In this document: positions 1 through 63,179 of the stretch, piece after piece | Numbering within the stretch: position 1 is the first letter of the stretch | How the letters are laid out: every line of letters begins with the position of its first letter | From: an uncultured bacterium | GTDB lineage: Bacteria; Oederibacteriota; JAAXVQ01; JAUVAV01 | Direction of reading: 5' to 3' | Length of the DNA stretch: 63,179 nt | Assembly: GCA_965371665.1 (NCBI GenBank) | Contig: CBDUZI010000003.1 | Coordinates: forward strand, 1 to 63,179 | Translations under genes and position numbers: made by a program | The notes under the pieces: model-generated | What the model was told of the DNA's origin: nothing | Database searches by the model: none | What the model saw: the letters and a program-made list of their open reading frames with translations, nothing else

Positions 1-95
1 GGGGAAACTTAGAAAAACTGCCTTTTGTTGTTAAGTCCGACAGGCTGCTAGGAGCCTGAGTATTTAGTGCGTTTTGTCATTCCGGCATGGTTTTA
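1..95. repeat. Partial composite repeat at the window edge (family-2 terminal repeat followed by family-1 end)
   Basis: 31-51 'ttaagtccgacaggctgctag' is similar to 32600-32620. 51-69 'ggagcctgagtatttagt' is similar to 10724-10742. 76-85 is 'gtcattccgg'. Confidence 0.6.
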
Positions 96-1264
96 TCCGG
101 AAGCATGAATATGAAGGGTATGGCTCCCAGCGCCAATACCGCTGACAGCTTGTATGTATTTCCCAGCCCTATCCAGTCGCTGAAAATCCCCACCAGCATA
201 ACCGCCAGAGCGCCCATTAAAAAGGTAATGGTCATATAAATTCCATTAATAAATGCCGGACGTCCGGAATTGATATCCTGAACAACGGCCAGCAAAACCG
301 GGCCGGACGCAAAAATTAAAAATCCCAGAACAATAAGTATGGGGATGGTAAAAAAACCGTTCCCCACAGCCAAAAGCCACATAAAAACCGGGGTAGTAAT
401 TGCGATTATCATCAAGGAAGGCTTACGCCCTATCCGGTCGGAAATCGATCCGAAGAACAAGGTTCCCCCGGCTCCGGCAAATTGAAGTATAACCAAAGCA
501 AGGCCGCCCATCCACAAGGATTTGCCTTGCACATGCATATACGTAGGCAGAAAGGCGGTTAGAGCCGATTTCATAAAACTTCTAAAAAGCGTAATGCCGC
601 CTAGGATGGCAAAAAAAGCCAGATGTTTTTCCAAGGTTGACTTTAATCCCATTCTTTGGTTCGCAACTTCACGGGGAATATTAATCCGGATCAATTTAAA
701 ATAAAGAACCAGGGAGGCAATAATTCCCAGAGGAATTAATCTATATGTTCCCTCCAGCCCCCATAAAGAAACCGCGCCTAATATGGTCAAAGGTCCCAGG
801 GTACGGGCCGTCTCTCCGCCAAGCATATACAGGCTCATGCCTTTTCCCACCTGGTTTCCGGCCAGCCGTTTAATGATAACCGGTGCCGGAACGTGAAATA
901 AAGTGGCTCCCATACCCATGGTAAGCAACAGGATTGCCAAGACCGTATAAGTCGGCGCCGCGCCTAACAGACTCATGCTGATAGCAGTTATGGCCGGAGC
1001 CGTAATAATAAAAAAACGCAAATATGCTTTGTCTACGATTATTCCTACGAAAGGATTTAAAAGTGCCGGCAATCTTTGCAGCACCGAAAGAAATCCGGCC
1101 TGCGAATAAGAGAGACTTAGTTTCTCGATTAGCAGCGGTAATAGGGGCGCTAAAAAAGAAGAGTAGATATCATGAACCAGATGAGCACAGGAAATCATCA
1201 GGATATTACCTGACTGGAATTTACCCGGCTGCTTGCTGGTATTATTATTCGGCAATTGCGGCAT
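77..1264 (-). CDS. MFS (major facilitator superfamily) transporter
   Basis: Multiple hydrophobic spans. MFS loop motif 'GSISDRIGRKPS'. Start moved from the track ORF (1369) to ATG 1264 (MPQLPNNN...), which has AGGAG ~7 nt upstream. The last codons and stop lie inside a dispersed repeat. Confidence 0.75.
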   Translation of the reverse strand: MPQLPNNNTSKQPGKFQSGNILMISCAHLVHDIYSSFLAPLLPLLIEKLSLSYSQAGFLSVLQRLPALLNPFVGIIVDKAYLRFFIITAPAITAISMSLLGAAPTYTVLAILLLTMGMGATLFHVPAPVIIKRLAGNQVGKGMSLYMLGGETARTLGPLTILGAVSLWGLEGTYRLIPLGIIASLVLYFKLIRINIPREVANQRMGLKSTLEKHLAFFAILGGITLFRSFMKSALTAFLPTYMHVQGKSLWMGGLALVILQFAGAGGTLFFGSISDRIGRKPSLMIIAITTPVFMWLLAVGNGFFTIPILIVLGFLIFASGPVLLAVVQDINSGRPAFINGIYMTITFLMGALAVMLVGIFSDWIGLGNTYKLSAVLALGAIPFIFMLPDKTMPE

Positions 1265-1579
1265 GATTTCTCTCCTAGGCAGACTGCAGGGCTTAAAGCA
1301 TTCGGGAAGGACATGCTTGGTTTTACGTAAGGGTGCTTCCGCAAAATAAAATTGACCACATCGTCCCATTTTCTACGTGCCTCACTATATCACCTTTTAC
1401 CTGAGAAAAGAAGGGCAGGCACATAAAAAGTTAGAGATGGCCGCGCTTTCTTCATCCGCTGGATCCCGGCCTATCCTGGTTGGAAGATTTTTTTAATCAA
1501 CTGCATTTTTTTTTGAAAGGATTTAGTCCGCGCCCTGTCGAACTATATATTGAACCAAATTACACCCGGGAGTGGATTA

Positions 1580-4500
1580 ATGTCTGTAAATAATCGCAGC
1601 CATCGCGGTATTTCCTGTTTGCTCTGTTTTTTACTGGTTTTTCCTGCACATTTCGTTCCCCTTTCAAGCCAGGGCCGGATAATTGGCCAACCAACCCGGT
1701 CCCGGCCTGAATATTCTTTTCGCCAATTGGTTATCTATATTCCTGATATTTTTGATAATGCCAAAGAAATAGCGAAAGCCCTTTCTCGCCTGCGCGCCAA
1801 AGGAATCCCGGCCCAGGATATAATAAATCTTGCCCAACATCCTGATTTTGATCCCAAATCAGGGCTGGCAGTGCAGGCCGAGCAGTTGGCACGAATCGCG
1901 GAAGTGGAATCCGCCAAGCGCAGGGGGCTCAAGGCCCATCTGATTGCCAAAGGCACTGGCGGCCTGGTGGCCCGTGCTTATCTGGCCGCGGCCAAAGAAA
2001 TCCGGCCCGCGGGAGCGCCTATTATTGATGTTATAGGCATCGGAGTTCCGCATAATGGAAGATTATGGGCCAAGTGGGCATATGCTCTGGCTCTTCCCTT
2101 GCCTGGAGTGGGCGCGCGTTCAGCCGCAGTACGCGACCTCTCACCGGACTCCCGGTTTATGCGTAAATTGAATCAGCTTAAAAACAAACGCGAAAAAATG
2201 GTTCATGCGGCCGAAGCAACGCTGACAAGCCTGTATGACCTCCCCTTCAATCAGAAACTTCAAGCCAAACTTACTGCCATTGACAGGGCCAAAGCCGAGG
2301 CTGCAGAACAGGTGGATCGGATCTTCAGTTCCCCGGAAAGTATTAAATTAGGTCCGCAAGACATGCAACACATTAATGAAATGAAAAGTTCGTGCCAGGC
2401 GCTGAAAATGGCATGCGAGAAATTTGACAATACGCTTGCCAAAGAGGCCAGGGTAAAGGAGCTGGCCAGGCTGGGGCATGATATTAATCGTGAACAGGTT
2501 AAAATCCGCCAAAAGATTGCCGAGCAGTCCCGGAAACCCGCTGACTGGCTGGAGCGCTCGCCCCTGGCCCAAAAGCTGTTGGAAATCAAGGATTTAAGCA
2601 GGGTAATTGAAACCAAATCTGATCAGGCTCAGGGCCGCTTGCTGGATATTCTTTATTCCCCGGAATTCTACCAATTAGGCCTGGTTCCCGGAAATCCGAA
2701 AAACCAACTCCTATCCACTATTGCCGGAAAGACCCAAGAACTGGGAGAGATTTTCTCGCAGGATAAGTGCAAAAAGGCCTTGGATGAGCTCGACCTCTTT
2801 TATGGCCGGACCACGCCGAGGCTGAGAAAACAATGGGATGATTTTACCGCCATGTCAGTCACTGTTTCCCAAAAGCCCCTGGGGCATAAGCCGGGGAGTA
2901 GATTTGCCCGAGCTGCGATCGCCTTAACCCGCCTGCAAACGGCCTGGGATGAGATGGAGGAATCCCGGCAAAAATGGCTGGCCGGGCTCAAGCAATACGC
3001 AGAGGCTGAATCGAATATCTTCCTGCGCGATAAATTTCAGGCCTATCAGGAAAATATAGAGCTGTCAGCGCAGCAACTTGAAAAAAGCGCTCCCGCGGAT
3101 TTTGCAAAAGCCCGGCAGATCATGGACAAGGCCAAACAGATTCTGACTCCAGCCCGGGATGAACTCTTTTCTTCTCCGAATATGCCCACGCTCACAGACG
3201 CGGTCCGGGCCAGGTATCAGGCTTTTAAAATCCACCAAGAAGATTTTTTGGATGCAGTAGAGTACGCGAGAGAAAAAGTTTCAAGCCGGATTGTTAAAAA
3301 GGAATACCTGCTGTATTTGGAGCGCGCGAATCATTTGGACCAACTGGTCATGGATAAAATGTCTCATCGCCCAGGGGAATTAACTCAAGCTATCATAGCC
3401 TTGGAAATGGGCTCCGCAGTCAAGGAAATGGAAATGTTTGCCCAGACCTCGCGCCAACGTCTGGATCGCGAGTTTGAGAAACTCTACCATAAGATGGAAG
3501 TTCCCCCTTCTTCTGACCCATTATTTTCCCATGACCCGAGCCAGTCTGACGGCCGGGTCTTGCATGAGAGCTTAAGTAAAATCAAGCAGAGCCTGAGCAG
3601 CTATAAATCACTCCGCGATCTGGATTATCTTAAGGGAAAATCCGACCTGCTCAAGTTGCACTTGCAAAAACAGACCCAGGCAGCAGAGCGAAGCCTGCCT
3701 GCCTTTGATGCAGTCCGGGCGCTGGAGAAAATGGGACATGCCGAGCAATGTATGAAAATGATATACTCCCGGAGCGCGGGGGATTTAAACCGAAAAGTTA
3801 TGCAAACTGATCTTGCCGCAGAACTATCTCAACTATCTCAAGAGCGCCGGGATCTGGTTATGGCTGTTCTGAGCATAACCGGCCAAGCCTTTGAACAAAC
3901 CAAAGCCTTTGATCTTACCCGCTTTGCCGCCCGTCTGGAAGCTTTTGGGCGGCTGCCATCGGCTAACCCGTTTTTTTGGAATCTCGCCCAACAGCAGATT
4001 AAATTGTATACGGAATCTAATAAGGCTTTGCGTCTCTACCGGAATTTGGCCAAGCTGGAAATAGCAGAGCAAGCGGCCAGGGATGCGGTATGGGATCATT
4101 TAAACAAGGCAGTTCAGCTCGATAAAGCCAGAAAACATATTGGCCACGCGGCCGGGGCATCGCAAACCATGACCTGCCTGCGTGAAAAATCTGATTTGCT
4201 GCAGCAACTTAACCTGAGAATAGAAAGGCTCTCCGCCTTGCAAGCTAAAACCCTTCCCTCTGCCCAGAATTTCCGGCTGCGTGATTGGCAAAATTTGAAA
4301 AAACAGATTGCAGCCGGGATAGCGCAAGAGAAGGAAATTCTTTTTAGCCGGCAGGCCTTGCTGACAAAAAGCTCTGCCCAAGTAAGCGCCTTTCTGCCTG
4401 CGCCATGGGATAGTCCGTTGAAACGTCAACATGACTTATATTCCGGCGAGACACTTGAACAAATTATGGAACACAAATATACGGAACATTTTAAAACCCT

Positions 4501-7500
4501 GGCTATCAAAGAGAAGCAAATAAAGCAAGACCTGCAAACTTGTATCCAGACCGTAAAGCAGGCCGGGCTTTTAGGCGAAATCAGGCAGGAACTACATGAT
4601 TTAAACAGCACCCAAATCCGGGCCCAGCATTACTTAAAGACTAATCTGCATCTGCTTAAGCAGCAGGTTTTGCTAAGCCGGCTCTTGCAGCAATTTGATA
4701 AGCCGCCTGATGAGGCAACGCATATGCCAGCCGCTTTGCATGGACCCGATATTGATAGGCAGCAAACCTTACAAAAGCCTGATGTCCAGAAAAAACTGGA
4801 AACATCCCGGATGGATCGGGAAAAAATAGCCGCGGCCCTGGACCTGATAAATATTGAAATATCCGCTCAGCTCATGAGCGCAGGGTTGAAATTTAATGCC
4901 GCCCAGGTCAAGTCAACCGCCCAACGCAGCCAGGCCCGGTTCAAAACCCGGCTGGTGGATATGGATAAGCAGTCCGGCCGGGAATGCCGGGATGCGCTTT
5001 TAAACATCAATCACCTGGCAGCCGGAGCTGCGCAGGATATCGGAGACATAATTAAGAATATTCATTTGGCATCTTTCACCTGCGACATTAGCCGGGCCCT
5101 GGCACGCGCTAAAGACCGGAGCAACCGGGCGGCCCAGGATATTGCCGCTGGCCGGGCACCGCCGGATTGGGATATCGCAGGAACACGAAGCGCCAAACCT
5201 CTACCGCAAATATACGAAAATGTTGTCAACCGTGCAGTGGATTTTATCCGGCAGCAGGCTATACGCACACAAGTCCAGCAATCCCTGGACCAGGTTGCCA
5301 TTCTGGGCAACGAGGCGCGCGCGCTGCTGGACCGGCATATTTTGAAAATTAGTGATCATTTGGCCAGGTTCATCTTTGCAGAAGCACGGCCCGCTATGCC
5401 CCTGCTCTCCTCTGCCAATCCGGCCCTGGACAGATTAGCTGAACAAATCGGCCTGGCAGGCTCCCAGTCTCAAATCCTTAAAGAACTCAATAAACTCCAA
5501 AACCTAAAAGACCATTTCAACGCCGGTCTGGAGCGCCAATTGCTGGAAATCCGGAGAGCGGATGCAGCCCTGGTTATGCAAGCTATTGCCGCAAAATATC
5601 AAACCCTGGGCGAGGAATTCCAGGAAGCATGCGGAAAAATTACCTGTCAGCTGAATTCCGGGAACCAGGCTTTGGATCCGGCCTTCAATTTCGTAAATCC
5701 GGGGCAGTTTAAGATTGATCAGGAACTCTTGCGAACCTTGCAGCAGGATGTTTTTACCAGGCTGGTGGAATCCCATCCCATCTTAAAAGAGCTTGAGAAA
5801 CCGAAGGATGTTATTGGCCTCTTGAATAACCTGGCAGCCCAAGGCGGGGCCCAGTTTTCTAAATGGCTGCATCGCACCGAGGCTTATAAACATGCAGAAA
5901 CTTTAGCCCGGCTGAGGCAGGAAGCCAAGCATCTGCTCGATCAGGCTGTTGCGCAAGGTACTATTGACTTGCTTAAAAACGACCTGGGCCGGCTCATGCG
6001 CGAGATAGGGCTCGAAACCAAACAGATCGAGACAATTTTCAGCACAGTCACCGGGCCTCTAAAAGATATGATCCTGCGTTCTGAGTTTATGCAGCAATTG
6101 GATGTTTTTCAACGCCTGCCGGACCTCATCACCGGCCAGATAGATTCTTTCATCGGCGATGTTCAGGCTTTGATAAGCAATAACGCTTTTATGCAATCCA
6201 TTAATGCCTTGGGTAAAAATGTCCTGGCTATCTGGGATCAGCTAAGCGGGGAAAAATCCTGGTCCCTGGCTGGGATGGGTCAAAAATTGGCAGCGCATTT
6301 TAGCGGAGCAGCCGGTTTCGGGCAGACGGCAATAAATCAAGTCCAGGCCTTGATCGCGGATATGGGCGGCTCCCACAACGCCCTTGGCCTATGGGCCGGG
6401 ATCTCGGAAGGTTTTAGTAAATTTGGCGAGAATCTAGCGGGCAGCCTAAAAGATTTCATTACCTCCTCCTGCAATATCGATCTGGGCGCGGCTTTTATGA
6501 ATTTCACTTTATCCCCCGGGCAATTCTTCACTAAAGCCGGAGATATGATCAGCGGATTTATAGCTGACAGTTTTGAGTTTCGTTTCGATTCCTCCGGCAG
6601 CTGGTTCCAGGCAGATCAGGTTTGGGATACAGTGGCCGATATTTTCAATTCCGAGAATTGGAAACTTGATTTTTTCCGGACCGCGGATGGATTTATGCAA
6701 TCCATTTCCGATGGTATCAGCTCATTGGCGGGCCGCGGCCTCGAGTGGGCTCAGAACTGCTGGCAGGAATACCTTGGCCAGGCGCAGGAGTATCTTGACA
6801 TCTTCACAAGCGGGCCGTCGCGATGGCTGGAAGAACTGACCAGCGGAAAGTGGGCGGACTCCATCAACGGTCTGATAGACAAATTCCTGCCCCCTGAGTT
6901 CCAGCCCGCCAAAAGCGCGCTGGAGAAGATTTATTTTACCTTTGACGCGGATTTTGATTTCTCGGCTGATTATATTTTCAGCGTGCTGGATGACTTGAGC
7001 GTTTATCTGAGTGATGATCTGCGCGGAATCTATGCGGATATTAGTGATCTATACGCGCAAGGACAAGAATACTCCCAAAGAGGACAAGCAGCCTGGGATG
7101 TCATCCAGAGCGGAGATTTAACATCCCTCGCTGTCATGGGCTCCCGGCTGCTTGGTTCCCTGGAAAACCCGGGTCCGGTGTACGTCCTGGGAAACGGCCC
7201 GGCTAGAAATAGAGGAGCGTATGCCAATCACACCGGACAAACCTATCAAAACTACATGGATGATTATCTTGCGCAACTCGACCCCAGCCTCCACAATCTC
7301 CCGGACATTTCGGCCGTAGGGGCGGCCTCCGGTATCCGCTCGAGCAGTTCAAATGTAGGGGCGGACCTCCGTGTCCGCCCAGGCAGTTCAAACGTAGGGG
7401 CGGACTTCCATGTCCGCCCGGGTATTTCCGACGCCGTCGCTGATGTCGATGCGCCCTTACTGGAAAAACCCGAATTATCTGCTCCGCGCGGCGGTATTCC

Positions 7501-8629
7501 CATGCCGCCGGGCAAAGGCCATTGGGAAATCGATCCCGCAACCGGAAGAAACGTCTGGGTGTCAGAAGAGGATTCAGAGACACCCTCCCTCCTTTCCCGC
7601 GTCGAAGGCATGCTCAAAGAAGGAGCCAAAACCTGGGCGGATCCCCGAAGATGGGGCCCCAAGGCGGAGAAAGTTAATGAGGCCATTATTGAAACAGCCC
7701 CTAAAGTCGGCGCCGTATTAAAAGAAGCCGGAAAGACCTGGGCTGATCCGAGGAGGTGGGAGAAAAAAGCGGAGAAGGTGAATAAGGCGGTGGGCCGCGG
7801 AGCGCCTGAAAAAGGTGAATATTTAAAAAAGACTGCTTATCAACTGGGCGATATTACAAAAGCCGGGATAAAAAGCTCCTTCAATTTAATGAAAAAAGGG
7901 GCAGCTAATTTTATTAATCCAAAAAAATATATTAAAACCACCAAAGACCTCTCGCGCTGGGGGTTAAACAAAGCAGGGCAAATTGGGAAAAACATTGGTA
8001 AAAAGGGGGCCGAAAATTTAAACAATGCCAGGATTTTCTGGAAAAACCCCAGCAAATTCAAGAATGGTCTTAAATTTTGGCAGGAACGCACCTTAAATAC
8101 TGCTTATAAACTAGATTTGGATTACGGCAAAACCGGCATCATCGATGGCACAAAATTCGGATTATGTGTAGGATACATGGCCAAATTTAAATTAGGAAGA
8201 CTTGGTCGTTTTAAAATCGGGTGTAAGAAAAGTGTTTTAAAAGAAGTAGTAAATGGCGAACTTATATTTAAAAAAGAAAATTATATAGGAGGTGAACTTG
8301 AATTTTTAGGAATGGGAGTTAAAATGGCCAAAGAGAACGGCAAGTATGACTTTGATTTCTATTGGAGCAAGGATTTTGTCGAAATTAACAAAGACGCTAT
8401 AGAAATAGGCGGCACATTTATTTTCCCAGGAACGCCTATAGGCGTAACCGGCGAAGGACACATTCATCTTGATAAATTACTAAAAAAGGCGATAATGCCA
8501 TTCAGGAGGAGAAAAAATGAAGAAAACAATCCAAAGAATAATGATACTGAATCTAGCTATAGGGAACTTGATTTCTATTTTTTCACCGATATCAGCTTCA
8601 GGAAGTTTGAAAAATATTACGTTTCCTGA
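1580..8629 (+). CDS. Giant secreted protein: lipase-like alpha/beta-hydrolase head with degenerate nucleophile motif, long helical region, Lys-rich C-terminal module
   Basis: Uninterrupted ~7.05-kb ORF. ATG 1580 is preferred over TTG 1550 because GGAG lies ~8 nt upstream, and it yields MSVNNRSHRG plus hydrophobic ISCLLCFLLVFPAHFV, which looks like a signal peptide. 'HLIAKGTGGLVARAYL' and 'GIGVPHNG' resemble the lipase/PGAP1 GHSxGG and GTPHxG motifs. More than 1,400 aa are Q/K/E/L/A-rich. Internal 35-aa duplication at 7613-7790. Confidence 0.8.
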   Translation: MSVNNRSHRGISCLLCFLLVFPAHFVPLSSQGRIIGQPTRSRPEYSFRQLVIYIPDIFDNAKEIAKALSRLRAKGIPAQDIINLAQHPDFDPKSGLAVQAEQLARIAEVESAKRRGLKAHLIAKGTGGLVARAYLAAAKEIRPAGAPIIDVIGIGVPHNGRLWAKWAYALALPLPGVGARSAAVRDLSPDSRFMRKLNQLKNKREKMVHAAEATLTSLYDLPFNQKLQAKLTAIDRAKAEAAEQVDRIFSSPESIKLGPQDMQHINEMKSSCQALKMACEKFDNTLAKEARVKELARLGHDINREQVKIRQKIAEQSRKPADWLERSPLAQKLLEIKDLSRVIETKSDQAQGRLLDILYSPEFYQLGLVPGNPKNQLLSTIAGKTQELGEIFSQDKCKKALDELDLFYGRTTPRLRKQWDDFTAMSVTVSQKPLGHKPGSRFARAAIALTRLQTAWDEMEESRQKWLAGLKQYAEAESNIFLRDKFQAYQENIELSAQQLEKSAPADFAKARQIMDKAKQILTPARDELFSSPNMPTLTDAVRARYQAFKIHQEDFLDAVEYAREKVSSRIVKKEYLLYLERANHLDQLVMDKMSHRPGELTQAIIALEMGSAVKEMEMFAQTSRQRLDREFEKLYHKMEVPPSSDPLFSHDPSQSDGRVLHESLSKIKQSLSSYKSLRDLDYLKGKSDLLKLHLQKQTQAAERSLPAFDAVRALEKMGHAEQCMKMIYSRSAGDLNRKVMQTDLAAELSQLSQERRDLVMAVLSITGQAFEQTKAFDLTRFAARLEAFGRLPSANPFFWNLAQQQIKLYTESNKALRLYRNLAKLEIAEQAARDAVWDHLNKAVQLDKARKHIGHAAGASQTMTCLREKSDLLQQLNLRIERLSALQAKTLPSAQNFRLRDWQNLKKQIAAGIAQEKEILFSRQALLTKSSAQVSAFLPAPWDSPLKRQHDLYSGETLEQIMEHKYTEHFKTLAIKEKQIKQDLQTCIQTVKQAGLLGEIRQELHDLNSTQIRAQHYLKTNLHLLKQQVLLSRLLQQFDKPPDEATHMPAALHGPDIDRQQTLQKPDVQKKLETSRMDREKIAAALDLINIEISAQLMSAGLKFNAAQVKSTAQRSQARFKTRLVDMDKQSGRECRDALLNINHLAAGAAQDIGDIIKNIHLASFTCDISRALARAKDRSNRAAQDIAAGRAPPDWDIAGTRSAKPLPQIYENVVNRAVDFIRQQAIRTQVQQSLDQVAILGNEARALLDRHILKISDHLARFIFAEARPAMPLLSSANPALDRLAEQIGLAGSQSQILKELNKLQNLKDHFNAGLERQLLEIRRADAALVMQAIAAKYQTLGEEFQEACGKITCQLNSGNQALDPAFNFVNPGQFKIDQELLRTLQQDVFTRLVESHPILKELEKPKDVIGLLNNLAAQGGAQFSKWLHRTEAYKHAETLARLRQEAKHLLDQAVAQGTIDLLKNDLGRLMREIGLETKQIETIFSTVTGPLKDMILRSEFMQQLDVFQRLPDLITGQIDSFIGDVQALISNNAFMQSINALGKNVLAIWDQLSGEKSWSLAGMGQKLAAHFSGAAGFGQTAINQVQALIADMGGSHNALGLWAGISEGFSKFGENLAGSLKDFITSSCNIDLGAAFMNFTLSPGQFFTKAGDMISGFIADSFEFRFDSSGSWFQADQVWDTVADIFNSENWKLDFFRTADGFMQSISDGISSLAGRGLEWAQNCWQEYLGQAQEYLDIFTSGPSRWLEELTSGKWADSINGLIDKFLPPEFQPAKSALEKIYFTFDADFDFSADYIFSVLDDLSVYLSDDLRGIYADISDLYAQGQEYSQRGQAAWDVIQSGDLTSLAVMGSRLLGSLENPGPVYVLGNGPARNRGAYANHTGQTYQNYMDDYLAQLDPSLHNLPDISAVGAASGIRSSSSNVGADLRVRPGSSNVGADFHVRPGISDAVADVDAPLLEKPELSAPRGGIPMPPGKGHWEIDPATGRNVWVSEEDSETPSLLSRVEGMLKEGAKTWADPRRWGPKAEKVNEAIIETAPKVGAVLKEAGKTWADPRRWEKKAEKVNKAVGRGAPEKGEYLKKTAYQLGDITKAGIKSSFNLMKKGAANFINPKKYIKTTKDLSRWGLNKAGQIGKNIGKKGAENLNNARIFWKNPSKFKNGLKFWQERTLNTAYKLDLDYGKTGIIDGTKFGLCVGYMAKFKLGRLGRFKIGCKKSVLKEVVNGELIFKKENYIGGELEFLGMGVKMAKENGKYDFDFYWSKDFVEINKDAIEIGGTFIFPGTPIGVTGEGHIHLDKLLKKAIMPFRRRKNEENNPKNNDTESSYRELDFYFFTDISFRKFEKYYVS
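7344..7422. repeat. Two tandem 39-bp units with the hairpin core GGGCGGAC-N6-GTCCGCCC, inside the giant ORF
   Basis: 'cagttcaaa(t/c)gtaggggcggac(ctccgt/ttccat)gtccgccc' occurs twice. It translates as SSSNVGADLRVRPG / SSNVGADFHVRPG. Confidence 0.8.
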
Positions 8630-8846
8630 AATACTATTAGGCGTCTGGATATTCATTTCCATTATTTGCGCCATCTATATTTTGTTTTTTTCTTTTTCAC
8701 ATTGGAGCAAGCAATCATTTACCAGCGGCTTTATGAAATTTATCTGGCTTTTTGTAATCATTTTCGGCATGTTTATTCATTTTGCCGGACCAATTCTGTA
8801 TTATATTATGGTTGTTGAATTGAAGAAAACTTTAATAAAAATTTAA
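8517..8846 (+). CDS. Small integral membrane protein (about 3 hydrophobic spans), function unknown
   Basis: ATG preceded by 'AGGAGGAG' ~7 nt upstream. Hydrophobic segments include ILLGVWIFISIICAIYILFF and FIWLFVIIFGMFIHFAGPILYYIM. Overlaps the giant ORF's 3' end by 113 nt in another frame. Confidence 0.6.
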   Translation: MKKTIQRIMILNLAIGNLISIFSPISASGSLKNITFPEILLGVWIFISIICAIYILFFSFSHWSKQSFTSGFMKFIWLFVIIFGMFIHFAGPILYYIMVVELKKTLIKI

Positions 8847-8938
8847 CTTGTAATTCCCCGTAGATTGCTACGGGGTTACCTGATGGAGTTCCCCCTTTGG
8901 AAAAGGGGGCTAGGGGGATTTTACTGCGGGGAGAATTC
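8847..8938. repeat. Family-2b MITE-like element
   Basis: Termini 'cttgtaattccccg' / 'cggggagaattc'. Core 'ccccctttggaaaagggggctagggggatttt'. Its reverse complement aligns with 21985-22090. Confidence 0.75.
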
Positions 8939-8976
8939 ATTTAGTTTCTATTGCAAAAAGGTTGTTTTAGTTTTTT

Positions 8977-9058
8977 GTCATTCCGAGGAAGCGAAGCGAC
9001 CGAGGAATCTCCTTGAAAACTAGGGATTTTAGAGATTCCTCGCTGCGCTCGGAATGAC
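8977..9058. repeat. Family-1 palindromic element (GTCATTCCGAGG...CTCGGAATGAC)
   Basis: About 35-bp imperfect arms: 'gtcattccgaggaagcgaagcgaccgaggaatctc' and 'gagattcctcgctgcgctcggaatgac'. Confidence 0.8.
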
Positions 9059-9147
9059 AAAGTGTGAGAATTCCGTTAAAAATACTCTTCCCGCAACATG
9101 AGCTAATTGGGCATGGGTCAAAATCATCTTTAAAAGGAGAAATTAAA

Positions 9148-10002
9148 ATGAAAAAAAGCCTAAGCATTATAATATTATCTGCATTTTGTTGTATCCTGGC
9201 CGCATCAGCGCTGGCTACAGTCCCAAAGTTAATCAATTATTCCGGTAAACTAACGGATAAAGCTGGGAACGTCTTGCCTGACAAAGCTTATGACATACGT
9301 TTCTCCTTATGGACCGCGCAGACCGGCGGAACTGAGGATTGGTGGGAGGAACATTACATAACGCAAGTAAGAGGCGTCCAGACATACGGAGGCGGATTCA
9401 ATGTGGTTCTAGGCGGCACGAGACCTTTCCCGGTTTTTGATCAAAATTATTGGCTGCAATTAACCGTAACCATAAACAGCACGCCTGAGACCTTTTCCCG
9501 GCAGGAACTTATTACTGTGCCCTATGCAATGCGCGCGGAGTGGGCGAATGAAGCAAAAACTGTTGAAGATAATGCCATTACTCATGCTAAAATAGCTCCC
9601 GGCGCTGATCTGCCTATTGGTTCGATAATAGCTTGGCATAAAAATCTGGGCGGTGTCCCTAGCCTGCCTCCTCAATATGTCGAGTGTAATGGCCAAGCCT
9701 TAAATGATCCCTCAAGTCTTTTAAATGGTCAAATTATACCTAATTTGAATGGAGAAGGTAGATTTTTAAGGGGTAGTAATGTTGCCGGAACCATGCAAGC
9801 GGATGAATTGAAAAGTCATAATCATCAAGTTATCTCAAGTTGGCCTTCTGCTACTTGTACAGAATGGCATGTTGTCGCTGATTGGATGGATCCTGGAGAA
9901 GGTGTGACTTGGGAGAACTGGGGGCCCTCATTAACGCATACTGGCGGGTCTGAAACACGCCCTATTAATATGAGTGTAGTTTGGATCATGAAGATAAAGT
10001 GA
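9148..10002 (+). CDS. Secreted protein with phage tail-fibre/collar-like C-terminal domain
   Basis: Start moved to ATG 9148 (AAGGAG upstream; MKKSLSIIILSAFCCILAASALA looks like a signal peptide). C-terminal 'GSIIAWHK...PNLNGEGRFLRGSN...ELKSHNHQV...HTGGSETRPINMSVVWIMKI' follows the tail-collar pattern (G-I-x-W ... PDLRGRF ... HxH ... ETRPxN). Confidence 0.5.
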   Translation: MKKSLSIIILSAFCCILAASALATVPKLINYSGKLTDKAGNVLPDKAYDIRFSLWTAQTGGTEDWWEEHYITQVRGVQTYGGGFNVVLGGTRPFPVFDQNYWLQLTVTINSTPETFSRQELITVPYAMRAEWANEAKTVEDNAITHAKIAPGADLPIGSIIAWHKNLGGVPSLPPQYVECNGQALNDPSSLLNGQIIPNLNGEGRFLRGSNVAGTMQADELKSHNHQVISSWPSATCTEWHVVADWMDPGEGVTWENWGPSLTHTGGSETRPINMSVVWIMKIK

Positions 10003-10052
10003 TTCTTCTTTAATTTAAGACATTTTTTAAATGTGGAGATTAGTATTTAACC

Positions 10053-10682
10053 ATGGTTAATATACCAATACGGCATAAGTTTCTTCTGAAACAATTAATC
10101 AAAGCACAGGAAATATATTTCCCCAATAAAGCTATTAAGGCATTAGATATTGGAGCGTCTAATGGGAGTTTTATTACATTAGCAAGTAAACGCATTTGTA
10201 ACTTAGAAAGAATTGACGGCGTAGAAACAGATTCAACTTATGCTGATTATATTTCATCAATGGGCCATTTATTTATCCAAGACCTTCAGATTGACACCGG
10301 AAATATTCCATTGCATACATATAATATTATCACTATGTGGGAAATTATTGAGCATATTGAAAATATCTACGTTTTTTTAAGGAACGTTAAAAACCTCCTT
10401 GCTAAAGATTCAATTATTACAATTGCTACGCCCAACACAATGAGTTTCAGTAGACTATTTAAGGGTAATAACTGGATAGGAACGAGGGATAGAAGTCACA
10501 GAATCTTATATGATAAATTAACCTTGAAAATGCTGCTGGAAAACTCAGGATATTCCATTTTAAAGATATGCAATTATTTTTTCCCTAACAGATTACCGGA
10601 AGCATTTTCAGTGCTAAATAATATCACGTCACCTTTTCCAGGCGGAGGAATGCTGTTTGCTATTGCTAAGATAAAGCAGTAA
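10053..10682 (+). CDS. Class I SAM-dependent methyltransferase
   Basis: Motif I-like 'ALDIGASNGSF', 'ITMWEIIEHIEN', and 'SIITIATPN' post-motif. Confidence 0.7.
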   Translation: MVNIPIRHKFLLKQLIKAQEIYFPNKAIKALDIGASNGSFITLASKRICNLERIDGVETDSTYADYISSMGHLFIQDLQIDTGNIPLHTYNIITMWEIIEHIENIYVFLRNVKNLLAKDSIITIATPNTMSFSRLFKGNNWIGTRDRSHRILYDKLTLKMLLENSGYSILKICNYFFPNRLPEAFSVLNNITSPFPGGGMLFAIAKIKQ

Positions 10683-10721
10683 TCGGATTTCGTTTTTAAA
10701 TATATTTTTTCTTGACATAGC

Positions 10722-10811
10722 CCAGGAGCCTGAGCAATTAGTCGCTGGATTCCCGATACGATCATTCGGGAATGACAACCTAAAAAACAGACTAATTACT
10801 CAGGCTCCTAG
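10722..10811. repeat. Family-1 MITE-like element with 19-bp terminal inverted repeats
   Basis: TIRs 'aggagcctgagcaattagt' (10724-10742) and 'actaattactcaggctcct' (10791-10809) have 1 mismatch. Inner hairpin 'ggattcccga...tcgggaatgac'. Confidence 0.75.
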
Positions 10812-10860
10812 CAAGAATTGATAGCAAGCTTACTGATAATAATTTTAAATCCTGCAAAGG

Positions 10861-12399
10861 TTGAGGATTTTTATTTTGATATATTACTCTAAACTCCATA
10901 CACTCGGCCTAATTTCTATTTTTGCCTCCATCCTACTACTTGCCCTCCTGCATATGCTGCAATCCACAACAATTTGGGATGATGCATTTATTACCCTTCG
11001 GGTTGCAAACAACTGGGCTCAAACCGGCATTCCGGTTTATAATTTAGGTCAGACGGAATGGATTCCTACTAACTTTTTATGGGTGGCATTACTTGCCGGC
11101 CTTAACAAACTAACGCTAATCAATCTACCTCTGCTAAGTCAAATCACTGGAGGAATATGTGGAATAGGTATTATTATTTTATTATTAACAATTCCGTTTA
11201 AAGAAAACACCCGGACAGTAAATATTTTTGCAGCAATCTTATGCAGTTTATCGGCTCTTTGGGCAGCCTGGCCATTATCCGGCTTGGAAACCAGTTTGTT
11301 TTCTTTGTTGATAACAGCCGGGGTATTATTAATTATTATTTATTTTGATAAACCCAAAAAGGAAACATTAATCGCTTCCGCCATCTTGTTAGGCATGGCC
11401 TCACTAACTAGACCAGAAGGTATAGTATTTTTTATTATTTGCTCTTTTTTTATCCTTTTATATAAAAGAAAATGGCATTATCCAGGTTGGTTTGCATTGG
11501 TATTTGGAGCAATAATTTCATCTGGGATCCTGTATTTATTGCTGACTTTTAAAACTATACTGCCCACTTCCTATTTTGTAAAAATCCATGGACTCCAGAA
11601 TATTGCTCCTGGCATGGCATATCTGAAATCCTTATCCCAAATTTATAATCTTATCTGGGTTATGCCCATTTTTATTTTTCCTTTTCTTTTAAAAAACGAA
11701 AGGAAAAAAACCCTTTTTTTAACAATGATTCTATGCGGATGGTTTGCTTGCATTGGTATCATTGGCGGTGATTTCATGCCTTATCACCGTTTTATATCTC
11801 CAGTCTGGCCGCTGCTCTGCTTTTATATAGCTTTTAGTCTTGGTTCTTTAATGGATTACTGGCAAAAAAAACAGCCAACTTATGAATTATTGTTCAAACT
11901 TGGTATTTATGTTATATTGGGTCTCATTTCTTTGAACTTTATACTTCCTACTTTCCATGGTAAAGATCACACTCGGGTTCAATCCTGGAGCCGCGAAGAA
12001 GCTGACAGGACCGCCATCGGCAAATGGTTTAGAGGCCGTTATGAACACACGGACTGGGTAGCTGTTAAACCTGCAGGCATCATACCTTTTTATTCGAACA
12101 TGAATGCCCTGGATTTTTATTGTCTTTCTTCCCGTCAGGCTGCTCAGACCGGCCAATTTGTGCCGCAACATTGGGTGGGACATCAAAAAGTGAATGTGGA
12201 TTGGGTGCTTAAGCAGCGTCCGCGCATTGTCATCCTGGACGAGCATTTATATTCCTTCGAAAATCTTCCAGAACCTGATCAGGGAGAAGGTATTATTGAA
12301 CGAGAATGGCGAAAAAGCCCGCTACGACAGAATTATAAATCTTTTCAGATTGAATTACAGGCTAACAGATGGCTTCAATATTTTGAACGAATTGATTAG
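10861..12399 (+). CDS. Polytopic membrane protein, GT-C-type glycosyltransferase-like
   Basis: About 10 or more hydrophobic spans followed by a soluble C-terminal domain. N-terminal 'WDDAFITLRVANNW' loop resembles GT-C (arabinosyl/mannosyl-transferase-like) first-loop acidic motifs. The TTG start is uncertain. Confidence 0.45.
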   Translation: MRIFILIYYSKLHTLGLISIFASILLLALLHMLQSTTIWDDAFITLRVANNWAQTGIPVYNLGQTEWIPTNFLWVALLAGLNKLTLINLPLLSQITGGICGIGIIILLLTIPFKENTRTVNIFAAILCSLSALWAAWPLSGLETSLFSLLITAGVLLIIIYFDKPKKETLIASAILLGMASLTRPEGIVFFIICSFFILLYKRKWHYPGWFALVFGAIISSGILYLLLTFKTILPTSYFVKIHGLQNIAPGMAYLKSLSQIYNLIWVMPIFIFPFLLKNERKKTLFLTMILCGWFACIGIIGGDFMPYHRFISPVWPLLCFYIAFSLGSLMDYWQKKQPTYELLFKLGIYVILGLISLNFILPTFHGKDHTRVQSWSREEADRTAIGKWFRGRYEHTDWVAVKPAGIIPFYSNMNALDFYCLSSRQAAQTGQFVPQHWVGHQKVNVDWVLKQRPRIVILDEHLYSFENLPEPDQGEGIIEREWRKSPLRQNYKSFQIELQANRWLQYFERID

Positions 12400-12456
12400 C
12401 CAATAGTATAGAGATAATCATTTTCCGTTTTATTTTTTAAAAGGAGCAAAAAGTTT

Positions 12457-13977
12457 ATGAATGTTTTTAAAATTAATTTTGATCGTGTAAAGCGCATCAT
12501 TTTTACAGATGTTCGATTTTCATTATTGTCTATATTTATTCTTTCTTTAGGAGGAATATTACGTTTTTGGCATCTGAATCGCCAAAGTTTATGGCAGGAT
12601 GAAATACATACCGCCATCTATGTCAATGATCATCCTTCTCTATGGGAAGTAATTCATCGCGTAGCCACCTGGGATTTGCATTCCCCCTTGTTTTATGTCT
12701 TGCTCCGGGTCCAAGTATGGTTCCAGCAGTTGGTTAGTATTCCTTTAACCGACGGCAATCTCCGAATCATCTCCGCTTTATTAGGCTTTTTAGCCCTGCC
12801 CGTTCTATATTTTTTATTCCGAAGAGTATTCAATCATAAATTTTACGCCTTATCAGCTGTTTTCCTGGCGGTTATAAATATTTACGGTATTTATTATTCG
12901 CAAGAACTGCGTATGTATTCCTTAATTTTATTATTATCTCCCTCACTGCTTTACTTCGGTTTAAACCTTTGGGACAATGATAATAAACTAAACCTCGGCG
13001 CTGCTATGGGATATGTCACATGTAGTGTAATGCTTATTTATTCAAGTCTGGTTACTTTATTTTTTGTATTTGGTGTATGGCTAAGTGTTTTGGTAATAAG
13101 TGTTTTCCAAAGAAAAAACCATCCCCAGCAAATAACCGAGGTTATTAAGCTTGGTTTTATGATCTTCATCTGCTATCTGCCCTGGTTAGGTGTGATGTGG
13201 AAACAAAGCATGACACTAAAGGAGGGCGTTGGAACCGGGCTGGTTATTACTCACCCTCGCGAGTTATTTAAATTCGCTTTTGAGAAATTACTTTTCCATG
13301 ACTGGAAACTGGATATAAATTATGGCATCATTAATAAAATTGTCCGTAATTTAATCCCCTTCTCATTATTGAATCTTCTCGATCGCAAAAACCGCCAGAA
13401 ACACTTGCTGATCATTTCCAGTTTTTGCTTCGCGTTTATCTTGTATTATGTGATTATTTTTAACCGGGATTTTCAATGTTCCCGTTACTTTGCCCCCTGG
13501 TGGCCCTACGCTATATATTTCATTGTGGCGGGTTTTTCAGGTATAATTTACTGCTTAAATAAAATTAACCCTCGCCTGAAGTTAGCCGGTATTATTTTCA
13601 TGGCTCTATTTATGGGTTACTATACTTTTGTCCAGTCAAAACAAATACATTACTACTTTTCACAGTATGAAAAAGAGAATTGGCGGGGACTGGTTGAATA
13701 TCTAAATATCCACAAAAAAGCAGGGGATGTTTTGGTCACCGGCGGAGACTGGCATAAAACTAATTTAACCTATTATGGCGTTACTTTACCCTTTGTATAT
13801 ACCCATGATCTTAAAAATGATAAATATACCGCTAATTTCAAACGCTATATTTATATTGAGGTGAAAAATCCACAATATGATACAAAATTAAGACTTCCCC
13901 AAAATTTTAAAAAAGTCCCCTGGCCTATACATTGTAAAAATTATTATATCTGGGAGCCGGAAAGTAAATCGCATTAA
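12457..13977 (+). CDS. Glycosyltransferase family 39 (ArnT/PMT-like) membrane protein
   Basis: AAGGAG RBS ~10 nt upstream. 'SLWQDEIHTA' first-loop motif typical of GT39/ArnT-like proteins. Many TM spans plus a C-terminal soluble part. Confidence 0.55.
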   Translation: MNVFKINFDRVKRIIFTDVRFSLLSIFILSLGGILRFWHLNRQSLWQDEIHTAIYVNDHPSLWEVIHRVATWDLHSPLFYVLLRVQVWFQQLVSIPLTDGNLRIISALLGFLALPVLYFLFRRVFNHKFYALSAVFLAVINIYGIYYSQELRMYSLILLLSPSLLYFGLNLWDNDNKLNLGAAMGYVTCSVMLIYSSLVTLFFVFGVWLSVLVISVFQRKNHPQQITEVIKLGFMIFICYLPWLGVMWKQSMTLKEGVGTGLVITHPRELFKFAFEKLLFHDWKLDINYGIINKIVRNLIPFSLLNLLDRKNRQKHLLIISSFCFAFILYYVIIFNRDFQCSRYFAPWWPYAIYFIVAGFSGIIYCLNKINPRLKLAGIIFMALFMGYYTFVQSKQIHYYFSQYEKENWRGLVEYLNIHKKAGDVLVTGGDWHKTNLTYYGVTLPFVYTHDLKNDKYTANFKRYIYIEVKNPQYDTKLRLPQNFKKVPWPIHCKNYYIWEPESKSH

Positions 13978-14028
13978 ACGGCCGACGCGCTATGTTGACG
14001 ATGGCAACCGCAGCCCTGCGCCGAAAGG

Positions 14029-15498
14029 ATGAACATGCTGTTTTTAAAAATATCAACTATTGTTTTTTTATCTGCCGCGGGCTATTTTATAGATAAAAAA
14101 TGGCCCAATATAAAGCATACCATCTCCGGCAAAATCAACTGGAACCTGGCCGCTTTTTCTTTAATGGCCGTTTATTTTATCTTTTATCTCATCTTGAAAA
14201 TCACCCAGCATTATTCTTTTCATACCAATGCCTTTGATCTATCCATCTTTGACTACGCCGTGGCGAATACTCTGCGCGGCAAATTTCTTCATGTTCCCTT
14301 TTTAAACGGCTCGTTTTTAAAGGAGCATTTTAGCCCGATTCTGCTTTTACTCACGCCGTTGTATATGCTTAAAAAATCACCGATTAATCTGCTGGTGCTC
14401 CAATGCCTGGCCGTGGCCGGTGCGGCCTGGCCGTTATTCTTGTTGGCCAAAAAGCAACTGGCAAATAAAGCCTTGGCCCTGGTTATTGTTTTTGCATATT
14501 TAAATAACTGGTATCTTGTTCATGGATTGCTCTATGATTTTCATGTGGAAATGTTCGAACCATTGCTGATCATATTAATGGTTTGGGGATATTTGGAAAG
14601 AAAATATCCAATTTACTGGACTTCCCTGCTGCTGGCGCTTATGTGCAAAGAAGATGTAGGCATTTATCTCTTTTTCTTCGGTCTATTTGTATTAATTAAA
14701 GAAAAACGATTCAAGTTAGGTTTAATCACTTCCGCAGCATCGCTGTTATGGGTTTTAACTGCTTTAATAATCATAGCATTTATGAATAATGGCGCTGCTG
14801 CTTTCTCAGGCTATAAATTTTTAACCAATTGGATTCCCCCAGATACCAGTCTGTCGGAATATTTTTTCCATTGGGTTTCTCATCCTCATGAAGCCGCAAG
14901 TATCTTTTTGAATATGCGAGTCTGGCAACTGATTTATCCTCTGGCTTTTCTTCCGCTGTTTTCCTGGTGGGGCATTCTGCTCCTGGCGCCAATTGGATTG
15001 AATGCCGCCAGCGCCAATTCGCTGCAAGCTGGTTTTATGCTGTATTATTCCGCGCCCATAATTCCTTTTTTATTTGTGGGAATTATCTTCGGTCTGAAAA
15101 ACTTAATCCAACACAATACTAACAAATTCTGGATTTTGCTTGGTTTATGCCTCTATTTAGCAATCTTCAATGTACACCGCTATTCTCAGGATAGTATCGA
15201 GGCCCGGCATAAGACCGGGAGCGCAATGCTGCAGAGTATCCCGGAAAACGTCCCACTGGCTGCTCAAGGCAGCCTGGTGCCGCATATTTCCCATCGCGAG
15301 CACATTCACATTTTACCCAGGATGGAAGCCAGCGATGAATATATTGCTTTAGACCTGGCTGGCAACCATTTTCCCATGACCAGGAAAGAGCTTTTAGATA
15401 TTTATAAATCCATTAAAAACAATCCGAAATATCAGGAAATCTTTAACCAAGATGATTTTATACTATTTCAGAAATCAAGAAAGAATGACACCATTTAA
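14029..15498 (+). CDS. DUF2079-like polytopic membrane protein (GT-C-like)
   Basis: 'FHTNAFDLSIFDYAVANTLRGKFLH' matches the conserved N-terminal loop I recall for DUF2079. Polytopic. Confidence 0.55.
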   Translation: MNMLFLKISTIVFLSAAGYFIDKKWPNIKHTISGKINWNLAAFSLMAVYFIFYLILKITQHYSFHTNAFDLSIFDYAVANTLRGKFLHVPFLNGSFLKEHFSPILLLLTPLYMLKKSPINLLVLQCLAVAGAAWPLFLLAKKQLANKALALVIVFAYLNNWYLVHGLLYDFHVEMFEPLLIILMVWGYLERKYPIYWTSLLLALMCKEDVGIYLFFFGLFVLIKEKRFKLGLITSAASLLWVLTALIIIAFMNNGAAAFSGYKFLTNWIPPDTSLSEYFFHWVSHPHEAASIFLNMRVWQLIYPLAFLPLFSWWGILLLAPIGLNAASANSLQAGFMLYYSAPIIPFLFVGIIFGLKNLIQHNTNKFWILLGLCLYLAIFNVHRYSQDSIEARHKTGSAMLQSIPENVPLAAQGSLVPHISHREHIHILPRMEASDEYIALDLAGNHFPMTRKELLDIYKSIKNNPKYQEIFNQDDFILFQKSRKNDTI

Positions 15499-15632
15499 AT
15501 TCAGCTCCTCATTGCCATTGACTCACTGAACAAGATTTTGCTATACTTCCCTGAAATCGCCTTGCTCTTTGCGGCAAACTCAGCTACATTTTATGGCAAG
15601 TGGAATATACTAGTTCTAAAGGATGTAACTTT

Positions 15633-15980
15633 ATGGAAATTATTCAGGCTAAAATAACCAAAACCGAGCTCATGAAAAAACATATGAATTTTTTCCAATC
15701 CATGACCAAGGCAGTTGTGGATGTGGAAAAAGGAATCATGGCGCTTGACGCCGACTTGCATGCAGACCTGGAGGCCTTGCTATTGGACCAAGGCTCGCGT
15801 CAGGAATATTTGTGGGGAATCAACCTGCATCCTTTAAAGGACCAAAATGATTTCGTCGAATATACCGCTCTGATAAATATTCGCCCCTGGCAGGAAAATG
15901 CTTCAATGGAAATAGCCAATCCGGAGATCAAGCAACGCGTTAACCATATTGTGGAAGCACTGATGGACTATGCAGCTTAA
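15633..15980 (+). CDS. Hypothetical small protein (possibly DUF5674-like)
   Basis: Start moved to ATG 15633 (AAGGA upstream). 'AVVDVEKGIMALDADLHADLEALLLDQGSRQEYLWGINLHP...INIRPWQ' resembles a family common in uncultivated lineages, from memory only. Confidence 0.4.
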   Translation: MEIIQAKITKTELMKKHMNFFQSMTKAVVDVEKGIMALDADLHADLEALLLDQGSRQEYLWGINLHPLKDQNDFVEYTALINIRPWQENASMEIANPEIKQRVNHIVEALMDYAA

Positions 15981-16317
15981 AGAACACAAAACATTGACCA
16001 CGGATAAGTGGCGCCGGTTTCCGCTCGCTAAACAAATTCTCATGATTAGCAACGAACTTAACCGGGCTCAACATTGGATAGGACGGCAAGATACTTCTGA
16101 GGTCAATCATTGTTATGAAAGAGCCCTCGAACTTCTCTACCTGACCATTGCAGTGGCTGATAAATTCACACTCCGGAAGGAGCTTTTGCGCATGCGTGAC
16201 CAACTCGCGCTGCAGTACATCAATTCAAAGAAAAACGCCCGCGCCAATCAAGCCCTTTTCCGGATTCTTTTAACGCTGGACAAGGATAGCTATAATCTAT
16301 TAAAATACTCTTCCTAA
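15970..16317 (+). CDS. Hypothetical small helical protein
   Basis: ORF overlaps the upstream gene by 11 nt, suggesting translational coupling. No motif recognised. Confidence 0.4.
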   Translation: MQLKEHKTLTTDKWRRFPLAKQILMISNELNRAQHWIGRQDTSEVNHCYERALELLYLTIAVADKFTLRKELLRMRDQLALQYINSKKNARANQALFRILLTLDKDSYNLLKYSS

Positions 16318-16437
16318 AAGAGGTTGGGTAATTATATAGACAAACCGCTATCTTCTGATATTTTCCGGCGGATGACTGGCAGTAATTTATTTTTCCGGGC
16401 TGGTAAATCAGGCAATTAAAATCAGGTGAGTATTGCC

Positions 16438-16689
16438 ATGCCGCTTATTTCATTAAAAAAATTCAGTGTTGACGATCTCATTGATCTGATAGTCACTTTA
16501 ACGGTTTGTTTTGGAATTTTTGTAACTTTGATCGTGATTAACTTGATAATTTTTATCAATCCGGCTGCCGCCTCCCAACTTATCGGAACTGTCAGCGCAC
16601 AAAAAGGGGTAGGCGTTGGCGCTATATTATTTACTTCCTACCTTATATTGCGCTTAGTCTACCGCAGGAGAAAAAAAAATGCCGAATGA
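16438..16689 (+). CDS. Small membrane protein (2 hydrophobic spans, basic tail RRRKKN)
   Basis: ATG 16438 with AGGTGA ~8 nt upstream. Spans are LIDLIVTLTVCFGIFVTLIVINLIIFI and GVGVGAILFTSYLILRLV. Confidence 0.5.
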   Translation: MPLISLKKFSVDDLIDLIVTLTVCFGIFVTLIVINLIIFINPAAASQLIGTVSAQKGVGVGAILFTSYLILRLVYRRRKKNAE

Positions 16690-17221
16690 ACCTCTGGCCT
16701 ACCAGTCTAAATTCAAATATCTTTTAATGTTTCAAATAGTCCTGTTGCTTACGGCTTTGTCCGCCTTTGTTTATATTAGTTCCAAAGTGTCCAGTGAACT
16801 TAAGGCTTATAAAACCCTGAAAGAAACCCGCGACCAGGCTGAACAGGAATACCGGGCCTTAAGGTCTAATATTGAAAAATTCCATTCCTTAAAAATAACC
16901 TCTGCAAATGAGGTCTATGAAGTGAAAGCCACGGCCCGAGCCACTGGCGCTAAAACCCCGCAGGGATATCCCGTATACAAATTTTCCATGTATATTAATT
17001 CTCCTCCTGAACTATTGCATAGCATAACCAAAGTCACTTATGAATTCAATCATCCGACCTTTTCGAAGCCGCTGCATGAAGTAACCGATGCCCGCTCTAA
17101 ATTTGCCACCTTTTATACCGGATGGGGTTGCCTGAATTCGGTGCTAGTAAAAGTCTATCTTAGTGATAACACTTTACAAACCATAGATTTTAATATGTGC
17201 AAAAATATAGGCTGGGAATAA
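16679..17221 (+). CDS. Membrane-anchored coiled-coil protein with C-terminal prokaryotic-YEATS (pYEATS)-like domain
   Basis: AGGAG RBS. N-terminal TM LLMFQIVLLLTALSAFVYI, then a helical 'KAYKTLKETRDQAEQEYRALRSNIEKF' segment. C-terminal 'ITKVTYEFNHPTFSKP...SKFATFYTGWGCLNSVLVKVYLSDN' fits the pYEATS signature (V-x-Y-x-LHPTF ... GWG-x-F). Confidence 0.5.
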   Translation: MPNEPLAYQSKFKYLLMFQIVLLLTALSAFVYISSKVSSELKAYKTLKETRDQAEQEYRALRSNIEKFHSLKITSANEVYEVKATARATGAKTPQGYPVYKFSMYINSPPELLHSITKVTYEFNHPTFSKPLHEVTDARSKFATFYTGWGCLNSVLVKVYLSDNTLQTIDFNMCKNIGWE

Positions 17222-17275
17222 CCAGACAACTCAGCGAGTTTTACCTGCCAGTTCGCATCCACCCGCAGATTCGCT

Positions 17276-18022
17276 TTATCCTTTATTTCCTCCTGCCATT
17301 ATCCTTTCAGCCCGTCTCAGATCCTGGGGAGTATCTATGGAAAGCAGGGGTTTGGACACCCGCACGACGTGTATGGTTATTCCGTGCTCCAGGACCCGCA
17401 ATTGCTCCAATTCTTCGGTCTTTTCCAGGGGGGTGCGCGCTAGACCGGCGAAGCGCAGAAGGAAATCACGGCGGTAGGCATAAAGTCCGAGATGCAGCAT
17501 CTCCTGGGCAGGATGTTTGGTTTTTTTGCCGGAACGCGGATACGGAATCAAGGCACGGGAAAAATAAAGCGCGCTTCCGTCCCGGCTGCAGACCACCTTA
17601 ACCGCATTGGGCTCTTGCCTATCCCCGACCGGCAAAGGAGCAGCCAGAGTCGCCATCTGCAGGCCGGGTTCCCTGTCAAAAGGCTCTGCCAGTTTATCAA
17701 TATAGGCCGGAGGAATAAAAGGTTCATCTCCCTGGATATTGACAACTATATCGCAGGGAATGCGCGCCACGGCCTTAGCCAGCCGATCCGTGCCGGAAGC
17801 ACAGTTGCGCGGCGTCATGACCGCCTCTCCGCCGAATCCCTGAACGGCTTTGAATATTCGCGAATCATCGGTTGCCACCAATAGCCGGGAAAGGCTCCGG
17901 GCTTTGCGGGCCCGGCGCCAGACCTGCTCAATCAGGTAGTGTCCGCCCAGCTGTGCCAATGGTTTGCCCGGTAAGCGGGTTGATCCCCACCGGGCAGGTA
18001 TTATTCCGATTATATTCGGCAT
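17276..18022 (-). CDS. kdsB: 3-deoxy-manno-octulosonate cytidylyltransferase (CMP-KDO synthetase)
   Basis: 'IIGIIPARWGSTRLPGKPL', 'NIQGDEPF', and typical length of 248 aa. Confidence 0.9.
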   Translation of the reverse strand: MPNIIGIIPARWGSTRLPGKPLAQLGGHYLIEQVWRRARKARSLSRLLVATDDSRIFKAVQGFGGEAVMTPRNCASGTDRLAKAVARIPCDIVVNIQGDEPFIPPAYIDKLAEPFDREPGLQMATLAAPLPVGDRQEPNAVKVVCSRDGSALYFSRALIPYPRSGKKTKHPAQEMLHLGLYAYRRDFLLRFAGLARTPLEKTEELEQLRVLEHGITIHVVRVSKPLLSIDTPQDLRRAERIMAGGNKG

Positions 18023-18077
18023 AGGAATAAACCAACCTCCTGAATAGTTTCATTCCGTAAAGTAATGGGTTGAATAT

Positions 18078-18917
18078 TTATTTTTGGCAAACCGGACACC
18101 AATGCGTGCCGCGTTGCGCCACCACCGCTTTTTTAATTATACTACCGCACCGGCCGCATTGCTTACCCGCGCGGCCATAAACTTTAAGCATATTTTGAAA
18201 ACCACCCTGGTTATTATCCGGATCCCGATAATCCGATATACTGGTGCCGCAATATTTTATGGACTTTTGGAGAACATGTCTAATCGCCCGATAAAGATTC
18301 CGGGCCTGCCTCAGAGTTATTCTCTTTCCCGGAAGACACGGAGATATCCTGGCGGCATGGCAAGCTTCATCAACATATATATTACCTAAACCGGCCAGTA
18401 CTTTTTGATTTAGTAAAACCGCTTTCAAAACAGTGCTTCTCCGCTTTATACTTTGATAAAGATAATCTGATTTAAATTGTTTTTCTAAAGGTTCGGGACC
18501 GAGGTCTTTAAAATAATCGTACTCTTTATGATTTTCCAAAAACCTTACCCGGCCAAATTGCCGGATGTCTCTGAAATACAGGAAGATTTTACCGCTTAAT
18601 ATCAATTGGAGGTGCGTATGTTTATCCGGCAGCTTAAAAGGGTTTGTATTTTCCCTCTCCTTTGCTGACATAACAAATATCTGGCCGCTCATACCAAGAT
18701 GAAAAACCAATAATCCTTGATTTAACCTCAATATCAAATATTTGGCCCGCCGATCCACTGCCAGGATTTTAGTATTAATCACCCCTCGTTTAATTTTCAC
18801 GGCCTTTTGGCCCCTCAGCAATTTAGGCTTAGTCAGCTTAAAATCCAGGATTTTTCTTCCCGAAATACGTCGGTTTAATGATTTTCGTATGGTTTCAACT
18901 TCCGGCAACTCCGGCAT
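18078..18917 (-). CDS. mutM: Formamidopyrimidine-DNA glycosylase
   Basis: Start set at 'MPELPEVETIRKSL' (catalytic Pro2/Glu3). C-terminal zinc finger 'CGRCGS...WCPVCQ'. Confidence 0.9.
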   Translation of the reverse strand: MPELPEVETIRKSLNRRISGRKILDFKLTKPKLLRGQKAVKIKRGVINTKILAVDRRAKYLILRLNQGLLVFHLGMSGQIFVMSAKERENTNPFKLPDKHTHLQLILSGKIFLYFRDIRQFGRVRFLENHKEYDYFKDLGPEPLEKQFKSDYLYQSIKRRSTVLKAVLLNQKVLAGLGNIYVDEACHAARISPCLPGKRITLRQARNLYRAIRHVLQKSIKYCGTSISDYRDPDNNQGGFQNMLKVYGRAGKQCGRCGSIIKKAVVAQRGTHWCPVCQK

Positions 18918-19006
18918 CACGCATCTCTTCCGCAAATCGCCGCGTAACCAGCGTCAGCCCGCCGGTTGATTATTTCATGCCCTGCGCTCACGCCTGCCCT
19001 CCCACT

Positions 19007-20056
19007 TTAAAAACACCGCTGTTTATGGTTTTTTTTGCAATCTCCTCCGCAGCGGTAACAAACCTCGTTTTTTAAATAACCGCCCGTGAAATATTCCCGA
19101 ATATTCTCCATCGTGGTCTGGGCAATGTTGGTCATGGCTTCCCGCGTAAAAAACCCCTGGTGCGATGTAATCAACACATTCGGAAAAGTTAAAAGCCGGG
19201 CCAGCACATCATCATTTATCATATAAGACGAAAAATCCTCAAAAAAATACCCGCTCTCCTCCTCATAAACATCCAGACCCGCGGCCCCAATTTTTCGGCT
19301 CTTCAAACCATTGATCAGAGCCTCGGTTTTTATCAGCTTCCCCCGGCCGGCATTGATAATCATGACCCCGTCCTTCATCTTGGCTATGCTCTCTACATTA
19401 ATGATATACTGCGTTTCGGGAGTTAAGGGACAATTCAGGGATATTATGTCTGAGTGCCGGAAAATTTCGTCCTGACTTACAAAACGAATACCTTTTTCCC
19501 GGGCATAGGTTTCATCCGGCTTTTTGTCAAAAGCCAGGATGTTCATGCCGAATCCTTTTAGAATATCGATCAGGCAGCGCCCAATCCTTCCCGTGCCGAA
19601 AATACCGGCGGTCTTTCCGTGCATATCGAAGCCCAGCAATCCATTCAGGGAAAAATTTCCATCCCGCGTTCGGGAATATGCTTTATGAATTTTCCGGTTC
19701 AGGCTCAACATAAGCGCCACCGCATGCTCGGCCACGGCATAAGGCGAATATACCGGCACACACACCACGTGAAGATTATTATAAGCGGCTTTTAAATCCA
19801 CGTTGTTATATCCCGCGCTGCGCAAGGCGATTAATTTAATACCCTCCCGCTTTAGCTGGGCAATGGTCGCTTGGTCAATAACATCATTCACAAAACCGCA
19901 TACTACGTCATGTCCCGCCGCCAGATGCGCGGTATCATGATTAAGATGCCCGTTAAAATATTTTATGGCATAACCAAATTGGCGGTTGGTTTGATCAAAA
20001 AATTCCTGATCATACGGCTTGGCATCAAAAAAAAATATTTTTTTAGAATTTGCCAT
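19007..20056 (-). CDS. ldhA: D-isomer-specific 2-hydroxyacid (D-lactate) dehydrogenase
   Basis: 'GIFGTGRIGR' NAD-binding motif. 'KIFFFDAKPYD' N-terminus is typical of LdhA. Start set at MANSKK; 20062 is also possible. Confidence 0.8.
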   Translation of the reverse strand: MANSKKIFFFDAKPYDQEFFDQTNRQFGYAIKYFNGHLNHDTAHLAAGHDVVCGFVNDVIDQATIAQLKREGIKLIALRSAGYNNVDLKAAYNNLHVVCVPVYSPYAVAEHAVALMLSLNRKIHKAYSRTRDGNFSLNGLLGFDMHGKTAGIFGTGRIGRCLIDILKGFGMNILAFDKKPDETYAREKGIRFVSQDEIFRHSDIISLNCPLTPETQYIINVESIAKMKDGVMIINAGRGKLIKTEALINGLKSRKIGAAGLDVYEEESGYFFEDFSSYMINDDVLARLLTFPNVLITSHQGFFTREAMTNIAQTTMENIREYFTGGYLKNEVCYRCGGDCKKNHKQRCF

Positions 20057-20282
20057 AATCATCACACCCTTAGTTTGCGAATAATTCCGTCCCGTTTTCG
20101 AACTCACCCATCCCGGCAAGCCGTAGTTTGACTATATCATAAAACTCTTCCGCCGCAGGGGGGGGATTTCATGTTTTAATTTAACCTCGCCTCTGCCCTG
20201 AACCAAATGGTTCAGGGCCTGACTCTTTCTCGTAATCAATATCTAATGGAGAAAGGCAATTTTGGGCAAACACACCCCATTT

Positions 20283-20368
20283 CGTCACCCCGGCGAAAGC
20301 CGGAGTCCAGGCCCAAAGTTTACTTATAAAGTCGCTGGATTCCGGCTAAAACCATACCGGAATGACGG
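20283..20368. repeat. Family-1 element
   Basis: 'cgtcaccccggcgaaagccggagtccagg ... ctggattccggctaaaaccataccggaatgacgg'. Confidence 0.75.
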
Positions 20369-20558
20369 ACACTTGGAAACTTAGCGGTTGGCTCAGGTTA
20401 CTTGAATTTGTCGTTTCCGCACCAGAAACTTATTTCAACTCGTTATTATAGATAATAATTCAGGTTTGTTCAAGATTTGTATCCGATTTTGAATCTTTAC
20501 TTTCCGCCCGGATAATGTACAATATGCCCGGATTATCTTTCAAGGAGGATCAAAGCGT

Positions 20559-21422
20559 ATGCGCTTGCAATATATAATTTCAATCCTACTGGTCATGATT
20601 TGCTTGGCTGGCTGCGCCGGAACCCCGGCCCGCCCAGGTGATCAACTTCCCAAAGTGGCCCTGTTGCTGGGCGGGGGCGGGGCGCGCGGATTTGCGCACG
20701 TGGGCGTGATCCGGGAGCTCGAGAGCGCCCAGATTCCGATAGACCTGATCGTGGGCGTCAGCGTGGGCAGCTTGATCGGTGCGCTTTACGCGGATACTGC
20801 GGATTCATTCAAACTCGAGTGGAAGGCCTTTCAAATCCAGAAGAAAGACATCTTCGATTACAAGCTTTTCAATCTTAAGGACGGCCTGGCCAAGGGTGAT
20901 GCGATTAAAGCCTACATTGATAATAATCTCGAGACCAAATATCTTGAAAACATGAAAATCCCGCTGGCCATTGTGGCCGTAGATTTAAACAGTGGCTTGC
21001 CGGTTGTTTTCAAAACCGGTCCCATAAAAGATGCCGTGCGGGCCAGCACGGCCGTTCCGGGCATTTTCATGCCCATGCCCTTTGAGGGCAAGTTCCTGGT
21101 TGACGGCGGGGTCGTGGGCAACTTGGCTCCGCAGGTCGCCAAGGACCTGGGAGCGAGTGTGATTATCGGGGTTAATATTGCCAAGCCCCGTTCCAATCTC
21201 TCCGGCGGCATGCCTAATGTGCTTACCGTAATCATGGAAGCCATTAATATTATGGGTGATGAAATTGTTCGTCTGCGAAAAAATGATATTGATATTTTAA
21301 TTGAGCCCCAGGTCGGAAATATCGGCATTACCGATTTCAGCAAAAAACGCGAACTAATCGAGGCCGGGCGCCAGGCCGCGATAAAAGCCCTTCCGAAAAT
21401 CAAGCAGGTTCTGGGTTTATAA
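20559..21422 (+). CDS. Patatin-like phospholipase, lipoprotein-type signal
   Basis: GGAGGA RBS. 'LAGCAG' lipobox. 'GGGGARGFAHVGV' oxyanion motif, 'GVSVGS' (GxSxG) and 'VDGG' catalytic Asp. Confidence 0.85.
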   Translation: MRLQYIISILLVMICLAGCAGTPARPGDQLPKVALLLGGGGARGFAHVGVIRELESAQIPIDLIVGVSVGSLIGALYADTADSFKLEWKAFQIQKKDIFDYKLFNLKDGLAKGDAIKAYIDNNLETKYLENMKIPLAIVAVDLNSGLPVVFKTGPIKDAVRASTAVPGIFMPMPFEGKFLVDGGVVGNLAPQVAKDLGASVIIGVNIAKPRSNLSGGMPNVLTVIMEAINIMGDEIVRLRKNDIDILIEPQVGNIGITDFSKKRELIEAGRQAAIKALPKIKQVLGL

Positions 21423-22847
21423 GGTTATAAGGTTAAGCGACTTGAGGCGGCCCAGGGCCCGGCGGGCCGGAGCAATATTATATAAGGACCCGGCTACCAG
21501 AACCGTTCCCCGTATGCCGGCAGCCTGTACGGCCTTTTGCAGGGCTAACCGGAAGCTGCGTTGCGGTTCGGCTTTTACTCCTGCTGCCTGGAAACACTCT
21601 GCCAGTTCCTTGGCCGGCAAGGCACGCGGATCCGGCGGCGCAACTGTCCACACAGTTTTGGCTGCTTTGACAAATTCCCGGCACATGCCTTTTACGTCTT
21701 TGTCCCGGACTATGCCTGCCACTAGATAAACTTTTTCTGAACGGGAATGCCATTCCCGGATAAGCGCACGTACGGCTGCGGGATTATGTGCACCATCTAA
21801 ATATATTTTTGGCTTTTGGCTGACAATTTCCATGCGGCCGGGCCAGCGCGCGCATTTAAATCCTTGGCAGATGTCTTCTCCGGATATCTGATAACCCGCC
21901 TTTTGTAAATTATGCATTGCCAGGAATGCCAGCGCCGCGTTTAAAACCTGGAATTCACCCTGCCAGGGTATATGAATTTTAAATGAATTCTCCCCGCAAC
22001 AAGTTGCGGGGTATCTGACCGGATTGATTATTTGTAAAATCCCCCTAACCCCCTTTTCCAAAGGGGGCACTCTATGCGGGGAATTACAAGTTAAATCCCG
22101 TTGTTTCACGATTAATTCTATTTGCAACCCTTTTGGGGTTCTTTTCCAGGCCTTAACCTGCACCGCATCTTTGGAATTCATGCCGGCAAATTCTATCGGA
22201 AAGATCCTTTCGCGGGCTTGTGCCCGCATCAGGCCGCGGATTCCGGGATGCGCTTCGGCGCTAAGCAGTGGCACGCCTTTCCGGGCTATGGCGATTTTTT
22301 CCCCACAAATAGCGCTCAAACTGTTTCCCAGTTCCCGGGTATGTTCCAAACCTATATTAGTCAGGATAGAGAGTATAACGCGCTTCCCGGCTGAAGTGGC
22401 ATCCAGGCGGCCGCCCATGCCGGCTTCTACCAGGGCCAAATCTATTCCGTCCTGCCGGAAAACCTCGGCTGCCAAGACTGTCCAGGCCTCGAAGGTGGTG
22501 GCCGGAGTTCCGGCTTGTTGCAGGGCTTTTAGTCCCGGTAATAATTTCTGACCCGCCGCGGCAAAAGCGCGCTGAGAGACTTTTTTTCCATTCAGGGTTA
22601 TGCGTTCCCGTTCATCCTGAAGGTGGGGCGAGGTAAAGCAGCCCACCCTATAGCCGGACTGGGTTAAAACCGCGCTCAGCAGGGCCGCGACCGAGCCTTT
22701 GCCATTAGTGCCGGTAATCTGCACCGCCGGATAGGCGGCGTCAGGATGGCCGAGATATGCCAGAAGCTTGCGCGTTCTGGCCAGGCCGGGAAGAACCGCG
22801 CGGATGGTTAGTTGATGCAGCGCTGCCCGGACGCGGGCATAGTTCAT
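21417..22847 (-). CDS. folC: Folylpolyglutamate synthase / dihydrofolate synthase, carrying an in-frame repeat-element insertion
   Basis: 'VQITGTNGKGSV' P-loop and 'GEFQVLNAALA' motif. A 4-nt overlap with accD matches the classical accD-folC pair. Residues LTCNSPHRVPPLEKGVRGILQIINPVRYPATCCGENS are encoded by a dispersed repeat (21985-22090). Confidence 0.85.
   Translation of the reverse strand: MNYARVRAALHQLTIRAVLPGLARTRKLLAYLGHPDAAYPAVQITGTNGKGSVAALLSAVLTQSGYRVGCFTSPHLQDERERITLNGKKVSQRAFAAAGQKLLPGLKALQQAGTPATTFEAWTVLAAEVFRQDGIDLALVEAGMGGRLDATSAGKRVILSILTNIGLEHTRELGNSLSAICGEKIAIARKGVPLLSAEAHPGIRGLMRAQARERIFPIEFAGMNSKDAVQVKAWKRTPKGLQIELIVKQRDLTCNSPHRVPPLEKGVRGILQIINPVRYPATCCGENSFKIHIPWQGEFQVLNAALAFLAMHNLQKAGYQISGEDICQGFKCARWPGRMEIVSQKPKIYLDGAHNPAAVRALIREWHSRSEKVYLVAGIVRDKDVKGMCREFVKAAKTVWTVAPPDPRALPAKELAECFQAAGVKAEPQRSFRLALQKAVQAAGIRGTVLVAGSLYNIAPARRALGRLKSLNLITL
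21985..22090. repeat. Family-2b element inserted in frame in folC
   Basis: 'gaattctccccgc...aaaatccccctaacccccttttccaaaggggg...gcggggaattacaag'. Same termini and core as 8847-8938. Confidence 0.8.
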
Positions 22848-23689
22848 GGGCAGGAAATAGGCAGGAGCCGGGCAATAGTGTTCTTTAACTCTTGGCGCTT
22901 AACTATCATATCCAGCATGCCGTGCTCCAGGAGAAATTCGGCGCGTTGGAAGCGTTTGGGCAAATGCTGCCGGATGGTCTGCTCAATCACCCGGGGGCCG
23001 GCAAACATAATCAGGGCATTCGGCTCGGCCATTATGATATCTCCCAGCATGGCAAAACTGGCGGTTACTCCGCCGCCCGTGGGATTTGTCAGCACTGAGA
23101 TATAGAGCAACTTGGCCGCGGCCAGGCGCCCCAGGGCGGCCGCGGTCTTGGCCATCTGCATTAAGGAGACAATCCCTTCCTGCATGCGGGCGCCTCCGCC
23201 CGAGGCCGAAACAATAACCACCGGCAGGCGTTCTTTAATCGCCCGCTCAATCAGGCGGGCAATTTCCTCGCCAATAACCGAGCCCATGGAACCTCCCATA
23301 AAATCAAAATCCGTTACGGCCAGGACGGTCCGTTTTCCGCCAATTGTGCAAATACCGGCCTGGATGGCATCCTGAAGTCCGGTTTTTTTTCTCCCTTTTT
23401 CAATTTTTTCCTGGTAGCCGGGAAATTCCAATGGATTAGCCGCCTTGATCCGGCCCGTGGTTTCCTCCAGCAGCACGCCGTTATCCGCCAGTAATTGTAT
23501 ACGCTCCCGCGCCGGCATATTAAAATGATGATTGCACTTGGGACAGGTTCGGAGAGCCTTCTCACTCTCCTTGTTAAACACAATTTCACTGCATCCCGGA
23601 CAGCGGGTAACCAGGTTATCCGGTATATCCGCCTTCTTTTTCGTAGATACCCGGACAGTGGTATATTTAGGCTTTTTAAACCAATCCAT
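22844..23689 (-). CDS. accD: Acetyl-CoA carboxylase carboxyltransferase beta subunit
   Basis: N-terminal zinc ribbon 'CPGCSE...CPKCNHH'. 'GGSMG', 'GGARMQEG'. Confidence 0.9.
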   Translation of the reverse strand: MDWFKKPKYTTVRVSTKKKADIPDNLVTRCPGCSEIVFNKESEKALRTCPKCNHHFNMPARERIQLLADNGVLLEETTGRIKAANPLEFPGYQEKIEKGRKKTGLQDAIQAGICTIGGKRTVLAVTDFDFMGGSMGSVIGEEIARLIERAIKERLPVVIVSASGGGARMQEGIVSLMQMAKTAAALGRLAAAKLLYISVLTNPTGGGVTASFAMLGDIIMAEPNALIMFAGPRVIEQTIRQHLPKRFQRAEFLLEHGMLDMIVKRQELKNTIARLLPISCP

Positions 23690-23706
23690 TTATTACTTCC
23701 TTGTTT

Positions 23707-23853
23707 GTAACTACTCAGGTACCCCACCAATTAAGGAAATACGAGATGTTGTTTTAAGGCCGTCACCCCGGCGAAAGCCGGGGTCTAGATGAATCTGCCT
23801 TATAAAATCTTCTGGATTCCGGCTTTCGCCGGAATGACGACCTGAGTAGTTAC
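23707..23853. repeat. Family-1 MITE-like element with 14-bp TIRs
   Basis: TIRs 'gtaactactcaggt' (23707-23720) and 'acctgagtagttac' (23840-23853). Core 'cgtcaccccggcgaaagccgggg...ggattccggctttcgccggaatgacg'. Confidence 0.8.
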
Positions 23854-23882
23854 CCTTGTTTATTAATAAATTAATAATACTT

Positions 23883-24062
23883 GGAGCCTGAACATTTAGT
23901 CTGTTTTTGGTATTGTTCGTCACCCCGGTGAAAACCGGGGTCCAGAAAAGGCTTTAAAATTCAGATTCCTGGATACCGGCCTGTCCTGGATGGTTTAGTC
24001 CAGGGCTTCCGCCGGTATGACGGCAAAACAACAAATAAACAGACTAAATGCTCAAGCTTCCA
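23883..24062. repeat. Family-1 MITE-like element (long variant) with ~24-bp TIRs
   Basis: TIRs 'ggagcctgaacatttagtctgttt' and 'aaacagactaaatgctcaagcttcc'. Core includes 'cctggataccggcctgtcctggatggtttagtccagggcttccgccggtatgacgg'. Confidence 0.75.
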
Positions 24063-24083
24063 GCTCAATCAAAATATTTTACA

Positions 24084-24911
24084 TCATTTTAATGGTTTTT
24101 CCATACCTTTTTTACCCTTTACCGCCTTCGCTATCTCTTCCGCAAGATGACGCAAGCGGCGCAATGCGTCCTGGTCCGTGCTCCCCTGCTCCATCTCCCG
24201 GATTAAAGCGCTTCCCACAATTACTCCGTCCGCTATGCCAACTACGTCCGCTGCCTGTCGGGGAGTTGAAATTCCAAATCCCACCAGTATTGGCAAGGAG
24301 GAATATCTGCGTATCCGGGTCACGCCGGCCCGCACATCAGCGGGCAGTTTATCGCGCAAACCCGTGGTTCCGGTAACTGATACATAATAAATGTATCCGG
24401 TGGAGCATCGAATTATGGTTTTCAGCCGGGCCGGTGTGCTGTTGGGCGTGGTTAAAAAAACCGTGTCCAGCTCTTTTTTCCGGCAGATACTTATCCAGTA
24501 TCCTGCCTCTTCCGGGATTAAGTCCGGAATTATATAACCATCCACTCCCGCGGCTTGGGCAAGAGACGCGTTGCTTGACATGTCCGGTTGCAGAAAAGGG
24601 TTCAAATAGCCCATGAGCAAGATAGGTATATCCGTTTCCCGGCGCAGGTTCCTGACCAAACTGATAATTCCCGGCAGATTGGTCCCCTGCTCCAGGGCCC
24701 GGTGGGAGGACCGCTGTATGACTTTACCGTCAGCCAGCGGGTCGGAAAACGGCACTCCCAGCTCCACCGCGTCCGCGCCGGCCCGGGCAAGAACCATGAT
24801 GGCCCGGCGAGTAAAGTCCAGCCCCCGGTCACCGGCCGTTATAAATGGGACAAAAAGCTTGCGGCCGGCAGCCAGTTCCTGTTTGAACCGGTTTCTAAGC
24901 CGGGCACTCAT
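24084..24911 (-). CDS. trpA: Tryptophan synthase alpha chain
   Basis: '[13 protein letters not shown]', 'GFGIS'. 4-nt overlap with trpB. Confidence 0.9.
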
Positions 24912-26080
24912 AAGGCATCCTCGGGCTTGAGGTCTTTATCTCCCCGTCCGGAAACATTAATAATGATATTCGCAGACGGGCCCAGTTTTTTGGCCAAATC
25001 TTTGGCATAAGCCACGGCATGCGCGCTCTCTGTGGCTGGAATAATGCCTTCCAGCCGGGCCATCTGCTTCTGGGCTGCCAGGGCTTGCTTATCTGTGACC
25101 GAGGTAAACTTGGCCCGGCCGCTGTCTTTTAAAAAAGCCAGTTGAGGTCCCACTCCCGGATAATCCAGGCCGGCGGCCACGGAATGCGTCGTTAAAATCT
25201 GGCCGTATTGATCCTGCATTACATAACTCCGGCTGCCATGCAGAACTCCGACCCGGCCGCGCTGCAGGGGCGCGGCATGGCGTCCGGTTGAGAGTCCCTG
25301 CCCTCCAGCCTCCACGCCGTAAAGACGTACCTTTTCATCGTGAAGAAACGCGGAAAAAATTCCTATGGCATTACTCCCGCCGCCCACGCAGGCTATGATG
25401 GCGTTCGGTAGCCGGTGAATCCGCTTCAATATCTGCTGACGGGCTTCCTTTCCAATAATAGACTGAAATTCCCGGACCAGGGTGGGATAAGGGTCAAAAC
25501 CCGCTACGCTTCCCAAAAGGTAATAAGTATTACTTACATTGGTAATCCAGTCCCGGATAGCCTCATTCATGGCGTCTTTCAGAGTACGCGTCCCGGAATC
25601 CACCGGAGCGACTTGCGCTCCCAGCAGGCGCATACGGTAGACATTCAGCGCCTGGCGCTGCATATCCTCGGTTCCCATATAAACCCGGCAGGGAAGGCCG
25701 AAACGGGCGCAGACCGTGGCTGCGGCCACGCCGTGCTGACCGGCCCCGGTCTCGGCAATGATGCGCTGCTTTTTCATGCGCCGGGCCAGGAGTACTTGTC
25801 CCAGGCAATTATTAAGTTTATGCGAGCCGGTGTGGTTTAGATCCTCGCGTTTTAAAAATACCCTGGCTCCGCCCCAGGCCCGGGTAAGGCGCCCGGCTAA
25901 ATCCAGGGGCGTAGGACGGCCGGCGTAATTCCGGTATAACTCGCTAAGCTCACGCTTAAAATCGGGGTCGCGCCGGGCCTGATGGAAAGCCTGGTTAAGC
26001 TCTTCCACGGCCGGCATTAATACCTCGGGCGCATAGCATCCGCCGTAGTCGCCAAACCATCCTTTGCGTGATGATGTCAT
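24908..26080 (-). CDS. trpB: Tryptophan synthase beta chain
   Basis: '[11 protein letters not shown]' PLP-lysine motif, 'GGGSNAIG'. Confidence 0.92.
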
Positions 26081-26082
26081 CT

Positions 26083-26709
26083 TTAACCTCTTCCCGCTTC
26101 GCGCACAGCCTTTACAAAAGCCCGCATCCTCGCCGCGCTCTTAATCCCAGGCCGGATTTCCACGCCCGAGGAGACATCCACCATATCCGGCTTAACCGCG
26201 CGAATAGCCCGGCTGACATTGTCCGGATTGAGTCCTCCGGACAGGATAACAGGCTTGCCAAAACGTCGTAAGCCGCGGGCATATTTCCAGTTGGATAAAA
26301 TCCCGGTTCCGCCGCTGGTTCCCGGAACGCAGGCATCCACTAGAAAAGCCGCTGCCGCGGGTTCCGGATCCTGCCGGGCCAAGGCCCGGTCCGCAGAAGG
26401 GCGAAGGGCGCGGATCACGCGGCTGAAAGAAAAACGACGCAAAACGGTTTTTTTCTCTGAACCGTGAAATTGCAGCCGGTCCAGTCCCATAGTATCCATA
26501 ATCCGGCCTATCCAATCCGGATCCTGATCAACAAAAACCCCTATTCGTACAATATGGGGAGGGAGGGCAGCTATAATAGCTTTGGCCTGCCCTGGCAATA
26601 CCCGGCGGGGAGAAGGCGCAAATACCAGGCCAATAGCATCAGCGCCGGCCGCGGCTGCGGCCCGGGCGTCCTCCGGGCGCGTCAAGCCGCAGATTTTAAT
26701 TCCTGTCAA
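26083..26709 (-). CDS. trpF: Phosphoribosylanthranilate isomerase
   Basis: '[12 protein letters not shown]', 'LQFHGSE', '[11 protein letters not shown]'. Confidence 0.85.
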
Positions 26710-27503
26710 AGTTTTTCCGCTTTTTCCCGGATTTCCCGAATAAAAATCTCGGGCTGCTTATGGCTGATTAATGCCCGTCCCATCAATACGGCACGTACCC
26801 GGTCCGAGCCAATATCCGCCACTTCCTCTGCTGATGTATATCCGCTGGCCGCTATAATCATAATATCCCGCGGAGCCATCTTGGCCAGCCGTTCTACGGT
26901 TTGCATATTAATTTTAAGCGTGTTCAAATCCCGGTTATTGATTAAAATAACGTCAGCCCCGGCGCGCAGGACTCGCTTCATATCCAGAGCATTATGCACT
27001 TCTACTACCGGCGTCATTCCCATACCGACAGTCACTTCTATCATGCGGGGAAGTTCCTTTTTATTAAAAATTTCCGCAATGAGAAGCAAGGCGTCCGCCT
27101 GAGCCGCCCGGGATTCGTATATCTGATACATATCAACAATAAAATCCTTGCGCAGAACCGGCAAGCCGGCAAGCTTTTTGACCTCGGCAATTTGGGTCAA
27201 TTTCCCCCCGAAATGCTTTTCATCCGTTACCAGCGAAATCGCCACGGCTCCGCCTTGTTCATACGCCTTGATTATTTTGGGAAGCTGAATGCGGGGCTTC
27301 CAGGCCGAAGAACCGGGAACCTTTTTCTTAACCTCACCAATCACGCTGATGCGTTGGGCATGGTAAAGCGCTTCCCGAAAATTCCTGACCGGCGGCAGGG
27401 TAAGCATGGTATGGAGCAGCTTCTCCAGGGAAGTCCGCTTTTTAGCCCTTTCCACTTCCAGCTGTTTTTCTTTTACTACTCGTTTTAAAAATGAGCCCGC
27501 CAT
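26706..27503 (-). CDS. trpC: Indole-3-glycerol-phosphate synthase
   Basis: 'VIGEVKKKVPGSS', 'LRKDFIVD', 'INNRDLNT'. 4-nt overlap with trpF. Confidence 0.85.
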   Translation of the reverse strand: MAGSFLKRVVKEKQLEVERAKKRTSLEKLLHTMLTLPPVRNFREALYHAQRISVIGEVKKKVPGSSAWKPRIQLPKIIKAYEQGGAVAISLVTDEKHFGGKLTQIAEVKKLAGLPVLRKDFIVDMYQIYESRAAQADALLLIAEIFNKKELPRMIEVTVGMGMTPVVEVHNALDMKRVLRAGADVILINNRDLNTLKINMQTVERLAKMAPRDIMIIAASGYTSAEEVADIGSDRVRAVLMGRALISHKQPEIFIREIREKAEKL

Positions 27504-27519
27504 GAAGTTTTCCCCCTCT

Positions 27520-28917
27520 TTATTTGTTTTCCGGTTCTCCCAGTTTCTGATAGGGTCTTCCCCGGTACCGGACTCCCAAACCTTTAGCCAAGGCCTGCAA
27601 CTCGGCGGTTTTTACTTCCGGCATTTCCACGGCCGTCAAATTCACTCTATATCCGGCTTTTCCGGCCCGGGTAATAAAATCGATTACTGCGGCATGGGTC
27701 CGGTCCCCGGTGGCCGGCCGAACCATTTTAAAATACTGCTCAGGATCAACGGTATTTAAGGATATTGACCACTCATCCACAACTTCCCGGCACTGCGGCA
27801 GAATATCGCGTCCGAAAATCATATCCGCCTGGCCGTTAGTATCCACCCTCACCCATCCCCCCCGGGATTTAACCTTCCGGGCGATCTCCAGCATGGTAGC
27901 GAGCCGCAACAGGGGCTCTCCGAATCCACAAAATACAATCTCGGAATAGTCCCGGGGATCTCCTATGGCCGCTATAACCTCCTCAGCCCGGGGTTCCCGC
28001 TTCAGGGTCAACTCATAATTTTGGACCCGGCGATTAACCCGCCGGGGACAAAAAACACAATTCGCACTGCAGCGGTTAGTGAGGTTAATATATAAATGTC
28101 CTTGGATATTATATACCATCACGCCCGGATCGCACCCGCTGATTTTAAACAATTGGCGGGCATTCCGGCTGGTCTGCTCCGCCGCAACCGCGGGTGAAAT
28201 ATTTTTTATCCGGGCTACGGCTTCCGCCACTTTGAGAACATTAGCCGGTTCATTTCTCTTGCCCCGTTGCTCCTGGGGCGGCAGATAAGGCGAATCGGTC
28301 TCCAGCAAGAGCCGGTCATCCGGCAGGGCGCGCGCCACCGCACGCACGGATTCAGCGCGGGGATAGGTAATCGTTCCTCCGATCCCGGCGTGAAAACCCA
28401 AATCCAGAACCTCGGGCAGATGCTCTATTCCGCCATCATAACAGTGCAGCACCCCGCCGCCGGGAAAAGGGCCTTGCTGCCGGAGCAATTGCAGGCCATC
28501 ATCAAAGGCCTCCCGGATATGTATGATCAAGGGCAGTTCAAAAATTCTGGCCAGTTCAAGCTGCCGGCTAAAACCGGCCTGTTGAGCTTTTCGGTCCGGG
28601 GCCGGGTAATCCGGAAAAACATGATAGTCCAAACCAATCTCGCCCAGGGCTACAACTTTTTCCCGGCTCAGCCATTCGGGCAGTTCCTTAAGCTCCGGCT
28701 CGCAGCCCGGTTTAAATTCATGCGGATGCACGCCCATGGCCGCGTAAATACCACTATGCGCGCGGGCCAGTTCCCACCCCCTCTGGTTGGCTTCCAGGCT
28801 GGAACCGGCATTTAGCATGGTATGTACCCCAGCCTCTCCGGCACGCCTGATAACCTGCTCACGGTCCGGATCAAAAGCCTGTTCTTCAAGATGAACGTGC
28901 GTATCAATTAAATCCAT
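27520..28917 (-). CDS. Fusion protein: TatD/YabD-family metal-dependent hydrolase plus C-terminal radical-SAM-type domain
   Basis: N-terminus 'MDLIDTHVHLEE' and 'GEIGLDY', 'IIHIREA', 'LLETDSPYL' are TatD signatures. The C-terminal ~200 aa contain 'NLTNRCSANCVFCPRR' (CX3CX2C) and 'FCGFGEP'. Confidence 0.75.
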   Translation of the reverse strand: MDLIDTHVHLEEQAFDPDREQVIRRAGEAGVHTMLNAGSSLEANQRGWELARAHSGIYAAMGVHPHEFKPGCEPELKELPEWLSREKVVALGEIGLDYHVFPDYPAPDRKAQQAGFSRQLELARIFELPLIIHIREAFDDGLQLLRQQGPFPGGGVLHCYDGGIEHLPEVLDLGFHAGIGGTITYPRAESVRAVARALPDDRLLLETDSPYLPPQEQRGKRNEPANVLKVAEAVARIKNISPAVAAEQTSRNARQLFKISGCDPGVMVYNIQGHLYINLTNRCSANCVFCPRRVNRRVQNYELTLKREPRAEEVIAAIGDPRDYSEIVFCGFGEPLLRLATMLEIARKVKSRGGWVRVDTNGQADMIFGRDILPQCREVVDEWSISLNTVDPEQYFKMVRPATGDRTHAAVIDFITRAGKAGYRVNLTAVEMPEVKTAELQALAKGLGVRYRGRPYQKLGEPENK

Positions 28918-28940
28918 GGGGATATTTTAAACCTGCTTAA

Positions 28941-30515
28941 TTATTTTTGATTTCGGTCTTTCTTTTCCTTCTCTTTTTCAGCATCCACGATAATTCGTGG
29001 AAATAAGGGAGCCGCCTTGGCAATCGCCTGGCCGGGAGAGAGCTGTCCCCAGCCGCTGTCAGCAGGAAAACTCGGCGCACGGCCGGCTGCGGGATCACCC
29101 AATTGAGCTAAAATTTTCGGCGTAGTGTCCGGCATAAAAGGATAAATATACACCGCTACCAAGCGCAGCACTTCCAGCAAATTATACATCACGGTATTTA
29201 CCCGTCCAGCCTGCCCTTGTTTAAACAGGAGCCAGGGGGCCGAGACTTCAATATATTTATTCGCGCGATTCACCACTTCCCATACTCCGAAGAGTGCCCG
29301 CGAAAAGTTCAAGCTCGTCAGCGCCTGGTCAAAGGAACTATAAATTCCACTTGCCGCCTCGATTAAGGCCTGGTCCTCTGGCCCGGGCGCTTCTGTCACC
29401 TTTGGTACGCGTCCCTCGCAATATTTTTCCACCATAGTCAAGCTCCGGTTCAGAAGATTCCCCAGATCATTAGCCAGATCGCTGTTATAGCGTTCCACCA
29501 TTCCCTCCTCGCTGAAATCACTATCACCGGTAAAGTTGGTGGACGCTAACAACACATAACGAAAAGGATCAACCCCATATTCGCGAACCATGTCCAAAGG
29601 ATCCAGCACATTGCCCCGGGTCTTGGAAATTTTTTCTCCCTTGAGAGAGATAAACCCGTGCGCATAAATTTTTTCGGGCAGCGGCAATCCGGCGGACAGC
29701 AGCATGGCCGGCCAGATAATACAGTGAAAGCGGGTAATATCTTTGCCGATGATATGCATATTCGCCGGCCAGTAACGCTTAAACATCTCCATATCCTGCG
29801 GAAAGCCCAGGGCGGAAATGTAATTTATCAAGGCGTCAAACCAGACGTAAATAATGTGCCCGGGGTCATCCGGAAAAGGAATTCCCCATTGCGTGGAAGC
29901 GCGGGAGATGGAAATATCCCTCAATCCGCCCTTGATAATATTTACGATTTCATGGCGGCGGGTTTCCGGCTGAATAAACTCCGCATGCGTCTCAATATAC
30001 TGGAGCAGTTTTTCTGCATAACGCGAGAGCCTAAAAAAATAATTCCGTTCCGAAAGCCAAACCGGCTTAATGCTATGTACCGGGCAAACCCCGTCCCGCA
30101 ATTCGGTTTCGGTATAATAATTCTCGCACGAGTTGCAGTACCAGCCCTCATATTGTCCTGGATAGATATCACCCGCGGCCGCGGCCCGCCGCACCAGCTC
30201 TTGAGCGGCGGCGTGATGAATCGGTTCCGAGGTACGAATAAACCTGTCTAAGGAGATGTTGAGGGCTTTCCAGGTTTGTTGGAACACTTCCGCCATCCGG
30301 CCGCAATACTCCAGGGGAGTTTGGCCTTGCGCCTTGGCCTGGATTTCCACATTTGTGGAATGCTCGTCCGAACCGGTTACGAACTTCACGTCATATCCCC
30401 GGATCCGATGCCAGCGAGCCATAACGTCCGTAGCGATTTCCTCGTAGGCATGACCGATATGCGGTTTGGAATTGGCATAAGTAATCGCCGTAGTAATATA
30501 ATATTTATCACCCAT
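28941..30515 (-). CDS. metG: Methionine--tRNA ligase (short form)
   Basis: 'HIGHAYE' (HIGH), 'KISKTRGN' (KMSKS), and Zn knuckle 'CNSCENYY...CPVH'. Confidence 0.92.
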   Translation of the reverse strand: MGDKYYITTAITYANSKPHIGHAYEEIATDVMARWHRIRGYDVKFVTGSDEHSTNVEIQAKAQGQTPLEYCGRMAEVFQQTWKALNISLDRFIRTSEPIHHAAAQELVRRAAAAGDIYPGQYEGWYCNSCENYYTETELRDGVCPVHSIKPVWLSERNYFFRLSRYAEKLLQYIETHAEFIQPETRRHEIVNIIKGGLRDISISRASTQWGIPFPDDPGHIIYVWFDALINYISALGFPQDMEMFKRYWPANMHIIGKDITRFHCIIWPAMLLSAGLPLPEKIYAHGFISLKGEKISKTRGNVLDPLDMVREYGVDPFRYVLLASTNFTGDSDFSEEGMVERYNSDLANDLGNLLNRSLTMVEKYCEGRVPKVTEAPGPEDQALIEAASGIYSSFDQALTSLNFSRALFGVWEVVNRANKYIEVSAPWLLFKQGQAGRVNTVMYNLLEVLRLVAVYIYPFMPDTTPKILAQLGDPAAGRAPSFPADSGWGQLSPGQAIAKAAPLFPRIIVDAEKEKEKKDRNQK

Positions 30516-30517
30516 AA

Positions 30518-31207
30518 TTATTTCCGTATCTTCCCCTTGTCTTTTACTTCCGAGGAGGAGCGCTTTACCCGGCGGCCTTCACACTCGTAGGAAAGGCAGC
30601 ACATTAACCGTCCGCAGATCCCTGATATTTTGGCAGGATTCAGGGACAAATTTTGATCTTTTGCCATACGGATCGAAACCGAGACAAAATCCTTTAAAAA
30701 AGTACAACAGCACATCGGACGGCCGCAGCATCCCACCCCGCCCAAACGCCGGGCTTCATCCCGAACGCCTATCTGCCGCATTTCGATCTTTATCTTCAGC
30801 GCCTGGGCCAGCTCTTTTACTAATTCACGAAAGTCCACCCGATTCTCGGCCGTAAAATAAAAAATCGCCTTCCGGGCATCCAGAGTATAGCTGACATCCA
30901 CCATCTTCATGGAGAGACCTTTTTCCTGGATTTTTTTCCGGCATATCCGGTTGGCCTCTCCTTCCCGGCGTTCATTATTCTTAAGTTGTTCCTGGTCGCG
31001 GATCGTAGCCGGACGTAAAATCCGGCGTATGGACTGCGCTATTTGGTTCCCGGGCACAACGCGTCTGGTTCTAACCACTCGCGCCATGTTCGGACCATAC
31101 TCTGTCTCCACCACGCAAAAGGAATCAAGTTCCAACCGTGTCCCGGACCAAAGACCGTAAAAAACTCTCCCGCCTTTTATCAATTGTACACCTATTGCTT
31201 CCGGCAT
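30518..31207 (-). CDS. ricT: PSP1 domain protein (RicT/YaaT-like)
   Basis: Conserved position between holB and metG. Cys-rich C-terminus 'GGVGCCGRPMCCCTFL...GICGRLMCCLSYE'. Start set at ATG 31207 (AGGAG ~8 nt upstream); 31228 is also possible. Confidence 0.8.
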   Translation of the reverse strand: MPEAIGVQLIKGGRVFYGLWSGTRLELDSFCVVETEYGPNMARVVRTRRVVPGNQIAQSIRRILRPATIRDQEQLKNNERREGEANRICRKKIQEKGLSMKMVDVSYTLDARKAIFYFTAENRVDFRELVKELAQALKIKIEMRQIGVRDEARRLGGVGCCGRPMCCCTFLKDFVSVSIRMAKDQNLSLNPAKISGICGRLMCCLSYECEGRRVKRSSSEVKDKGKIRK

Positions 31208-31276
31208 ATGCTTTTCTCCTTTAATCATGACCGGTTAATATAGAATCAGTTCCTGTTGCGAAAAACAAGTTAAGCT

Positions 31277-31439
31277 CGTCACCCCGGCAAAAGATGTTGT
31301 GTCATAATTCGGATTTTTACACTTTGCCGTCATTCCGGCGAAAGCCGGACTCCATAAAAACATTGTAATATAAGCAGTATGCGTCCTGGATTCCGGCCTG
31401 TCCTGGATGGTTTCGTCCAGGGCTTTCGCCGGAATGACG
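31277..31439. repeat. Family-1 element (long variant) in the holB-ricT spacer
   Basis: 'cgtcaccccggc...ccgtcattccggcgaaagccgg...cctggattccggcctgtcctggatggtttcgtccagggctttcgccggaatgacg'. Confidence 0.8.
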
Positions 31440-31446
31440 AGACTAC

Positions 31447-32433
31447 TTATTTTCTCCCGGCCTTTGCTCCCAGTTTCATAAAAAGAACTTCCAATAAAAG
31501 CTGGGGATTAATATTTCTCTTCATCTGATGGATAGCCTTTAAAACCGTTTGGCACTTCTCTCCCAGTGACTCCGGGCTTTCACCCGCAAGGGCGGCTTCC
31601 AGTTCTGTCAGGCGATCACTATTCATAATCAGTTCGCGGGACGCCCGGCAGGATAATATCGTTAAATCGCGGAACCAGGAGAGGAGTATGTCCAGCATTT
31701 CCGGCAGTTCAGCGCGATGTTCACCCCACTGGACCGCTGCCTCCGGCCAATCGCGGGGTCCCAAATTTCTCATCGTCTCGAGAACCCGATTCCGCAACGC
31801 CTGCGTATTTTCATCCGCCAGGCGCAAGGCTTTTGCCGGACGCCCCCCGGATTGCATCGCCAGCGCCAGCGCCTGGTCCGCCTGACAGGCCAGCCGATCC
31901 TTTAGCCAGGAGGACAAAACCCGGGCTTCCAGGGGCCGGAAGCGGACCGTCTGGCAGCGCGACCGAATAGTTTCCAATAGCGCAAAAGGCTGGGTGGTAA
32001 TCATTACCAGAATTACCGCCGGCGGCGGCTCTTCCAGGAGTTTTAATAAGCTGTTGGCCGCCTCCAAGGTAAGCGTTTCAGCTGAATCAAGTATATAAAG
32101 TTTGGTACTGCCTTCCATCGGTTTTAATATTGCATCCCTTTGTAATTGTTCGCGTATCTGGTCGATTTTTAAAAATTGTCCTTCCGGCTCTATAATTCTT
32201 ACGTCCGGATGAACGCCCTGAGTAATCTTGCGGCAAGCCGGGCATTTCCCGCAAGCCTCCCCTTCCTCGGGTTTGGTACAATTAAGGTCTTGGGCTAAAG
32301 CCAGGGCGGTGGCCCGCTTGCCGACTCCTTCCGGCCCGGTAAATATAAAAGCATGCCCCAGCCGTCTATTCCGCACCGAGCGCTTAAAATATTCAATCGC
32401 CCGTGGTTGTCCTTTTATATCCCGAAACGGCAT
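31447..32433 (-). CDS. holB: DNA polymerase III delta-prime subunit
   Basis: 'FTGPEGVGKR' Walker A, Zn module 'C...CGKCPACRKI', 'SRCQ' sensor motif. Confidence 0.85.
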   Translation of the reverse strand: MPFRDIKGQPRAIEYFKRSVRNRRLGHAFIFTGPEGVGKRATALALAQDLNCTKPEEGEACGKCPACRKITQGVHPDVRIIEPEGQFLKIDQIREQLQRDAILKPMEGSTKLYILDSAETLTLEAANSLLKLLEEPPPAVILVMITTQPFALLETIRSRCQTVRFRPLEARVLSSWLKDRLACQADQALALAMQSGGRPAKALRLADENTQALRNRVLETMRNLGPRDWPEAAVQWGEHRAELPEMLDILLSWFRDLTILSCRASRELIMNSDRLTELEAALAGESPESLGEKCQTVLKAIHQMKRNINPQLLLEVLFMKLGAKAGRK

Positions 32434-32452
32434 ACTTTACTCTCCCTACTAC

Positions 32453-32620
32453 CTAGGAGTCTGTCGGACTTAAGTCATTCTCCCCCTTTTGTAAAGGGGC
32501 AGGGAGATTTAATCAATAAAACGCCCGCTTTCATATGCAAAATCCCCCTCAATCCCCCTTTTTCAAAGGGGGAAGAGTGCTCAAAATCCGATTTTGTGCC
32601 TAAGTCCGACAGGCTCCTAG
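32453..32620. repeat. Family-2 MITE-like element with ~21-bp TIRs in the tmk-holB spacer
   Basis: TIRs 'ctaggagtctgtcggacttaag' (32453-32474) and 'ctaagtccgacaggctcctag' (32600-32620). Two CCCCCTTTT-N-AAAGGGG(G) hairpins inside. Confidence 0.85.
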
Positions 32621-32659
32621 TAGCCTGTGGCTGCCCCCCATTTACATAAGTTTTACCAT

Positions 32660-33322
32660 TTATGCAACATTAATATCCCTGGGGGCGGATTTTAACCTGT
32701 TCCACACTTCCTTCCAAACTTCTCCGGCTATTGACTTAACCGGGCGATCAGCCTGGATCAGGTGAACCCGACGCGGTTCTCGCCGCGCGATTTCCAGATA
32801 AGCCTGGCGAACGCGGCGGGCAAAAGCGGATGATTCTGATTCCATCCTGTCATGTCCCTGCTTGGCCCGGAAAGCCCGGCGCAAACCTTTAGTAACATTA
32901 ATATCAAATAACAACGTGATGTCCGGCTTGAGCCCGTTCGTAGCAAAACGATTGGCCGCCGTGACAAATCTCGGAGAAAGTCCCCGGCCGCCTACTTGGT
33001 AGGCATACGTAGAATCTGTAAAGCGTTCGCATAAGACAATACATCGGTTGATTAAAGCCGGTTGGATGAGCGTACGAACATGCTGGGCCCGGGCCGCCAG
33101 GAAAAGCAGAAGTTCGGTTTCAACCGTAGGCGGCGTTCCCTGGTTGGAGAGTAGCATTAAACGGATTTTTTCCGCCAATGGATGCCCTCCCGGTTCTCTA
33201 GTCTCAACTACCTTTAACCCGGCTTGCTTTAGGCTTTGCGCCAAACATTTAAATTGGGTGCTTTTACCCGATCCATCCGGTCCTTCCAAAGTTATAAAAA
33301 AACCGCGTTTTTTGGGACCCAT
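32660..33322 (-). CDS. tmk: Thymidylate kinase
   Basis: 'ITLEGPDGSGKSTQ' P-loop, 'TREPGG', 'CERFTDSTYAYQ'. Confidence 0.92.
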   Translation of the reverse strand: MGPKKRGFFITLEGPDGSGKSTQFKCLAQSLKQAGLKVVETREPGGHPLAEKIRLMLLSNQGTPPTVETELLLFLAARAQHVRTLIQPALINRCIVLCERFTDSTYAYQVGGRGLSPRFVTAANRFATNGLKPDITLLFDINVTKGLRRAFRAKQGHDRMESESSAFARRVRQAYLEIARREPRRVHLIQADRPVKSIAGEVWKEVWNRLKSAPRDINVA

Positions 33323-33469
33323 TTGGCATCAATTAATACCCCTGAACTAAATATCGCGGGGCGTCCTTTCATTCTTTTCCTTAACAAATACTATACAGAC
33401 ATTATACTTAACAATCTCTCATGCCTTTTATAAAACACTATATATAGAAAATCAAGTTTTGTTTAATTT

Positions 33470-33500
33470 ATATTTATCCACAGAGCCTGTGGATAAATAT
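33470..33500. promoter_or_regulatory. Perfect 14-bp-arm palindrome containing two inverted consensus DnaA boxes
   Basis: atatTTATCCACAg-agc-cTGTGGATAAatat. TTATCCACA at 33474-33482 and TGTGGATAA at 33488-33496, in an AT-rich spacer between fhs and tmk. Confidence 0.45.
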
Positions 33501-33599
33501 AAATTATTTGTGGGATTCAGCAAAACTCTTTAAAAACAGCCTTTTTTATAGAGACATATTTATCAGCCCAGTGGGTAAATAGTGCTTTCTGCCTAAAAA

Positions 33600-35318
33600 T
33601 CAAAACAATCCTTTTACTATTCCATCCTCCGTCAGGTCAATATTATTTCCAGCCGGCTGGGAGGGCAACCCCGGCATGGTCCGCATATCTCCCAGCAGGG
33701 GATAAAGAAATCCGGCTCCAACCGAAGCACGTACATCACGCACTGGTATACGGAAATTCCGGGGCCGTCCTTTAAGTTTGGGATCATGCGAAAGGGATAA
33801 ATGGGTTTTTGCCATGCATATCGGAAGCCGGTCAAAACCCATATCCGTATATAATTTTATTTTATTTTCCGCCATCGGCAAATAATCCACCCCATCGGCC
33901 CCATAGATTTTGGTGGCTATAGTCTCTATCTTATCCTTGACCGAAGCCTCCAAGGAATAGAGAAATTTAAAATTCGAGGTTTGATCAGCCGCCGCGACCA
34001 CGGCTTCAGCCAGTTCCCGTCCGCCGGCTCCTCCGCGGGCATGGACTTCCGAGCATACCGCGGCCTGCGCGCCGAATTGCAAGGCTTGCCCGCGCACCAG
34101 TTCTATTTCTTGTTCCGTATCAGTACTAAAACGGTTAATCGCTACGACTACCGGCACACCGTGCAGCCGTACCGCCTGGATATGCTGCTCCAGATTTTCG
34201 CAACCCAGTATAAGCGCTTCATCATTCGGAGCCGCCGCTACTGCCGAATCTAAAGGCTTACCGGGACGGACTTCGAAAGCATTCCCGTGCATCTTCAAAG
34301 CCCGTATCGTACAAGTCAGAATAACCGCGTCAGGCTTCAATCCTGAATAACGGCATTTAATATTCATGAATTTTTCGCATCCGCAATCCGCTCCAAAACC
34401 ACTCTCCGTCACTACATACTCCGCCAAACGCAGAGCCATCTGGTCGGCAATAATCGAAGAGTTTCCATGCGCGATATTGGCAAAAGGCCCGGCATGCACT
34501 AAAACCGGGGTATGCTCCAAAGTTTGCATAAGGGTCGGCATGATGGCGTCTTTCATCAATACGGCCATGGATCCGGCGCATTGCAGCGCCTCGGCCGTGA
34601 TTGGTTGTCCGCTGCGATTTGCACCGATAACGATAGCTCCCAGACGCGTTCGCATATCCTTTAAATCCCGGGCCAAAGCCAGAATGGCCATAACCTCCGA
34701 CGCTACGGCTATATCAAACCCGGTTTCCCGGACACAGCCGTTCTCCCGACCGCCTAACCCGATTACTATTTGGCGCAGGGCCCGGTCTGAAATATCCACC
34801 ACCCGGCGCCAGGTAATTGCGAAAGGATCAATATCCAGCTTATTACCATGCAGCAGGTGGGAATCAATATAGGCGGCCAAGAGGTTATTAGCCAGAGAAA
34901 CGGCATGGATATCTCCGGTTAAATGAAGATTGAAATCCTCCATGGGCACTACTTGTGAATAACCTCCGCCGGCGGCGCCGCCTTTAATTCCGAATACCGG
35001 GCCCAGGGATGGCTGACGAATACAGGTAACCACTCGTTTTCCGATCTTGGCCAGCGCTTGGGAAACCCCTATGGTAGTAACGGTCTTGCCCTCGCCCAGA
35101 GGCGTCGGGGTAATGGCGGTTACATCAATATATTTTCCCGGCGGCTGATCCGACCTGCGCTTGATAATATCCAGATGTACCTTGGCTTTGTATCTTCCAT
35201 AAAGTTCCAAATCCTCGCTGCCTAATCCAAGTTCTCCGGCTATCTCGGATATGGGGCGCAGGATCGCCTTTTGCGCAATTTCAAGATCACTGGGTATTTT
35301 ATGAAGCTTTACGTTCAC
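33600..35318 (-). CDS. fhs: Formate--tetrahydrofolate ligase
   Basis: 'TPTPLGEGKTVTTIG' P-loop; length 572 aa; typical FTHFS motifs throughout. Confidence 0.93.
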   Translation of the reverse strand: MNVKLHKIPSDLEIAQKAILRPISEIAGELGLGSEDLELYGRYKAKVHLDIIKRRSDQPPGKYIDVTAITPTPLGEGKTVTTIGVSQALAKIGKRVVTCIRQPSLGPVFGIKGGAAGGGYSQVVPMEDFNLHLTGDIHAVSLANNLLAAYIDSHLLHGNKLDIDPFAITWRRVVDISDRALRQIVIGLGGRENGCVRETGFDIAVASEVMAILALARDLKDMRTRLGAIVIGANRSGQPITAEALQCAGSMAVLMKDAIMPTLMQTLEHTPVLVHAGPFANIAHGNSSIIADQMALRLAEYVVTESGFGADCGCEKFMNIKCRYSGLKPDAVILTCTIRALKMHGNAFEVRPGKPLDSAVAAAPNDEALILGCENLEQHIQAVRLHGVPVVVAINRFSTDTEQEIELVRGQALQFGAQAAVCSEVHARGGAGGRELAEAVVAAADQTSNFKFLYSLEASVKDKIETIATKIYGADGVDYLPMAENKIKLYTDMGFDRLPICMAKTHLSLSHDPKLKGRPRNFRIPVRDVRASVGAGFLYPLLGDMRTMPGLPSQPAGNNIDLTEDGIVKGLF

Positions 35319-35416
35319 GATATCCTCCTTCCTCTCTTTCCCTGCTGTAAAAACAAAAAACGCGCCGAAGGCCTACGACGCGGTTTAAAAAATCTCCCCT
35401 CAATCTATATATTCCC

Positions 35417-35443
35417 AAGCAGGGGCACGCCGTGCCCCTGCTT
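35417..35443. repeat. Perfect 13-bp-arm GC-rich palindrome
   Basis: 'aagcaggggcacg-c-cgtgcccctgctt', between the HEAT-protein stop and the fhs start. Confidence 0.7.
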
Positions 35444-35458
35444 AATAAAGCAACCCCT

Positions 35459-36880
35459 TTATTTTTTCTTTTTACTGCTCTTCTTTTTGCTGCTTTTCTT
35501 GCTTTTTTTCGCCTCGGTCTTTTTCGAGACAGTCGCATCCGGTTTAGACTCCGGAGTAGCAACCTTGGTCAGGTCGTCCTGGGAAACTCCCGGTATTTGT
35601 TTTGCCGGCGCCCGCGTCCTGGTTTTGGCTTTTTGCCGGCTATCCATTTTCTCAAGTACATTCTGAATACGCCTTTTAATCCATCGGCTTTTTTCTTGTC
35701 CCAATGCCTGTTTAAGAATGCTTTTGGCTTGGGAATTCTTTATTTCCCCCAAGGCGGAAACCGCAGCCCAGCGCACGCGCTCTATTTCATCTTCCATCAG
35801 TTTACTTAAGGCCTTAATGGCCTGGTTACCTTTTATCCGGCCTAAGGCTTCCGCGGCCTCTTCCCGAACATACTCATCTTTATCTCCGGCCATTTTAAGA
35901 ATAATACCAATATTCCTGGCATCCGCTATTTGAGCCAGCGCATGCGCGGCCGCGGATCGGACTACCCGCTTCTTTTCCGTAAGCAAGGGAAGCAGTACCG
36001 GAATAGCTCTCTGGGCACCCAACCGGCCTAAGGCCAAGGCCGCCTCCCGGCGCATGGAACTATGCTCATCACTCAGCGCCCGGATTAAAACGTCCTCGGC
36101 CCGGGCATCACCGATATTTCCCAGCGCCATAATAGCGGAACGCTTAGGATAAAGTTCCTTTTTCCCGGTTAACTGGATTAAATCCGGTACTGCGGCCCGG
36201 GCTTTTATCCTTCCCAGGGCCATGGCAGCATCGCCCTGCAGCATTGGTACATTTGAACGGAGAGCGCGCCGAATATGATCAACTACTTGGTCACCTTTAA
36301 ACTTGGTCAAGACCCAAATAACCCGCCGCTGAACGAGAATCTCCTTGTCGTCCAGCGCTTTATATAAATCCGGCAAAACGCTTCTATCCGGGGATAAACC
36401 CAAGGCGATTACCGCCTGCTCCCGGACTTTGGTTGAAGGATCCTTAAGAAAACCCTTGATCGCCGGTATTTTCTCTTTTCCTCCCAATTTAACCGTGGTC
36501 AAAACCGCCGCCGCCCGGACCTCCCCGCTTTTATCTTTCAACAGAGGCTCAACCTGATCCAGTTGTGATTTGTCGCCCCACGCCCGCATGGATACTAAAG
36601 CATTGGCGCGTACTTTCTCGTCCTTATCCTGCAGGGCTTTAAGCAGCTTTGGCACTACGGATTTATCGCCTACGCCGCCTAGCGACATAACCGCCCGGCG
36701 CCGCTCGGCCGGATCATTGGAATCGAGCATGCGTGAATATTGACTGATCATGGATTTTCTTTTGTGTTTCCAAGAGCGAGGCGATTGTAGTTGCAGAGCC
36801 GCAATAATCGCTCCAGCCGCGGCCACCAGCACTACCATGATAATCCAGATGATCTTGGTTTTCTGAGTTGCCATCCCCAT
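35459..36880 (-). CDS. Membrane-anchored HEAT-repeat (PBS-lyase type) protein with poly-Lys/Ser tail
   Basis: N-terminal TM IIWIIMVVLVAAAGAIIAAL. More than 10 repeats of the form 'xxVRxxAxxALGxxGDxxAVPxLxxxL'. C-terminal 'KKSKKSSKKKSSKKKK'. Confidence 0.75.
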   Translation of the reverse strand: MGMATQKTKIIWIIMVVLVAAAGAIIAALQLQSPRSWKHKRKSMISQYSRMLDSNDPAERRRAVMSLGGVGDKSVVPKLLKALQDKDEKVRANALVSMRAWGDKSQLDQVEPLLKDKSGEVRAAAVLTTVKLGGKEKIPAIKGFLKDPSTKVREQAVIALGLSPDRSVLPDLYKALDDKEILVQRRVIWVLTKFKGDQVVDHIRRALRSNVPMLQGDAAMALGRIKARAAVPDLIQLTGKKELYPKRSAIMALGNIGDARAEDVLIRALSDEHSSMRREAALALGRLGAQRAIPVLLPLLTEKKRVVRSAAAHALAQIADARNIGIILKMAGDKDEYVREEAAEALGRIKGNQAIKALSKLMEDEIERVRWAAVSALGEIKNSQAKSILKQALGQEKSRWIKRRIQNVLEKMDSRQKAKTRTRAPAKQIPGVSQDDLTKVATPESKPDATVSKKTEAKKSKKSSKKKSSKKKK

Positions 36881-36990
36881 CCTCCTTATCGAATCAGGTA
36901 GATAATAATTTCATAAACAAAAAAGATTATAACATATCATTAAAAAACACGCATTAAAAAATATAAGCCGCATGTAATATTCAGCGTCGG

Positions 36991-37067
36991 CAGGAGACCG
37001 TCGGATTTAACAACTAAAGACGTTTTTCCGAATCCCCCCTTTTCAAAAAGGGGGCTGGGGGGATTTT
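36991..37067. repeat. Degenerate family-2 element
   Basis: 'caggagaccgtcggatttaa' is TIR-like. Core 'aatccccccttttcaaaaagggggctggggggatttt'. Confidence 0.55.
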
Positions 37068-37189
37068 ACAAATAATAAATCAGGTTGGCTACCCTGGGGC
37101 TTGTCCCAAGGCGGTTCATTCCAAAAAGGAATGAATTGATTGTCTGCTTTTCTTATTATCTCGTTTAGTATCACGTTTATATTTTAGTA

Positions 37190-37559
37190 TCACGTTTTAC
37201 GCCAGCAAGCGCTTCTGCCAGTTCCTAAAACCTTGACTTTCCCTTTGTCTCTCAACCCCTCCAAAACGTTGCGGATCATGGGACGGCTTACCCCAGGGCA
37301 AGCCCGTTCAATATCCGAGATGGAAAAGTCCCCCATTTGTCTTTCAATCGCCGCTATAACAATCTCCGTTTTGGCGCCTTTGGCCGGCTTGATATTTCGC
37401 GCCCGTGCTTCAACTTCTTTGTAAGCCTCCAGTTATGGTACCGAGAAAATAATTGAACCACGAAAAAACATCATGCTTGCCCTTATATTCAGAAATGGCG
37501 TTCATCAGCCACACCGAACCCAGCGGGAGCTTAACCGCATCATTTATGAATGAATTCAT
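37190..37559 (-). pseudogene. Degraded Fic/DOC-family gene remnant (N-terminal stub plus out-of-frame C-terminal winged-helix)
   Basis: My own translation of the minus strand. ATG 37559 gives 'MNSFINDAVKLPLGSVWLMNAISEYKGKHDVF...' and stops at 37410. A second frame (about 37425-37190) reads '...KTEIVIAAIERQMGDFSISDIERACPGVSRPMIRNVLEGLRDKGKVKVLGTGRSACWRKT*', which is like the C-terminal wHTH of Fic proteins. The central HxFx(D/E)GNGR core is absent. Confidence 0.35.
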
Positions 37560-37621
37560 TTGCTTTCTCCGTTCATATCAGAGGTATAGAAGCCCATATT
37601 CCATCTGCCCTTTCGCCCGGT

Positions 37622-37752
37622 CACTTCGACATGCTCAGTGACCGTGGGCGAATCAATCAAAAAACGGTCGTTGAGCTGTTTGTCGGGCTGGTGGCTGAGC
37701 TTGTCGATACAATAAAGTGTCGGGCCCGGTGGCTGAGCTTGTCGAAGCCACT
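37622..37752. repeat. Family-4 cluster (GAGCTTGTCGAA / TTCGACAAGCTC motifs)
   Basis: 'cttcgacatgctcagtgacc', 'ggtggctgagcttgtcgatac', 'ggtggctgagcttgtcgaagccac'. Confidence 0.75.
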
Positions 37753-37969
37753 CGGCCCCTTTGTGGGCGACATTAATCCCTCTTTTAAAACAACGTTTTT
37801 CTTATACCTGGCACCGTGCGCCCAGTATCTTTTTCTTTAATTTTAAATAAACCTCATAATGTGTCATTGCCAAGGTATTAGAAATTGGCGCAGATGCCGT
37901 TTGTCCTGGTTGTATGCGATGTTTAGATATATGAGTGGCCGAAATCCTTGCGCTTGGCCAAGCCACAAC

Positions 37970-39040
37970 TCATGGTATTACCTCAATCTCTCCAGATCGC
38001 GAAAATCCATATATCTTGTCAGTCAATCGGCATAAATAAGGTATTAGTCCATCTCCAAAAAGACCATGGTATTTCCCATTGAAACCAAAACTATCGCGCA
38101 CTTGTACATTCTTGTTAAAAGCTGATATTAAATTGCTGGCTTGCTGGTTGGAAATCCGTTTTATGAACGGTAACAGTTCAGACAAAGGGTTTGCGTCATC
38201 ATATTCTTGACAATCCCGGATAGCTTTGATGTATGCGTTCAACATCCGATCATGCGACATTAATATTTTTACGATTTCTTTTGCGGCCATATCCCACGAA
38301 CAGGAAATCGCTTGAGACTTTCCTAGAAAACCATACGGATCTTTCCCTAATTTAACAGAAATAATCGGCACGCTTCGTCCAAAAGCAAACCCCACTTCTT
38401 GATCCGTCCAATTACTACCATGGAAGTCTTCCGTCATAAGTGCCACAAACGCATCCATTGAAAAAAGGGCGTTCTCGATTTCACTTTGCCATTCTTCAGT
38501 AGGCCGAATGTCTTCATGCGCCACAAAACCAGATATTCCGAAAAGCTTTAGTTTTTCTTTTAATTCTGCTGTTTCTTTTTTAACTTCGGTTTTGTGGCTA
38601 AGAAACAATCTATACCCATCATTCCCCCAGATACGGTTCACGGCTTCGGGCAGAATAGCACGCTTGCCTGCCAAAAGCTTTCCGGATTCTTTTCGCCAAT
38701 CTCGTTCTTCTACGCGTTCCATCTCTAAAAAAACACTGTCGATAAACTCATCCTGAACATTATGAACTTTATTTAGATCATCCTTTATTTGCTTCTGTAG
38801 TTTATCCTTTTTCTTAGCAGCGCTAATATATAATATTTCTGGCATTACCAAATAAAGGGCATGACCATATGTAATACCGCCCATGTTCTCGTAACCACAT
38901 CCTTCATGGACCCTTATTTGAGAATTTACGATAATTTCCTGGAGTTCTTTTTGCCCATCATTCGCGTATAATTTTGAAAGCACCGCCAAATAATGCTCGA
39001 TATTCGAGGATAGTTGCAATTGAGATTCTTGTTCGCTCAT
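37970..39040 (-). CDS. TIR-domain protein with uncharacterised N- and C-terminal domains
   Basis: Central 'YRLFLSHKTEVKKETAELKEKLKLFGISGFVAHEDIRP...MDAFVALMTEDFHGSNWTDQEVGFAFG' fits the bacterial TIR/DUF1863 pattern (FISH ... S-x-W ... E). The gene is visibly lower in GC than its neighbours. Confidence 0.6.
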   Translation of the reverse strand: MSEQESQLQLSSNIEHYLAVLSKLYANDGQKELQEIIVNSQIRVHEGCGYENMGGITYGHALYLVMPEILYISAAKKKDKLQKQIKDDLNKVHNVQDEFIDSVFLEMERVEERDWRKESGKLLAGKRAILPEAVNRIWGNDGYRLFLSHKTEVKKETAELKEKLKLFGISGFVAHEDIRPTEEWQSEIENALFSMDAFVALMTEDFHGSNWTDQEVGFAFGRSVPIISVKLGKDPYGFLGKSQAISCSWDMAAKEIVKILMSHDRMLNAYIKAIRDCQEYDDANPLSELLPFIKRISNQQASNLISAFNKNVQVRDSFGFNGKYHGLFGDGLIPYLCRLTDKIYGFSRSGEIEVIP

Positions 39041-39165
39041 ATCGTTATCCTTACTTCTCCACTCATCAACTTTGGCAATAGCGTATCTTGCAAATTTCCA
39101 AGATTGACGGTGCTGCCAGTGTAATAAGTCCCGTCAGCACATTAAAGAATACACATATAAGGCAT
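39041..39165 (-). pseudogene. Truncated second copy of the GIY-YIG gene 5' end with a nonsense codon
   Basis: 39106-39165 is ~89% identical to 39531-39590. It reads MPYMCIL-TAA-CADGTYYTGSTVNL, against MPYMYILECADGTYYTGSTVNL in the intact copy (GAA to TAA at codon 8). Its ATG overlaps the intact gene's stop (TAATG). Confidence 0.65.
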
Positions 39166-39590
39166 TACTCGCGCCTCACATTAGTCGCTTCGACAAGCTC
39201 AGCGACCACTTTTATTTCTATCCTTTTCTTGCACTCTCCCTGAGCCGTTTGCTGAGCCTGTCGAAGCAGGCGACCGGTCCCTGAGCTTGTCGAAGGGACA
39301 TTTCTGGGATACTGTGTATAGTTTTTTGCCAATTCAGGTAATTTGTTATACTCCGCTTCAAACAATACCTTTTTCTTTGCATGACTCCAGCCCTGTACCT
39401 GCTTCTCCCGATAAAACGCCTCGTCAACTCTTGCGTATTCCTCCGCATAGACGAGTCTAACCGGATGTTTTTTCCTAGTATAGTTCGCTCCGAGCATATT
39501 TTTATGCTCCCAAAGCCGCTTTTCAAGATTGACGGTGCTGCCGGTGTAGTAAGTCCCGTCGGCACATTCAAGGATATACATATAAGGCAT
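39165..39590 (-). CDS. GIY-YIG nuclease-superfamily protein (UPF0213/YhbQ-like) with a repeat-derived C-terminal tail
   Basis: 'YMYILECADGTYYTGSTVNLEKRLWEHK' (GIY...YxG motif), 'RLVYAEEY...A..REKQVQGWS'. The tail 'PSTSSGTG..RLLRQAQ..VVAELVEA' is encoded by GAGCTTGTCGAA-type repeats. Confidence 0.8.
   Translation of the reverse strand: MPYMYILECADGTYYTGSTVNLEKRLWEHKNMLGANYTRKKHPVRLVYAEEYARVDEAFYREKQVQGWSHAKKKVLFEAEYNKLPELAKNYTQYPRNVPSTSSGTGRLLRQAQQTAQGECKKRIEIKVVAELVEATNVRRE
39184..39300. repeat. Family-4 cluster inside the 3' end of the GIY-YIG gene
   Basis: 'gtcgcttcgacaagctcagcgaccac', 'gctgagcctgtcgaagcagg', 'ccctgagcttgtcgaaggg'. Confidence 0.75.
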
Positions 39591-39640
39591 TATTCACAAG
39601 CTCCAATGCTGATTCTGGCCGTTTTTCGTTTGCTTCAACA

Positions 39641-39780
39641 GGGTCGTTTCGACAAGCTCAACGACCGGTTTGAATCCAAGCTCAACGACCGGTTTGACTG
39701 ACTGAACGACCTTGCCGACGCAGCCGAAGTACCGATCCCTAAGCTTGTTTAATTTCCTGTCCCCGAGCTTGTCGAGGGGC
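39641..39780. repeat. Family-4 cluster upstream of the GIY-YIG gene
   Basis: 'ggtcgtttcgacaagctcaacgaccgg', 'caagctcaacgaccgg', 'ccccgagcttgtcgagggg'. Confidence 0.75.
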
Positions 39781-39783
39781 CGC

Positions 39784-40074
39784 TCATTCAACACTCCTTA
39801 ATAACCCGGGCGCAATTTTCCAATTTTCATTGTCATCAGTTATAACCGAAACCGTTTTTTTATGCATTGCGTTAATAACCCCCGTCTTAACCAAGCCATC
39901 GGAACCGGTGAAACTAACCCGCTGGGTTAAATGGAATTTTGCCATTTTTTCGCTGCTTTGTACCTGGGAGAGAACTTTAAGGCGTTCACAAATCATACGG
40001 TTCAGATAAATGAGATCCTTCGCGCTCAAGGTCTTGATAAAATCTTCTATGCGGGGTATATCCAATTCTTTCAT
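39784..40074 (-). CDS. Hypothetical 96-aa protein
   Basis: Clean ORF with no overlapping alternative. No motif recognised. Confidence 0.4.
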   Translation of the reverse strand: MKELDIPRIEDFIKTLSAKDLIYLNRMICERLKVLSQVQSSEKMAKFHLTQRVSFTGSDGLVKTGVINAMHKKTVSVITDDNENWKIAPGLLRSVE

Positions 40075-40089
40075 TCTTTCCCTCCAGCA

Positions 40090-40168
40090 GTAGGGACCGG
40101 TCGCGACCGTTTCCTACGAAAAAATCAAATCCGCGTTGTCTGTAGGAACAGGCATGCCTGTTCCCTAC
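40090..40168. repeat. Two GTAGG...CCTAC-type palindromes (family 3)
   Basis: 'gtagggaccggtcgcgaccgtttcctac' (40090-40117) and 'gtaggaacaggcatgcctgttccctac' (40142-40168). Confidence 0.75.
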
Positions 40169-40193
40169 GAAACCGTCTATCCGGTCCGATGGT

Positions 40194-41300
40194 TTAACCG
40201 CCGGGATAAATTTCATCCAAATCCAAATACTGCTCCACCAGCATTGCGGCATGTTCTATCTTGTCATGCTCCAGCGGACGAATTTTAACCATCAAATCAT
40301 GGATCCGGGAAGCCACGGTATAGGTATCCTGGTTACAATTAATCACCGGTATTCTGGTGCGATGGATTAAATCCATAATAACCGGATGCGGCATGGTCTC
40401 TCCGGTCAGGACAATGCCGGCCACCATTTCGGGGTGGCTTTCTCCCTTGTAGAGCGCCATCCCAATAGCCGCCAAAATAATATCTTCCCGGTCTCCCGGG
40501 GTAATAATCAAAGAACCGGTTTTGAAATAATTCAGAGCCTGATGAACGCTCATGGCGCCCACCAGATTGTGCCTCACCGCCACCTCCAAGGCATTCTCCG
40601 GCAAGTCTCGGCTGATTAGTTCCCCTTCAATTTCTTCCAGAACTTCCTTTAGGGTCGGCGCCGAAAGCACATCATCGTAGGGCAGCACGCCTAAAACTTT
40701 AATGCCTCTCTGTTTGAATCCCTTAACTACCAGTTCTTTTATCTGGTCATATTTGTCCATCTTCACTTTATTAATTACCACCCCGGCTAATTCCACTCCC
40801 TCTTTCTGCAAAAACACACTGCTTAAGGCCACTTCATCAATCGGACGTCCTACCCCGCCGGGAGCCACTATTACCACCGGGGCCTTTAATAATTTAGCGA
40901 CCCTGGCATTGGAAAGCCCAAAAACCGAACCCACGCCCGCGTGCCCGGTTCCCTCGATTACCACAAAATTCCGGTCCTGGCTGACTCTCTCATATGCTTC
41001 CCGGATTTTTACTTCCAATTCTCCTCCCCGGCCGTGCTTAATATATTGGGCTGTAAATCCCCTTCCTACCTTTACCGGATTCATATCCTGCAAGTCAGCG
41101 CCGGTATTGAAAACCATCTCCATAAGCAAGGCATCTTCATCAACCGTTCCTTGCTCGCTCTCAACGGTTCTCTGTCCCACGGGTTTAATATAGCCGATAT
41201 TTTTTCGGCTATGATGCAAATTTCCCAAAATCCCCAAGGAGAGCATGGTCTTTCCCACGTTCTGGTGCGTAGCCGCAATAAAAATCTTTGGCGTACTCAT
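40194..41300 (-). CDS. Pta N-terminal-like protein (BioD/CobQ-type P-loop domain plus DRTGG domain), no acetyltransferase domain
   Basis: 'IFIAATHQNVGKTMLSLG' P-loop, 'IIEGTGHAGVGS', 'LIITPGDREDIILAA' (DRTGG-like). Confidence 0.65.
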   Translation of the reverse strand: MSTPKIFIAATHQNVGKTMLSLGILGNLHHSRKNIGYIKPVGQRTVESEQGTVDEDALLMEMVFNTGADLQDMNPVKVGRGFTAQYIKHGRGGELEVKIREAYERVSQDRNFVVIEGTGHAGVGSVFGLSNARVAKLLKAPVVIVAPGGVGRPIDEVALSSVFLQKEGVELAGVVINKVKMDKYDQIKELVVKGFKQRGIKVLGVLPYDDVLSAPTLKEVLEEIEGELISRDLPENALEVAVRHNLVGAMSVHQALNYFKTGSLIITPGDREDIILAAIGMALYKGESHPEMVAGIVLTGETMPHPVIMDLIHRTRIPVINCNQDTYTVASRIHDLMVKIRPLEHDKIEHAAMLVEQYLDLDEIYPGG

Positions 41301-41320
41301 GGAAACTCCTTTATGCCGAC

Positions 41321-43756
41321 TTAAGCGCCGCTTTTCCTCTGTTTTAATAATTGCTTAACAAGTTCCACGCATTTTACGGCATCTGACGCGTAACCGCCAG
41401 CCCCGATTTCATCGGCATACTGTTGGGTAACCACTGCTCCTCCCAGTATCACCGGAATCCCCAGACCTCTCCGGCGAACCAGCGAGACCACCTTTTCCAT
41501 TTCCAGCATGGTAGTAGTCATAAGGGCGGATAATGCGATAAATTTCGCCTTATTTTCGATGGCTTTCATTAAAATAGTATTCTCATCCACTGATTTACCC
41601 AAATCCACAATTTTATATCCGTTATTCCGTAATAGTAAACCCACTATTTTTTTTCCTATATCATGGACATCGCCCTTAACCGTCGCCAGAATGCCTACGT
41701 CCTGGGCGCCTTGGTTTTCTTGTTTAAGATAAGGCATAAGGCATTGCATGCCCTTTTCCATGGTTTCCGCCGAAGCAATCAACTGGGGAAGAAAGTATTC
41801 CCGCTGATCATATTTCTCTCCCACAATTTGAATGGCTGGAATCATTATCTTCTGAACAATATCATAAGCCAACAGGCCTTTTTTCAGGCCGGCTTGGACA
41901 AGTTCCTGGATTTGCGTCTTTTCTCCCTGGAGAATGTTTTCATATATTTCTCTATCCAGGGAAATTTCCGCTTCTATTTTATGGCGCTTTGCCCGAGACT
42001 CTGGTGCTCCCTTGCTCGTGCATTGATTAATGAATTCACGAGCGCCCTCATCCCGGCCGATTAAAACCTCGGAACTGCGCTTGATTTTCATTAATAACGG
42101 TTCCATGGGATTTGCTATCACCAGGGATAAACCGGCTGATGCCGCCATGGCTAAAAACGCGCTGTTCAAAAATTCCCGGCCCGGCAGGCCAAAAGAAATA
42201 TTGGATAGACCCATGATAGTATTAAGGCCCAGTTCCCGGGAGGCGTAACTTATAGTGCGGAGAGTAATATTAGGTCCGGCCGGATTGGCGGAAACCGCCA
42301 ATACCAGTCCATCCACTACGGCATTTTCGCGGGGAATACCGTGCCGCTCGCAGGCGGCCAAAACCCGTTCCAGCACCTTTTGGCGGCCTTCCCAGTCCGC
42401 TGCGATACCGTCTCCATCCAGCGGCAGTATAATGAAGGCTGCGCCGTATTGCCGAATCACGGGCAGCAGTTTGTTCAGTTTTTTTGCCTCTCCTGAGATG
42501 GAATTCACCAATATCCGGCCCGGATATAAGCGCGCCGCGGCCTCGATTACTTCCGGCTGATCAGAATCAATACATAGGGGCAGATCCGAAAAAACCGCTA
42601 ATTCAGAAACTACCTTGAGCATAACATCTTTTTCTCTAATACCCGGCATGCCCACATTAACATCCAGAATATCCGCCCCGTTTTCTTTCTGCTCTTTGGC
42701 GTAAGTTTTAAGGATATCTAATTTCCCGGCCTTTAATTCAGCTTGAAGCTCCGCCTTGCCGGTGGGATTTATTCTCTCTCCTACTACGCGAATTGGTTTT
42801 TCCGGATCGCATGCCACAACCATGGTTTTTCTGGGACTGGATAAAAGCAGGTGCTTGTTTTCCCGAAACCTTTTAATTCTGGTTTTATGCTTTAGCCGTT
42901 GGTTTAGTACCCGGATATGCTCCGGCGTTGTGCCGCAACACCCTCCCAAAAGGCTGACCCCCGCTTCCCGGAAGGCTTCGCCGTATCCGGAAAATTCCTC
43001 CGGCCCCATGGAAAAACGGGTTTCACCTTTTTCCACCACGGGTAAACCGGCATTGGGTTTTACCAGGATCGGAATTCTGGCGTAGGCATTGATCTTTTTA
43101 ACCATTTCCAGCATTTGCTGCGGCCCGGCAGAACAGTTGAACCCGAAACCGTCGGCTCCCAGGGATTGAAGAATATTCATGCATGTCAAGGGATCGCTGC
43201 CGGTTAAGGTTTTTCCACTTTCATCAAAAGTCATGGAAATGATTACCGGACGCGAAGCCGCCTGCCTGGCCGCCATTAAAGCTATTCTGGCTTCCTGGAT
43301 ATCGATCTGGGTTTCAATTACTATTAAGTCAACTCCGGCCGAATCCAAGGCTCGGATTTGCTCACTAAAGATTTCCAGCCCTTGGTCCAAGCCCGCCTCT
43401 CCGTAGGGTTGGTAAAAAATCCCGGTAGGCCCGACATTTCCCGCTGCCCATCTCCCTTGGGAATGAGCTGTTTCCAATGACAACTCAGCCAGCCGTTGAT
43501 TAATATCGGCAACTTGTTTTTCAAGCCCATAATCACGAAGTTTAATACGGTTGGCTCCAAAAGTCGGCGTATAGATGATCTCCGACCCGGATTCAAGATA
43601 TCCAGCCTGGATTTCCCTGATAATCTCCGGATGCTCAAGACAGTAAACCTCAGGCGATCCTCCGGAAGGCATTCCCATTTTTTGCAGCATGGTTCCGGTT
43701 GATCCATCCAGTAAAATAAGATTTTTATTTGAACTTAAATCTAATTTATTCTTCAT
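41321..43756 (-). CDS. metH: Cobalamin-dependent methionine synthase, short form (Hcy, pterin and B12 domains; no activation domain)
   Basis: 'LLDGSTGTML', 'GGCCGTTPEHI' zinc site, 'ERINPTG' pterin domain, 'GDVHDIGKKIVGLLLRNNGYKIVDLG' (DxHxxG B12 motif). Ends after the B12 domain. Confidence 0.88.
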   Translation of the reverse strand: MKNKLDLSSNKNLILLDGSTGTMLQKMGMPSGGSPEVYCLEHPEIIREIQAGYLESGSEIIYTPTFGANRIKLRDYGLEKQVADINQRLAELSLETAHSQGRWAAGNVGPTGIFYQPYGEAGLDQGLEIFSEQIRALDSAGVDLIVIETQIDIQEARIALMAARQAASRPVIISMTFDESGKTLTGSDPLTCMNILQSLGADGFGFNCSAGPQQMLEMVKKINAYARIPILVKPNAGLPVVEKGETRFSMGPEEFSGYGEAFREAGVSLLGGCCGTTPEHIRVLNQRLKHKTRIKRFRENKHLLLSSPRKTMVVACDPEKPIRVVGERINPTGKAELQAELKAGKLDILKTYAKEQKENGADILDVNVGMPGIREKDVMLKVVSELAVFSDLPLCIDSDQPEVIEAAARLYPGRILVNSISGEAKKLNKLLPVIRQYGAAFIILPLDGDGIAADWEGRQKVLERVLAACERHGIPRENAVVDGLVLAVSANPAGPNITLRTISYASRELGLNTIMGLSNISFGLPGREFLNSAFLAMAASAGLSLVIANPMEPLLMKIKRSSEVLIGRDEGAREFINQCTSKGAPESRAKRHKIEAEISLDREIYENILQGEKTQIQELVQAGLKKGLLAYDIVQKIMIPAIQIVGEKYDQREYFLPQLIASAETMEKGMQCLMPYLKQENQGAQDVGILATVKGDVHDIGKKIVGLLLRNNGYKIVDLGKSVDENTILMKAIENKAKFIALSALMTTTMLEMEKVVSLVRRRGLGIPVILGGAVVTQQYADEIGAGGYASDAVKCVELVKQLLKQRKSGA

Positions 43757-44412
43757 TTGCTCTCTTCCGTGGAGAAAACCGGCAGCAAAGCTGTCACGGT
43801 TTTTTCCGGAAAAAGAATACTTTTATCATTAATTTTTATCCCGTATTTTTCAAATTCCAGAATTTTATAAAAAAAATGTTGATATTGCAGAGAAAAATCG
43901 CTGTATCCGCATGAAAAGCGCCGGCCAATATATCTCCCGGTTCGGTTTAATTCAACGGTTACTTCTTTTTCTATAAAATCCAGGGCAAATTCTACTTTTT
44001 CTGATAAAACCGCGTCCAAAACTACGGCTTTTTCCATCTCCCCTTCATCCTGCAGCTTTTGAATATTATTAAAATCTTCGAGCAGAACCGAGGCGCCTAT
44101 AATAAACACGGATTCCGCTCCCACACACCTTTCTCGCACTAATCGGCCGACAAATCCATATTCGCTTATTTTAACCTCGTGTTGTTTTATTTCTATAGGT
44201 TTTTCCAGATAAAAAGTCCTTACCCGGGTCTCCTTAACCATTTGAGTAATCATGGTTTGATATTTAGCCCAGGCCTTAGCTTTTAACTCCCCGGCCTCAT
44301 CTGAGTTCTTGCCCTTTATAAAATCAGGGTTTTTTCTATAATTAAGTCGGTGAAAAACCCTGATAAGGGGCAGCTCACTGAAAAACAGCGTTTTAATGGT
44401 TAACGCCTTCAT
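43753..44412 (-). CDS. Stand-alone methionine-synthase activation (AdoMet-binding)-like domain protein
   Basis: 4-nt overlap with metH. 'RFSCGYSDFSLQYQHFFYKILEFEKYGIKINDKSILFPEKTVTAL' resembles the 'sPGYgdWpl..Q..lf.lL......gi.Lte..mm.P.kSvs' motif of the MetH activation domain. Confidence 0.55.
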   Translation of the reverse strand: MKALTIKTLFFSELPLIRVFHRLNYRKNPDFIKGKNSDEAGELKAKAWAKYQTMITQMVKETRVRTFYLEKPIEIKQHEVKISEYGFVGRLVRERCVGAESVFIIGASVLLEDFNNIQKLQDEGEMEKAVVLDAVLSEKVEFALDFIEKEVTVELNRTGRYIGRRFSCGYSDFSLQYQHFFYKILEFEKYGIKINDKSILFPEKTVTALLPVFSTEESK

Positions 44413-44957
44413 GTCTTGGCCAAGGTAATCCCCCGGCTGGCCTGGTACTTGCCCCCCTTATCCGCATAGGAAACCTTTGGCAGTCCCTCACTCTGTAAAA
44501 AAAGCACCTGGGCAATACCCTCTTGGGCGTAAATTTTTACCGGGGCCGGCGTAGTGTTTACAATCTGCATAGTTACATGCCCTTCCCATTCCGGCTCCAG
44601 AGGCGTAACATTGACTAGAACTCCGCACCGCGCATAAGTGGATTTCCCCGTGCAAATGGTAATAATATTACGCGGAATGCGAAAGTATTCCAATGAGCAT
44701 CCTAAACAAAAAGTATGCGGCCCAAGTTCCAGCACCGGACCCTGGTAATTCCGGAAATCATCCGGCCGGGCCAACTTGGGATCCACGGTTTTTTCCATAG
44801 CTGGTTGATATATTTTAAACTCATCGGTAAGACGCATATCATATCCATAGGATGATATTCCATAGGATACTACGCCGCCCGAAGTTGGCTCGGCGCATGG
44901 TTCAATCATGCCTTTTTCTTTTGCTAATTTGCGAATAATATGATCCGGCAGCACCAT
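44409..44957 (-). CDS. dcd: dCTP deaminase
   Basis: 'SYGYDMRL', 'GKSTYARCGV', 'PLEPEWEGHVTMQIVN'. Confidence 0.88.
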   Translation of the reverse strand: MVLPDHIIRKLAKEKGMIEPCAEPTSGGVVSYGISSYGYDMRLTDEFKIYQPAMEKTVDPKLARPDDFRNYQGPVLELGPHTFCLGCSLEYFRIPRNIITICTGKSTYARCGVLVNVTPLEPEWEGHVTMQIVNTTPAPVKIYAQEGIAQVLFLQSEGLPKVSYADKGGKYQASRGITLAKT

Positions 44958-44973
44958 TTTTGCTTCCTCCTGA

Positions 44974-46461
44974 TTATTTACTCACCTTCCGCAACAGCCA
45001 CTCCATAATCAAACGCACTCCGGAACCAGTGGCCCCCTTGGAATAGATTGCCCCGGCCTCGCCCCAAGCCGTGCCCGCAATGTCCAAGTGAACCCAGGGC
45101 GCTGAATTTATAAACTTCTCCAAAAAAGCCGCGGCCGTGATCGTCCCAGCGCCTGATTTGCTGCTGATATTAGCTACATCCGCAACCTCGCTTTTTATCA
45201 GTTCGCGGAATTCATCCCATAGCGGCAACCGCCATACCTTTTCTCCTGAATCCCGGGCCGCAGCCTTGATTTCATCTGACAATTTATCGTTATTTGACAC
45301 TAATCCAACCGCAACATGCCCCAAAGCCACGATGACCGCTCCGGTTAGAGTAGCCAGGTCAATAATACAATCCGGCTTAAAACGCTGGATATATGTCAGG
45401 GCATCTGCCAGAATCAGTCTTCCCTCTGCATCGGTATTAAGCACTTCTATGGTCTGGCCCGATAAACTGGTCAGAATGTCTCCCGGCCGATAAGCCGTGG
45501 CAGAAGGAAGATTCTCCGCCGCCGGAATAATCCCCGCCAGATTTAACGGCAATTTGAGCTCTGCCGCTGACTGGATTATGCCCAATACTGCTGCAGCGCC
45601 GCACATATCATAACGCATTTCGTCCATTTTGGCCGACGGTTTGATGGATATTCCGCCGGAATCAAATGTAATACCTTTGCCAACCAGCCCAACCGGCGCT
45701 TGTCCGGTTTTTCCTCCCCTATAAATGCACTCTATCAATACCGGTGGATTGCTACTGCCTGAACCGACTCCCAAGAGCGCTCCAAAACCCTGCTTGCTTA
45801 ATTCCGGTTTTTGCTTGACGCGGACCGTAACTTTGGGATATTTCCGTCCCAATCTTATAGCTTCCCGGGCTAAAGCCTGAGGAAAGAGCCGGTTCCCCGG
45901 ACGATTTCCCAAAGTTCGGGCGAAATTAGCTCCCTCGGCAATAATTTCTCCCTGTTTGATCTGTTTGATATTTGCAGCCTTCTCCCGCAAGGCCAGGTAT
46001 AACTTAAAAGGCAATATTTTTTCTTCAGCTTTGCGAGCCGGCTTATATTCACGATATTGATATGCGGCCAGAGTCCCGGCCAGGGCGGCTGCCTGCGACG
46101 CATTACCGATTTTCACGCTTCCGAGGGCAAAAGAATCCATGGCCACTGCCAAGTTCCACTGTTTAATTTCCAGGCATTTCTTTACTGCCCGGCCTATGGC
46201 TTTGCGGACTTTTTCAATATCCATATCCCGGCTTTTCCCCAGGCCGCAAAGAATCAATCGGCGCGGACCTTTTCCCGCCGGATAAACTACGTGCAATTCA
46301 TCTTTTTTTCCTTTTACATCCCCTATTCGGCGCAAACGTTTGATTTCAGCATTCAACACAGGCGGAAGCCCCCCGCTTCGGGCCGAACTATCCTCCGCAA
46401 CTCCTATTGCTATATTTTCAGCTTTTGATAGGTCCTTATAATCTATTATTTTAATAGCCAT
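44974..46461 (-). CDS. pepA: Leucyl aminopeptidase (M17)
   Basis: 'GKGITFDSGG', 'MKYDMCGAA'-like 'MRYDMCGAAAV', 'NTDAEGRLILADAL'. Confidence 0.92.
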   Translation of the reverse strand: MAIKIIDYKDLSKAENIAIGVAEDSSARSGGLPPVLNAEIKRLRRIGDVKGKKDELHVVYPAGKGPRRLILCGLGKSRDMDIEKVRKAIGRAVKKCLEIKQWNLAVAMDSFALGSVKIGNASQAAALAGTLAAYQYREYKPARKAEEKILPFKLYLALREKAANIKQIKQGEIIAEGANFARTLGNRPGNRLFPQALAREAIRLGRKYPKVTVRVKQKPELSKQGFGALLGVGSGSSNPPVLIECIYRGGKTGQAPVGLVGKGITFDSGGISIKPSAKMDEMRYDMCGAAAVLGIIQSAAELKLPLNLAGIIPAAENLPSATAYRPGDILTSLSGQTIEVLNTDAEGRLILADALTYIQRFKPDCIIDLATLTGAVIVALGHVAVGLVSNNDKLSDEIKAAARDSGEKVWRLPLWDEFRELIKSEVADVANISSKSGAGTITAAAFLEKFINSAPWVHLDIAGTAWGEAGAIYSKGATGSGVRLIMEWLLRKVSK

Positions 46462-46501
46462 TACTATTGATTTCCCCCTTTAATTCGATTTCCTTAAGTT
46501 T

Positions 46502-46588
46502 GTCATCCCGAGTGAAACGAGGGATCTCCAAGAAAACGCTTGCTTAACAAGTGGTCTATGAGATTCCTCGGCAGAGCCTCGGAATGAC
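46502..46588. repeat. Family-1 palindromic element
   Basis: 'gtcatcccgagtgaaacgagggatctcc ... gagattcctcggcagagcctcggaatgac'. Same architecture as 8977-9058. Confidence 0.8.
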
Positions 46589-46696
46589 ATACTGAGCGAA
46601 ATAACACGAAAACGCTCATTGGCGACACTACCCTAACGGAATGCTAGTTTACGCTCATATTAACATCGAGGCAAGATTAAATAGTTTTTATAGCCC

Positions 46697-47503
46697 CTAC
46701 TTTCCCAGGGCTGTCACTATCCTGGCAATCTCCCCCATATCAAGCGTCTCGGGCCGGCGCTTGATATCAATGCCGGCCCGATCAAGCGCCTCCTCCCAGG
46801 CTGAAAGCTCCGGCATTCCGGATATACCTTGTAAACATTTGCGCAGGGTTTTCCGGCGATGCGTGAACATGGCATGGACAAGAATAAAAAAATACTCCGG
46901 ATTAGAGAGTTCTATTAGCGGAGTGGGCCGGCGATCTAAACGGACTATGGCTGAACTGACCCGGGGCGGCGGCTGGAACGCGGAGGCCGGAACTTTTTCT
47001 ATAAATGACGGCTCGCCGTAATACTGTACTGCAATAGAATAAGCGGAATAATCCTTCCCGCCTGGCTGGGCGCACATGCGGCGCGCTACTTCTTCCTGTA
47101 CCATAACCACTATTCTTTCACAACCGTCTGGGGCGGCTAATAAATGGATAACCATTTGGGTAGCTAAATAATAAGGCAGGTTGGATATCATTTTTACTTT
47201 TTTATACCCCTTTTGGCGTAATTCCAAATTCAATGCCTCCCAATCCACTCGGCGGGCGTCTTGGTGGCGAATCTCCAGATTTTGATTATGCCCAAGTTTT
47301 TCATGCAGGCGATTTGCCAGGCGCTCGTCCAATTCCAAAGCCAAAACCTTTCCGGCATGAGCCAGCAGCGCCTTGGTTAAAACCCCCTTGCCCGGACCAA
47401 CTTCTATGACAGCATCCTCCCGGCTTAATTCAGCACTATTAATAATCGGACCCAAGAATGAGAGGTCAACCAGGAAATGCTGGCCCAATCGTGATTTTGG
47501 CAT
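46697..47503 (-). CDS. rsmA: 16S rRNA (adenine1518/1519-N6)-dimethyltransferase
   Basis: 'LGQHFL', 'VIEVGPGKGVLT', 'ISNLPYY'. Confidence 0.92.
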   Translation of the reverse strand: MPKSRLGQHFLVDLSFLGPIINSAELSREDAVIEVGPGKGVLTKALLAHAGKVLALELDERLANRLHEKLGHNQNLEIRHQDARRVDWEALNLELRQKGYKKVKMISNLPYYLATQMVIHLLAAPDGCERIVVMVQEEVARRMCAQPGGKDYSAYSIAVQYYGEPSFIEKVPASAFQPPPRVSSAIVRLDRRPTPLIELSNPEYFFILVHAMFTHRRKTLRKCLQGISGMPELSAWEEALDRAGIDIKRRPETLDMGEIARIVTALGK

Positions 47504-47509
47504 ACTGGA

Positions 47510-48550
47510 TTATCCTTTTTGACGCGAATTTACGATCATATCAGCTGCCAGCGACAAGGCGGCTGACATGGAACCAGCATGGGCCTGACCTTTGCCGGCC
47601 AGATCAAAAGCTGTGCCATGATCAGGAGAGGTACGAATAATTGGAAGTCCGGCGGTTAGGTTAACTCCCCGGTGAATCGCCTCCATTTTAAAAGGAATAA
47701 GCCCCTGGTCATGATACATACATACTATCAGATCAAAAGACCTCGTTATATCATTATTAAACAAAGTATCCGGAGAGTACGGCCCGGTGACTTTAATCCT
47801 TTTATTATGGGATAAATCCCGGATCGCAGGAATAATCTCCCGGATTTCTTCCCGGCCGAAAATACCGGCCTCTCCGGCATGCGGATTCAGTCCTGCCACT
47901 GCAATACGCGGCCGTCTAATATTGAAACTCTCCTGAAGCTCCTTGGCGGCAATATTTACTATTTTATAAATTCTCTTCCGAGTGATTAATTTCGGCACCC
48001 GGGCTAAGGGCTCATGAATAGTGACTAGTACGAGCCTGAACTTCCCATCCACAAACATCATGGCAAAATCCCTGGTTTTGGTTAACCGCCCGAGAAACTC
48101 GGTGTGCCCGGAAAAAATTACTCCGGCGGCACGCCAGGCTTGCTTGCAAATCGGCGCTGTTACTACGGCATCCGCTTCCTGGTTTAAGACAAACTTCACA
48201 GCGCGTTCAACCGCAGCATACGATATCCGGCCGGTATATGGAGTCCATCTTCCCGGTCTAATTCTGCTATCCCTCTCCCTGGAAAAGGAGAGAGCAATAG
48301 GCCAAACGGGTAAAATTTCCGGTCTGAACTGAACCTCGGATATTTCCTTGACCGGAAAAATCCGAATTTTAGAGCGGCAAATTTCAGCCGCCCGGCGCAT
48401 CACCTCAGGATCACCCACGACTAAAGGCCGAATTCTCTTGGCGATTTTATTATCCTGTAGTGCTTTTATAATAACCTCAGGCCCTATGCCGGCCGGATCT
48501 CCCATAGAGATTGCCAAACGCGGTTTATAAGTTTTATTTCGGATTGGCAT
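47510..48550 (-). CDS. pdxA: 4-hydroxythreonine-4-phosphate dehydrogenase
   Basis: Start set at MPIRNKTYKPRLAISMGDPAGIGPE. 'NPHAGE', 'RTSPDHGTAFDLAGKG'. Classical pdxA-rsmA pair. Confidence 0.9.
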   Translation of the reverse strand: MPIRNKTYKPRLAISMGDPAGIGPEVIIKALQDNKIAKRIRPLVVGDPEVMRRAAEICRSKIRIFPVKEISEVQFRPEILPVWPIALSFSRERDSRIRPGRWTPYTGRISYAAVERAVKFVLNQEADAVVTAPICKQAWRAAGVIFSGHTEFLGRLTKTRDFAMMFVDGKFRLVLVTIHEPLARVPKLITRKRIYKIVNIAAKELQESFNIRRPRIAVAGLNPHAGEAGIFGREEIREIIPAIRDLSHNKRIKVTGPYSPDTLFNNDITRSFDLIVCMYHDQGLIPFKMEAIHRGVNLTAGLPIIRTSPDHGTAFDLAGKGQAHAGSMSAALSLAADMIVNSRQKG

Positions 48551-49376
48551 AGCAATACACGCATCCTTGGGGACAGGCCATTTGATATGACCCAATATCC
48601 ACAGATAAAGTACATCCACAATCCGGACGCTGTCCGGAATCTTTTTTTAAAGCTGCTATTTCTTTTTGAGGATGCAATTCCGTCAGCAATTCACCATCTA
48701 TGCATTGGGCCGGCTTTATGCCATGGGGTATAAACTCAGAAGTACAACAAGACCTAACTTCTATTCCGTGTTTTTTCGCCTGTTCCTGAAGCCAGTCGGC
48801 TATTGCCCGTATACGGAACGCTCTGGGCTTGATCCAATTTAACTTATATTGGCGCGCCCGGCGAAGCGACTTCCGATACCACTGACATAGCGAGACTGTC
48901 ACTCGTCTCAAGCCGGCTTGAGATGCAACGGTGCAAATTCGTTTAAAGGCCGCCAGGTTGCTCTGAATATCGCCGCCCTCCCGCCAAAATACAATTGGAT
49001 CAAAACGCCAGTTTACGCGTCCGGGATCTCCGGCCAATTCGATTAATTTCCGGAATTGATATACCGCTTTTTCCCAGGGTATGATCCCGGGTTCCAGCAA
49101 AGTGCCGCCCAACCCGGTTATGGTAAAATGAAAAAAAACCTGATTATAGTGTCCCAACTGCTCACGCAATCCTCCGGCATTCTCCAAGAGTGGAGAATAG
49201 TCCTTAGACCATAGTACCAAGGTATGTACGAATGCCGGCTTAAGCTCGACCAGTCTTTCCCGGCCGTTAAAGGGATTTTGTACCTTAACCTGACCCGCTC
49301 GCAGCCAGGCCGCCAGAGTTTCCGGAAAACAGCGGGGTAGATCCGTACGTCGGGAAGCGGAAATAACTTGCCGCAT
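48534..49376 (-). CDS. DUF1848-like protein with C-terminal CX3CX2C (radical-SAM-type) cysteine cluster
   Basis: N-terminal 'VISASRRTDLP' matches the DUF1848 signature I recall. The C-terminus 'CPQGCVYCYANP' is CX3CX2C. Extra Cys pairs 'CCTSE' and 'CGC'. Confidence 0.6.
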   Translation of the reverse strand: MRQVISASRRTDLPRCFPETLAAWLRAGQVKVQNPFNGRERLVELKPAFVHTLVLWSKDYSPLLENAGGLREQLGHYNQVFFHFTITGLGGTLLEPGIIPWEKAVYQFRKLIELAGDPGRVNWRFDPIVFWREGGDIQSNLAAFKRICTVASQAGLRRVTVSLCQWYRKSLRRARQYKLNWIKPRAFRIRAIADWLQEQAKKHGIEVRSCCTSEFIPHGIKPAQCIDGELLTELHPQKEIAALKKDSGQRPDCGCTLSVDIGSYQMACPQGCVYCYANPK

Positions 49377-49378
49377 TT

Positions 49379-51805
49379 TTATTCCGGAGAACCGTAGTGT
49401 TTATCCAGGGGTGATCCCGGAAGAGCGACTTCGTAAATCCGGCAAGGTTGTTCAATCCCTTTCAACAAAACCGGTTCAGCCATCTCTCTTAGAATTATCT
49501 TTTTTTTCAACTGCATATCATAGTAAAAAAACAAAGTCTCATCCTTGAAATTGGATTCCCCGGAAGAAAGCGATTTCACCTCGACTTCCTGCTGAATCCG
49601 TTCAAATAATTCCTGGGTAATAACTATACCGCGGTTGTATAGCTTTTGATCCCAGGTATATGCATTAAAGGGAAATGGCGGGGAAAAGTGGGTTTCAAGA
49701 TAATTTTTTACCAGGTCCGAGGACCCAGAAAGACGAGCCGCCTGTGTCAAGCAAGGCGAGATCACTATGGGTATTTTATCTTCGTGATCCTCGCCCACCA
49801 GGGCATAAAATAGCTCCCCGTTAGTTAATGCTATCCCGATATCCACCCGCGGCATTGAAAATCCCAAGGCAACCTTGGATAAAATATTACGCAGAACGGT
49901 CTCTGATATTACCTCCGCATCGGACTGGGACAACTGCGTTAAGAATTCCAGCACTTCCGGTTTTATCCTGCTTTTCACCAGGCCGGACAGCGCTTGCCTG
50001 ATCTTTTTTGGCTGCCGCGGATTCACTCCCAGCTCGGCGGTGGATTGATAAATCTCTTTAGCCTTACGTACATGCCCCTCCCGGGATACAACTCTAAGCT
50101 TGTTAAAACGGAAGGCTACCAGATAAGCGGCACGAATTGCGTTCACGGCCCGCATATAGTATGCGGCATAGCCGTCGCCGGCAAAATAAATTCGTTGGCC
50201 ATGACAAGACAAAGCTGCGGTGTTAACCGCCGTAAGATATGGCGCTAAGTAAGAGGCGGTATCCTTGGTCAGTTTCATCGTGGTTTCCGTCGAATTGCGC
50301 AGATCGGCAAACATAAAAATCACATGATCTCTCCGCTGATCCGTCAGGGGATAAATCTCGCCTTCCGCCCGGCAGATAAAGAGATTGCCTTCCACAAAGT
50401 AGTTTTCCACCTTGACTTGCTGCGGGTTCCAGATCGATTTATAAACCCAACGGTTTTTAGCGCCCTGCTCCTGTTTTTCCAATATCAAATCATAGCTGCG
50501 CCATAGCCGGAGTCCCTGCCAATCCAGGACTTGGTTGGTATCCCGTCCGTAATGGGAACGCAACAGACGAAAATCTTCCGCCAGGGCAAGATATGTGCTG
50601 ATACGCTGGAGGGTCTTGTCTATCTCCATCAGCAATTCCCGCTTCCGAAGCGGGGCCCAAAAAGTCCTTCGGCTTCGGTTAACTTGCTTCACCCCTTCTC
50701 TTAGGCGGGTGCGCACCTTGTCCACTTCCGGGGAATGTTTTCCGCGCAGTATCTTTAGAAACCGCCTCCGCGCCGAAGACTTTATGAGCAATTCCCCCAT
50801 CTGTCTCTCGTTGGCCACAAAAGATATGATCTCGCCGGCATCCAGGGATGAGCGCAGGTATTCGCGCAGGCTGCTCCGCAGCCGTACCCGGGCGTTTTCA
50901 AAAATCAGTTTAGTGCGAAGCTCGCTTTGGCGGCGAACGGATTTCAGCAAACGCCGGCGTTCCTTGCGCTGCTGCCAAATCCAGTTTAAAGTAGCAGGCT
51001 CGGCCAAGGAGCGTTTAAGGTTCTTAGCCTCGATTTTTTTGCTTTTAAATACCAGTTGGCCCAGCAGGGTCATCAACTGGTTGCGCAGGGGTTGAGAAAT
51101 TTGGTAAGGATTCGGTCCCAACAAGCTTTCTTCCAACAATCCGGCATCCGCCGCATCTATAAATCCCCAGATGAAGGGATTTAGCAGACGTTGGCAGCCC
51201 TCATCCATTTCCGGATTTCCCAGTTTTTCCGCGCGCCAACTCCGAAGTTCGTCGCTCTTCTCGACTTGTTTGAAAACCAGTACCAGGGAACGTCCCAGAG
51301 TCAGACGCGCAGTAGTGGCCAACCGGCCTAAACTCTCGATATTTTTTTCAAAATGTTCCGAAATGATCTCTGCTATCAGAGTAGACAAGGCCAGCAACAC
51401 TAAATAATTAAGCCGGGAAATACCGGAAGCGTGCTCCTGAGTTATTGCATTTAAACGCAGACCGCGGAAGGCTTCGGCCACGGCCGCCAGTTCATGGTTC
51501 ACCCAGTGCTGAAAGCTTTGCACTTTCAGGCGGGGAGTTTCACACCATTGGTCGAAAAAGATATCCGCCAGTTCCGAATCCGGTATTGTAAACACCATAT
51601 CGGCTTTCGTTCCGGCTTCCTGCAGCATTTCTGAAAACCGCTCCACCGCCTGTAATACCAGTTTCTCAATCCCTCCCTCCCCCTGCTTGGGGGGCGGAAA
51701 AGCCGCTTGATGAAATTTCATTCGGCCGCCGTAATTAACTTCCGAGGAATGGTGTTCAAAAAGAAAGCAATCCAGGCGTTCAGGTAAAATATGCCGTGCC
51801 TTCAT
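49379..51805 (-). CDS. Large protein: ~470-aa uncharacterised helical N-terminal region plus class III adenylate/guanylate-cyclase-type catalytic domain with a long insertion
   Basis: 'VIFMFADLRNSTE' (metal Asp, F-x-D-i-x-g-f-T), 'YFAGDGYAAYY' (second Asp), 'IGIALTNGELFYALVG', 'ISPCLTQAARLSG', 'LKGIEQPCRIYEV'. About 90 aa are inserted between the second and third motifs. A start at 51721 (MKFHQ) is also possible. Confidence 0.65.
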   Translation of the reverse strand: MKARHILPERLDCFLFEHHSSEVNYGGRMKFHQAAFPPPKQGEGGIEKLVLQAVERFSEMLQEAGTKADMVFTIPDSELADIFFDQWCETPRLKVQSFQHWVNHELAAVAEAFRGLRLNAITQEHASGISRLNYLVLLALSTLIAEIISEHFEKNIESLGRLATTARLTLGRSLVLVFKQVEKSDELRSWRAEKLGNPEMDEGCQRLLNPFIWGFIDAADAGLLEESLLGPNPYQISQPLRNQLMTLLGQLVFKSKKIEAKNLKRSLAEPATLNWIWQQRKERRRLLKSVRRQSELRTKLIFENARVRLRSSLREYLRSSLDAGEIISFVANERQMGELLIKSSARRRFLKILRGKHSPEVDKVRTRLREGVKQVNRSRRTFWAPLRKRELLMEIDKTLQRISTYLALAEDFRLLRSHYGRDTNQVLDWQGLRLWRSYDLILEKQEQGAKNRWVYKSIWNPQQVKVENYFVEGNLFICRAEGEIYPLTDQRRDHVIFMFADLRNSTETTMKLTKDTASYLAPYLTAVNTAALSCHGQRIYFAGDGYAAYYMRAVNAIRAAYLVAFRFNKLRVVSREGHVRKAKEIYQSTAELGVNPRQPKKIRQALSGLVKSRIKPEVLEFLTQLSQSDAEVISETVLRNILSKVALGFSMPRVDIGIALTNGELFYALVGEDHEDKIPIVISPCLTQAARLSGSSDLVKNYLETHFSPPFPFNAYTWDQKLYNRGIVITQELFERIQQEVEVKSLSSGESNFKDETLFFYYDMQLKKKIILREMAEPVLLKGIEQPCRIYEVALPGSPLDKHYGSPE

Positions 51806-51849
51806 AAGTATGGTTTGCCTTTCTATAGTCTGCTGTATCCGATTACTGC

Positions 51850-53067
51850 CTATTGCATTTCCTGCTGCACACGCTGTATATTCGCCCGTGCCTTCTCATG
51901 CCCGGGATCAAGCTCCAGAACCTGTTTCCAGGCGGTCAAGGCCTCATCCACTTTCCCCCGTTGATAGGCGGTCAACCCGTCAGCATAATAGGTTTGGGCA
52001 CGGCGGCGATTAAATAATTTCTCTTCCGCCAATTCACGGCGGACCCGCGTCAACCATTCCCGGCACTCGGTATTTCCGGGATCCTCGGCCAAAGTGTTTT
52101 CCCATTCGCGGACCGCCCCGGTTAAATCGCCCTGGCAATACAAGGCCGCGCCGGCCTTAAACCGGCGACGGGATTCGAAACGGGAATTAGCCTGTTTTTT
52201 CTCTTGTTTAACCGCCGCCCATGCGCGGCGGCGGCCTTGGTTCGCCGATTTATGCAAGGGAAAAACGTGAAGAATTTTCTTAAAATAACTTAAAGCGCTG
52301 TGAAATCGTCCTGCCGCTAAAGCCCGTTCCGCCCGCCGCAGTTCCCTTTTCTCCCAGTTTTTCAGCTTGCCCGCGGTCCACAACAATCCGTTTTTCGCTT
52401 CTTCCAGCGCCGGCTCCCTGCGGGAAAGATCGCGCCAATGGCTATGCGCTTTAAACCACTGGTCTTGAAGCTCTGCCTCTCTGGCCAGGCTTATTAAATG
52501 CTTGGTTTTCTGCTCCCGCTGCCGCCCCGCCAAAGCCCGGTGGGTCATTTCCAGATATTTCTTCAATTGGGGCTGGTCCGGATTAAGTTTGGCCGCTTCG
52601 GAAAAACCAGCCTCAGCGCCGGCCCAGTCCTTTTTTCGAAAAGCACGCATACCCTGATGGTACAGATCCCTGGTCAGATTATCAAAAACGCTTTCCTGGT
52701 CTCCCACATAGGCTTCCTCTGCCAGGCGTTCCAGGCCGGCCCGCGCCGGCTGATTAGACGGCTCCCTGGCCAGAACCTGCTGCCAGATATTCTTCGCTTT
52801 TTTTATCTGGTTTTGGCAATAATACTCTTCGGCCTTCTCCAGTTCAGCACCGATTCTTTGGGCAAAATCCGGAGAGGTTTTTATATTCTTTGGCAAGACT
52901 GCATCGGCCGCATGCCGGTCAGCCGGACAAATCCGAGAACAGCTTTGCGCCGGCTCTGCCGCGCATGATCCGGTTATTCTTTGATGACAACCGGAGAGAA
53001 CTAATATTACTATAAAACACACTACTGGAATAAGGCTGTTCACGCCATGCTTACCATCCCTTACCAT
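51850..53067 (-). CDS. TPR-repeat lipoprotein
   Basis: Start set at MVRDGK. 'ILVLSGCHQ' lipobox. Several TPR units, for example 'ALTAWKQVLELDPGHEKARANI'. Confidence 0.7.
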   Translation of the reverse strand: MVRDGKHGVNSLIPVVCFIVILVLSGCHQRITGSCAAEPAQSCSRICPADRHAADAVLPKNIKTSPDFAQRIGAELEKAEEYYCQNQIKKAKNIWQQVLAREPSNQPARAGLERLAEEAYVGDQESVFDNLTRDLYHQGMRAFRKKDWAGAEAGFSEAAKLNPDQPQLKKYLEMTHRALAGRQREQKTKHLISLAREAELQDQWFKAHSHWRDLSRREPALEEAKNGLLWTAGKLKNWEKRELRRAERALAAGRFHSALSYFKKILHVFPLHKSANQGRRRAWAAVKQEKKQANSRFESRRRFKAGAALYCQGDLTGAVREWENTLAEDPGNTECREWLTRVRRELAEEKLFNRRRAQTYYADGLTAYQRGKVDEALTAWKQVLELDPGHEKARANIQRVQQEMQ

Positions 53068-53404
53068 TAATCTGCGCCAGCTGATCTCCCTTTTGACATG
53101 CCTGTCTCTCGCAGGTCCCGGCCGCCAGTTCGAGCACACCGCAACAGCGTAATTTATAGGGGCCTATTCTCCCTGGTAATAAGGTATATATCTCCAGAAC
53201 AAATCCGCTATTATTAATATAAACCGCATCAATCGCAAATCGCAAGCCCCAGGAATGCACTCCCTGGCAGGGGGTTAAATAGAGCCCTTGTTCCGGCCTG
53301 GGGCCGGCATGGTGGAGCCCTCCTGTCAGCCGCCCCATAAAACTCCGGGCCTCCCTTACCTCTGACGCCAAGATATTCCCACGCGTTACATTTTCAATTT
53401 GCAT
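53051..53404 (-). CDS. DUF192 (COG1430) domain protein
   Basis: 'GLYLTPCQGVHSWGLRFAIDAVYINNSGFVLEI...GVLELAAG' matches the DUF192 core pattern. Confidence 0.65.
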   Translation of the reverse strand: MQIENVTRGNILASEVREARSFMGRLTGGLHHAGPRPEQGLYLTPCQGVHSWGLRFAIDAVYINNSGFVLEIYTLLPGRIGPYKLRCCGVLELAAGTCERQACQKGDQLAQINGKGW

Positions 53405-53629
53405 GTGGTTGATTCTAGCAAATTTTCACTTTCTCTTCAATGATATGATGCACAAGTTTATATAATTGTTCGTTTTTTCATCTCGCTTTCTCTGATCGTG
53501 GTTTATGTAACAAATAGTAACCTCGCGCTTTCTTTCTCGACTAAATTTTATTTATCTGTTATATAAATAAATTAAGAAATTTCAGGAGCAATTCATGCCT
53601 TGCCCCTGCCCAAGTTTCAGGAGGACAAC

Positions 53630-55189
53630 ATGAGCAAAATCGCGTTCCCAAAAAACTGCTGTTTTCTGACTGCCAGAATACCTATGGTTGCCATCACCCT
53701 AGCCGGTCTCAGCCTAGGTTTCTGTCCTGTTTTTTCCCAGGCTGACTCTATTACCTTCAAGGCCGCTTTGAGCCACGCCCTTACAAATAATTCCAGCATT
53801 AAACAGGCCGTATCCGACCTTAATAAATCCCAGGCCTTGGTGGAGAAAACCTATGGAATGTTTGATCTCCAGCTGGACGGCAATCTCACTTATTCAGAAT
53901 CCAGGACCGCGCCTGCCTCCGCTCTCGCTCCTGAGGAAACCGAGGTTCTTTCGTACAAATTCTCTTTATCCGAAAAAATATTTACCGGCGGACGCTTAAC
54001 CCTGGATTACAATTCTTCCCGGACTAATCTCCTCTATCCGGAAATCGGGGCTGACCCGGGCTTGCCGGGAATGGACCTCTCTATGTTCACTTCCGGCGTG
54101 AATCCCGCTTATCAACCGGCCTGGTCCCTGGGATTTTCCCAGCCCCTGCTCAAGGATTTGCTGGGACGGCCGGATCAAGTTGCTATTCAGATCGGCGAGC
54201 ACACAATCCGGTTATCCCGCGAACAATTAAAAAACACGGTCCTCGAACAGGTCGCGGGATTAAAGAACGCTTACTTTTCCGTAACCCTGGCTGAGACGGT
54301 TTTAGACATTCAGAAAGAAAACTTGAAAGACGCGGAAGCTTTTTACCGCCAAACTCTCAAACTCAAGCAGATCGGCATGCGGGAAAAAAAGGATGTGCTT
54401 CAGACCAAGGCCTCGCTTTTGAATGCCCGGGCGGAAATCACGCCCGCGAAAAACCAGGTAAAAGCGGCCCAGGAAAACTTTTTCCAGTTAGCCGGTTTTC
54501 CTGCCGCGCAATGGGAGACCTTGTCTCTAATTATAGAAAAAAACATTCCGGAAATTGTATTCCCGCGCGAATTGTCGCCGGAACTGGAGACCTCTCTGAT
54601 TAAAGTCCAGCCAGCCGTGATCATCTCTCAATTAGGCCTGGAAATCGCTAAATTAAGTAAACGGATCGCGGACAACGCCGCCTGGCCGGCTTTAAACTTA
54701 TTTGGCAATTACGGGCTCAGCGGCCTGGATGAAAGTTTCAGCAGCGGCCATGATAAACTATTTTCGAATGACTACCCGGCTTTTGCCGTAGGTCTGAATT
54801 TCACCCTGTATCTTCCCGACCGCAACAGCTCCGGGGATATCGCTATAAAAGGCGAGGAATTGGCCAAGGCTGAAGAACAGCTGGCTTTTCTGGAAAAAAC
54901 CACCAGAGTTCGGATTCGCCATGCGCATCGAAGCTTATTATCCGCCCGGCAGAATTACGAATTGAAAAAATCCAGCCGCGAACTCCTGGAGCAATATCTC
55001 GAAATCCAGAATAAGCATTTCTCCCAGGGAAGAATCTCGACCCGGGAGCTCTTAATGGCACATGGGGATTATCATGGCGCTCAGTTTAAGGAAAACCAGG
55101 CCTTTTTCGAATACCACAAGGCTGTAAATACCTGGAATAACCTCACCGGCCAATACGACCAATATTATACTAGCTTGGTAAAGGAGTAA
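53630..55189 (+). CDS. TolC-family outer-membrane efflux protein
   Basis: AGGAGG RBS 6 nt before ATG 53630. Signal-like MVAITLAGLSLGFCPVFSQA. Two-repeat OEP helical/beta pattern. Confidence 0.75.
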   Translation: MSKIAFPKNCCFLTARIPMVAITLAGLSLGFCPVFSQADSITFKAALSHALTNNSSIKQAVSDLNKSQALVEKTYGMFDLQLDGNLTYSESRTAPASALAPEETEVLSYKFSLSEKIFTGGRLTLDYNSSRTNLLYPEIGADPGLPGMDLSMFTSGVNPAYQPAWSLGFSQPLLKDLLGRPDQVAIQIGEHTIRLSREQLKNTVLEQVAGLKNAYFSVTLAETVLDIQKENLKDAEAFYRQTLKLKQIGMREKKDVLQTKASLLNARAEITPAKNQVKAAQENFFQLAGFPAAQWETLSLIIEKNIPEIVFPRELSPELETSLIKVQPAVIISQLGLEIAKLSKRIADNAAWPALNLFGNYGLSGLDESFSSGHDKLFSNDYPAFAVGLNFTLYLPDRNSSGDIAIKGEELAKAEEQLAFLEKTTRVRIRHAHRSLLSARQNYELKKSSRELLEQYLEIQNKHFSQGRISTRELLMAHGDYHGAQFKENQAFFEYHKAVNTWNNLTGQYDQYYTSLVKE

Positions 55190-55193
55190 AAGC

Positions 55194-58100
55194 ATGGGTT
55201 TGATACGTTATTTCGCGCAGAAAAGCATTTTTGTCAATCTGTTGGCAGTATTTGTCATGGTAGCCGGCGGCCTGACTTTTTATAACAGCGCCAAAGAGGT
55301 TTTTCCACAAATTCAATTGGGCTACGTCGTCATCTATACGGTCTACAGCCAGGCCGGCCCCGAAGAAATCGAGAAACTCATCACCATTCCCATAGAAAAT
55401 GCCATTGAGGATATCACGGACATCAAGGAGATCTCCTCCTGGTCCAGCGAGGGGCTTTCCATGATCGGTGTGGAACTCGAGCCCAACGTCGAAGATATTG
55501 ATAAGGTAGTCGATGATATCAAGGCCGAGGTGGAAAAACTCAAGGATCTGCCCCAGGAAGCCGAGAATCCCGAGATTTTTGAGATCTCCTCGGATATATT
55601 TCCTTTGATTAATGTCTCGCTCTCCGGCGGGGAAAACTACGCGCATCTGCGGGATGCCGCCAAAATCCTGGAAGAAGAGATATCCCGCATCGAGGGCGTG
55701 GGCCAGGGGGAAAAATGGGGATATTATGACAGAGCCATCTGGATCGACGTGGACAAGGACCGGCTGGAAAAATACGGTTTAACGCTTTTTAACTTTATTA
55801 GTGTGCTCCAGGACCGGGATATTTCCATGCCGGCCGGTAATAAAGTCTTCGGCCAGAAAGAATATTCCTTACGCTTTCTTTCTCCCATGGACAATGCCCG
55901 GGACGTTAAAAATGTTATTATCCGCTCCAATGAAGCAGGCCACCATGTCCAGGTCCGGGATGTGGCACGGGTCAGCGATGGGTTCAAGGACGAGGAGCTT
56001 TACATGCGCTCCCAGGGAAAGCGCGCCGTTATGCTGCAGGTCATGAAGCACCGCGGCTATGATAGTATAAAAATCACCCGGGAAGTGCGCCGGATCGCGG
56101 CCGAACTAAAAAAAGAATTCCCGCCGGATATTCAAATCGCTTTCTCGGACGATACCTCGGTTTATTTAAACAACCGGCTTAAGGTCCTTTATTCCAACGG
56201 CGCTTTCGGCGCTCTCCTGGTCGTGTTCATGCTGCTATTGCTCCTCCGCCCCTCGGTCGCCCTGGCAACCGCCATCGGTCTGCCCGTGGCCTTCACCATG
56301 GCCTTTTTCATCACCAAATCCGTAGGCCTCTCTTTCAATATGATATCTATTTTCGGCTTTATCATGGTCCTGGGCATGATGGTGGATGACGCCATTGTGG
56401 TGGGAGAGAATGTATACCGTCATTTGGAACACGGCGCCAAACCTTTTGACGCCGCGATTGCCGGCGCCAGTGAAATGATTATGCCGGTAATCGCCTCGGT
56501 ATCCACTACCATTGCCGCCTTTCTGCCCTTATTAATGGTAGGCGGCATGATGGGTGAATTTTTATCCAGCATTCCCAAGGTAGTTATCATCGCTCTGCTG
56601 GCCTCCCTGATTGAATGCTTTCTCATTCTGCCCTCGCACCTGGCTGACTTCGTAAAACCCAAAAAACATCTAATCTCCGAGGGGGTGCAGGAACACTGGT
56701 TCTCCATTTTACGCAATAAATATGGGCAAGCGCTTAATTGGGTTCTGCACCGCAAGCTGATTTTCGCTCTCATGATCCTGGTCCTGCTGGTTGCGAGCGC
56801 AGCGCTGGAGTGGAGAAACGGCCTGGTCTTTTCCGAGGCCCAAATATCCGAGATCACGGTAACGCTAAAAACCATTAAGGATTATTCTCTGGACGATACT
56901 GAAGCCGTGGTCAAAAAAATTGAAAAAAAGATCTTGCAATTATCCGACCAGGATCTGGAAGCGGTTAATTCCTACGTGGGCATGCAGGATGGCCAGCATG
57001 GCCCGCCCAAATTCGCTCCCAACCTGGCCCAGATCCGGGTAGTGCTGCATATTGAGGATGAGCGCCAGACCACGGATGCCAATAAAATTGTATCCCAACT
57101 GCGCGAATGGATTGGAAAACCCGCAGGCATCCAGGAGCTTAAAATCGACCTGGTTAAAGGCGGGCCGTCCTCCGGAGCGGCGATTGATATCGTACTTTCC
57201 GGCGCCAGTTATGTTGAACTGCAAAGCGTATCCAGTGAATTAATGGATCAGATCAGGGAAATCACCCTCCCGGCCAAGAAACCCGGTTTATTCTCCCGGT
57301 CATCCCCGGCCGAATCCATCAAGCCCGTCCAGGAGCTGTATACTGATTTTGAAGAAGGCAAAAAAGAGCTTAGGCTGATCGTAGATGAAGCCAAGGCCAC
57401 CCTGGCCGGAGTTAATTTAACCCAGGCCAGCACCCTGCTGCGGGCGGCCATTGCGGGCATTAAATTAAAAACCATTAAGAAGCTGGGGGAAGATATTGAT
57501 GTAATGGTCCGGGTGAATGAAAACAATATAACCAGCATCTCTGACCTGCTCCTCCTGAGAGTGCCGAACAATATGGGGAACCGGATTTTATTAAAGGAAA
57601 TTGTGCGCGTGGAAAAGGGCATTGCTTATTCCGAACTGAAGCATAAAAACGGCAAGAAGAGTTTATCCGTCCTGGGTACGATTGATAAAACCAAGACCAA
57701 CGTCAATGCCGTTAATCAGAAAATCAAGCCCCTGTTAAAGGACTTTCGTAAAAAATTCCCTCGTTTTAAATTCGAGACCGGCGGCGAACAAAAGGAAATG
57801 GTGGAAGCCTTTACCGACCTGGGAAAAGCCTTTGCCGTGGCCCTGTTCCTGATTTTCATTATTCTGGCCACTTTGTTCAATTCCCTGGGCCAGCCGGTCA
57901 TTATCATGCTGGCCATTCCTTTTGGTTTCATCGGCGTAATGCTGACCCTGATCTTTCACGGCATGCCCATCTCCTTTATGGCCTTCATGGGATTCATCGG
58001 CCTGACCGGAGTAGTGGTCAATGATTCGCTAATCATGGTTTCATTTATCAACAATCTTCGCAAGCAGGGAGTAAAAATCGAAAAAGCGATTATTGAGGGA

Positions 58101-58406
58101 GCTAAAACCCGTTTAAGACCGGTCATACTTACCACTGTAACCACCTCGGTCGGACTTTTTCCTCTGGCTTATGGCTGGTTCGGGGGGGATGATCCCATGA
58201 TCAAACCCATGGCCCTGGTCTTCGCCTGGGGTCTGATATTTGCCACCGGAATCACCTTGTTCATTATTCCCTGTTTCCTGGCTATCAGCATCAACGTAAA
58301 AACACTCTTAAAAAGGATTCTTAAAAAAGATTCCTCCGAGCCCTTGATTTTCAGGAAATTCCGCCCTCTGAAATCTCCGGTCTTGAAAAAATCCAGGAAA
58401 GCTTAG
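55194..58406 (+). CDS. RND-family efflux transporter permease (AcrB/CzcA type)
   Basis: 1,070 aa with 12-TM/2-large-loop organisation. 'MVDDAIVVGENV' and 'GVVVNDSLIMVSF' conserved TM4/TM10 motifs. AAGGAG RBS. Confidence 0.9.
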   Translation: MGLIRYFAQKSIFVNLLAVFVMVAGGLTFYNSAKEVFPQIQLGYVVIYTVYSQAGPEEIEKLITIPIENAIEDITDIKEISSWSSEGLSMIGVELEPNVEDIDKVVDDIKAEVEKLKDLPQEAENPEIFEISSDIFPLINVSLSGGENYAHLRDAAKILEEEISRIEGVGQGEKWGYYDRAIWIDVDKDRLEKYGLTLFNFISVLQDRDISMPAGNKVFGQKEYSLRFLSPMDNARDVKNVIIRSNEAGHHVQVRDVARVSDGFKDEELYMRSQGKRAVMLQVMKHRGYDSIKITREVRRIAAELKKEFPPDIQIAFSDDTSVYLNNRLKVLYSNGAFGALLVVFMLLLLLRPSVALATAIGLPVAFTMAFFITKSVGLSFNMISIFGFIMVLGMMVDDAIVVGENVYRHLEHGAKPFDAAIAGASEMIMPVIASVSTTIAAFLPLLMVGGMMGEFLSSIPKVVIIALLASLIECFLILPSHLADFVKPKKHLISEGVQEHWFSILRNKYGQALNWVLHRKLIFALMILVLLVASAALEWRNGLVFSEAQISEITVTLKTIKDYSLDDTEAVVKKIEKKILQLSDQDLEAVNSYVGMQDGQHGPPKFAPNLAQIRVVLHIEDERQTTDANKIVSQLREWIGKPAGIQELKIDLVKGGPSSGAAIDIVLSGASYVELQSVSSELMDQIREITLPAKKPGLFSRSSPAESIKPVQELYTDFEEGKKELRLIVDEAKATLAGVNLTQASTLLRAAIAGIKLKTIKKLGEDIDVMVRVNENNITSISDLLLLRVPNNMGNRILLKEIVRVEKGIAYSELKHKNGKKSLSVLGTIDKTKTNVNAVNQKIKPLLKDFRKKFPRFKFETGGEQKEMVEAFTDLGKAFAVALFLIFIILATLFNSLGQPVIIMLAIPFGFIGVMLTLIFHGMPISFMAFMGFIGLTGVVVNDSLIMVSFINNLRKQGVKIEKAIIEGAKTRLRPVILTTVTTSVGLFPLAYGWFGGDDPMIKPMALVFAWGLIFATGITLFIIPCFLAISINVKTLLKRILKKDSSEPLIFRKFRPLKSPVLKKSRKA

Positions 58407-58481
58407 GCTCGGTATGATACAATTTTGGCTGCAGGAAGGAAATATCCAGATATTTCAGAAAATAACCAGAAGGCATAAATA

Positions 58482-58811
58482 ATGAGAAAACTCAAGAAAA
58501 TTGAGGCAGGGATTATTTTCGGGGCTATTTTCGGCATAGTTGACATAATACCCATGTTAATTATAAAAATGACTTGGGATACTCTTTTGTCGGCATTTGT
58601 TATGTGTGTAATCGGGGGCTTTCTCATAGCGACATCAAATTTAAAACTTAGCCATACTTTAAAAGGAATAGTGATTTTCTTTCTGATAGCTGTTCCCATG
58701 ATAATCGTAGTCGGCGCAAGCGCGCCGAAAGAAATGATTCCCATGATATTTACGAATCTGGTTATAGGAAGTTTGCTGGGATATTTTATTGGCCGTTTTG
58801 GAAAAAATTAA
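58482..58811 (+). CDS. Small integral membrane protein (4 hydrophobic spans)
   Basis: Hydrophobicity pattern only. The antisense ORF 58403-58744 is rejected. Confidence 0.45.
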   Translation: MRKLKKIEAGIIFGAIFGIVDIIPMLIIKMTWDTLLSAFVMCVIGGFLIATSNLKLSHTLKGIVIFFLIAVPMIIVVGASAPKEMIPMIFTNLVIGSLLGYFIGRFGKN

Positions 58812-58849
58812 AAGCCCCCTTATCCCATCCTCCGTTTGGTTGCATGAAG

Positions 58850-58908
58850 CCTGGATTCCGGCATGCTTTCAGCCCTGCACTAAACCATCCAGGACAGGCC
58901 GGAATCAC
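58850..58908. repeat. Family-1 fragment (inner module, inverted)
   Basis: 'cctggattccggcatgctttcagccctgcactaaaccatccaggacaggccggaatcac' matches the inner module of 23883-24062 and 31277-31439. Confidence 0.65.
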
Positions 58909-59008
58909 AAGAATGTTTTAAGAACTTACTTTTTACGCAATTCAACCGATCCTAATAATGGATTAGATAGTTTTAAAGTAATATATAAACAATTCACAGG
59001 GGGGAAAG

Positions 59009-59818
59009 ATGGGCAAACTTTTACTCATACTTTGCATTTTAGTTTCGATGGTCTCAGTGGCCTTAGCCAAAGATATAGCAGATGCAGGGAGCATAAAAAG
59101 CCAAGAAGATTTAGATACAAATACTTCCACTGCTCAATCTAAAAAGACGATGCTGTTTGTTTTTGGAGCTCTTCATTCCGGACTAGTAACCAATCTGCCC
59201 TGTAAGCCCCTGGAAGGAACTTATGTTCCTGGTTCAGCATATATGATTGGTGCTCAGCCGTATGACTTCGCGTGGGGAGCCGGCTTCGGTATAGAATATA
59301 AGCTGACTGATTCCCTGGCAGTGTGTTTTGACGGCAGTATAAACCGGTGGGAAAAGCTTTTAGCCAAAGAAAATGGGTATGGCGTGGGAGCTTGGGTGTG
59401 GGAACAAAGCGGATATAATGACGCCCTAATTGGACCTTTCTCGATGGACACAACATATTATATGGATACCACGACGATGAAGCTGGGAGGAAAGTATTTC
59501 GCATCGAAAGGAACTTTCCAACCCTGGATAGGCGCTTCCTTAGGCATTTATAGATGGCAAGCAACCATAGGCAACAGGGAACTAGGCAAGAAATATAGCG
59601 AGATTTCTTCAGATATTTCTTTTTCACCCTCTTTTCAGGTTGGCATAGATTTCGTGTTTGATGAGTTTGCGATAAGGATATTTTCAGATTATGGTACCGC
59701 AACAGCAAATCCATACTTTGAAAATCTTTTCCAGGACGGATGGACCTTCGAAAACACCGGAGGCGAGCATGTCGAAGGGCCTTTCAAATTTGGACTTGCC
59801 TTAGGCATGGCAATTTAG
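59009..59818 (+). CDS. Secreted protein, possible outer-membrane beta-barrel
   Basis: Signal-like MGKLLLILCILVSMVSVALA. Alternating hydrophobic/aromatic beta-strand pattern (GAGFGIEYKL, WIGASLGIYRW, FQVGIDFVF, FKFGLALGMAI). Confidence 0.45.
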   Translation: MGKLLLILCILVSMVSVALAKDIADAGSIKSQEDLDTNTSTAQSKKTMLFVFGALHSGLVTNLPCKPLEGTYVPGSAYMIGAQPYDFAWGAGFGIEYKLTDSLAVCFDGSINRWEKLLAKENGYGVGAWVWEQSGYNDALIGPFSMDTTYYMDTTTMKLGGKYFASKGTFQPWIGASLGIYRWQATIGNRELGKKYSEISSDISFSPSFQVGIDFVFDEFAIRIFSDYGTATANPYFENLFQDGWTFENTGGEHVEGPFKFGLALGMAI

Positions 59819-60133
59819 TTATTCCTCCCTGTACTCTTTTGACACTTTCTTTTTATTTGATTCTACATATTTCCAGCCCGGCCGACGTTCCGGCGCTTGG
59901 GTTCTATCCGTACACTCCCATATCCTAAGATACTTATATTTTTCTCCCTGATCCATATCCTCTATTTCTGTATAACTTGCGGCGGTTACGGTTAAATTAC
60001 TATATTCACTCATTTCCGCCTCCTCCTTCAATATATCTTGGGCCTGGATGACTCCAGAAATTAAAACAAACAAAAAGAGAGAAATTATTATTTTGCAATA
60101 TTTTGGCCAATTGCCATTTAAAAGATTAATCAT
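59819..60133 (-). CDS. Small secreted hypothetical protein
   Basis: Signal-like KIIISLFLFVLISGVIQA. Charged mature part. AT-rich gene. Confidence 0.35.
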   Translation of the reverse strand: MINLLNGNWPKYCKIIISLFLFVLISGVIQAQDILKEEAEMSEYSNLTVTAASYTEIEDMDQGEKYKYLRIWECTDRTQAPERRPGWKYVESNKKKVSKEYREE

Positions 60134-60348
60134 CTTTTCATCATCTGCCTTTCATATTTACTTTTTTCCAAAAGAGTTAATATTATTTAGTTTATCATAG
60201 ACGCACTACAAAATCAAGACAAAGTGCCATATTGTGTATATATTATATTATTATAATAGTATTTGTGGCATTTTGCATCATTTGTATTGTCTTTTTTCTA
60301 TTTTAAATAGATCGTAATTAGTTGTTTATTATGGCCTTACCGGTTACT

Positions 60349-60385
60349 GTAGGGGCGACGCATGCGTAGCCCCCACCCGTAGGAA
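60349..60385. repeat. Family-3 palindrome
   Basis: 'gtaggggcgacgcatgcgtagcccccacccgtagg', downstream of comEC. Confidence 0.6.
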
Positions 60386-60427
60386 GCACCTTTCAGCTTT
60401 CCAGTAATTGAAAACGCCCCTCCCCGT

Positions 60428-62872
60428 TTATTTCCATGTTTGCCAGGAAATATTGCCCAACCGGAGAGTCACTTCCACCGCCCCCTGGCTTTTGGTATTC
60501 AGCACACTTCCGGAAAAATCCTTCAGGCGAGCTAATGTTTCCTGGTCAGGCAATCCAAAGGGATTGCGGTTACCCGGCGTCACTACTGCAACTCGCGGTT
60601 GGACTTGAGCCAATAATCCACATGAACTGGAATCCTGCGCGCCATGGTGTCCGGCTTTCAGCACGTCGCAAGTTTTATCCAAGCACCACTGAGCTTCTAT
60701 TTTATCCGGACTATCACCGGTAAAAAGCAGCCGGCCGGCCGGAGATTTTATCCATACTACCAGGCAGTGTTTATTATCCCCGGCCGCGCCTCCACGAGGA
60801 GGCCAGATACTTTCCATCTCCATGCCCGGGAATATTTTCAGGCACTCTCCTCTTCTTAAGATCAAATGCGAGACATCACGGCGCCTGATTGCCTGTTCTA
60901 TGGCTCTGACCTGCGGCCGGGCTGAAGATCCCAACCCGGCGCTGATCAATTTTGGGATACTAAAAAAGTCCAAAGCAGCCACTGCTCCGCCGGCATGATC
61001 CGCGTCCGTATGCGATAACAGTAATGCGTCCAAACGATTAATGCCCCGGCCGGCCAAATACGGTTTAACCCGCCATAAAAATTCCTGTTCCGTGCCGGTA
61101 TCGATCAGTATTCTGGCTCCCTGCCCATTCTCAATTAATGCGGACTCCCCGATTCCCAGGGAAAGAAATGTTACCCGGGTTTCCCCCGGCCTGGGACCAG
61201 GCGGCCTGAAAAGCGGGTAGACCAGTATTAAAATCATTATGAGTAAAAGGCCTCCCATAAACCTCCCCCCGGCCACTGAATAAGCTATGCCACAATACTC
61301 TTTTAAATCAATTTTAGTAACCTTGTCATTCCGAGGCAAAGCCGGGGAATCTCCGGGAACCTTTTTTAAAAAAATAATTTGATAAAGATTCCTCGTAAAT
61401 AAAGCCGCCGCAATGTAGAGACTCAAGGTCCACCAGCCGGCCCCGGGCCAAAAAAATATCCTCCCTCCCGGCAATCTCCCGGCTATCTGCGCCGCGCCGA
61501 TTAATCCCCGAACAGCCCAGCCGGCCAGCCAGCCGGCTGCCTCCGCTCCTCCCGGCCAGATCCACGCCAGCAAGGCGGCCAGCAATCCATTAACTACTGC
61601 GGCGCTTAGCAGCGGAATAGCTATCAAATTCGCAAGCAGGGATACCGGAACCAGGCTGTAAAAATGATAAATAGTCAAGGGCGCGGTTCCCAGCCCGGCT
61701 GCTCCCGAAATAATAATGGAACTCAGCGGCCAACGAATAAGCTGAGGCATTTTTTCTGTCTGTTGGATTAAAGGCAATATGGCCAGTATGGAGGCTGTGG
61801 CGGAAAAAGAGAGCTGAAATCCCGCATCCTGGCATGCCATGGGATTGTTGGCCAGAAGAACCAGCCCGGCCAGGGCCAGACCCGATCCCGGATCACCCCG
61901 GCGGTCGGCTAATCCGCTCAGTACCATGCAGGCAATCATGACAACAGCGCGAATCACCGGTGCTTTACCGCCGGTAGCCAGTGCCAATAAAGCTATTCCT
62001 ATAACCCCGGCTATTAGGGAAAAACTTTTTGGCGCCCGGAATACTCTGAGTAATCCGCACAAAGCCCCGAATACTATACCGACATGCAGCCCGGAAATCG
62101 CCAATATGTGCGCCAGGCCCGAGGCCGCCATATGTTCGCGCTCCAGCCCGGAAAGCCCGGAACGGTCACCCGCCACCAGCGCTCTAACCAGGCCTCTGGC
62201 ATCCGGTGGTATGCTGCGTCTTATACCTTCCACTAAAACACGATGCAGTTTCCCGGCTGTCCATCCGGGAGAAAACATCCCGGCCGGGCGGACGCGAACC
62301 GCGTCCCCGGATTGCATCCCCTTTAGGCGGGCGCGAATGCCGCAACGGGCCAGAAAAGCGGCGTAATCAAACTCTCCCGGATTCACCGGAGCATCTACTC
62401 CCTGCAGCCAGCCCCTCACTCTTATACGATCGCCGGGATTCCAGGCTTTGGCCTGACCCGGCATGGAAAAACGCACCCGGCCTGAGACATGATATTTTTG
62501 GCCCTGCCACTTGGCCTCATCACATAGCAGCACGCCGGTCCAGTACCGGCCCATTCGCGCCGGCTGAGTCAGGCCGCAGAGTCTTCCTTGTAGGACAATA
62601 TCCCTCCGGGGAACCCAGCGTGAAATATCATCAGGCGAAATATATCCCGCTTGTATGGCCAGCCCGGCATAAAGGCAAAAACCGGCACCCAGCAAAAACG
62701 GAAAGGCCTGTGAAGTATAGTGCCGCCAACGGGCGGCCAGGGCCGCAAGCAATGCCAGGCCGAACCAAATCCAGGAAGAGCCTTCACTTAGATACTGTCC
62801 AAACAGGCATCCCCCAAAAGCCGCTATTGCCAAAGGAATGAGAGGGCGCTGGATATATTGGTAAGCAGGCAT
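60428..62872 (-). CDS. comEC: DNA internalisation competence protein ComEC/Rec2 (membrane domain plus metallo-beta-lactamase domain)
   Basis: Polytopic competence domain ('SGLAHILAISGLHVG') and C-terminal MBL 'LLSHTDADHAGG', 'KAGHHGA'. A repeat fragment lies in frame in the linker. Confidence 0.88.
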   Translation of the reverse strand: MPAYQYIQRPLIPLAIAAFGGCLFGQYLSEGSSWIWFGLALLAALAARWRHYTSQAFPFLLGAGFCLYAGLAIQAGYISPDDISRWVPRRDIVLQGRLCGLTQPARMGRYWTGVLLCDEAKWQGQKYHVSGRVRFSMPGQAKAWNPGDRIRVRGWLQGVDAPVNPGEFDYAAFLARCGIRARLKGMQSGDAVRVRPAGMFSPGWTAGKLHRVLVEGIRRSIPPDARGLVRALVAGDRSGLSGLEREHMAASGLAHILAISGLHVGIVFGALCGLLRVFRAPKSFSLIAGVIGIALLALATGGKAPVIRAVVMIACMVLSGLADRRGDPGSGLALAGLVLLANNPMACQDAGFQLSFSATASILAILPLIQQTEKMPQLIRWPLSSIIISGAAGLGTAPLTIYHFYSLVPVSLLANLIAIPLLSAAVVNGLLAALLAWIWPGGAEAAGWLAGWAVRGLIGAAQIAGRLPGGRIFFWPGAGWWTLSLYIAAALFTRNLYQIIFLKKVPGDSPALPRNDKVTKIDLKEYCGIAYSVAGGRFMGGLLLIMILILVYPLFRPPGPRPGETRVTFLSLGIGESALIENGQGARILIDTGTEQEFLWRVKPYLAGRGINRLDALLLSHTDADHAGGAVAALDFFSIPKLISAGLGSSARPQVRAIEQAIRRRDVSHLILRRGECLKIFPGMEMESIWPPRGGAAGDNKHCLVVWIKSPAGRLLFTGDSPDKIEAQWCLDKTCDVLKAGHHGAQDSSSCGLLAQVQPRVAVVTPGNRNPFGLPDQETLARLKDFSGSVLNTKSQGAVEVTLRLGNISWQTWK
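61325..61356. repeat. Family-1 half-element embedded in frame in comEC
   Basis: 'gtcattccgaggcaaagccggggaatctccgg' resembles the left arm of 8977-9058. It translates on the minus strand as PGDSPALPRND. Confidence 0.65.
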
Positions 62873-62990
62873 ACTGGATTAGACAGAAAACCAGGTGGAA
62901 TATTGCTGATATTTTGCTTTTTTTATTTTCAGAGTGAATGTTTGCCCTAGGGCAACTCAAGAAGGGATGTTATCTCTCTGTAACCGATGA

Positions 62991-63125
62991 CTAGGAGCCT
63001 GTCGGACTTAGGCACAAAAGTGAATTTTGAGCACTCTTCCCCCTTTGAAAAAGGGGGATTGAGGGGGATTTTGCATATGAAAGCGGGCGTTTTATTGATT
63101 AAATCCCCCTGCCCCTTTACAAAAG
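62991..63125. repeat. Family-2 element, inverted near-identical copy of 32486-32620, truncated at one end
   Basis: My manual alignment of its reverse complement to 32486-32620 gives 4 mismatches in ~135 bp. It has the 'ctaggagcctgtcggactta' TIR but lacks the second TIR. Confidence 0.85.
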
Positions 63126-63179
63126 CTTTCTATTACCCATAACTATGTTTGGGAAAAAATATTCTCAGGCATTATTTCA

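Follow-up and report, generated by a model that had tools for sequence, protein, structure and literature searches.

A three-domain TIR protein left from a decayed type I restriction-modification operon is a putative self-contained anti-phage effector

Introduction

To our knowledge, SpbK is the only standalone TIR protein that is understood mechanistically. The latest systematic TIR survey deliberately set standalone TIR proteins aside (bioRxiv 10.64898/2025.12.03.692087). One gene in the window, that is, in the whole stretch of 63,179 nucleotides analysed here, was originally predicted to encode an orphan three-domain TIR protein acting as a single-gene immune effector. The question raised by this locus is whether the protein could be a complete defence system by itself, or is a part of a system whose other genes lie elsewhere or have been lost. 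The gene and the domains of its product are:

37970-39040, minus strand: TIR-protein gene, intact (ATG start, 356 aa, stop codon 37970-37972)
38666-39040, minus strand: N-terminal domain (aa 1-~125), alpha/beta, family-specific, candidate sensor
38261-38614, minus strand: TIR domain (aa 143-260) with FLSH and W211-T-D-Q-E215
37973-38260, minus strand: C-terminal domain (aa 261-356), helical, C277 and G319-F-N-G322 conserved

Results

TIR domain and catalytic motif

TIR is the sole Pfam domain in the window protein: TIR_2 (PF13676) matches aa 146-253 with E=1.8e-13 and 51.5 bits, the gathering score being 28. The AlphaFold2 model of the 356-aa protein (mean pLDDT 82.6) consists of three parts, the N-domain (aa ~10-107), the TIR domain (aa 143-260) and a helical C-domain (aa 264-340). 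Its best credible Foldseek matches in PDB are TIR domains, namely SARM1, BcThsB (8fz9), AbTir (7uwg), SPARTA and SpbK (9phb), with the MAL TIR also among the matches; the target-normalised TM values are 0.6-0.68 at a probability of 1.00, the E-values being only ~1e-3, as the query has three domains. Hence the fold that the model predicts for the central part is the flavodoxin-like TIR fold.

The two characteristic motifs are FLSH (aa 146-149) and SNWTDQEVG (aa 209-217), the codon of E215 being GAA at 38396-38398. In the profile alignment, WTDQE (W211/E215) falls on WTNYE (W204/E208) of AbTir, in which E208 is catalytic, and WxxxE is the signature motif of TIR NADases (PMC10641520). W211 is invariant (100%) across the family members, and E215 is kept in 120 of 120 close and 147 of 149 distant relatives (267/269 in total). 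All family-invariant residues are present in the window copy, which deviates in 3 of 95 highly conserved columns (family median 1, maximum 6) and carries F242S at a position occupied by F in 115 of 120 close relatives. Judging by the sequence and the modelled fold, the window protein is a bona fide TIR protein with the catalytic glutamate in place, as was originally claimed, and is predicted to cleave NAD+.

A different substrate, with the protein acting, for example, as a nucleotide or nucleic-acid N-glycosidase like the related nucleoside 2-deoxyribosyltransferase/DNPH1 enzymes, seems highly improbable. Relatives do have sub-threshold matches to Nuc_deoxyrib_tr (1.7e-6, 28.6 bits vs 28.8), DNPH1 is among the Foldseek matches (TM 0.65-0.66), and many further invariant polar residues (H149, H175, D177, E187, E189, H207, D213, Q214) have no assigned role; however, TIR_2 is clearly the best profile match, the WxxxE signature is that of TIR NADases, and NAD+-cleaving TIRs head the structural matches.

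Outer domains

The original description of three domains, the outer two being unrecognisable, agrees with the parts of the AlphaFold2 model and with the database searches. Neither the N-domain nor the C-domain has a relative in Pfam or among the PDB sequences (34 and 37 diverse domain sequences were scanned against Pfam). The structure of the N-domain, modelled with pLDDT 86.9, yielded only chance-level matches when compared by Foldseek with PDB and the BFVD viral structures (best PDB E=0.02, TM<0.4). Profile searches with each outer domain in a large protein collection returned only fragments of the same TIR family; thus, there is no evidence of either outer domain in other architectures.

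The C-terminal domain is always present alongside TIR in this TIR clade. The N-domain is a variable, swappable module in the wider family, where relatives with alternative N-termini occur, and in some distant relatives AbiJ_NTD3 precedes this N-domain-TIR unit. The swappable N-domain and the AbiJ_NTD3 fusions partially support the suggestion that the outer domains may be the sensor and the oligomerisation module of an undescribed TIR system.

Family size and spread

The family comprises proteins of ~355 aa that are 60-68% identical and occur in more than 15 bacterial phyla and in archaea. It yields more than 1700 word-seeded matches and 3486 representatives at E<=0.001, with relatives in 294 GTDB species and members in several cultured hosts, such as Thiohalophilus thiocyanatoxydans DSM 16326, where the gene (locus L021) lies inside hsdMSR, and Geomonas anaerohicana Red421 (locus L012). 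In 30 sequences from many phyla, the mean column identity is 70% and 63 columns are invariant, the strong conservation spanning all three domains. The patchy distribution over these phyla and archaea, together with the low GC content, indicates horizontal transfer. The family is large, horizontally mobile and hitherto uncharacterised. No relative is encoded in the phage records, and the sole plasmid with a near-full-length relative is that of a Megaira endosymbiont (35% identity). Given these counts, the window protein is not unique, and the term "orphan" applies to it only in the sense that no partner gene is adjacent.

Linkage to type I restriction-modification

In 28-29 of 80 loci (~35%), the family gene is accompanied by type I restriction-modification (R-M) genes of the same strand, arranged as hsdM-(x)-hsdS-TIR-(x)-hsdR, and Pfam confirms the identity of these neighbours. 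Of 15 intact hsdS-TIR loci, 10 have the hsdS stop codon and the TIR start codon overlapping as ATGA. The operons also harbour RhuM, Fic and DUF1016/YhcG genes, which typically accompany accessory genes of the PrrC type (PMC3710099); the hsdS-hsdR slot itself is a documented site of embedded defence systems (PMC12255303; bioRxiv 10.1101/2024.01.29.577857). Thus, the preferred home of the family is the hsdS-hsdR slot of type I R-M operons, with its translation coupled to that of hsdS. This tight coupling could also mean dependence on the R-M complex, which counts against autonomy of the protein.

In ~65% of the loci, the window locus included, there are no hsd genes within 10 kb of the TIR gene, and no conserved partner, large or small, was found in these remaining loci. 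Defence genes are numerous in these loci (type II R-M, GajB-like, DRT, DrmMI, PD-T4-6, SIR2_2, AbiC, RT, DUF6119). A search for small partners or antitoxins (ORFs of 25-120 aa at most 450 nt from the gene, 81 loci) yielded no conserved candidate, and all recurring clusters of small ORFs turned out to be readings, in one frame or another, of the end of hsdS or the beginning of hsdR. Hence the homologues reside in type I R-M operons and defence islands rather than in conserved non-defence operons, and the proposed association with defence stands.

The position of the gene suggests a PrrC-like guard, a reading that we consider fairly unlikely. The TIR protein would be made together with HsdS and silenced on the type I R-M complex via its family-specific domains; a phage anti-restriction protein disabling the complex would free the TIR protein, whose NADase activity would then provide a second line of defence by killing the cell. 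In the window, the guarded partner would have been lost. Where R-M genes are present (~35% of all loci), the gene indeed occupies exactly the prrC slot between hsdS and hsdR, the ATGA overlap implies co-translation with hsdS, the hsdS tail stays with the gene where hsdS itself has been lost (the window, L001 and L012), and the RhuM/Fic company is the same as for PrrC (PMC3710099). However, PrrC is almost exclusively embedded (bioRxiv 10.1101/2024.01.29.577857), whereas ~65% of the family loci lack hsd genes within 10 kb, and autonomous systems, DarTG2 for one, are found in the hsdS-hsdR slot as well, which is a general hotspot (PMC12255303).

The same may be put in terms of the whole family, as a TIR counterpart of PrrC, that is, an NAD+-depleting suicide effector co-translated with HsdS, docked on the R-M complex via the two family-specific domains and fired by an anti-restriction attack; in this general form it is unlikely. 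If it were true, the TIR protein would guard the restriction enzyme, and the travelling hsdS tail would be the footprint of an obligatory coupling.

Absence of signalling partners

No Thoeris, CBASS or other defence partner was found within +/-10 kb of the TIR gene, where the flanks consist of housekeeping genes; this agrees with the original observation that no signalling partner or effector is adjacent. Two classes of partner-dependent TIR systems were therefore rejected on the grounds of gene content. Thoeris of any type was rejected, as no dedicated effector (ThsA SIR2-SLOG, Macro-TM, SLOG, caspase-like or other) recurs in the 80 loci or lies within +/-10 kb in the window, and no multi-TIR operon was seen. 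TIR effectors of the CBASS, Pycsar, SPARTA, Avs and retron kinds were rejected, as there is no SAVED, STING, cyclase, pAgo-APAZ, STAND NTPase or RT, either as a fusion or as a neighbour; the PADLOC SAVED_TIR and RT-TIR matches are of ~20 bits and cover the TIR domain only.

If the protein were a ThsB-like signal generator, it would produce an ADPR-derived second messenger activating an effector encoded elsewhere or, in the window, lost. This we regard as quite improbable. The best NCBIfam and PADLOC sub-family matches do include ThcB4 (E=1.5e-12) and the ThsB models, but the match to ThcB4 (NCBIfam NF058526) has 47 bits against an equivalog cut-off of 220 and is confined to the TIR domain, so that membership is rejected, and the match to Pfam ThsB_TIR is below the threshold. 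Likewise, ThsB_TIR neighbours occur in two loci and a SIR2_2 gene overlaps the TIR stop codon in L012, the only locus with such a neighbour, but no recurring effector family, with large or small ORFs, accompanies the gene in the 80 loci. SpbK makes N1-cADPR too, its role being unknown (PMC12847820), but the survey definition of a Thoeris-type system demands a multigene operon (bioRxiv 10.64898/2025.12.03.692087). The sub-family profiles match signal-producing ThsB/ThcB4 as much as effector TIRs, which counts against the effector reading.

Operon relic at the window locus

The surroundings of the TIR gene contain the following features:

36881-40193, no strand: low-GC island, ~3.3 kb, whole, 43.6% GC
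39037-39099, minus strand: hsdS 3' remnant 'GNLQDTLLPKLMSGEVRITI*' (up to 79% identity in tblastn with the HsdS C-termini of other loci)
37193-37487, minus strand: Fic-family gene remnant, C-terminal ~100 aa, frameshifted (50% identity to the L008 Fic protein in tblastn, E=1e-19)
39100-39165, minus strand: dead 5' fragment of a second GIY-YIG copy, 22 codons, internal stop
39165-39590, minus strand: intact small GIY-YIG nuclease gene (Pfam GIY-YIG E=2.3e-16)
37620-37750, no strand: GCTGAGCTTGTCGA-type hairpin repeats, downstream cluster
39184-39775, no strand: the same hairpin repeats, upstream clusters (39184-39299, 39643-39697, 39753-39775)

The island is bounded by housekeeping genes, a HEAT-repeat gene and an AAA_26/DRTGG gene, and is also present in a related candidate-division FCPU426 genome. 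The GC content of the TIR gene is 39.8%, compared to ~48-50% in the flanks.

The 60 nt upstream of the TIR gene encode the C-terminal tail of HsdS (…LQDTLLPKLMSGEVRITI*), of which only the last 19 codons survive; the TGA stop codon of the tail overlaps the TIR start as ATGA, the tail contains an AAGGA Shine-Dalgarno sequence, and the same ATGA junction is seen in the sister genome L001. Downstream of the TIR gene lies the Fic remnant, in which a 48-aa ORF matches Pfam DIP2311-like_C, so that the layout is hsdS tail - TIR - fic remnant; type I R-M operons at other loci have co-embedded Fic genes. Intact hsdS, hsdM and hsdR are absent throughout the 63-kb window. Hence the window copy is a relic, the only intact piece of the interior of a type I R-M operon, and its single-gene state is secondary.

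The dead GIY-YIG fragment, 'MPYMCIL*CADGTYYTGSTVNL', is real, being a 76-nt copy 89% identical to the start of the intact GIY-YIG gene, and is fused to the hsdS tail. The TIR gene was originally described as starting directly behind this fragment and as possibly using its promoter and ribosome-binding site. The former is contradicted by the hsdS remnant, which intervenes and provides the start context; use of the fragment's ribosome-binding site is not supported, the native junction with its own Shine-Dalgarno sequence having been retained. Taken together, the hsdS tail with the ATGA overlap, the GIY-YIG fusion and the Fic remnant show a relic cassette in a low-GC island rather than capture of a promoter.

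The 3' end of the intact GIY-YIG gene enters the hairpin repeats. The repeat clusters do bracket the TIR gene, as originally noted: all 7 matches of GCTGAGCTTGTCGAAGC in the 63 kb fall within 37623-37748 and 39187-39662 (0.14 expected by chance). A GIY-YIG/hairpin-repeat element, to which the intact GIY-YIG gene belongs, disrupted the ancestral operon and cut up the island. It is conceivable that the hsdS-tail-TIR cassette is nested inside the second GIY-YIG element; the downstream match to the 3' part of GIY-YIG has E~1.

Such a history makes one ask whether the gene still contributes to the organism, or is a non-functional relic for which too little time has passed since the break-up of the operon. 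The latter is decidedly unlikely. The adjoining hsdS and fic are already destroyed, but the TIR ORF is full length in two genomes ~10% apart in DNA sequence and its native ribosome-binding site is still present. The dN/dS value against the sister genome, 0.44, is two to four times that of the neighbouring genes (0.10-0.22), but is well under 1; similarly, F242S is a rare substitution, but all family-invariant residues are kept and the number of deviating conserved columns is within the family range. No convincing promoter was found, as the promoter and terminator scans both gave counts no higher than in shuffled sequence, but read-through transcription is possible from the GIY-YIG gene, which precedes the TIR gene in the same orientation. 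As the native operon promoter is gone, the window copy is maybe poorly expressed or drifting.

Discussion

The reading we prefer, with a probability of about one half, is that the TIR gene encodes a self-contained anti-phage effector of the abortive-infection type, a putative NADase acting in the manner of SpbK. The N-domain, perhaps together with the C-terminal helical domain, would recognise a phage-derived cue or keep the protein autoinhibited. Upon recognition, the TIR domains would assemble, and a composite active site around W211/E215 would cleave NAD+, leading to arrest of the infected cell. The precedent is SpbK, in which a phage sensor at the N-terminus and a TIR NADase make up one protein (PMC12847820). 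At the window locus, the dN/dS value, the F242S substitution and the loss of the native promoter are observations that count against an effector role.

A large conserved family with two unrecognised domains and an hsdS-coupled position offers a testable link between restriction-modification and NAD+-depletion immunity. In the window, the TIR gene is all that is still intact of a former restriction operon, an illustration of how defence cassettes come to be left behind among housekeeping genes.

Comparison with known systems

Single-gene TIR candidates similar to the window gene in this respect are PADLOC PDC-S66 and retron-type RT-TIR. The PDC-S66 match is weak (aa 75-216, E=2e-5) and includes a part of the pre-TIR region; membership in either group is rejected, as scores of ~22 bits are far too low and the architecture is different, with no reverse transcriptase and a profile length of 282. 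With Thoeris ThsB and ThcB4 the protein shares the TIR domain with the conserved glutamate, and ThcB4 of type III Thoeris, its best NCBIfam match, is also similar in size and in the position of the TIR domain (profile 129-217 of 375).

TIR proteins fused to the AbiJ N-terminal domain (Anantharaman et al. 2013) are predicted abortive-infection effectors (PMC3710099), and some distant members of the family, with AbiJ_NTD3 ahead of their N-domain and TIR domain, are of this kind; the AbiJ domain is absent from the window protein.

As to type I R-M-embedded accessory genes, recurrent hsd embedding is found for the family, while the window copy lacks an intact operon around it. PrrC/RloC and the family occupy the same slot (hsdM-hsdS-X-hsdR) with the same co-embedded RhuM and Fic (PMC3710099), and both would be accessory suicide-type effectors beside a restriction enzyme, which for the family is a prediction. 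The effector of PrrC/RloC is an ABC-ATPase with a HEPN RNase, whereas that of the family is a TIR domain; embedding concerns ~35% of the family and almost always PrrC (bioRxiv 10.1101/2024.01.29.577857); and masking by the R-M complex is only putative for the family.

Finally, SpbK of Bacillus subtilis ICEBs1 (PDB 9PHB) differs from the window protein in several respects. Its N-domain is a four-helix bundle, whereas that of the window protein is alpha/beta with no structural match; it has no C-terminal helical domain and no linkage to type I R-M; and the sequence similarity is confined to TIR, 9PHB likewise matching the TIR part only. At the same time, both proteins combine a non-TIR N-domain and a following TIR domain with the catalytic glutamate in one polypeptide, and both SpbK and the family are carried on mobile DNA with no dedicated partner gene. 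In SpbK, it is the N-domain that binds the phage portal and gathers the TIR domains into an active NADase filament (PMC12847820).

TIR fold and catalytic motif

The reading frame at 37970..39040 (minus strand, ATG start, 356 aa) was confirmed, and its assignment to TIR proteins, originally made by eye, is supported by both profile and structure comparison. Pfam TIR_2 matches aa 146-253 (E=1.8e-13; 51.5 bits vs. the gathering score of 28). In the AlphaFold2 model, built on 30 homologues (mean pLDDT 82.6), three domains are seen:

N-terminal domain (N-domain), aa ~10-107, alpha/beta
TIR domain, aa 143-260
C-terminal domain (C-domain), aa 264-340, all-helical

The only credible Foldseek matches in the PDB were TIR domains, namely those of SARM1, Hydra TRR-2, B. 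cereus ThsB, AbTir, SPARTA TIR-APAZ, SpbK and MAL (probability 1.00, target-normalised TM 0.6-0.68). The motifs noted originally, FLSH and SNWTDQEVG, are situated at aa 146-149 and 209-217, respectively. In the family-profile alignment, WTDQE corresponds to WTNYE of AbTir, whose WxxxE motif includes W204 and the catalytic E208 (PMC10641520); of 269 family members, all have W211 and 267 have E215. Thus, the proposed catalytic glutamate is at the right position, and the protein is, judging by sequence and modelled fold, a TIR superfamily member with the NADase signature. A TIR-fold enzyme acting on a different substrate would be consistent with sub-threshold Nuc_deoxyrib_tr matches and with DNPH1 among the structural matches, but we regard this variant as highly improbable.

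Family size and novelty

The gene had been considered an orphan, but a word-seeded search with the whole protein produced more than 1700 matches, the top 120 being ~355-aa proteins, 60-91% identical, from Ignavibacteriales, Planctomycetia, Deltaproteobacteria, Nitrospirota and other taxa. An exhaustive search of 50%-identity representatives yielded 3486 relatives at E<=0.001, of which 552 were below 1e-30. With one genome per species (185,579 species), a relative is encoded in 294 stretches from more than 15 bacterial phyla, as well as Methanosarcinaceae, Methanococcoides and a Halobacteriota MAG. The high conservation, the patchy distribution and the low GC content of the TIR gene (39.8% vs. 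48-50% in the flanks) together indicate that the family spread horizontally.

No full-length model for the protein exists in Pfam (2025), NCBIfam (2026) or PADLOC v2, and our literature search found no paper describing the family. A recent systematic TIR survey left out standalone TIRs (bioRxiv 10.64898/2025.12.03.692087), while the embedding survey of Payne et al. comprises thousands of unnamed embedded families (bioRxiv 10.1101/2024.01.29.577857), among which this one was probably counted in bulk. What appears to be new here is a TIR defence candidate that stands alone, has two novel domains and is habitually placed, with translational coupling, in type I restriction-modification (R-M) operons.

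Outer domains

Both outer domains are strongly conserved inside the family and, as had been said of them, resemble nothing recognisable, at the sequence level for both and at the structure level for the N-domain. A Pfam scan of 34 N-domain and 37 C-domain sequences (16-63% identity to the window protein) gave scattered chance matches only, PDB-sequence profile searches with either domain gave nothing meaningful, and the profile of each, run against a collection of 5.8 billion proteins, retrieved only fragments of the same TIR family. The N-domain modelled separately (pLDDT 86.9, pTM 0.78) matched neither PDB structures (best E=0.02, TM<0.4) nor predicted viral structures.

In distant relatives the TIR and C-domain unit stands alone (~230 aa) or is preceded by differing N-termini. 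Three relatives (P0212, P0225 and P0238) contain AbiJ_NTD3, described as an N-terminal module of abortive-infection proteins that is at times fused to TIR (Anantharaman et al., PMC3710099). The variable N-terminus would be compatible with a sensor role for the N-domain, and the constant C-domain with a role in regulation or assembly.

Genomic neighbourhoods and type I R-M operons

For the 80 best genomic loci, ORFs were called and all neighbours clustered. Three clusters recur in 20-23 loci each, in a fixed relative position and on the strand of the TIR gene; by Pfam these are HsdM (N6_Mtase + HsdM_N), HsdS (Methylase_S) and HsdR (HSDR_N, SWI2_SNF2, T1RH-like_C). The usual order is hsdM-(x)-hsdS-TIR-(x)-hsdR, optionally with RhuM, Fic or DUF1016/YhcG, and with remnants counted the association holds in 28-29 loci. 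In 15 loci hsdS is immediately upstream, and in 10 of these its stop and the TIR start share an ATGA, the hallmark of translational coupling.

The hsdS-hsdR slot is occupied by prrC in the EcoprrI locus (PMC3710099) and by DarTG2 in EPEC (PMC12255303), and is the ground of the 'guilt-by-embedding' approach (bioRxiv 10.1101/2024.01.29.577857). The exact prrC position, the ATGA coupling and the hsdS tail travelling along with the TIR gene would all suit a PrrC-like protein guarding the type I enzyme; however, about 65% of the copies are not embedded, and we consider a guard unlikely. Given the hsdS coupling and the cultured carriers (Thiohalophilus DSM 16326, Geomonas Red421, Nitrosospira Nsp1, Afipia, Methanococcoides seepicolus and Hyphobacterium vulgare), the hypothesis that the TIR protein guards restriction is directly open to experiment.

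In the other ~52 loci no partner recurs among ORFs of at least 70 aa, nor among 25-120-aa ORFs within 450 nt. Here defence genes (type II R-M, GajB-like helicases, DRT, DrmMI-like methylases, PD-T4-6, ThsB_TIR, SIR2_2 + AbiC, reverse transcriptase, DUF6119) are mixed with integrases, IS200 transposases and housekeeping genes. The survey of homologues proposed originally yields two contexts, R-M-embedded and defence-island, with no signalling partner or effector recurring in the 80 loci. That the protein generates a ThsB-like signal for an effector encoded elsewhere is very unlikely: no effector recurs near the homologues, and the similarity to ThcB4 is limited to the TIR domain (47 bits vs. 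the 220-bit cut-off). The protein was also rejected as a Thoeris, CBASS, Pycsar, SPARTA, Avs or retron TIR effector.

A compact defence cluster is seen in a cultured strain, Geomonas anaerohicana Red421 (locus L012, 9765-13942), where a second hsdS-tail remnant joins the TIR gene via ATGA. At its other end the TIR gene overlaps, stop on start, the gene for a 585-aa SIR2_2 protein, and a putative AbiC comes next.

The island in the window

When all neighbour proteins were searched against the ~3.3-kb low-GC island, the 60 nt directly 5' of the TIR start proved homologous to HsdS C-termini of other loci (<=79% identity). Read in frame, 39099..39037 gives GNLQDTLLPKLMSGEVRITI*, its TGA overlapping the TIR ATG as ATGA, and AAGGA is found 9 nt before the start codon. 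The gene had been described as beginning directly behind a dead GIY-YIG fragment; the fragment is real, but the hsdS tail intervenes. Two further remnants flank the gene:

39165..39100, dead GIY-YIG 5' fragment fused to the upstream end of the hsdS tail, MPYMCIL*CADGTYYTGSTVNL
37487..37193, Fic-family remnant downstream of the TIR gene, frameshifted and covering the C-terminal ~100 aa

The former repeats, at 89% identity, the beginning of the intact GIY-YIG gene 39165..39590; the latter shares 50% identity with the Fic protein of another homologue locus (L008), where that protein lies within the R-M operon, and explains the DIP2311-like_C match on a 48-aa ORF. No surviving hsdM, hsdS or hsdR was found anywhere in the 63 kb. 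Hence, given the hsdS tail and the Fic remnant, the TIR gene is all that survives intact from the interior of a type I R-M operon, stranded in an island (36881-40193) that a GIY-YIG/repeat element has rearranged. Of hairpin repeats with the core GCTGAGCTTGTCGAAGC, the window has seven vs. 0.14 expected, all at 37623-37748 and 39187-39662, so that they bracket the gene as noted originally. It looks as if this element, mobile or recombinogenic, broke up the ancestral operon; nesting of the TIR cassette in a second GIY-YIG copy is at most weakly indicated.

The reading frame of the GIY-YIG gene (39165-39590, minus strand) continues into the repeats (GTCGCTTCGACAAGCTCAGCGAC), which occupy 37620-37750 and 39184-39775; the truncated copy comprises its first 22 codons, 425 nt away. 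Within 10 kb beyond the island on either side the genes are housekeeping: TatD/radical-SAM, MetRS, PSP1, DNA pol III delta', Tmk, FTHFS and a HEAT protein on one side, AAA_26/DRTGG, MetH-like, dCTP-deaminase-like, leucyl aminopeptidase (Peptidase_M17), KsgA and PdxA on the other. The TatD-related DNase and radical SAM domains form one ORF (27520-28917, minus strand), whose PADLOC QatD and pVip matches are due only to these generic domains. The HEAT-repeat gene (35459-36880, minus strand) encodes a lysine/serine-rich C-terminal tail (…KKSKKSSKKKSSKKKK), and its repetitive coding produces several long spurious ORFs on both strands. The region 8000-16000 has markedly low GC (0.35-0.41 vs. ~0.49 for the window) and is possibly another horizontally acquired island.

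History and state of the window copy

The window shares ~19 kb of collinear sequence (82-90% DNA identity) with a candidate-division FCPU426 MAG (L001), in which the GIY-YIG-fragment/hsdS-tail/TIR junction is the same (…NLRDALWPKLISGEVRVKI*). Thus, the arrangement is older than their split, or was exchanged between genomes. A 96-aa ORF without family match (39784-40074, minus strand), flanked by palindromic/direct repeats (also 40090-40172), is missing from L001, which implies a recent insertion or deletion beside the island.

For the TIR gene (window 37970-39040 vs. L001 10001-11068) dN/dS is 0.44 and dS 0.13, vs. 0.10-0.22 and 0.31-0.42 for the flanking genes; hence its dS is about one third that of all neighbouring genes, GIY-YIG included. 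The low dS could stem from an exchange of the cassette between the lineages at a later time, and either relaxed constraint or a short time since divergence may lie behind the higher dN/dS. In the window allele all invariant residues are kept, and 3 of 95 highly conserved columns deviate, F242S being one (family median 1, maximum 6). We therefore consider the copy probably still functional; that it is an inert relic seems distinctly unlikely.

Proposed mechanism

A TIR fold with a conserved catalytic motif, three conserved domains and a defence-island or R-M-embedded context with no fixed partner are established. We infer that the protein is a self-sufficient abortive-infection NADase, whose outer domains would sense phage and/or control how the TIR domains assemble. 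A precedent for a lone TIR protein with a phage-sensing N-terminal domain is SpbK, where this domain binds the phage portal and brings the TIR domains together in an active filament (PMC12847820).
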